Source of the DNA: Xylanibacter ruminicola 23
GTDB taxonomy: Bacteria > Bacteroidota > Bacteroidia > Bacteroidales > Bacteroidaceae
Direction of reading: 5' to 3'
DNA length: 32,000 nucleotides
Assembly: GCF_000025925.1 (NCBI RefSeq)
Contig: NC_014033.1
Location: forward strand, 2,640,001-2,672,000
The first letter of the stretch is position 1. Each line of letters opens with the position of its first letter. Of the stretch, positions 1 to 32,000 are shown in pieces. The position numbers were made by a program, and so were the translations under genes. A model generated the notes under the pieces. It worked only from the letters and a program-made list of their open reading frames with translations, was not told the DNA's origin and made no database searches.

Positions 1-1
1 C

Positions 2-1060
2 GAGGAGAACGCCTTTAAGCTTGGTGCAAAGGCTTATGTAACCCTCGATGTAACCCACGAGTATTACGAGAAATCGTTGAAGTATATGATTTTCGGAAAT
101 GTGCTGCGTAACAACTGCTACCCCATTTCTGTATCAAGCGAGCGTATTTTCCAGGCTATCGCCATCGCCCGCTATGCCAAGGAGATTGGTGCTGATGCCA
201 TCGCCCACGGTTCAACCGGTGCCGGAAACGACCAGATTCGTTTCGACATGACCTTCCTTGTAATGGCACCAGGCGTAGAGATTATCACCCTGACCCGCGA
301 TAAGAAACTGACTCGTAAAGAAGAAGTTGACTATCTGAACGAGCACGGATTCTTTGCTGATTTCACCAAGCTGAAGTACTCATATAACGTAGGTATCTGG
401 GGTACCAGTATCTGTGGCGGCGAGTTGCTCGATCCCACACAGGGACTGCCTGAAGAGGCTTACCTGAAGCACGTTACTGCCAAGGAGCAGGAAGCACTGC
501 TGAAGATTCAGTTCGACAAGGGCGAGATTGTAGCCGTAAACGATGAGAAGTTCGACGATAAGGTGAAAGCCATCCAGAAGATTGAAGAGATCGGTGCTAG
601 CTATGCCATTGGTCGTGATGCCAACGTAGGTGATACTATCATCGGTATAAAAGGTCGCGTAGGTTTCGAAGCTGCAGCCCCCAAGCTCATCATCGAAGCT
701 CACCGTCTGCTGGAGAAGTCAACACTCTCTAAGTGGCAGCAGTACTGGAAGGATCAGGTTGCCAACTGGTATGGCATGTTCCTGCACGAGAGTCAGTATC
801 TTGAGCCAGTGATGCCCGATATCGAGGCTATGCTTACCTCTTCGCAGCGCAACGTAACTGGTACAGCAATCCTGAAGCTTCGTCCTTACGGATTTGAGAC
901 TGTTGGTATCGACAGTGCTAACGACCTGACCAAGAGCAAGCTGGGCGAATACGGTGAGACTCAGACTGGTTGGACAGCCGACGAGGCCAAAGGCTTCATC
1001 AAAGTTAGCTCTACCCCACTGCGTGTATACTACGGCATCCACAAGGACGAGAAAAGATAA
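2..1060 (+). CDS. argG: argininosuccinate synthase, 5'-truncated by the window edge
   Basis: The frame is open from base 2 (EENAFKLGAKAYVTLDV... precedes the listed Met at 77). It carries the ArgG signature AHGSTGAGNDQIRFD and is followed by argC-argD, as in Bacteroidota arg clusters. Confidence 0.85.
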   Translation, partial: EENAFKLGAKAYVTLDVTHEYYEKSLKYMIFGNVLRNNCYPISVSSERIFQAIAIARYAKEIGADAIAHGSTGAGNDQIRFDMTFLVMAPGVEIITLTRDKKLTRKEEVDYLNEHGFFADFTKLKYSYNVGIWGTSICGGELLDPTQGLPEEAYLKHVTAKEQEALLKIQFDKGEIVAVNDEKFDDKVKAIQKIEEIGASYAIGRDANVGDTIIGIKGRVGFEAAAPKLIIEAHRLLEKSTLSKWQQYWKDQVANWYGMFLHESQYLEPVMPDIEAMLTSSQRNVTGTAILKLRPYGFETVGIDSANDLTKSKLGEYGETQTGWTADEAKGFIKVSSTPLRVYYGIHKDEKR

Positions 1061-1093
1061 GAATCACGGATTTCACGGATAAATACCGATTTT

Positions 1094-2059
1094 ATGATAA
1101 AGATTGGAATACTTGGTGCAGCAGGTTATACAGGCGGCGAACTCATCCGCTTGTTGCTGAACCATCCTGAAGCAGAGATTGTGTTTGCCAACTCAGAAAG
1201 TAATGCTGGCAATCTGGTATCGGATGTGCACGAAGGTCTGATTGGCGACACCGATCTGAAGTTTACCAGCGAGATGCCTTTCGATAAGGTAGATGTGGTA
1301 TTCTTCTGTTTCGGTCATGGTAAGAGTGAGGCGTTCCTGAAGGAGCACACCATCCCTGCAAACGTTAAAATCATCGACCTGGCACAGGACTTCCGCATCA
1401 AAGGCGACCACGACTATGTGTACGGCCTGCCCGAGATTAACAAGGAGGAGATTATGAAAGCTCAGCACCTGGCTAACCCAGGCTGCTTTGCTACTTGTAT
1501 CCAGCTCGCACTACTGCCTGCCGCTTATCTGAATCTGCTGAAAGAGGATGTGGCTGTGAATGCCATCACTGGTTCAACCGGTGCAGGCCAGAAGCCAGGC
1601 GCCACTACACACTTCTCATGGCGCAACAACAACCTGAGCATCTACAAGCCCTTCCAGCACCAACACATCGCTGAGATTCGTCAGTCATTGAAGCAGATTC
1701 AGGGCTATCTTGACGCTGATATCGACTTTATCCCCTATCGTGGCGACTTTGCCCGTGGCATTTTCTGCACAGCAGTTATCAAGACACCTGCCCCAGTAGA
1801 AGATGTGATTGAAGCTTACAAGGACTTCTATAAGGATGCAGCCTTTACCCACTATAGCGACAAAGCTATCGACCTGAAGCAGGTAGTAAATACCAACAAA
1901 GCTTTGGTACATGTAGAGAAATACGGCAGTAAACTGCTTGTTACCTCTGCTATCGACAACCTGTTGAAGGGTGCTGTTGGTCAGGCTGTACAAAACATGA
2001 ATATCATGTTCGGCATTGACGAGACTGCCGGACTGAAACTTAAAGCATCAGCTTTCTAA
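1094..2059 (+). CDS. argC: N-acetyl-gamma-glutamyl-phosphate reductase
   Basis: N-terminal Rossmann motif IGILGAAGYTGGELIRLL, catalytic-Cys motif NPGCFATC, C-terminal DNLLKGAVGQAVQNMN. Confidence 0.9.
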   Translation: MIKIGILGAAGYTGGELIRLLLNHPEAEIVFANSESNAGNLVSDVHEGLIGDTDLKFTSEMPFDKVDVVFFCFGHGKSEAFLKEHTIPANVKIIDLAQDFRIKGDHDYVYGLPEINKEEIMKAQHLANPGCFATCIQLALLPAAYLNLLKEDVAVNAITGSTGAGQKPGATTHFSWRNNNLSIYKPFQHQHIAEIRQSLKQIQGYLDADIDFIPYRGDFARGIFCTAVIKTPAPVEDVIEAYKDFYKDAAFTHYSDKAIDLKQVVNTNKALVHVEKYGSKLLVTSAIDNLLKGAVGQAVQNMNIMFGIDETAGLKLKASAF

Positions 2060-2081
2060 CAATTAAAAGAAAGGAAACGAC

Positions 2082-3221
2082 ATGAAACTATTCGACGTTT
2101 ATCCATTGTTCGATGTTAACATCGTAAAAGGAAAAGGTTGTAAAGTGTGGGACGACAAAGGTCAGGAGTATCTCGACCTTTACGGTGGACACGCTGTTAT
2201 CAGCATCGGCCACTCACATCCCCATTATATTAGTAAGGTAACAGAACAGTTGCAGAACATCGGTTTCTACTCTAACTCTGTTATCAACAAACTGCAAGTA
2301 CAGCTGGCTGAGCGTTTAGGCAAGATTTCGGGCTACGACGATTATCAGTTGTTCCTGATTAATTCTGGTGCCGAAGCTAACGAGAATGCCCTGAAGTTGG
2401 CCTCGTTCAAAACCGGCAACACCCGCGTGCTGAGTTGCGAGAAAGCATTCCACGGCCGTACCAGTCTGGCTGTCGAGGTAACAAACAATCCCAAGATTGT
2501 GGCTCCCATCAACGACAACCACCACGTACGTTTCCTGCCTTTGAACGATTTGGAGCCCTGGGTTCGCGAACTGTCGAAAGGTGGCGTAGCAGCTGTAATT
2601 CTGGAATGCATCCAGGGTGTAGGCGGTATCCAGATGGCCACACCTGAGTTTGCCCAGGGATTGGCTTACGCTTGTAAGCGTTATGGCGCCGTACTTATCT
2701 GCGACGAGATTCAGTGCGGCTATGGCCGAAGCGGAAAATTCTTTGCCCACCAATGGTTAGGCATCAAGCCCGATATCATCACCGTTGCCAAGGGTATCGC
2801 TAACGGATTCCCCATGGGTGGTGTGCTGATTTCACCAGAGTTCGAGCCTGTTTACGGACAGTTAGGCACCACCTTTGGTGGTAACCACCTGGCTTGTGCT
2901 GCAGCCTTGGCTACACTCGATGTATTTGAGAACGAAGGTCTGGTAGAGAATGCCCGCGAGGTAGGCGACTACCTGATGGAAGGCATTCGCAACATTGGTA
3001 GTTCGCACATCAAGGAGGTTCGCGGTCGCGGACTCATGATTGGTATCGAACTCGACATGCCACACGCCATGGTACGTAAGCCACTCATCAAGCATGAGCA
3101 TTGCTTTACCGGTTGTGCAGGTCAGAACATTCTGCGCTTGCTGCCACCACTCTGTCTCACCAAGGCAGAAGCCGACGACTTTATCGAAAGACTGATTAGA
3201 GTAAAACCCGAGGAATTATGA
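2082..3221 (+). CDS. argD: acetyl/succinyl-ornithine aminotransferase (class III PLP aminotransferase)
   Basis: GGHAVISIGHSHP, DEIQCGYGRSGKFFA, PLP-lysine region TVAKGIANGFPMGG. Position is between argC and proC. Confidence 0.85.
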   Translation: MKLFDVYPLFDVNIVKGKGCKVWDDKGQEYLDLYGGHAVISIGHSHPHYISKVTEQLQNIGFYSNSVINKLQVQLAERLGKISGYDDYQLFLINSGAEANENALKLASFKTGNTRVLSCEKAFHGRTSLAVEVTNNPKIVAPINDNHHVRFLPLNDLEPWVRELSKGGVAAVILECIQGVGGIQMATPEFAQGLAYACKRYGAVLICDEIQCGYGRSGKFFAHQWLGIKPDIITVAKGIANGFPMGGVLISPEFEPVYGQLGTTFGGNHLACAAALATLDVFENEGLVENAREVGDYLMEGIRNIGSSHIKEVRGRGLMIGIELDMPHAMVRKPLIKHEHCFTGCAGQNILRLLPPLCLTKAEADDFIERLIRVKPEEL

Positions 3222-3997
3222 AAATTTCAGTAATAGGCGCAGGCGCCATGGGTGGCGCTACCGTCGAAGGTCTGATCAAAGGCCATCAGTTTAAGAACGA
3301 GGATATCACCGTAAGCGATCCTTCGCAAGCGGTTGTAGATAAGTTTGCCAAGTTAGGTGTTAACGTAACTACCGACAACCAGCAGGCAGCCAAGACTGCC
3401 GATATTGTTTGCGTAGTTGTAAAACCTTGGTTAGTAGAGCGTGTACTCACCGACATCAAAGCCGAACTCGACCCCAAGAAACAACTACTGATTGTAATTG
3501 CCGCAGGCGTTCCTTCAGCAAGCATCAAGGAATGGTTGGGTGCAAACTGTCCCCCACTCTTCCTGGTTATTCCAAACATCGCCATTGCCCAGTTGGCTTC
3601 GATGACCTTTATCGTACCTTGCGATACTACCCAGCAGCAGACAGAACTGATTCAGGGTATCTTTAACGATATGGGAACGTCACTCCTCACCGACGAGCAA
3701 CACTTGGCATCAGGTACCACGCTGGCCAGTTGCGGTATTGCTTATGCCATGCGCTATATCCGTGCGGCAGCCGAAGGTGGTGTAGAGTTAGGCTTCAAGG
3801 CCGATGATGCTAAGAAGATTGTGATGCAGACTATGAAAGGCGCTGTTGAACTGCTGGAAGCCAGCGGTATGCACCCCGAAGCTGCCATCGATCTGGTTAC
3901 CACTCCTGGTGGTTTAACCATCAAGGGTCTCAACGAGATGGAACATGCAGGTTTCACCTCTGCTGTTATCCGCGGTCTTAAAGCAGGACTCAAATGA
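3218..3997 (+). CDS. proC: pyrroline-5-carboxylate reductase
   Basis: Rossmann motif ISVIGAGAMGGA, C-terminal P5CR signature VTTPGGLTIKGL. ATGA overlap with the argD stop. Confidence 0.85.
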   Translation: MKISVIGAGAMGGATVEGLIKGHQFKNEDITVSDPSQAVVDKFAKLGVNVTTDNQQAAKTADIVCVVVKPWLVERVLTDIKAELDPKKQLLIVIAAGVPSASIKEWLGANCPPLFLVIPNIAIAQLASMTFIVPCDTTQQQTELIQGIFNDMGTSLLTDEQHLASGTTLASCGIAYAMRYIRAAAEGGVELGFKADDAKKIVMQTMKGAVELLEASGMHPEAAIDLVTTPGGLTIKGLNEMEHAGFTSAVIRGLKAGLK

Positions 3998-4608
3998 AAC
4001 GCCTCCTTTATATTCTGCTTGTCTTATGCCTAAGCCTGACTGCAAAGGCGCAGGACAATGCCAACGCCCGCCAAGCCAAGCGTGTGTTTAATACCGCTTG
4101 GAACCATATCTATGGTAAGGAGGGCGTTACATTCCATTATAAGATAGACATTCTTCACGTATACAAAGAAGAAGGCACCTCATGGAATAAGGGCGACAAA
4201 GCCAAGTCGGAATATAAGGACTCCAAGATGTGGAACGACGGTAACCTCAAATATATCCTCCGCGAGAAGAAAGGCATCGTAGAGATTCACGACCCTAAAG
4301 TAAACAAGAAGAACGAAAAGCTGCAGATGTTCAAATTCGAACCCGACAGCTACAACTACTCTATCGCCAAGGATCCTGACGGTTTGTTGGTCACCCTCCA
4401 AGCCAAGCCTGATGCCAAAGTAAAGATGAAAAAGATAATTGCCCTGCTCAATCCAGGCAATTACTATCCCAAGAAGCTACGTATAAAAGTTAGCATTTTC
4501 TGGGCCACTATCACTTTTTCAAACTTTAAGGCAGGTAACATCGACGATAGCATTTTCGTTTTCCCCAAAGAAAAATATGCGAATTACAAAATCATAGATG
4601 AACGATAA
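3994..4608 (+). CDS. small secreted protein of unknown function (possibly a LolA-like/lipoprotein-sorting fold)
   Basis: Signal peptide MKRLLYILLVLCLSLTAKA/QD, Lys-rich beta-type sequence, ATGA overlap with the proC stop. The fold assignment is a guess. Confidence 0.55.
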   Translation: MKRLLYILLVLCLSLTAKAQDNANARQAKRVFNTAWNHIYGKEGVTFHYKIDILHVYKEEGTSWNKGDKAKSEYKDSKMWNDGNLKYILREKKGIVEIHDPKVNKKNEKLQMFKFEPDSYNYSIAKDPDGLLVTLQAKPDAKVKMKKIIALLNPGNYYPKKLRIKVSIFWATITFSNFKAGNIDDSIFVFPKEKYANYKIIDER

Positions 4609-4622
4609 ATAACATAGAACAC

Positions 4623-5186
4623 ATGGACGAGCAATTAAAGCAAATAGGAGAACGCCTTCGCGGTTTGCGCGATGTTCTCGACATTCCAGTAAGCGAGATG
4701 GCCGAGACTATCGGTATCGACTCAGAAAAGTACGAGAAGATTGAGAAAGGTGAGCTTGACATCACCATCTCAAACCTCATGAAGATAGCCCACAAGTATG
4801 GTGTATCAGCCGAGGAACTGATGTTTGCCGAGGCACCCCATATGAAGTCGTACTTTGTAGTACGTAAAGGTCAGGGCATGAGCGTAGAGCGCACCAAGGC
4901 TTACAAGTATCAGAGTCTGGTAAGTGGATTTGTAAACCACCAGGCCGATGTATTCATTGTAACTGTAGAGCCCAAGCCAGGCGCTCGCACCATTTACAAA
5001 AATACCCACCCAGGTCAGGAGTTCAACATGGTACTCGAGGGTAAGATGGAACTCTTTATCGGTGGCAAGACCATCATTCTCGACGAGGGTGACAGCATCT
5101 ATTTCGACTCATCAAAGCCCCATGGCATGCTGGCCGTAGGCGACAAACCCGTGAAGTTCCTCGCCTTTACAGTCGAAAAGAATTGA
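4623..5186 (+). CDS. XRE-family HTH transcriptional regulator with a C-terminal cupin domain
   Basis: N-terminal HTH_3-like region IGERLRGLRDVLDIPVSEMAETIGIDSEKYEKIEKG. C-terminal cupin motifs HPGQEFNMVLEGKMEL...GDSIYFDSSKPHG. Confidence 0.8.
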   Translation: MDEQLKQIGERLRGLRDVLDIPVSEMAETIGIDSEKYEKIEKGELDITISNLMKIAHKYGVSAEELMFAEAPHMKSYFVVRKGQGMSVERTKAYKYQSLVSGFVNHQADVFIVTVEPKPGARTIYKNTHPGQEFNMVLEGKMELFIGGKTIILDEGDSIYFDSSKPHGMLAVGDKPVKFLAFTVEKN

Positions 5187-5214
5187 AGAATTGAAAGATT
5201 GAAGAAATAAATTT

Positions 5215-6867
5215 ATGGTAGAAAGATTTTTAAAGCAGACACATTTCGAGTCTGTAGAGGATTACAATAAGAATCTGGAGTTTATCATTCCAGAGAACTT
5301 CAACTTTGCCTACGACGTGATGGATGCGTGGGCAGAGGAAGCACCCGAGAAGTTAGCATTGCTTTGGACCAACGACCAGGGCGAAGAGATACGTACCACC
5401 TATGGTGAGTTAAAGGAACAGAGCGATCAGGCTGCATCATACCTGATGTCGCTGGGTATCGGTAAGGGCGATCCCGTCATGCTCATCCTGAAGCGTCACT
5501 ACGAGTGGTGGGTTATCATGTTGGCGTTATGTAAGATCGGTGCCATTGTAATTCCCGCTACCCACATGCTCACCAAGCACGACTACGTATATCGTAACAC
5601 ACGTGCCTCAGTAAAGGCCATCATCTGTGCTGACGATGACTATATCATCAGTCAGATCAAGCTGGCCATGCCTGAGAGTCCTACGGTAAAGCAATATATC
5701 ACACTGCGCGACGAGGAAGGTTTCCACAACTGGAAGGCAGAATGGCAGCAGGCCCCCAAGTTCGAGCGTCCTGCCTTCGTTAATAACAACGAAGACACCA
5801 TGATTATGTACTTCACCTCTGGTACCAGTGGCGAGCCAAAGATGGTTGCACACGATTATCTGTATGCCATGGGCCACCTCACCACAGGTGTATTCTGGCA
5901 CAACCTGCACGAAGGCTCACTCCACCTCACCGTAGCCGATACTGGTTGGGGTAAGGCTGTATGGGGTAAGTTCTACGGTCAGTGGTTTGCCGGTGCTACC
6001 GTGTTCGTATTCGACCACGAGAAGTTTAATGCCGACACCCTGCTGCGCCAGATGGAGAAGTATAAGGTTACCAGTTTCTGTGCACCTCCCACCATCTACC
6101 GTTTTATGATTCGTGAGGATTTGAGCAAGTATGACCTGAGCAGTCTCCAGTATTGCTGTACCGCAGGCGAGGCCCTGAACCCCGCAGTATATGATAAGTT
6201 CTACGAGAAGACCGGCATCCGCATGATGGAGGGCTTCGGTCAGACCGAAACCACCATGACCCTCGGTACCTTCCCTTGGATGACACCAAAGCCCGGTTCG
6301 ATGGGTATCCCTAATGCTCAGTACAATATTGATCTGCTGCGTGCCGACGGAACTTCATGTGAGGATGGTGAGAAAGGTGAGATCGTGGTACGCGTAGGCG
6401 ATAAGAAGCCTATCGGTTTGTTTAAGGGCTACTACCGCGATGAGGAGAAAACCCGCGAGGCCTGGCACGACGGCATCTATCACACCGGAGATATGGCTTG
6501 GCGCGATGAAGACGGTTACTACTGGTTCGAAGGTCGTATCGACGATGTGATCAAGAGCTCAGGTTACCGCATTGGCCCATTCGAGGTTGAGAGTGCCCTG
6601 ATGACTCACCCTGCCGTAGTTGAGTGCGCCATCACAGGTGTACCCGACGATATCCGCGGTATGGTGGTAAAGGCAACCGTTGTACTCGGCAAAGAGTGGA
6701 AGGACAAGGCTGGCGACGATCTCGTAAAGGAACTGCAGCAGCATGTTAAAAAGGAGACAGCGCCTTACAAGTACCCACGTATTGTGGAGTTTGTTGACGA
6801 ACTGCCAAAGACCATCAGTGGTAAGATTCGCCGCGTAGAGATTCGCAAGAAAGACGCGGAGAAATAA
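5215..6867 (+). CDS. AMP-forming acyl-CoA synthetase (acetyl/medium-chain type)
   Basis: AMP-binding motifs YFTSGTSGEPK, GYRIGPFEVE and C-terminal SGKIRR. 550 aa. Confidence 0.85.
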   Translation: MVERFLKQTHFESVEDYNKNLEFIIPENFNFAYDVMDAWAEEAPEKLALLWTNDQGEEIRTTYGELKEQSDQAASYLMSLGIGKGDPVMLILKRHYEWWVIMLALCKIGAIVIPATHMLTKHDYVYRNTRASVKAIICADDDYIISQIKLAMPESPTVKQYITLRDEEGFHNWKAEWQQAPKFERPAFVNNNEDTMIMYFTSGTSGEPKMVAHDYLYAMGHLTTGVFWHNLHEGSLHLTVADTGWGKAVWGKFYGQWFAGATVFVFDHEKFNADTLLRQMEKYKVTSFCAPPTIYRFMIREDLSKYDLSSLQYCCTAGEALNPAVYDKFYEKTGIRMMEGFGQTETTMTLGTFPWMTPKPGSMGIPNAQYNIDLLRADGTSCEDGEKGEIVVRVGDKKPIGLFKGYYRDEEKTREAWHDGIYHTGDMAWRDEDGYYWFEGRIDDVIKSSGYRIGPFEVESALMTHPAVVECAITGVPDDIRGMVVKATVVLGKEWKDKAGDDLVKELQQHVKKETAPYKYPRIVEFVDELPKTISGKIRRVEIRKKDAEK

Positions 6868-6883
6868 TGATGAAAGAATAGTT

Positions 6884-7243
6884 ATGGCTGCACATAATGA
6901 GTTAGGGAAATGGGGCGAAGACAAAGCCACCGAATACCTACAGCATCATGGCTATCGTATAATAGAACGCGACTGGAAGTCGGGGCGTCGGGATATCGAC
7001 ATCATCGCCACAGACGGTAACGAAGTGGTATTTGTTGAAGTCAAAACCCGTCGCAACCGATTGTTCGGTGACCCTGAAGAGGCTGTCGACTACCGTAAGT
7101 TACAGAATCTCCGTCTGGCCATCAACCACTACATTAAGTACCGCCGTATCAACAGCGATGTTAGGTTCGACATTATTACTGTAGTCGGCACGATGGGTCA
7201 GCAACCAGAAATAGATCACATCAAAGATGTACGATTATATTAG
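6884..7243 (+). CDS. YraN-family (UPF0102) endonuclease-like protein
   Basis: 119 aa with GYRIIERDWKSGRRDIDIIA...VVFVEVKTR, the typical restriction-endonuclease-like core of YraN. Confidence 0.8.
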   Translation: MAAHNELGKWGEDKATEYLQHHGYRIIERDWKSGRRDIDIIATDGNEVVFVEVKTRRNRLFGDPEEAVDYRKLQNLRLAINHYIKYRRINSDVRFDIITVVGTMGQQPEIDHIKDVRLY

Positions 7244-7246
7244 AAG

Positions 7247-8014
7247 ATGAAGAAAAGAATTGTTATCAAAGTAGGTTCGAACGTACTGACACGAGCAGAT
7301 GGCAAACTGGACGTCACCCGCATGTCGGCGTTGGTCGATCAGATAGCTTGGTTGCGCAAGCAGAATATCGAGGTGATCCTTGTTACCTCGGGTGCCGTAG
7401 CCTGCGGTAGACGCGAACTCACTGTCGACCACTCGCTTGATTCGGTTGAACAGCGCCAGTTGTTCTCTGCTGTCGGTCAGGTAAAACTCGTAGGTCTTTA
7501 CTACGACTTGTTCCGCGAGTTTGGTATTCACGTTGGTCAGGTGCTCACCATGAAGGAGAACTTCCAGCCAGGCGAGCAGTATCGCAACCAGCAGGCATGT
7601 ATGACGGTGATGCTGGAGAACGATGTTCTCCCCATCGTTAACGAGAACGACACCGTATCAGTTACCGAGCTGATGTTTACAGATAACGATGAACTCTCGG
7701 GCCTCATCGCACAGATGATGAAAGCCGATTCACTGATTCTGCTCTCTAACATCGATGGTATCTATACCGGTCACCCCGATGATCCTTCATCGGAACTGAT
7801 ACAGACCGTTGCACCTTGCACCGACCTTTCAAAATTTATCCAGAAGGAGAAGAGTGCTTTCGGACGTGGTGGTATGCACTCAAAATACCACACGGCCAGC
7901 AACATCCAGTCGGCAGGCATCCACGTTATCATCGCTAATGGTACCCGCGATGATATCCTGATCGACTTGATTGAAAGACCAGAGTCAACACCTCACACTG
8001 AATTCCTAACATAA
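7247..8014 (+). CDS. proB: glutamate 5-kinase (short form, no PUA domain)
   Basis: [30 protein letters not shown] and TDNDELS amino-acid-kinase motifs. Directly upstream of proA. Confidence 0.85.
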
Positions 8015-8021
8015 TAGAGCT

Positions 8022-9263
8022 ATGCAACTCAAAGATACATTCGAACGTGTAAAACGTGCCAGCAAGAGTCTGGCTCTGCTTACCGACGAGCAGCGCAACG
8101 AGATACTCAATGCCGTTGCCAATGCTATCATTAATCATAAGGCAAGAATCCTGGAGGCAAACGCCCAGGATTTGGCCAAGATGTCGAAAGCCAACCCATT
8201 GTACGACCGTCTGCAACTCACAGATAGCCGTTTAGAGGGTATTGCTTCCGACATGCGCAACGTAGCCACCCTCCCCTCACCATTGGGACATGTCACCAAA
8301 CAGAAAACGCTACCTAACGGACTTCGTCTATGTCGTGTCAGCGTGCCCTTTGGTGTAATTGGTATGATTTACGAAGCGCGCCCTAATGTTACGTTCGATG
8401 TATTCTCGCTCTGCTTTAAGAGCGGTAATGCTTGCATACTGAAAGGTGGAAAGGATGCCGACTGCAGTAACCGCGAGGAAGTTGCACTCATTCATGAGAT
8501 ATTGGAACAGTTTGGTGTATCCAAAGATGTGGTTGCCCTGCTGCCCGCCACTCATGAGGCTACAGGCGAGATGCTGAATGCTGTGGGTTATGTAGATCTC
8601 TGCATTCCTCGTGGCGGTCGTAAGCTGATTGACTTTGTGCGCGACACAGCTCGTATACCTGTTATCGAAACAGGTGCCGGTGTAGTAAACACCTATTTCG
8701 ACGCCGAGGGCGACTTAGAGATGGGATGTGCAATCATTAACAATGCCAAAACTCGCCGTGTATCTGTTTGCAACGCACTCGACTGTCTGCTAATACACGA
8801 GAGCCGCCTGGCCGATCTGCCTGCTCTCTGCCAGAAAATGGCCGACAAGCATGTTATCATCTATGCCGACAAACAGGCATACCAAGCCCTCGATGGCAAT
8901 TATCCTTTCTTGGAGCCAGCCACCGACGACAGTTTCGGAACCGAGTTTATGGATTATAAGCTTGCTATCAAGACTGTTGCTTCGCTTGACGAAGCTCTCG
9001 ACCATATAGACCAGAACGGCAGCGGACATAGCGAAGCTATCGTTACGATGAACGAACAAACTGCCCGTAAGTTCCAGGCTCATGTTGATGCAGCCTGCGT
9101 TTACTGGAATGCCCCCACCTCGTTTACCGATGGTGCTCAGTTCGGTCTTGGTGCCGAGATTGGCATTTCTACCCAGAAGCTAGGCCCCCGTGGTCCTATG
9201 GCACTCGAAGAAATAACCACCTACAAGTGGCTCATCGAAGGTGAAGGACAGATACGTCCATAG
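8022..9263 (+). CDS. proA: glutamate-5-semialdehyde dehydrogenase (gamma-glutamyl phosphate reductase)
   Basis: 413 aa, catalytic-Cys region [21 protein letters not shown]-terminal [16 protein letters not shown]. Confidence 0.9.
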
Positions 9264-9285
9264 TTATATATAAGGAGGGAACAAA

Positions 9286-11370
9286 ATGAAAAGAAACATT
9301 ACTATATACCTACTATTCTTTGTGCTGCCACTTATAGTGGCGGCCCAAAGTCATCAGACCGAACTTGATCGGTTGACAAAGGAGATGTACCGTCTGTACT
9401 CCTCACACGAGGTTGAGCAGTTCATGAATATCACCGACCAACTGAAAGACGCTTGCCAGAAAGCGAAAGACGAAGATCTCTACTACCGGACCTGGGCCAA
9501 CCAGGCCTCCTTTGCATTTTCAAAAATCAGCAGAGACAAAGGCATTGAGATAGCCAAGGCTCTGAACGAGTATAGCCAGCAACACGACAGCAAACTAGGT
9601 ATATACTATTCGTCACTCATCACAGCCAGCCAGTCCAGCGTCCTCAGGATGGAAATACAGGCTGAGCAGAATTACTTAAAAGCCTTAAAATATAAACAAT
9701 CTTTTTTGCCCCATATCAATGCCGCTCCGGCCTATTTGGGACTAGCAAAAATCTATCACAATCGCAGAGACCAGAAGAAAGTGCTCGAAATGGCCGAAAA
9801 AGCCTTGAAAGAACCCAACCTCACAGGACCTTCGATTGTAGATGCATGGAGTTATCGATGCATCGCAGCCATGTATCATCAGGGAGCCAATCAAAAAACA
9901 GAGTTGAACAAGGCTTACGCGGAATGGAAAAAAGTCTCAGAGAAGTATCATTACCGTTCGCTCTTTGCTAACGATATTGAAATCTACCATGCCCGTGTTA
10001 ACGGCGACTACGAGAAAATGCTCGAATTGGCCCAAAAAGTGAAGTTGCCCCAAGAACGAGCCCAGTTTATCTCTTACGCTTACGAATGGTTGGGGAAATG
10101 GGAAGATGCCCTCAAATACTTCAAAGAGTATAAAAGGGTTAGCGACTCCATCAACACGGCCGACATACGTAAGCAATCGGCAGAGCATACCATGCAGATG
10201 GACATCATCCGAGCCGAGAACGAAGCAAAGAAATTGAAGTTGCACAACCAGGAACTACGTTTGGAACGCCAAGCCAACGAACTGGAACAAGAACGCTTGG
10301 AGAAAGAAGCATTAGATCTGACACTTAAGAATCGCGACATCGAGTTGCAGCATGCAGCAACGCTTCTGAAGAATGACAGCCTTGACCGTCACGCACAACA
10401 GCTAAAACTAAGCGAATACCAGTCGAAGCTGGAAGCGCGACAGAGTAAGGAGAAGACAGAACGCATCACCCTCTGGGCAGCCATCAGTGTGGGTCTGCTC
10501 ATCATCACTTTCCTGTGCATCTATCTATACCGTCGCAGCCGTCACATGAAAGATCTGACTGTGGCCTACGACAAGTTGGAGACTGCCTACGAGCAGTTGG
10601 AACAGACCACCGCAGCAAAGGAGCGCATTGAGAGTGAGCTGCGTATTGCCCGCGACATCCAGATGTCAATGGTGCCACACGAATTCCCCGAGCGTCCCGA
10701 CCTGGATCTCTACGCCTCGATGACTCCAGCCAAAGAGGTTGGTGGCGACCTTTACGATTTTCTGCTCGAAGACGATATCTTATACTTCTGTTTAGGCGAC
10801 GTTTCTGGTAAGGGAGTTCCTGCTTCGTTATTCATGGCTCAAACCACCCGTTTGTTCCGTGCACTGGCCAAGCAGCACATGATGCCTGCTACGATAGCCA
10901 CCCGACTGAACAACGAACTGACAGAGAAGAACGACAACGGCATGTTCGTCACTATGTTCATTGGTCAGCTAAATCTTACCAACGGCCAACTCCATTTCTG
11001 CAATGCCGGGCACAATCCCCCTGTCATCGGAGGCGATGAGCAGCAAGGTTCATTCCTTGAGATGGAGTCGAATGCCCCTATCGGTCTATGGCCGGAACTT
11101 GAATATATCGGCGAGGAGATTGCATCCATCAAGGGGCGTCCTCTCTTCATTTATTCCGATGGACTTAATGAAGCCGAGAACATCAAGCTGGAACAGTTTG
11201 GCGACGAGCATATGCTGGATATACTACGGCATACAAAATTCAAAGACGCCCGCCATGTAGTAGAACTGATGGAAGCCGAAGTAGAGCGCCATCGTCATGG
11301 TGCCGAACCTAACGACGACATGACCATCATGTGCCTCAAAGCATTGAACATTAATAAAATAAAGATATGA
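9286..11370 (+). CDS. membrane sensor phosphatase: signal peptide, TPR-like extracytoplasmic domain, coiled coil, TM helix, PP2C/SpoIIE domain
   Basis: Signal peptide MKRNITIYLLFFVLPLIVAAQ and TM helix ITLWAAISVGLLIITFLCIYLY. PP2C/SpoIIE motifs ARDIQMSMVP, GGDLYDF, GDVSGKGVPASLFMA, NAGHNPP, YSDGLNEA, DDMTIMCLK. Confidence 0.8.
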   Translation: MKRNITIYLLFFVLPLIVAAQSHQTELDRLTKEMYRLYSSHEVEQFMNITDQLKDACQKAKDEDLYYRTWANQASFAFSKISRDKGIEIAKALNEYSQQHDSKLGIYYSSLITASQSSVLRMEIQAEQNYLKALKYKQSFLPHINAAPAYLGLAKIYHNRRDQKKVLEMAEKALKEPNLTGPSIVDAWSYRCIAAMYHQGANQKTELNKAYAEWKKVSEKYHYRSLFANDIEIYHARVNGDYEKMLELAQKVKLPQERAQFISYAYEWLGKWEDALKYFKEYKRVSDSINTADIRKQSAEHTMQMDIIRAENEAKKLKLHNQELRLERQANELEQERLEKEALDLTLKNRDIELQHAATLLKNDSLDRHAQQLKLSEYQSKLEARQSKEKTERITLWAAISVGLLIITFLCIYLYRRSRHMKDLTVAYDKLETAYEQLEQTTAAKERIESELRIARDIQMSMVPHEFPERPDLDLYASMTPAKEVGGDLYDFLLEDDILYFCLGDVSGKGVPASLFMAQTTRLFRALAKQHMMPATIATRLNNELTEKNDNGMFVTMFIGQLNLTNGQLHFCNAGHNPPVIGGDEQQGSFLEMESNAPIGLWPELEYIGEEIASIKGRPLFIYSDGLNEAENIKLEQFGDEHMLDILRHTKFKDARHVVELMEAEVERHRHGAEPNDDMTIMCLKALNINKIKI

Positions 11371-12332
11371 ACTGTTTTATCAACGTAGAAGACCTCGGCC
11401 CATTGGATAAGGCGATGGCCGAAGCATTTGAGATTAAGAACGATCGTTACAAGTATCAGCATCTGGGTAAAAACAAGACCCTGATGATGATTTTCTTTAA
11501 TAATTCGCTCCGCACCCGTCTCAGCACCCAGAAGGCAGCAATGAACTTAGGCATGAATGTGATTGTGCTTGATGTAAATGCCGGTGCATGGAAGTTGGAA
11601 ACCGAGCGTGGTGTGATTATGGATGGCGACAAGAGCGAGCATCTGCTTGAGGCTATTCCAGTAATGGGTTGCTACTGCGACTTGATTGGTGTACGCTCGT
11701 TTGCCGGACTTACCGACCGTGAGTACGACTATGCCGAGACCGTGCTGCAACAGTTCATCAAATATAGCGGTCGTCCCGTATTTGCAATGGAAACAGCTAC
11801 AGTTCATCCCCTACAGGCCTTTGCCGATCTCATCACCATCGAGGAGCATAAGGTAGTAGAACGTCCAAAGGTAGTCCTCACTTGGGCACCTCATTGCCGT
11901 GCATTGCCTCAGGCTGTACCTAACTCGTTCGCCCAGTGGATGAACGCCGCTCCCGATGTTGACTTCGTCATCACCCACCCCGAGGGTTACGAACTCGATC
12001 CAAAGTTCGTAGGTAATGCCCGCGTAGAGTACGATCAGAAGAAAGCTTTCGAGGGTGCAGATTTCATTTATGCAAAAAACTGGAGTAACCCAGGTGTAAC
12101 AAACCTTGCCGATTATGGAAAGATTACCAGCAAAGATATGTCGTGGACAGTTGACACAGAGCACATGTCATGGACAAACAATGGTAAGTTCATGCACTGT
12201 CTGCCCGTTCGTCGTAACCTTATTGTAACAGACGATGTGATTGAGAGCCCCAACAGCCTTGTAATCCCCGAGGCAGCCAACCGCGAGATCAGCTGTTCGG
12301 TAGTTATCAAGCGCATGCTCGAAGCCCTTTAA
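11367..12332 (+). CDS. argF': N-succinyl-L-ornithine carbamoyltransferase (ArgF' type)
   Basis: Near-colinear match, from my recollection, to Bacteroides fragilis ArgF' (FFNNSLRTRLSTQKAA, GAWKLETERGVIMDGDK, FMHCLPVRRN, PEAANREIS). It lacks the DxxxSMG motif of classical OTCases. Confidence 0.88.
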   Translation: MNCFINVEDLGPLDKAMAEAFEIKNDRYKYQHLGKNKTLMMIFFNNSLRTRLSTQKAAMNLGMNVIVLDVNAGAWKLETERGVIMDGDKSEHLLEAIPVMGCYCDLIGVRSFAGLTDREYDYAETVLQQFIKYSGRPVFAMETATVHPLQAFADLITIEEHKVVERPKVVLTWAPHCRALPQAVPNSFAQWMNAAPDVDFVITHPEGYELDPKFVGNARVEYDQKKAFEGADFIYAKNWSNPGVTNLADYGKITSKDMSWTVDTEHMSWTNNGKFMHCLPVRRNLIVTDDVIESPNSLVIPEAANREISCSVVIKRMLEAL

Positions 12333-12357
12333 CCGCAAGCAACAATTCCCGATAACA

Positions 12358-12387
12358 ATGCCCCGCGTCATCAGCGGCGCGGGGCAT
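12358..12387 (+). terminator. GC-rich hairpin downstream of argF' (no clear U-tract)
   Basis: ATGCCCCGCG (12358-12367) pairs with CGCGGGGCAT (12378-12387), with a 10-nt loop. It is followed by ccattacccc rather than a T-run. Confidence 0.45.
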
Positions 12388-12406
12388 CCATTACCCCAAA
12401 AACATC

Positions 12407-14386
12407 ATGAAACATTATCTATACCTTTTTGTACTTTTAACCTTGGCATTTCTCGGTAGCAACAAGATCTATGCTGATACCGACAACATAGAACAGGAAC
12501 TAGCCATGCGCGTTCAACAAGCGCAGGTAAGTGGCAGCGATTCTGACTTCTACAATGCTCATAAACTATTTCTCAACCACTTGGAGAAGAACCAAACTTG
12601 GGATAAATTCTACCGTGCTTGGATGAACCGCGTTATTTACGATGTTAACCACAAGCACTTCCACCGTGCCTATACTGAGATTCATCGCATTACCGAAGAT
12701 ATCCGCGATCGCCATCAGGAGAAATATCTGTATATCCCCCACATGTGTCTGGGTTTCTTCTATTTCGGCAGAAACCAACCAGAAATGGGTGAGACATACT
12801 TTCGTAAGGCTCTTCAGGGAGTAGATGCCAACAAAGAACCCATATCAGTATTCAATTGCTACCTATCTTTGGCTCAAGCACTTAGCGGAAACCATCCTAC
12901 CGAGGCCATGGCATGCCTCGACAGTCTGCCAAAACAAATGCTCGATAACCCGATGTACGATAGCGGCGTGCTGGGCTTTCGTTGCATCATCGCCAACCGC
13001 CTAGGCGACCGCCAGGCATTCGACCGCTACTATGCCCGCTACGACAGTATTCGCCAGAATAATCCTGCAGGGTTTAATCCTGCCAACCTGTATCAGGTAA
13101 TGGTTTGTCATTATATGTTGAAAAACGACTATAAGCACGCTTTGGCTTGGTGCGACTCTGTTGATGTGCCGATGATGGCAAACGAGCTGCGACTGGATGT
13201 ATATGAAAAGATGGGCGATTGGCAACATGCCTTCCGTGCCGCCGAACTCAAGGACAGTTTTCAACAGATTGACGAGCGCGAGGTGCTCGAGGATGATATC
13301 ATGGATATCTCGCACGGCATCGATATGCTTCAAGCCGAACAGGAGAAAGGCGAACTGCGCCACAAGCAATTAATGTTGGGAGGTCTATTGTCTACAGTCA
13401 TCATCTTACTGCTTATAGCCATACTTATCTATCGCTATTTCAAAAATCTCAAGTTGAAAGAGCAGTTCCATGAGTTACAGGAGGCCCGCCGTCGAGCTAA
13501 GGCCGGTCAGGCTATCCGTCGTGCCTTTGTAACAACCATCTTTGAAAAGCTCAAATCACCTATCAGTTCGCTGCTAAACTATGCACGCATATTCAACGAC
13601 CCAGAATTCAAACTCAAACCCGAGGAACGCAGTAAGCGTTATCGCGATATTGTTGCTGCAGCCAAGAACATCGAATCGTTGATGGACCCAGTACTTGATT
13701 CTTACTCACGTGGCGATTTAGGAATTACTGATGAGGAGAAACGTGTTTGTCAGGATGCGCTCCGCTCGCCGTTACAGACACTGATTGGTACTGCAGAAGT
13801 TATCATCGATGCCGACGGACAGTTGCCCCACGATGAGTATATGCAGTTACGCTCAGCTATCTGCCGTGATGCCTACGATGTAGCTACATCTACCCGCAAG
13901 CTGATATTATTCAGTCTCTATGGCGATGCTTATCCTATCCCTATGAACTACGAGATTGGTCTTAACGAAATGGCACGTACCACTCTAAACAGTTACGACC
14001 AGCATTTCAAAACCCAACCCAAGAACATCGAGTTTGTAACAGATGTGGCCGACGATGTGAAGATTACCACCAATATGCTGCTGCAGGAGCTGATTAACTG
14101 CCTGCTCGACAATGTTGTAAAATATGCCACAGGCGATACGCTGCAGTTAAGCTGTCACACCCTAACCGATGGTAGCTATGCGATTGCTGTAAGCAACGAA
14201 GGCCCCACCATCCCAGCGAGTGATGCTGAGCATATCTTTGTGCCGTTTGTACGTCTGTCGCCCAACGAGCATACACTTGGCGTTGGCTTGCCATTGGCCC
14301 GATGCTTAGCCACCTCGATGGGATACACCCTCACCCTCGACACCACTTACACACAAGGTGCCCGGTTTGTGGTTAGATTAAAATAA
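12407..14386 (+). CDS. membrane sensor with TPR-like extracytoplasmic domain and a degenerate histidine-kinase (HisKA-like + HATPase_c) output
   Basis: Signal peptide and TM helix GGLLSTVIILLLIAILIY. H-box-like FVTTIFEKLKSPISSLLNYARIF has Glu where the phospho-His is expected. N-box LLDNVVKYA, G1-like VSNEGPTIP, G2 GVGLPLARCLATSMG. Confidence 0.75.
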   Translation: MKHYLYLFVLLTLAFLGSNKIYADTDNIEQELAMRVQQAQVSGSDSDFYNAHKLFLNHLEKNQTWDKFYRAWMNRVIYDVNHKHFHRAYTEIHRITEDIRDRHQEKYLYIPHMCLGFFYFGRNQPEMGETYFRKALQGVDANKEPISVFNCYLSLAQALSGNHPTEAMACLDSLPKQMLDNPMYDSGVLGFRCIIANRLGDRQAFDRYYARYDSIRQNNPAGFNPANLYQVMVCHYMLKNDYKHALAWCDSVDVPMMANELRLDVYEKMGDWQHAFRAAELKDSFQQIDEREVLEDDIMDISHGIDMLQAEQEKGELRHKQLMLGGLLSTVIILLLIAILIYRYFKNLKLKEQFHELQEARRRAKAGQAIRRAFVTTIFEKLKSPISSLLNYARIFNDPEFKLKPEERSKRYRDIVAAAKNIESLMDPVLDSYSRGDLGITDEEKRVCQDALRSPLQTLIGTAEVIIDADGQLPHDEYMQLRSAICRDAYDVATSTRKLILFSLYGDAYPIPMNYEIGLNEMARTTLNSYDQHFKTQPKNIEFVTDVADDVKITTNMLLQELINCLLDNVVKYATGDTLQLSCHTLTDGSYAIAVSNEGPTIPASDAEHIFVPFVRLSPNEHTLGVGLPLARCLATSMGYTLTLDTTYTQGARFVVRLK

Positions 14387-14425
14387 AAAATAATCCCCGT
14401 TCACAACAGAACGGGGATTACTGTA
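14381..14425. terminator. bidirectional intrinsic terminator between convergent genes
   Basis: AATCCCCGTTC (14392-14402) pairs with GAACGGGGATT (14409-14419), with a 6-nt loop, an A-rich 5' flank and a T-rich 3' flank. Confidence 0.75.
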
Positions 14426-14426
14426 T

Positions 14427-15869
14427 TTATTTGATGGCAGCCGCAATGATCTCGGCCATCTTCTTGGCCCCTTTTTCGTTGGGATGAATACCATCATCTA
14501 CCACCTTATCGCCATCGTTTAGCATCAGGGCATGCAGATCGATAATCTGTAAGCCATACTGCTTAGCTACTTCCTGCTGGATGGGGATAATCTCGTCGGT
14601 AATCACCTTATCGTTGATATTCCAACTGGGCTTGAAGGCAGGGATGGGCGTACAAAGCAGGATCTTTGGACCTGCAGGCTGAGCTGCAGCCTTAGCCTTC
14701 TTCTTACCTTTCTTAGCTGGTTGGGCAAGGTCTGGGCGCAGGGCCTTAATCATCTGTTCCAAATCCTGCCTAAACTCTGAGCCATACTGCCAGTTCTCGG
14801 GCTTCGAGTCGTTGGTGCCGAGCTTAATCACAACCACATCGGGCTTAAATGCCAAGGCATCCTTCCAGGCCATCTCGTTCATATAAGGGAAATCACCCTT
14901 GTTCAACATGGTACGTGCCGAAACACCAAAGTTCTTTACCCAGTAGCCATCACCCAGGATTCCCTGCAGTTGTGCCGGATAGCCGTACTTGGCACGCATA
15001 TCAATACCAAAACCATCAGTAATGCTGTTACCGATGCAAGCCACACGGATAGCATCCTCCTTGGGGGCAGGAATCGACTTAAGCCAGTTACCTAAGTCCT
15101 GCAACAGCTGGTCGTGATACTTAAACCACGTGCCAAAGCCAAAGCCATGATCGCCCGAAGGGTAAATAAACAAGCTGCATTCATTACCGGCATTGCGCAT
15201 AGCCGAATAATACTGTATGCCATTGGTTACCACAGGCACCAAACGGTCGTCGTTAGCGCTGATGATACAAGCAGGTGGCGTGAGATGGCTGCGAACGGCA
15301 TTCTGGGTTGAGTACTGTCCTATAAGTTTAGGATCCTTATACCCCTCTTTACCCAGAAAGTTGATGCACGACCACTTATGTGATACACGCTCATCCATCG
15401 AGATTACTGGATAGAATAGTATCGAGAAGTTAGGACGCACTTCATAAGGCGACATCGTTGAGATGACCGACGACAGATGTCCACCTGCCGAGAAGCCCAT
15501 AATGCCCACATCGTTAGGATTAATATTCCAGACCTTAGCCGAGTCGCGAACGATACGGAAACCTTGCTCCACATCTCCTACTGGAATGGTACGGTCACCA
15601 TGCGGCAAACGATAGTTTACCACGAAATAAGCGATACCCTGTTTATTCAACCAATCGGAAGCCTGATAGCCCTCATGCGTATTCGAAAGCATAGAGTAGC
15701 CACCTCCAGGCACACCAACAATGGCTCTGCCTGAGGGATTCTCTGGAAGGAAACACACCATCTGAGCCTTTCCATCATCGGACAGGTTCAACGTAAACTT
15801 CTTTGCGGTCTGCGCCTGCATGGTCATAGCCAGCATCAGCAGCCCCGTCATGAATAGTTTTCTGTTCAT
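14427..15869 (-). CDS. secreted two-domain carbohydrate esterase (alpha/beta-hydrolase + SGNH/GDSL domain)
   Basis: Signal peptide. N-terminal VGVPGGGYS oxyanion motif and GFSAGGHL nucleophile elbow. C-terminal SGNH blocks ACIGNSITDG, KLGTNDS and DDGIHPNEKG. Confidence 0.75.
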   Translation of the reverse strand: MNRKLFMTGLLMLAMTMQAQTAKKFTLNLSDDGKAQMVCFLPENPSGRAIVGVPGGGYSMLSNTHEGYQASDWLNKQGIAYFVVNYRLPHGDRTIPVGDVEQGFRIVRDSAKVWNINPNDVGIMGFSAGGHLSSVISTMSPYEVRPNFSILFYPVISMDERVSHKWSCINFLGKEGYKDPKLIGQYSTQNAVRSHLTPPACIISANDDRLVPVVTNGIQYYSAMRNAGNECSLFIYPSGDHGFGFGTWFKYHDQLLQDLGNWLKSIPAPKEDAIRVACIGNSITDGFGIDMRAKYGYPAQLQGILGDGYWVKNFGVSARTMLNKGDFPYMNEMAWKDALAFKPDVVVIKLGTNDSKPENWQYGSEFRQDLEQMIKALRPDLAQPAKKGKKKAKAAAQPAGPKILLCTPIPAFKPSWNINDKVITDEIIPIQQEVAKQYGLQIIDLHALMLNDGDKVVDDGIHPNEKGAKKMAEIIAAAIK

Positions 15870-15884
15870 AGTTACAACAATTCT

Positions 15885-16862
15885 TTATTTAGTCCTATTG
15901 TTAAAAAATGCCTCCACACGATCAGCCATATTCTGCCTGATATAAGGGTAGTAGAATCTTAGTTCCATGTGATGATAGTTTCCCGGAATACCGATTACTG
16001 GCATCGGTTCATCATTCTTATAGCCACCTATCAACAGTAACTTGCTCTTCGGGTCGAGTCGTGCCGAGAGCGTATCATTCTGATGCTCCTTGTCGTAATA
16101 CACAAACGACGCGCCTACCGTATCTGTTCGCCAGTTGATGGGATTAATACAGAACAGATTACCCGCACTTACCACTGGTATTTCGCACTCTGGCGTCTTT
16201 ACCGAGTTAAAGCAAATCGACACCTTGGTATCGTTAGCCTTGCAAGCCGGGCGCAAATGTCGGCAACATGCCGTATCTTCCTTAGTAATCCTATAACCAA
16301 TAAAATAGGCAGCCACCATGCGGTCGGCCACATCATCCGGCATGCGCTTCATAATCTCCAACATGGCATGAGCTCCCTGACTGAAGCCAGCCAGTATAAA
16401 GGGGCGCCCCTGATTCAGATGTTTGATATAGTAATCCCAACTCCGAACGCAGTCCGACATGGCTAATGGCAAACGTGCAAGCGCAGTTTCGGGTGACGAC
16501 CACGACTGCATCGTCACCTGACGATAATAAGGCGAATAGTAATTCAGTTTGCCTGAATAAAACGAATCCACAGCATGCATTTCAATCCTCATCTGTCCAC
16601 GCTGACCAGCATTGTAAGTGTCGGCAAAATGGCAGGTATCACTACCTATCATATGGTCGCCTGTTTCTGTAGAGATGATATAAAACAAATCGGCCTCACC
16701 CTGGCGGTTAACTATAAACCACTGGCTGGGATCATCGTAATGCGGTGATGGGGGAATTGGACCGATAACCGACTGACTATCACTATCCCACGAACCGAAG
16801 AATAGCGAAGCGCATACGCAAGAAAGCGCAACAAAAGCCGATTTTAGTCTATTCGTACACAT
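15885..16862 (-). CDS. alpha/beta-hydrolase lipoprotein (DUF3089-like)
   Basis: GxSxG motif GFSQGAHA. The start was moved from the ORF-track Met (16913) to MCTNRLKSAFVALSCVC at 16862, because a TAnnTTTG promoter box (16883-16890, minus strand) lies inside the longer ORF and the shorter form begins with a signal/lipobox. Confidence 0.65.
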   Translation of the reverse strand: MCTNRLKSAFVALSCVCASLFFGSWDSDSQSVIGPIPPSPHYDDPSQWFIVNRQGEADLFYIISTETGDHMIGSDTCHFADTYNAGQRGQMRIEMHAVDSFYSGKLNYYSPYYRQVTMQSWSSPETALARLPLAMSDCVRSWDYYIKHLNQGRPFILAGFSQGAHAMLEIMKRMPDDVADRMVAAYFIGYRITKEDTACCRHLRPACKANDTKVSICFNSVKTPECEIPVVSAGNLFCINPINWRTDTVGASFVYYDKEHQNDTLSARLDPKSKLLLIGGYKNDEPMPVIGIPGNYHHMELRFYYPYIRQNMADRVEAFFNNRTK

Positions 16863-16882
16863 ATAATTGACTAATTTGCGTG

Positions 16883-16914
16883 CAAAAATACAAATTTCAA
16901 GCGAAGTTAGCAAA
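16883..16914 (-). promoter_or_regulatory. Bacteroidota promoter (-33 TTTG / -7 TAttTTTG) for the esterase operon
   Basis: Minus-strand TATTTTTG at 16890-16883 and TTTG at 16914-16911, with 20-nt spacing. About 21 nt upstream of the ATG at 16862. Confidence 0.6.
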
Positions 16915-16933
16915 TAAATCGCAAAACTTTATG

Positions 16934-16941
16934 TAAATTTG
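16934..16941 (+). promoter_or_regulatory. Bacteroidota -7 promoter element TAaaTTTG for the PLP-enzyme/module-1 operon
   Basis: Exact match to the TAnnTTTG consensus, 26 nt upstream of the ATG at 16967. No clear -33 TTTG. Confidence 0.55.
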
Positions 16942-16966
16942 CACGCAAAAACAACTAATAAACAAT

Positions 16967-17995
16967 ATGATTTCATTTGAATGTGACTACAACAACGGGG
17001 CTCATCCAAAAGTTTTGGAGAACCTGATTAAATACAACGATGCCAAACCAACCCCTTATGGTTTTGATGAGTTTAGCGAACGCGCCAAAGAGCGCATCCG
17101 TGTAGCATGCGGATTGCCCGATGCCCAGATATTCTTCCTCACCGGCGGCACCCAGACTAATGCCACCACCATCGACTCGATGCTGTATCAGTACGAGGGT
17201 GTGATTTGTGTTGGCAGCGGTCATATCAACGTACACGAGGCTGGTGCTGTAGAGTTCACCGAGCACAAAATCATAACCATTGCCGATAATAATGGTAAGA
17301 TGGAAGCCAAGACACTCGACAAGTATCTCGACGACTATATGCACGACGGCAACAAGGACCACGCTGTACACCCAGGATTGGTTTACATCACTTTCCCCAC
17401 CGAGTTTGGAACTCTCTACACAGCAAAGGAACTTGACGACATCTACCAGGTATGTCAGCACTACGAGATACCGCTTTATATAGATGGTGCCCGTTTGGGC
17501 TATGGACTGATGGCCGAAGAGAACGATATCACCCTGCCCTACCTGGCCCGTCACTGCGATGTTTTCTATATCGGTGGAACTAAGATTGGTGCCCTTTGCG
17601 GCGAGGCTGTGGTATTTACGCACCAGAATGCCCACAAGCATTTCTTCTCTATCCAGAAACAGCATGGTGCCGTGATTGCCAAGGGCGCCTTGATAGGCTT
17701 GCAGTTCGATGCGCTGTTTACTGACGACCTCTACTTCAAACTCTCAGAACATGCCATCAAGATGGCTATGCGCATGAAGCAGATATTCATCAAGAAAGGC
17801 TTCGAGTTCTATGTCGACTCACCCACCAACCAGCAGTTTGTAATTATGGACAACACACTGGTTGAGGCACTGAGTCAGAAGATGAAGTTCACTCATTTCG
17901 GTCAGGCCGACAAATACCATACCATCTGCCGTTTCGTAACCAGCTGGGCCACCACCGAAGAAGAATTAGACGAATTAGAGAAGATACTCGGATGA
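16967..17995 (+). CDS. threonine-aldolase / beta-eliminating-lyase family PLP enzyme
   Basis: N-terminal FECDYNNGAHPKVLENL, FLTGGTQTN, PLP-lysine region FYIGGTKIGAL. 342 aa. Confidence 0.75.
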   Translation: MISFECDYNNGAHPKVLENLIKYNDAKPTPYGFDEFSERAKERIRVACGLPDAQIFFLTGGTQTNATTIDSMLYQYEGVICVGSGHINVHEAGAVEFTEHKIITIADNNGKMEAKTLDKYLDDYMHDGNKDHAVHPGLVYITFPTEFGTLYTAKELDDIYQVCQHYEIPLYIDGARLGYGLMAEENDITLPYLARHCDVFYIGGTKIGALCGEAVVFTHQNAHKHFFSIQKQHGAVIAKGALIGLQFDALFTDDLYFKLSEHAIKMAMRMKQIFIKKGFEFYVDSPTNQQFVIMDNTLVEALSQKMKFTHFGQADKYHTICRFVTSWATTEEELDELEKILG

Positions 17996-19398
17996 AGAAC
18001 CTATACTATAAATATTACCCTACAGCCGCAATTATTCTCTGCGCCATTATCATCTGGTGTTTCTTTCAGTTCTGGTATCCCTATCACTTCTTTTTCCAAG
18101 AGCAGAACCAGATATTCCTTTGGTCGTGGGATTATATCTCCACCTATACTGATAAGTCAGGTGGATTGGCAGGTCTTGTGGGTGATTTCCTCACGCAGTT
18201 CTATTACTACCTGTTTGCAGGCTCCACAATCCTCACGGTTTGTCTGCTCATCATAGCTGGCTTGCTTTACCAGTCGCTTATCCACTTCAAGGTCAGCAAA
18301 ATTGTGACCCTTGCATTGACACTGTTTGTGATGGTGTTCGTGGCCGTATGCCATTTCAGCACCAGCTATCGCCTCTCATCTACAATCTCTATCATGGGAT
18401 GGCTGCTCTTATTATGGGGGGTATCAAGCATCCGAAAAAACGCCCTGAAGCTGTCGGTATTAGCTTGTGGCCTGCTCCCCTGTTATCTGCTATTTGGCAG
18501 TCCTGTCATCAAGCAATTGCAGATGCCAGATCTGGTTTTAGAGAAGGATTTTGCTGTCGACTGCGAATACCACTTTGGCCATTACGATAAAGTGATACAG
18601 ATGGTAGAAGGTCAGGACCGATGGACCGACCAGATGGTGTTCTTCTACAACCTGGCACAGGCACAACGCGGTAAGCTGCCCGACCACCTACTCAAGTTCA
18701 CTCCTACCCAGTTGGGAACCTTCTACAAGATTGGTCCCGAAACGCCAATGCTGATTATCCGTAACATGAACGAGCTGTATTGGGCCTTAGGCGATATGAC
18801 CTTTACCGAGCGTGCAGCCATGATGACGAACGTGTTCTCGCACAACAACCGTAACGTGCGAATGATGCAACGTTTGGCCGAGTGTAATTACGTGAGTGGT
18901 GATTCGTTAGCAGCCGAGAAATACCTGCGTATCCTCGACAAGACATTGGTATATGACCGTTGGGCCGACAATGTCCGCAAGAATGGCAAAACCATCTATC
19001 AGCAGAAGATGCAGATGGTAAATCGCCACGACACCATATCGACAACCGACAATGCCCACCTGCTCATGATGCAGTTGCTCAATGCCAATCCGAACAACAC
19101 CATAGCCTTGGATTACATTCTGTGCAGCACACTGGTATTAAAGGATATTGCCAGCTTCAAGCGCGATTACGACCGCTATTGCATCGACACCAACAACCCA
19201 CGATTAAAGACACTCTACCAGGAGGCACTTTGCATTTGGCTGGCTGGTACCGACGCACCACAACAAGAGTGGGAGAAATACATCAAGCGCGGCGATGTCT
19301 TCCAGCGTTTTCAACAGTATAACCAACAACGTGGTAATGCCAATTTCAAGGACACCTATTGGTATTACTTTGATAAGATAAAAGCACCTGAAATATGA
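17992..19398 (+). CDS. polytopic membrane protein with C-terminal helical-repeat domain, paralog 1 (short form; resembles uncharacterised family DUF6057, unverified)
   Basis: About 5 hydrophobic helices. Shared N-terminal signature FWYPYHFFFQEQNQIFLWSWDY...GGLAGLVGDFLTQFYY and C-terminal AEKYLRILDKTLVYDRWA. ATGA overlaps with both neighbours. Confidence 0.8.
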   Translation: MKNLYYKYYPTAAIILCAIIIWCFFQFWYPYHFFFQEQNQIFLWSWDYISTYTDKSGGLAGLVGDFLTQFYYYLFAGSTILTVCLLIIAGLLYQSLIHFKVSKIVTLALTLFVMVFVAVCHFSTSYRLSSTISIMGWLLLLWGVSSIRKNALKLSVLACGLLPCYLLFGSPVIKQLQMPDLVLEKDFAVDCEYHFGHYDKVIQMVEGQDRWTDQMVFFYNLAQAQRGKLPDHLLKFTPTQLGTFYKIGPETPMLIIRNMNELYWALGDMTFTERAAMMTNVFSHNNRNVRMMQRLAECNYVSGDSLAAEKYLRILDKTLVYDRWADNVRKNGKTIYQQKMQMVNRHDTISTTDNAHLLMMQLLNANPNNTIALDYILCSTLVLKDIASFKRDYDRYCIDTNNPRLKTLYQEALCIWLAGTDAPQQEWEKYIKRGDVFQRFQQYNQQRGNANFKDTYWYYFDKIKAPEI

Positions 19399-20801
19399 AA
19401 AAATTACTTAACCTACTCACTATACTGATAGTACTTACCTCTTGTACACCCACCCCTGAGAATGTACAGGAGAGCAACACTCTACCACCTATTTATCCCG
19501 ACTACTGTGATGTAACTATTCCACAGAATATAGCCCCGCTCAACTTTCTGCTGCGTGCCGATTGTGAAGCCATCGAGGTAAAGGCTAGCGACATCACCAT
19601 CAACACCCGTGGCAACGAGGCCGTATTCGACATCGACGATTGGAAGGCCCTGTTGCAACAATCTGCTGATAAGAGCATAGAAGTGAATGTCAGTGCCCTT
19701 ATCAACGGGCAGTGGACGGCCTACAGGCCCTTCACCTGGCAGGTAGTAAGCGACAAGGTGGATCCCTATCTCACCTACCGTCTCATTGAGCCCGATTACG
19801 AGATATGGAACAACGTACAGATTCAGCAACGCTGTGTAGAGAACTTCGACGTAAACGCCTTAGGACATTACGAGAAGTTGGAAAACCGCTGCATGAACTG
19901 CCACACGTTTGCCAACCAGAACCCACAGCTATCCATGATGTACGTTCGTGGTCCTGGCGGCGGTGCCATCCTGAATGAGAACGGCATACTCAGCAAGCTG
20001 AACATCCCTGGCAGTGTTTACTTCGGATTCAGTCCCACTGGCCGCTATATCACCTATTCTACCCAGAAGATTATTCCCGCTTTCCATAGCGACCCCAGCA
20101 AGCGATTAGAAGTGTACGATTCGGAGTCGAATGTATGCGTGGCCGATATGCAGGAGCATCGTATCTTTACCTCACCATTGCTTTCCGACAGTCTGAAGTT
20201 CGAGACATTCCCTACCTTCTCGCCCGATGGCAAGTACATCTACTACTGTGCGGCCGATAGTGTGAGTCTGCCTCACGACATCAAACAGTTGCAATACAGT
20301 TTGGTGCGCATCGCCTTTGACGAGAAAACGGGCACCATCGGCACTCAGGTAGATACACTCTACCATCAGCGCAGTGTATGCCATCCACGTGTCAGCCCCG
20401 ACGGTCAATACATTCTTTATACCGTAGCCGACTACGGCACCTTCCCCATCTGGCATCCAGAGGCCGATTTGCAGATGATGAACCTGCAAACGGGTAAGAT
20501 TGATACACTTAGCATCGTGAATAGTGCCAAGAGCGATACTTATCACTCTTGGAGCAGCAATAGCCGCTGGTTTGTGTTTGCCTCGAAACGCGACGACGGT
20601 CTGTATGGCAAACCCTACTTCTGCTATATTGACAAGCATGGTAAAGCCCACAAGCCTTTCTGCCTGCCACAGGCACATCCTTCGTTCTACGACAACAATC
20701 TGAAGTCGTTCAATGCGCCAGAGCTAGGTAAAGGCAAGGTGCCGTTCGATGTTGAAGATGTGGCCAAAGCAATGAAAAAAGAATCCGTGACCTTTAAATA
20801 G
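19395..20801 (+). CDS. lipoprotein with CxxCH motif and PD40/TolB-like beta-propeller repeats, paralog 1
   Basis: Lipobox LTSC, LPPIYPDYCDVTIPQNIAPLNF, CMNCH (19890-19904), PD40 repeats FSPDGKYIYY and VSPDGQYILY. Confidence 0.85.
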   Translation: MKKLLNLLTILIVLTSCTPTPENVQESNTLPPIYPDYCDVTIPQNIAPLNFLLRADCEAIEVKASDITINTRGNEAVFDIDDWKALLQQSADKSIEVNVSALINGQWTAYRPFTWQVVSDKVDPYLTYRLIEPDYEIWNNVQIQQRCVENFDVNALGHYEKLENRCMNCHTFANQNPQLSMMYVRGPGGGAILNENGILSKLNIPGSVYFGFSPTGRYITYSTQKIIPAFHSDPSKRLEVYDSESNVCVADMQEHRIFTSPLLSDSLKFETFPTFSPDGKYIYYCAADSVSLPHDIKQLQYSLVRIAFDEKTGTIGTQVDTLYHQRSVCHPRVSPDGQYILYTVADYGTFPIWHPEADLQMMNLQTGKIDTLSIVNSAKSDTYHSWSSNSRWFVFASKRDDGLYGKPYFCYIDKHGKAHKPFCLPQAHPSFYDNNLKSFNAPELGKGKVPFDVEDVAKAMKKESVTFK

Positions 20802-20817
20802 TCACGGATTCTTTTTT
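20775..20817. terminator. bidirectional intrinsic terminator shared by the convergent module operons
   Basis: A6 (20775-20780), GAATCCGTGAC (20781-20791), 9-nt loop, GTCACGGATTC (20801-20811), T6 (20812-20817). It overlaps the last codons of the + gene and the stop codon of the - gene. Confidence 0.8.
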
Positions 20818-22285
20818 ATTTCACCTTCGTTTCAACACGTTGATCGGAAGCTATTTCACGACCGGCATTGTAAGCGTCGAAAACAACTTTTGTTTTGGTA
20901 AAGTCGGGTACGTTAAACGAGAAAATACTTTCCTCGTAGTACTCTTTCGGATGTCGCTGAGGCAACAGGAATGGTTTTGAGAAGTGTCCTTTGTCATCCA
21001 CACAAGCCAGATAGAGATGACTATAAAGTCCATCGCCACGGCGACTGGTAAAGACAATCCAGTGCGAGTTTACATTCCAGTTGTGATAGCTGTCGGCCTT
21101 CTCGCTGTTTATCTCCTTCAACTCGCGCGCTTCACCCGTTTGCAAGTTCAGCAGCCACTGGTTACTCTCCTGGTGCCAGATTGAGAAGTAGCCGTAATCC
21201 ATCAGCGTAAACAGGATGTACTTGCCATCGTACGACGGACGGGGCCAAGTCAGACTCTTACCCATCGCCACCGCATTAAAGATGGTATCCACCTTCTCGC
21301 CGTATTTACCTGTAGCGGGGTCGAATGCAATCTTACACAGGTTGTACTTCTCGTCCTTATAATGCATAGGGTACTCCTGCTGCTTGCAAGTCATGTAATA
21401 CAAGGTTTTACCATCAGGCGAGAATACAGGTGAGTTCTCACTCCAATCGGGTGTCGATAGCAGCGAGTCCTTAATAATCTCATGAGTAGCGGGATTATAC
21501 ACAAATACATCGCTCGACAAGTCGAACACCTCAATACGTTCATGAGCAACCATATGGAATCCCTGACGCGTCTGGTTAGTAGAGAAAGCACAGTATTTGC
21601 CACTGGGGTGCCAGTAAGGATACACCATCGAACCACCTAACTGCTCGTTGCTGGCCTTCAGCCATTCACGCTGACCATCTATCTGGAACATGGTTGCACC
21701 ATGATCGCCACGAACATGAAACACAAATTTGGATGGATCTGTTTGGCGCGCCGAATGACAGTTCACACACATACCAGGCACCTGAGTATTCTCGATAATG
21801 GGATACTCATCGAATGTAGCCAGGTCGCGCTGATAGAGTCCCATCTTACTGAACACCTCGTAGCCTGGGGCTATACGACGATAAGTCAGTCCCCATTCAT
21901 CAAGTGCATAGGTACTTACGTTTACCGTAAAGTTGTTATACTGCTGCCACTGACCGTCCTTTCTGGTACAAACTGTAAACGTCAGTTGTCCGCCTTTGTT
22001 CTGCTGGGTCAGCTCATGCCAGTCGGCAATATCAAAGTCGGCATAATCGCCCTGCACGCGCAGCTCGCCCCCCTTACTGCCTTTTACCACCACATCCACA
22101 CAGTCGGCATCAGGACAATCAAAATTCAGGGGCGCCATCTCTGCAGGAATGGTGACACCGATATAATCAGGGTAGATATTGGGCAGTTGATCAACCTTCG
22201 ATACATTCTCAGGAGTTGAGTTACAACTGGTCATCAGCCAACACCCAACACTAATCACCCAACACCAAATAGTATTCTTCTTCAT
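20816..22285 (-). CDS. lipoprotein with CxxCH motif and PD40/TolB-like beta-propeller repeats, paralog 2
   Basis: The start is set at MKKNTIW (22285), which gives an ATGA overlap with the upstream stop; the ORF-track Met at 22309 would add 8 aa. Lipobox LMTSC, CVNCH (21755-21769), FSPDGKTLYY, SYDGKYILF. Confidence 0.85.
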   Translation of the reverse strand: MKKNTIWCWVISVGCWLMTSCNSTPENVSKVDQLPNIYPDYIGVTIPAEMAPLNFDCPDADCVDVVVKGSKGGELRVQGDYADFDIADWHELTQQNKGGQLTFTVCTRKDGQWQQYNNFTVNVSTYALDEWGLTYRRIAPGYEVFSKMGLYQRDLATFDEYPIIENTQVPGMCVNCHSARQTDPSKFVFHVRGDHGATMFQIDGQREWLKASNEQLGGSMVYPYWHPSGKYCAFSTNQTRQGFHMVAHERIEVFDLSSDVFVYNPATHEIIKDSLLSTPDWSENSPVFSPDGKTLYYMTCKQQEYPMHYKDEKYNLCKIAFDPATGKYGEKVDTIFNAVAMGKSLTWPRPSYDGKYILFTLMDYGYFSIWHQESNQWLLNLQTGEARELKEINSEKADSYHNWNVNSHWIVFTSRRGDGLYSHLYLACVDDKGHFSKPFLLPQRHPKEYYEESIFSFNVPDFTKTKVVFDAYNAGREIASDQRVETKVK

Positions 22286-23958
22286 TTTCCAACCATTAAA
22301 TAATACCAAAGTGTATTCTTGAACTTAGCCAACTCAGGGGCCTGCTGATTGGCAGAATAGATACTTGCGAACTCATTCATTTGCTGCAGCATAAACTGAC
22401 TCAAGATGCCCTGTGGCGGCTGTTGCCTCTTCTGCATAAAGGCCAAGGCAATACCCTCCTGAATATGGCGGGGATTATACTGTACTCTACTCTGGACTAC
22501 AGGCGCATACTGCATAAAACGGGCGATATCCTTATCCATCAGCGGCATCATCAGCAGATACTGTGCAGCCACCATGTTGCTGGTGTTATGCATAAACAGC
22601 AGTCCACAGATTTTATCCAGTTCCCTATCGCTGAACAAGATGTCGTCCTGCAAGCGATACTGACGCAGTGTACCATACAGTGGGTGCTCGTTAATGGCCT
22701 TCTCGTCACCCAACATAGCTAACGTACGCTGTGCCCAAGGGCGGTAGAACACGGTTTTCTCCAACATCTTCAGATATTTCTCGGCCACCTTGTACTCACC
22801 GTTTATCAGATTGGTCTCAGCCAATCGCTTCACCACACGTGCACTCTTATTATAGTTAGGAATAGCCTCCATCGCCTCGAAAGCCAGTCGCTGGGCGGTA
22901 TTCACCAATCCCAAATTAAAATAGATTTCCCCAGTCAACTGCGTCGTAGCAAAATTACGCTCAAACTTAGGCAGTAAGCCCTCCGAACCACGCTGGAAAA
23001 AGTCGAAAGCCTTATCGCCAAGCTGGTTTGTCATTGCCAGTGCCAAATTAGTGGCACTCACGCTCATCGGCAAATCAGGCGTCTTTTTCTCGGCCTTGGC
23101 GATAATATCGTTCCAATCACCTATACGCACCAGATAGTCGTACTCCATCAGTTCGTATTTCTTAGCATCAAAACCAAATTGCTGGGGTACCACAACCAAT
23201 ACAGCTAACAACAAAGCCTCACCAGTCAGCACCCATGTCTTTGGTTCAGGCAAACGCTTGGTCAGCCATCCTAACAACAGCACCACCACTGGAATTGCCA
23301 TCAGTACGTAGGGCAATGTCACTGGGATACGGTAGTAACTGATGCCTAGCATCACCCTCATCATTGGGAATGGCAGATAGTGCGCACTCAGCAACATCAA
23401 GGCCAATGCGTAAATGACAGATAGTGGCATCATCCATACAGCCACCATCAGCACCAGCGGACCTATCAGCCAATAAAGAATGGGGATCAAGATTACCACA
23501 GCCACCACCTTGGCCACTATGTTTTGTGGTGCCAGCTTTGTCCATGCAATCATCACAGCCAAGGCCATTACCAGTGCCACAGCATACGTCAGCATCACAC
23601 TCTCGTCGCCCATGGCAAACCATAGCATGGCTACTGGCATAAAGCTCAGTATGTAATGACTCTTCACCTTCATCAATCGCCACGTAAGGCGTTGTATCAG
23701 CATATACAGCACGGCTATGATGGCTGCACCTATGGCAACACCATTGTAGAATTGCACCAGGAACTCAGCCACGTATCGTGCCAAGCCACCAGGCTCCGAC
23801 AGACGATCTATAAAGTAGTCGCCATCAAACAAGAACAGTTGTAACTGCTCCTGATAGGTAAGCGCAAAGGGATAGCGGTAGCTCCAGAACAGGAATACCG
23901 ACACGCCTACCACCAGCGTTACAAGCCACGCCCACTGTTTATTGCTTAATTTCTTCAT
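22282..23958 (-). CDS. polytopic membrane protein with C-terminal helical-repeat domain, paralog 2
   Basis: The start is set at MKKLSNKQ (23958) because it aligns residue-for-residue with the paralog 3 N-terminus (FLFW at residue 22 in both). Signature YPFALTYQEQLQLFLFDGDY...GGLARYVAEFLVQFY. About 9-10 hydrophobic helices. Confidence 0.8.
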   Translation of the reverse strand: MKKLSNKQWAWLVTLVVGVSVFLFWSYRYPFALTYQEQLQLFLFDGDYFIDRLSEPGGLARYVAEFLVQFYNGVAIGAAIIAVLYMLIQRLTWRLMKVKSHYILSFMPVAMLWFAMGDESVMLTYAVALVMALAVMIAWTKLAPQNIVAKVVAVVILIPILYWLIGPLVLMVAVWMMPLSVIYALALMLLSAHYLPFPMMRVMLGISYYRIPVTLPYVLMAIPVVVLLLGWLTKRLPEPKTWVLTGEALLLAVLVVVPQQFGFDAKKYELMEYDYLVRIGDWNDIIAKAEKKTPDLPMSVSATNLALAMTNQLGDKAFDFFQRGSEGLLPKFERNFATTQLTGEIYFNLGLVNTAQRLAFEAMEAIPNYNKSARVVKRLAETNLINGEYKVAEKYLKMLEKTVFYRPWAQRTLAMLGDEKAINEHPLYGTLRQYRLQDDILFSDRELDKICGLLFMHNTSNMVAAQYLLMMPLMDKDIARFMQYAPVVQSRVQYNPRHIQEGIALAFMQKRQQPPQGILSQFMLQQMNEFASIYSANQQAPELAKFKNTLWYYLMVGK

Positions 23959-24595
23959 GTGTATCGGCATTCATCGTTACCACACGTCCATCAGGATACT
24001 TACGCTGATAGGTTAAGGGGAACATATCCTTCAGGAAATCATGCAGCACACCCTCCTTCATGTTCTTAGCCATCTGACGGGTATAGTTTTTATATACCAG
24101 ATGGAAACTGTCGGCACGCTGTGCAATGTACTTAGCCTGCACGCTGTCACCTTTCGACTGCAGCTCGGCCACATACCTGCGCATCTTCATCAGCTCGCGG
24201 TTATGCATCTCGGTACGCACCTTCCATTTCTCCAACGAGTCGTTCTGAGGAGTACCAGTAGCATGACTCACACTATCAATGATAACCTTCACATCACCGG
24301 GCTCGCCTATCACCAAGAGCGACTGAACACCCATTCGGAAACGCAAATCAACCAATATCTTATACAACTTCGACGAGTCGGTAGTAAGCTCAAACTTACC
24401 ATCCTTAATCTCCACACTATCCACCGTATTAGCATTCTTCTCACCATAGAAGGGTACCAAGAAGATGCGTTTGCCCTCAAACTTCTCGTCGGGCACTACA
24501 CCGTGAATTCTACATTCATTTGCATTCTTGGGCTGACAGCTATAAAACATTGTCATAGCTGTAGCTGCCATAAAACATAAAAGAATCTTTTTCAT
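23939..24595 (-). CDS. lipoprotein with DUF4369-like N-terminal domain and no thioredoxin domain
   Basis: Lipobox MFYSC. IHGVVPDEKFEGKRIFLVPF...DSVEIKDGKFELTTD resembles the beta-sandwich that precedes TlpA-like thioredoxins in Bacteroidota. No CxxC is present. The C-terminal half is helical. Confidence 0.65.
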   Translation of the reverse strand: MKKILLCFMAATAMTMFYSCQPKNANECRIHGVVPDEKFEGKRIFLVPFYGEKNANTVDSVEIKDGKFELTTDSSKLYKILVDLRFRMGVQSLLVIGEPGDVKVIIDSVSHATGTPQNDSLEKWKVRTEMHNRELMKMRRYVAELQSKGDSVQAKYIAQRADSFHLVYKNYTRQMAKNMKEGVLHDFLKDMFPLTYQRKYPDGRVVTMNADTHEEIKQ

Positions 24596-24597
24596 TG

Positions 24598-26085
24598 TTA
24601 TCTAATTTTTACTTGTATTCGTTGATTGTCAAAAACATGCTTGTTGATCTCGCGAGCATCCACATTAACTTTACCCTCGGTAAAATCTATGCAGTTATAC
24701 GAGTCCATCTCTTCAAGATAGTATTTACGTGGATTACGCTGAGGCAACAGGAATGGTTTTCCTGCACGTCCCTTATCATCGATAAAGGCGATATACGGCA
24801 TGCTATACACACCATTTTCTCTACGACTAGAGAAAACAAACCAGTGACTGTTCAAACTCCAATTATGGAAACTCTCAGTATCATCACTATTCGCACCTGA
24901 CAACGGATGTGTCTCGCCTGTCTGTAGGTTCATCAACCAAAGATCCGCCTCAGGATGGTTCACAGGGAAGTTACCGCAGTTGGTAACATTAAACATCAAC
25001 CACTTGCCATCGTACGATGCACGTGGATAAGTAAAGCTCTTATCCCATTCACGGGCATTCAACAACGTATCCACATGGTCGCCATAGGTGCCTGTTTTAG
25101 CATCGAACGCGATTTTACACAAACTGTATTTCACCTTATCCCATTCTGCTGGTACACGGTATGGCTTGGCTGTACAATAGAACAAGGTCTTTCCATCAGC
25201 CGAGAAAGCAGGATAGGTTTCCCAATCGTCGGTCTGCAACAGTGGGCAAAGCACTAATTCGTTAGTACGGGTATCAAGCACCAGTACATTGCTAAAGGTG
25301 TCGTATACCTCAATACGCTGTCCAGTTCCGACAAAGAAGCTCTGGTGGATAGAGTTAGTTGAGAAAGCACAATAGTCTCCATCGGGATGCCAATAAGAAT
25401 AACTGGTATTGGCCACGGTACTATCGGTTTTGGTTGTCAGATATGATTGTTTACCATCTTTGTATATCAAGGTTCCGCCATGTTCACCTCGAATCTGCAT
25501 ATTAAAGGTGTTTGGATTAGCATGGTTAGCCACATGGCAGTTCATACACTGACCAGGTAGCACACTCTCGGCCAAAATAGCCGACTCATCGAAACTATGT
25601 ATGTCACGCTGATAGATACCAATGTCGCCCCCCACCTCATAACCTGGTGCGATACGGCGATAGGTAACACCATACTCATCAAGACGATGCTTACTGACAA
25701 CCATTTTAAAGTCCTGATACTGCAGCCACTGGCCGTTCTTTTTCACACATACAGTAAACACCAGTTCGCCACCGGCGTTCTGTTCTGTCAGTTCATGCCA
25801 GTCGTCCATATTAAAATCAGCCCAGTCGCCGTTGGCATGCAGTTCACCACCCTTCGACCCTTTCACCACGACATCCATACAGTCGATATCCTCTTCTGCA
25901 AAATTAAAATCCATGGGAGCAATATTCGCAGGAATCGTTACCCCGATGTAGTCGGGATAAATAGCAGGCAACTTATTCACCAAGGTAGGGTTGGTGGGAC
26001 TTTCACTGCACGACGAGCCTGCCATTGCTAACAGCCAGCAACAAACGGCCAACAGTTGATATCTGATATTAATGCGCTTCATCAT
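24598..26085 (-). CDS. lipoprotein with CxxCH motif and PD40/TolB-like beta-propeller repeats, paralog 3
   Basis: Lipobox AGSSC, LPAIYPDYIGVTIPANIAPMDF, CMNCH (25534-25548), FSADGKTLFY, SYDGKWLMF. The start is 26085 or 26082 (MMKR/MKR), overlapping the upstream stop by 17 or 14 nt. Confidence 0.85.
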   Translation of the reverse strand: MMKRINIRYQLLAVCCWLLAMAGSSCSESPTNPTLVNKLPAIYPDYIGVTIPANIAPMDFNFAEEDIDCMDVVVKGSKGGELHANGDWADFNMDDWHELTEQNAGGELVFTVCVKKNGQWLQYQDFKMVVSKHRLDEYGVTYRRIAPGYEVGGDIGIYQRDIHSFDESAILAESVLPGQCMNCHVANHANPNTFNMQIRGEHGGTLIYKDGKQSYLTTKTDSTVANTSYSYWHPDGDYCAFSTNSIHQSFFVGTGQRIEVYDTFSNVLVLDTRTNELVLCPLLQTDDWETYPAFSADGKTLFYCTAKPYRVPAEWDKVKYSLCKIAFDAKTGTYGDHVDTLLNAREWDKSFTYPRASYDGKWLMFNVTNCGNFPVNHPEADLWLMNLQTGETHPLSGANSDDTESFHNWSLNSHWFVFSSRRENGVYSMPYIAFIDDKGRAGKPFLLPQRNPRKYYLEEMDSYNCIDFTEGKVNVDAREINKHVFDNQRIQVKIR

Positions 26086-27667
26086 TGTCTTCGTTTTTAG
26101 TTTTCTGGGCCATCATTCTTTTTACATATGCGGCATAAGGCGATCCTGGCACATTACCTTGCTTTTGAATACACATCATGGCATCCTGATAGCCGATAGG
26201 CATCTCGCGATAGCCACTGTATTTCTCAGCCATGGGCATATACTGTTGGAATCCTTGCATCTGACCTTCCAACAGCATCTGTCCCATAAAGTATTCCAGT
26301 GCCATCGTGTTCTGCGTATTATTCATAAATAGTAAACCGAACATCTTATACAGTTCCAGATGACTATACAGGAAATCGTTCTTATAACGCAACTGGCGCA
26401 GTTTGCCGTACACGGGGTGTGCATCAATGGCAGCCTCATCACCTAACAAAGCTTCGGCATTAACAGCCCATTCACGATAAAACATACTTTTTTTCAGTAA
26501 ATCAAGATGTTTCTTGGCTGTTTTGTAATGCCCATTTACAATCATGCATTCGGCTATTCGCTTGGTACAACGCCCACTCATGCTACCATCCAGAATCGAT
26601 TCCTGTGTATCAAAGAAATAACGCAAAGCCGAATTGACCATACCCAGTCGCCAAAAGGTCTCTGCCGATGGCAGCATCGAGGTTAAGTCGCGAATACGGG
26701 GCATAATGAGCGCATTCTCATCACTCTGATAAAAGTCGAACATCCTATCAGCCAACTGATGCTTTTGCGACAATGCCAGGTTGACACAAACCGAACTGAA
26801 AGCCGTCTTTACTTGATATTCTTTAGCACGCGTCACTATCTCATCCCAGCGTTCATGGCGCACCAGGTAATCCTGACGAATCAGTTCGTACATCTCTTTA
26901 TCATAGCCTTTGCTGATGCCTAAGAAACACAAAGCGATAAAGACAGCCGCTTGCACAGGTAACAGCCACTTAGCCGAAAGGCATCGACGCTGCACTACCA
27001 TCGTAAATACTGTTACCAGCGGAGTCAGCCACATTAGCGTTGGCATCATCATCGGCGTGCGATAATATTGGGCAGGCATCATGGTCATCTCTAAAGTCCA
27101 CTGTGTGAGGCAGAAACGATAAGCCAGCAACTGCAAAGCCAACAGATATAAGGGCATTGGCCAGCTCTTCCATCCGTAACGGTGCATACGCAACAGCACA
27201 TACACCCAAGCCAACGGCCCCGTCAACCAATATATAATAGGTATAAGAGCCGCCTCACACCATGCCTGCTTGCCCCATTTAACAGAATTCAGTCTGTGAG
27301 CGTCAACTGCTAATATCAGCGCCACCACATAGCCCAACTTGACACTAGGATCGCCCAACAGCCAGAGCACGAGTGCTGCAGGAATCCACCCAGTGGTACA
27401 CCCCAGAGCCACGAAGAGCAGTGAGAGTAACAGGGCCCCCAGCCACTCTATATAATAGAATTGCACGATAAACTCGCCTATCCAACTGGCAAAGCCACCT
27501 GGTACACTGAGTCTATCTACAAAATAATCACTCGTCCACAGAAACAGTTGGTACTGCTCCTGATACGACATGGCGTGCGGGTATGCTATATACCAAAACA
27601 AGAATACGCCGATGCTGATTAGCACTGACAAGGCTATAGTTCCGTATTTAGTTATCGTTTTATTCAT
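26069..27667 (-). CDS. polytopic membrane protein with C-terminal helical-repeat domain, paralog 3
   Basis: Signature FLFWYIAYPHAMSYQEQYQLFLWTSDY...GGFASWIGEFIVQFYY. C-terminal AKKHLDLLKKSMFYREWA and HPVYGKLRQLRYKND are colinear with paralog 2. Confidence 0.8.
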   Translation of the reverse strand: MNKTITKYGTIALSVLISIGVFLFWYIAYPHAMSYQEQYQLFLWTSDYFVDRLSVPGGFASWIGEFIVQFYYIEWLGALLLSLLFVALGCTTGWIPAALVLWLLGDPSVKLGYVVALILAVDAHRLNSVKWGKQAWCEAALIPIIYWLTGPLAWVYVLLRMHRYGWKSWPMPLYLLALQLLAYRFCLTQWTLEMTMMPAQYYRTPMMMPTLMWLTPLVTVFTMVVQRRCLSAKWLLPVQAAVFIALCFLGISKGYDKEMYELIRQDYLVRHERWDEIVTRAKEYQVKTAFSSVCVNLALSQKHQLADRMFDFYQSDENALIMPRIRDLTSMLPSAETFWRLGMVNSALRYFFDTQESILDGSMSGRCTKRIAECMIVNGHYKTAKKHLDLLKKSMFYREWAVNAEALLGDEAAIDAHPVYGKLRQLRYKNDFLYSHLELYKMFGLLFMNNTQNTMALEYFMGQMLLEGQMQGFQQYMPMAEKYSGYREMPIGYQDAMMCIQKQGNVPGSPYAAYVKRMMAQKTKNEDNDEAH

Positions 27668-27675
27668 AAACGCTG

Positions 27676-27706
27676 CAAAAGTACCACAAAAATCTGACTT
27701 AACAAA
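27676..27706 (-). promoter_or_regulatory. Bacteroidota promoter (-33 TTTG / -7 TActTTTG) for the five-gene module operon
   Basis: Minus-strand TACTTTTG at 27683-27676 and TTTG at 27706-27703, with 19-nt spacing. The -7 box ends 8 nt before the ATG at 27667. Confidence 0.55.
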
Positions 27707-27746
27707 GTTTTTATCTATTTTCTACCAACAAAAAAATATTATTTAC

Positions 27747-27754
27747 TATCTTTG
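27747..27754 (+). promoter_or_regulatory. candidate -7 element TAtcTTTG for the GH9-like gene
   Basis: Match to TAnnTTTG 46 nt upstream of the ATG at 27800. No -33 TTTG seen. Confidence 0.4.
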
Positions 27755-27799
27755 TACCCGAATTAAGCAATAAAGTATTACCAACCAGAAAACAAAGAA

Positions 27800-30157
27800 A
27801 TGAAGAAAACATTGTATGCATCACTGGCAGCAATCATGCTTGCCATGCCAGCTAATTGTTTGGCAACCAAATTCCTTGGAGTTAAAGTTATCGACAAAGA
27901 TTATCTGATGTTGCACTTCCGCGATGGCGAGGTGCATTATCGCGACAACGGCACAGGTCCCAGCGCCTATTTAGGTCACTCGTTTGCCGAAGGCGACGAT
28001 ACCCTATTGGTATTCGGCGAGCGTTTGAAAGCAGCCCAGGCACAGAACGCCGCTTTGTGGAAGATCAGCTCGTCCGACGACAAGACCTTTGCTACAGCGC
28101 AACCCTTAGCCGTTTGGCGTAAATCCAAGCCAATGAACACCGACAATACACTGACAAGCGAGTTAGACCATTGGCTGTTTTTGCAGATGCCTAAGGCCAT
28201 GAAACAGGGCTGCACATACAAAGTTGCCATCCCCGCAGGCATAGGCTCCGACAAGACCGAGGCCTCTATCCGCTTCGACGTATGGAACAACCAATCCGAA
28301 GCCGTACACATTAATATTATAGGCTATTCGCCCTTAGAGACCATTCATGCTGCCGACCTTTACCAGTGGTTGGGCGATGGCGGACAGCGCGACTATAAGC
28401 AGCTGGAGGGCAAAGGCGTATGGCTTTACAATGTGAACACCAAGAAGAAACAGAAGGTGGGTACCGTCAAATTCTGGCAACCTGCCTCAGCAGCCGCCAA
28501 GGAGGCAGGTGGCAAAAGCCTCATCGGCACCGATGTGTGGAATATCGACTTCAGCGCCAACAAACCTGGTTGCTACCGATTGGTAGTAGAGGATGTAGGC
28601 TGTAGTATGGATTTCGAGGTAAAGAACGACATTTACTACGAGCCTTATCGCTACTCGGTTCGCGGTTATTACTATATGCGTTTGGGTGAGCCTATCAATA
28701 CCGACAAGGTCTTCCCTGCCCCTCGCCAGCCACAGTTCATTCCCGAGACCGATCCTAAGGGATTTACCGTTTATAAGACCGACTTCCACCCATGGAGCCC
28801 AGGCTGGGCAGAACTGCACACCGACGTATGGGACGAGCCACACTTCAAACAACTCAAACAGTCAATCTTCTGGCAGCACCGTCTGCCGGGTAATCCGGTG
28901 AATACCGAGGTGAAAGGCGGGCACTCCGACGCCTTCGACTGGGACCGCCACCTGGCCCACGTCAGCAACATCTACGACATGCTGTTGCCTTATATCCTCT
29001 CGGGGGGACGTTTGAACGAAGATCAGTTAGGTATCCGCGAGAGTGGTAATGGTATCCCCGACCTGATTGACGAGGCCCGCAACGAGGTAGATTTCTTCCT
29101 CTCTATCCGCGATGGCGAGGCTTACTCACAGGGTGTCACCAACCCTTGTGCCGACTGGAGCGTGATGTTCCAGGCAGGCTGCACCACCATGGCAGCCTGG
29201 GCCAATGCCGCCAACTGCGCCATCATTGCCGAGGCCTTCAGATTGAACGGCAACGACAGCCTGAGCCAATACTATACTGCCGAGGCTATCAAGGCCTTCC
29301 GCTTTGCCTCAAAACAAGACCATCAGCAGCTCGACGACCTGCAGGATGTGGGCTCCATGCAGATGCGTGGTCGTGACTTCCGTCAGATGGCAGCTGCCTT
29401 CCTGTACAACCTGACTGGCGAAGAAGAGTGGGAAAAGATTTTTGCCGAAGAAAGCATGATAAAGAGCCCTCACTCATTGGTGTTCAGCAAGGGCAAGCAC
29501 GGTTTCTTTGGGGTAGGTGTGATGCATGAGGAGAATAAGAAGTTGGTGCCTTTCTGCCAGTACTGGGCAGCAGCAGCCTATCTTACCTGTCCACAGCCCC
29601 GCCACTATGGCGAGCTTTACCAGAACCTGAAAGCCAGTATCAAAGCCCAGGCCGAGGCTTATAACTATGGTCACATGGCACAGCGCCCCAGTCGCCGTTC
29701 GGCCAACGACGACCGTTGGCAAACCTCACAGAACCTGCAATTGGTAATGCTGGCCCACTACATCGCCAACAAGGCAGAGCGCAAGCAGTTGGAGCACGCC
29801 ATGTTCACCGAAGCCAGTTGGGCTTTAGGTCGCAATCCTGGTAATATTGTTGAGATGACAGGCCTTGGTCAGCGTCACATCACCGATGTCTATACCACCG
29901 GTCGCAACGATGGTGCCCCAGGCACCCATCCTGGTCAGACACCTTTCAACGGTACCGAGACTTGGTCGCCTGGTCATAATGGTGGCGATGCCCGTGTTAT
30001 CCTGGCCTATTGCTATCCCGATTGGAACAATGGTGGTTGGCCCCGTCAGGAGTCGTACTTCAACCAGCGTTACTTCTGGGTAAACGGCGAGTTCACGCCT
30101 CGCGAAACCATGCGTGGCAAGATGGCCCTCCTGGCCTATCTCTACGCCATTCGTTAG
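27800..30157 (+). CDS. glycoside hydrolase family 9-like enzyme with an N-terminal Ig-like domain
   Basis: Signal peptide. GH9-like blocks KGGHSDAFDWDRH (compare GGWxDAGD), NGIPDLIDEARNEVDFFLSI, and C-terminal WVNGEFT (candidate catalytic Glu). The assignment is by motif memory only. Confidence 0.55.
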   Translation: MKKTLYASLAAIMLAMPANCLATKFLGVKVIDKDYLMLHFRDGEVHYRDNGTGPSAYLGHSFAEGDDTLLVFGERLKAAQAQNAALWKISSSDDKTFATAQPLAVWRKSKPMNTDNTLTSELDHWLFLQMPKAMKQGCTYKVAIPAGIGSDKTEASIRFDVWNNQSEAVHINIIGYSPLETIHAADLYQWLGDGGQRDYKQLEGKGVWLYNVNTKKKQKVGTVKFWQPASAAAKEAGGKSLIGTDVWNIDFSANKPGCYRLVVEDVGCSMDFEVKNDIYYEPYRYSVRGYYYMRLGEPINTDKVFPAPRQPQFIPETDPKGFTVYKTDFHPWSPGWAELHTDVWDEPHFKQLKQSIFWQHRLPGNPVNTEVKGGHSDAFDWDRHLAHVSNIYDMLLPYILSGGRLNEDQLGIRESGNGIPDLIDEARNEVDFFLSIRDGEAYSQGVTNPCADWSVMFQAGCTTMAAWANAANCAIIAEAFRLNGNDSLSQYYTAEAIKAFRFASKQDHQQLDDLQDVGSMQMRGRDFRQMAAAFLYNLTGEEEWEKIFAEESMIKSPHSLVFSKGKHGFFGVGVMHEENKKLVPFCQYWAAAAYLTCPQPRHYGELYQNLKASIKAQAEAYNYGHMAQRPSRRSANDDRWQTSQNLQLVMLAHYIANKAERKQLEHAMFTEASWALGRNPGNIVEMTGLGQRHITDVYTTGRNDGAPGTHPGQTPFNGTETWSPGHNGGDARVILAYCYPDWNNGGWPRQESYFNQRYFWVNGEFTPRETMRGKMALLAYLYAIR

Positions 30158-30170
30158 AATCCATAAACAT

Positions 30171-30218
30171 AAAAAAAAGAAACCGCCCCGCGAACTGATT
30201 ACCAGTTGCGGGGCGGTT
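30171..30218. terminator. bidirectional intrinsic terminator between the GH9-like gene and the PUL lipoprotein gene
   Basis: A8 (30171-30178), AACCGCCCCGC (30181-30191) pairs with GCGGGGCGGTT (30208-30218), with a T-rich sequence downstream. Confidence 0.75.
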
Positions 30219-30256
30219 GATTGATTTATTGAGTTTTTTATTGCTCAACTTGTGAT

Positions 30257-31723
30257 TTACTTCTTAGCTTTGAAGTTCCAGTATGTACCTTCTGACCAGC
30301 CACTGAATGCACCATTGTCAGGATAGGTGAGGATCATCTCAGAACCAGTAATTCTGTAAATCTGATAGTCAGTTACATAACGACCACCGGCATTAATCTC
30401 GAATGGGAAGAGAGTTGCACCCTCAGTAGTCTTAAATGTTCCCTTCTTCCAACCATCGGCTGTTGAGAGGTCGATCTCATAACTACCCGAGCGGATCATA
30501 CTACCATTAGCATCATAGCACTTCACGGTACCATCTTCGTTCAGAACCATTGTAGCATCGTTATTCTCCTCACCAGTAGCGGCACCTGATACAGAATGGT
30601 TCAACTGACCTGTGAGCTCTGCAGCATCATCAACGCCCCACCAAACGAAATCGTTAAGGACATCGCCACGCCAGTTACCATCGGCACCGAAGTTACCCCA
30701 AACATGGCCACTAGAAGAAGAGTTACCCACATTCCAGGTCCAAGTCTTCTCGCCATAGTTAGTCATCATACCCGAAACGTCAGTATCGCTCTTAAAGTTC
30801 CAGTATGTTCCTTCCGACCAGCCACTGAATGCACCATTGTCAGGATAAACCAGAATCATCTGATCAGATGTCAGAGAGTAAATCCAATAATCAGTTACGT
30901 AACGGCCACCAGCATTAATCTCGAATGGGAACAGTGTTGCACCCTCTGAAGTATGAAGAATACCATACTTAAAGCCATCGTGGTTATCACCAGTCCAGCC
31001 TTTGATTTCATAACTACCAGAGCGAATCTCAGTACCGTTAGCATCGTAACACTTCACGAGACCATCCTCTGTAAATACCATCGAAGCGTCGTTGCTTTCC
31101 TCACCAGTAGCAGCACCTGTTACAGAATGGCCCAACTGATCTGTAAGATCTGCGGCATCGTCAACACCCCACCAAACAAAGTCGTTAAGAGCTTCACCAC
31201 GCCAGCTACCATCGGCACCGAAGTTACCCCAAACATGGCCACTCGAAGTAGTGTTGCCCACATTCCACTTCCAAGTCTTCTTACCATAGGCATTCGAAGC
31301 AATCAGGCGAACCTCTGGCTTCAGCTCAGCAGCAACAGCTACAGTAAAATCCTTTGAAGCCACTACCTCATCACCATTACCATTGATATACTTGAAATAT
31401 ACTGTCTGATTAGGATCAGAACCACGAGCAGGCACAAAGTTGAACACACCACCAGCTGCGCCACTTGTGAGTTTGAACTCAGAGCCATCGGCCTTGATAT
31501 AGTAGATATAAATACCCGAGGCATTGGGGATATTATACTTAATCCAGTTTCCATCAGCTGCTGGAGTAGTGCAAGCCTGATCGGCATACTGAGAGAACTC
31601 AGCACCATCAAGCAGGCTATTGCTGGTATAGCTGTCGATATCCAGTGTCTTGCTATCCTTAATAGGATCACAAGCTGTGAGCATGCCCAGCGCTACTGCG
31701 AACAATAATATTGATTTTTTCAT
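30257..31723 (-). CDS. PUL-associated surface lipoprotein (SusE/F-like glycan-binding candidate) with two tandem ~165-aa repeat domains
   Basis: Lipobox LTAC, position immediately downstream of a SusD-like gene, and an internal duplication (aa 146-311 versus 323-485). Confidence 0.6.
   Translation of the reverse strand: MKKSILLFAVALGMLTACDPIKDSKTLDIDSYTSNSLLDGAEFSQYADQACTTPAADGNWIKYNIPNASGIYIYYIKADGSEFKLTSGAAGGVFNFVPARGSDPNQTVYFKYINGNGDEVVASKDFTVAVAAELKPEVRLIASNAYGKKTWKWNVGNTTSSGHVWGNFGADGSWRGEALNDFVWWGVDDAADLTDQLGHSVTGAATGEESNDASMVFTEDGLVKCYDANGTEIRSGSYEIKGWTGDNHDGFKYGILHTSEGATLFPFEINAGGRYVTDYWIYSLTSDQMILVYPDNGAFSGWSEGTYWNFKSDTDVSGMMTNYGEKTWTWNVGNSSSSGHVWGNFGADGNWRGDVLNDFVWWGVDDAAELTGQLNHSVSGAATGEENNDATMVLNEDGTVKCYDANGSMIRSGSYEIDLSTADGWKKGTFKTTEGATLFPFEINAGGRYVTDYQIYRITGSEMILTYPDNGAFSGWSEGTYWNFKAKK
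30269..31288 (-). repeat. intragenic tandem duplication, two units (30791-31288 and 30269-30757), period 531 nt
   Basis: Long near-identical DNA runs, e.g. gttccagtatgt.cctt..gaccagccactgaatgcaccattgtcaggata at 30275 and 30797, and attaatctcgaatgggaa.ag.gttgcaccctc in both units. Confidence 0.9.
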
Positions 31724-31761
31724 ATTGCTATTTCTCTAAATTCTTAAATCTTAATTCTTAA

Positions 31762-32000
31762 TTAATCATATACTGGGCAACCTGACATATTAGCTCCAGA
31801 GGCACTTGAACCCCAACCAGCATTCTGCTTCAGGATTTCAGGATTGCCAATGATACTGATCTGTGCGGGAGGAATCATAATGAAGCCATCGGTATCGGCA
31901 TAACGCTGAGCCCAGCTGCTACCGCCTACACCCTGACCATGGTGCATCTTTGTCCAGTGACCTGTATAGTTTACACGTGAGCCGTCCTGACGCTGCAGAG
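31762..32000 (-). CDS. SusD/RagB-family outer-membrane lipoprotein, C-terminal fragment (continues beyond the window)
   Basis: The frame stays open upstream of the listed Met to base 32000 (LQRQDGSRVNYTGHWTKMHH...). The C-terminal ...NPEILKQNAGW... resembles the usual SusD ending. PUL context. Confidence 0.55.
   Translation of the reverse strand, partial: LQRQDGSRVNYTGHWTKMHHGQGVGGSSWAQRYADTDGFIMIPPAQISIIGNPEILKQNAGWGSSASGANMSGCPVYD

Follow-up and report, generated by a model that had tools for sequence, protein, structure and literature searches.

Proteins of the cytochrome c type carry their heme at a Cys-x-x-Cys-His (CXXCH) motif that typically lies in a helical turn, and they must be exported through the Sec pathway. 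Among them, cytochrome f, a β-rich protein with the motif CANCH, is the nearest analogy to the lipoproteins described here, with which it has an Asn at the third motif position in common. Propeller-based heme proteins are represented by NirS (cytochrome cd1 nitrite reductase), in which a separate helical cytochrome c domain is combined with a propeller of eight blades where heme d1 is bound non-covalently atop the central channel. The mouth of this channel is the usual site of activity in β-propellers, and propeller enzymes (PON1/DFPase, the CuZ centre of nitrous oxide reductase) bind metals where their innermost strands begin; we know of no metal-centre propeller enzyme in which Cys-x-x-Cys-His serves as the ligand set. 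A further group of relatives comprises TolB and other PD40 propellers (e.g. Atu1656, PDB 2OJH), with PD40 repeats and a periplasmic location.

The window analysed here is a stretch of 32,000 nucleotides from the rumen organism Xylanibacter (Prevotella) ruminicola 23, in which a family of propeller lipoproteins is triplicated. Lipoprotein 1 (19395..20801, + strand; 468 aa, identical to ADE82241.1 and WP_013064228.1) comprises a lipobox with Cys17, an N-terminal β-sandwich and a PD40 propeller of ∼6 blades. Lipoprotein 2 (20816..22285, − strand) has 489 aa when counted from the ATG used in the NCBI records, its open reading frame reaching up to a TTG at 22309, and lipoprotein 3 (24598..26085, − strand) has 495 aa. 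These paralogues share 39–40% pairwise identity, and the family as a whole is large, with 684 clusters at 50% identity retrieved at E ≤ 1e-30. All three belong to the PD40 β-propeller superfamily, as seen from the matches to PF07676 (E = 2.7e-16 to 1.6e-05) and from the ∼6 four-stranded blades of the structural model. Their signal peptides are of the Sec lipoprotein type and show no twin-arginine motif, and 136 of 145 representatives retain the lipobox Cys17, so that the proteins are predicted to follow the export route on which c-type cytochromes depend. Akin to TolB in their repeats and predicted compartment, the lipoproteins nonetheless lack the TolB N-domain and a tol-pal context, whereas TolB is devoid of CXXCH; identity with TolB was rejected on a score of 28.1 bits against an equivalog cut-off of 343.

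A preliminary description of this DNA had reported a CxNCH motif placed alike in the three lipoproteins, and translation of the three intervals indeed recovered NRCMNCHTF in lipoprotein 1 (CMNCH, C166 to H170, 19890..19904, + strand), GMCVNCHSA in lipoprotein 2 (CVNCH, 21755..21769, − strand) and GQCMNCHVA in lipoprotein 3 (CMNCH, 25534..25548, − strand), with C166, N168, C169 and H170 (lipoprotein 1 numbering, used throughout) occupying common alignment columns. The alignment of orthologues that the description had called for shows that this conservation is by no means confined to the three paralogues. The full-length homologues, 167 from 77 genomes, have both Cys and the His without exception. 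Of 172 homologues from 77 genome loci, 170 carry the motif, the other two being truncated open reading frames; among 150 representatives of clusters at 50% identity it occurs in 141, and fragments account for five of the nine misses. In an alignment of 123 relatives with 31–56% identity to lipoprotein 1 the columns of C166, C169 and H170 make up three of only six that are invariant. Judging from how frequent Cys and His are in 1782 neighbouring open reading frames, a stretch of 470 residues should contain ∼0.006 C..CH motifs, which, set against the near-universal presence of the motif in homologues, excludes an origin by chance. The spacing of C..CH is constant throughout, while the middle Asn can be replaced by Gly, His or Ser, and the conserved core is therefore the heme c signature proper.

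Additional information came from the four family members that have lost the motif. These share a mutual identity of only 28–33% and each is closer to some motif-bearing member than to the others, which argues for four independent losses. In three of them both Cys and the His are replaced, the fourth retaining Cys169. Arg185 of lipoprotein 1 (19947..19949, + strand), whose equivalents in lipoproteins 2 and 3 were located by paralogue alignment at 21710..21712 and 25489..25491 (both − strand), is otherwise invariant and is lost only along with the motif, being replaced in four of four motif-less as opposed to none of 144 motif-bearing members (p = 5e-8). Y209, F350 and N440 are likewise lost preferentially in motif-less members. 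Together, conservation and joint loss with Arg185 indicate that the motif is the core of a single functional site. Motif-less members retain their DUF6057 partner (see below), and the pair can thus function without the site, a point that counts against the heme reading discussed further on.

The AlphaFold model of lipoprotein 1 is confident (pLDDT 95.9) and shows a β-sandwich up to about residue 120, followed from about residue 125 by a propeller of ∼6 four-stranded PD40 blades; a single-sequence AlphaFold prediction of lipoprotein 2 (pLDDT 35) was unusable. The model puts the motif on the strand of blade 2 that lies innermost, where the central channel opens. The layout proposed in the preliminary description, a ∼150-aa N-terminal part followed by the PD40 propeller, is thus roughly right, except that the motif lies inside a propeller blade and not in the linker between the two, and its suggestion of a heme domain fused to a propeller has to be abandoned, the segment that precedes the motif consisting of the β-sandwich and the first propeller blade. 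Residues 166–173 are assigned to a β-strand that pairs with 176–185, and the helical turn typical of known CXXCH sites is absent, both of which are weak evidence in that the model is of the apo protein. In such a strand geometry Cys166 and Cys169 would face opposite sides, and one shared heme would call for local remodelling. Since C169 equals C166 and H170 in its invariance and yet would point to the opposite face in a regular strand, we infer that the three probably work as a unit, in a conformation other than a strand.

Searches for a recognisable cytochrome c domain or fold were negative throughout: no cytochrome family in Pfam or NCBIfam was matched at E ≤ 0.1, PDB sequence searches with profiles of 3 and 123 sequences returned PD40/TolB-type matches only (motif-level matches to cytochromes had E ∼1 and were not significant) and no solved relative with a heme at the motif position, and Foldseek comparison of the AlphaFold model with the PDB gave only generic propellers with TM-scores of at most 0.41, among the top ones the manganese-binding oligogalacturonate lyase 3PE7. 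NirS was also among the Foldseek matches (TM-scores 0.31–0.36). As a propeller-based heme protein whose cofactor is held atop the central channel, it corresponds to what is proposed for the lipoproteins, but they have a β-sandwich as N-domain, ∼6 blades and a CXXCH within a blade; identity with cytochrome cd1 nitrite reductase was rejected, there being no N-terminal helical cytochrome c domain and ∼6 rather than eight blades. The lipoproteins are like c-type cytochromes in that the C-x-x-C-H spacing is exact and its His invariant, in Sec export and in an invariant Arg that could hold a heme propionate. They are unlike them in that a cytochrome domain is missing, the modelled motif is not helical, a distal ligand is not conserved, and neither sequence nor fold is similar to any known cytochrome.

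The conserved His of WHPxG and of WH(P/Q)E had been put forward as distal ligands, a role that their conservation does not bear out. The former (H213) is already a Ser in lipoprotein 1, and 12 motif-bearing clusters have another residue in its place; the latter (H354) is conserved to less than 90%. H384 is replaced in 13 motif-bearing clusters, and the losses of H213 and H384 are independent of the loss of the motif. All three were rejected as obligatory distal ligands, each being replaced in motif-bearing members, and no strictly conserved distal ligand was found among the motif-bearing homologues. A Cys3His zinc site completed by Cys57 is also unlikely, this residue being unconserved outside the three paralogues, and E270 varies among motif-bearing proteins as well.

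In light of these results, the covalent heme attachment that had been read from CXXCH holds as regards the sequence pattern and finds no counterpart among known families, structures or folds: two Cys and a His that are conserved, lost together with Arg185 and carried by Sec-exported lipoproteins are what covalent heme attachment would be expected to show. As the best reading, though with chances that we consider just short of even, each gene would encode a periplasmic mono-heme c-type lipoprotein of new architecture. Alternatively, the site could be a metal centre at the channel mouth that holds Zn, Fe, Cu or the like and is formed by Cys and His of blade 2 with ligands from neighbouring blades. 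N440, the CxNCH motif, Y209, E270 and H384 do come together where, in one blade after the other, the innermost strand begins (according to the blade assignment from the model), the Mn-binding lyase 3PE7 is among the top Foldseek matches and the missing helical turn would suit a metal as well. PON1/DFPase, 3PE7 and the CuZ centre of nitrous oxide reductase similarly have conserved polar residues that start the innermost strands and face the top of the channel, although they use other ligand sets and any homology is limited to the propeller fold. We nevertheless regard a metal centre as unlikely: strict coupling is limited to the two Cys, the His and an Arg, which is no metal ligand; an invariant fourth ligand is missing, with Cys57, H213, H384 and E270 all varying; and a regular strand would prevent the three side chains from reaching one ion just as it would hinder a shared heme. 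Moreover, an adjacent Cys-His pair and a Cys three residues earlier on one ion would be unusual, and this is exactly the heme c signature.

The coupling to Arg185 also recalls thiol enzymes, an Arg strictly coupled to a reactive Cys being typical of peroxiredoxins and low-molecular-weight phosphatases, and the site lies on the presumed substrate face of the propeller. A cofactor-free catalytic or redox site, in which a reactive Cys or the CxxC pair is assisted by His170 and Arg185, is nonetheless improbable to our mind, as CxxC redox sites, unlike the present motif, sit at helix N-termini of thioredoxin-like folds, a redox pair has no need of an invariant His after the second Cys, and no similarity to thiol oxidoreductase families was detected in Pfam or NCBIfam. 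The burial of the motif between blades, in what the model shows as a regular strand, might even suggest that the residues are purely structural, for instance in inter-blade packing, with nothing bound. Buried Cys and His should then tolerate Ala, Ser or Val in some of the ∼145 divergent clusters; yet they do not vary there, and when lost they disappear as a block with Arg185 while the remaining fold is conserved, which makes this explanation very improbable.

If heme is indeed bound, the lipoprotein would be exported unfolded via Sec and lipidated at Cys17, and heme would be attached to Cys166 and Cys169 by the system II machinery of the host (CcsBA/ResBC), with His170 as proximal ligand. The heme would then rest on the top face of the ∼6-blade PD40 propeller, over the opening of the central channel, where Arg185 may hold a propionate and Tyr209, Phe350 and Asn440 of neighbouring blades may pack round the ring. 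As no distal ligand is strictly conserved, such a heme would be five-coordinate or loosely ligated, which suggests a catalytic or ligand-binding role and not that of a simple electron carrier. No CcsA-like open reading frame with a WWD motif was found within 10 kb of the 77 family loci. As to heme attachment in related organisms, Bacteroides thetaiotaomicron has ccsA/ccsB beside nrfAH as well as further ResB/CcsA pairs (PMC10434189), and nrfA, the gene of a multi-heme c protein, reportedly derives in the rumen mainly from Prevotella and Bacteroides (PMC12918512).

Each lipoprotein gene is preceded by a gene for a DUF6057 membrane protein (PF19529). DUF6057 protein 1 (17992..19398, + strand; E = 4.8e-133), with 468 aa shorter than its paralogues, ends in a stop codon that overlaps the start of lipoprotein 1 (ATGA); the gene of DUF6057 protein 2 (22282..23970, − strand; 562 aa, E = 5.3e-171) overlaps that of lipoprotein 2 in the same manner, and that of DUF6057 protein 3 (26069..27667, − strand; 532 aa, E = 6.3e-121) has 17 nt in common with the start of lipoprotein 3. 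Judging from these overlaps, each lipoprotein gene is translationally coupled to its DUF6057 gene. The DUF6057 gene is immediately upstream in the three pairs of the window, in nearly all of the 77 loci and also in remote members, and in some lineages the two proteins are fused, one cluster of such fusions having 35 members. The lipoprotein would work 1:1 with the DUF6057 protein encoded upstream, the C-terminal helical domain of which would lie in the same compartment. A dedicated role of DUF6057 in heme export or as a lyase, in the manner of CcsBA, was rejected, there being no conserved His, Cys, Met or WWD motif among 127 homologues, and PDB searches found no solved structural relative of DUF6057.

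Both partners are proteins without known function, in a large family often located inside glycan utilization loci and in organisms of weight, Prevotellaceae being dominant in the rumen and in many human guts. Attachment of heme would represent a new way to build a c-type hemoprotein and would provide fibre-degrading anaerobes, which supposedly have very few c-type cytochromes, with a redox or sensing component in the periplasm. It is conceivable, though we consider it rather doubtful, that the lipoproteins form an unrecognised class of hemoproteins with heme c directly on a PD40 blade where the central channel opens and, along with DUF6057, a bipartite inner-membrane/periplasmic machine for a redox or ligand-sensing step connected with polysaccharide utilization in the dominant gut and rumen Bacteroidales. 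Were the site metal- or thiol-based, it would still show where an abundant and so far unstudied two-protein system has its active site, and under either outcome C166, C169, H170 and R185 are precise targets for mutation.

A literature search on DUF6057, the lipoprotein accessions and related cytochrome c topics found no experimental report; some depositors have named the lipoproteins 'cytochrome c biosynthesis protein' or 'cytochrome c-binding protein'. Beyond DUF6057, the lipoprotein genes have DUF4369 and biosynthetic genes as neighbours, and the DUF6057–lipoprotein pair is often situated within polysaccharide utilization loci. In the window, a DUF4369 lipoprotein-like gene (23939..24595, − strand; PF14289) is packed between pair 3 and pair 2, a position that synteny shows to be conserved in most Prevotellaceae loci.

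Translation of the three intervals at which the preliminary description had reported a heme c attachment signature (C-x-x-C-H) indeed gave CMNCH, CVNCH and CMNCH in the quoted contexts. One motif lies in each of the PD40 propeller lipoproteins 1, 2 and 3 (19395-20801, + strand; 20816-22285, - strand; 24598-26085, - strand), where ~0.006 would be expected by chance in a protein of this size, and the motif columns coincide in an alignment of these paralogues (39-40% identity), in keeping with the common position claimed for them. Deposited names of these proteins are 'PD40 domain-containing protein', 'TolB family protein' and 'lipoprotein', while one annotation uses 'cytochrome c biosynthesis protein' or 'cytochrome c-binding protein', indicating that the annotation pipeline had already picked up the motif; a literature search on the lipoprotein family returned no paper.

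Across 77 genome loci of Prevotellaceae, Bacteroidaceae and Rikenellaceae, C-x-N-C-H was present in 170 of 172 homologues, the two others both being truncated ORFs, and alignment of the orthologues, the check envisaged at the outset, had C166, N168, C169 and H170 (numbering of paralogue 1, 468 aa) in 167/167 full-length homologues. Searching 1.84 billion representatives with a profile enlarged the family to 3480 clusters at E ≤ 0.001 (684 at E ≤ 1e-30); exactly one C..CH was found in 141 of the best 150 clusters, and five of the nine lacking it are fragments. In a set of 123 full-length relatives sharing 31-56% identity with paralogue 1, only six columns (R129, C166, C169, H170, R185 and W392) are invariant, and the middle Asn of the motif is sometimes Gly, His or Ser with C..CH retained. 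Judged by this conservation, the motif is the invariant centre of the functional site in this family, and the original observation is confirmed, much more strongly than could have been known when it was made.

The motif is missing from four full-length cluster representatives (P0177, P0182, P0220 and P0245). These share 28-33% identity with one another and 37-48% with motif-bearing members, and because each is thus nearer to motif-bearing members than to the other motif-less ones, the losses are independent. Both Cys and the His are substituted in three of them, P0245 retaining a Cys at position 169, and N168 and R185 are substituted in all four. R185 was lost in 4/4 motif-less versus 0/144 motif-bearing members (p = 5e-8), and preferential loss was also seen for Y209 (3/4 versus 3/144, p = 1.5e-4), F350 (3/4 versus 9/141, p = 0.0017) and N440 (3/4 versus 11/139, p = 0.0029), whereas losses of R129, H213, H384, E270 and K420 were independent of motif loss. 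This pattern therefore makes C-x-x-C-H plus Arg185 the functional unit, with Y209, F350 and N440 likely forming its surroundings. The remaining conserved residues are retained in all four motif-less members, which are associated with loci L078, L079 and L082; these lineages represent natural site-less variants that would be useful as controls.

An AlphaFold2 model computed from the 123-sequence alignment (mean pLDDT 95.9, pTM 0.93) comprises a signal helix, a beta-sandwich extending to residue ~120 and a propeller from ~125 to 445. By its strand list, the propeller would have about six blades of four strands each, with the C-terminal strand 438-445 closing the ring. The strand of the motif (166-173) pairs as a hairpin with 176-185 and can be assigned as the innermost strand of blade 2, where the motif would fill the place of the 'P-x-F-S-P-D-G' strand of other blades. 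N440 (blade 1), Y209 (blade 3), E270 (blade 4) and H384 (blade 6) would lie at the same end of the innermost strands, with R185 and F350 in loops on that face. This mapping, drawn from secondary structure, would put the site on top of the propeller's central channel, the usual place for ligand or cofactor binding in propellers. C166-H170 is assigned as strand in this apo model, and with regular strand geometry the side chains of Cys166 and Cys169 would face opposite sides, so that C166, C169 and H170 could not together bind a heme or a single metal ion. This leaves a local error in the apo model, or three residues that do not share a ligand; their equal invariance and joint loss lead us to favour the former.

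A covalent heme c site of new architecture is our single best reading, tentatively held, since the site requires only two Cys and a His at fixed spacing plus an Arg, in a protein exported by Sec. The modelled strand conformation nevertheless genuinely counts against a heme site of the classical kind, and it leaves room, as does the lack of any cytochrome-like feature, for two rivals: a metal centre, which we consider possible at a clearly lower probability, and a thiol-based site, which is less probable still. A Cys3His zinc site completed by Cys57 is argued against by this residue, which is invariant in the three paralogues and not conserved more widely. A purely structural role of the motif is very unlikely. 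The histidines proposed as distal heme ligands turned out not to be obligatory, as H213, H354 and H384 all vary: paralogue 1 itself has Ser in place of H213, which is substituted in 12 motif-bearing clusters, H384 is substituted in 13, and H354 is conserved at below 90%. Membership in any described cytochrome family is excluded by our comparisons: PD40 repeats were the only Pfam matches, NCBIfam matches to the TolB, PorE and Dpp5 propellers were all sub-threshold (the proteins are thus not TolB members), PDB sequence searches returned PD40 proteins only, and Foldseek retrieved generic propellers (TM-score ≤ 0.41), among them a manganese lyase and, at TM 0.31-0.36, cytochrome cd1 nitrite reductase. 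Precomputed labels on homologues (PF26549, PF26550) denote Tricorn propeller families. Two papers lend indirect support to a capacity of the host for heme c: one rumen metagenome study reports Prevotella and Bacteroides as the main carriers of nrfA (PMC12918512), and in B. thetaiotaomicron ccsA/ccsB adjoin nrfAH and further ResB/CcsA pairs occur (PMC10434189).

Translational coupling links each lipoprotein gene to a preceding gene for a polytopic DUF6057 membrane protein (DUF6057-1, 17992-19398, + strand; DUF6057-2, 22282-23970, - strand; DUF6057-3, 26069-27667, - strand; E = 1e-121 to 1e-171), with an overlap of ATGA or 17 nt. This pairing recurs in nearly all 77 loci, in remote members and in both motif-less members whose loci were checked (P0177 and P0245). 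Fusions also occur (the P0167 cluster has 35 members of 968-1067 aa), and no hydrophobic segment separates the DUF6057 C-terminal domain from the propeller in them, which therefore places both in one compartment, the periplasm. In DUF6057, an E-Q-x-Q-x-F-L motif close behind the first membrane helix is invariant, and a set of Arg, Lys, Glu and Tyr residues is conserved in the C-terminal helical domain; conserved His, Cys or Met residues and a WWD motif are absent, ruling out a CcsBA-type heme handler, and no solved relative was found. DUF6057-1 falls ~65-95 aa short of its two paralogues; as it also has fewer predicted membrane helices and a Pfam match split in two, its membrane domain seems to be reduced. 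A beta-eliminating lyase family gene (16967-17995, + strand) overlaps the DUF6057-1 start by ATGA, and as several related loci (L024-L032) have a gene of similar size there, this lyase gene may share a transcript with pair 1. A DUF4369 lipoprotein-like gene (23939-24595, - strand; 218 aa), located between pairs 3 and 2, overlaps the DUF6057-2 start, a position kept in most Prevotellaceae loci; DUF4369 often precedes a thioredoxin-like domain, which this product lacks. An arginine/proline biosynthesis cluster (77-12332, + strand) takes up the upstream half of the window, with argininosuccinate synthase, semialdehyde dehydrogenase, aminotransferase, P5C reductase, amino acid kinase and carbamoyltransferase genes, among which lies a SpoIIE-type phosphatase gene (9286-11370).

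The best lead to what the DUF6057-propeller pair does as a whole is its association with glycan utilization loci. In 20 mostly single-pair loci (from L045-L066 and L078), the two genes on each side of the DUF6057-lipoprotein genes (75 genes) were enriched in SusC/SusD pairs, GH10, GH43, GH127, GH115 and carbohydrate esterases; these flanks are polysaccharide utilization loci, and the DUF6057-propeller genes often lie inside or beside them. GH26/GH130 genes also occur there, and within the window genes for a GH9 enzyme (27800-30157) and a GDSL esterase (14427-15869) are among the neighbours. On a JGI metagenome contig (L080), a remote family member of 528 aa (10001-11587), which has a DUF6057 partner, is followed by a second PD40/TPR protein of 767 aa (12041-14344); the neighbouring ABC sugar transporter, FHA and CotH genes appear unlike those of Bacteroidales, and the family may thus reach beyond this order.
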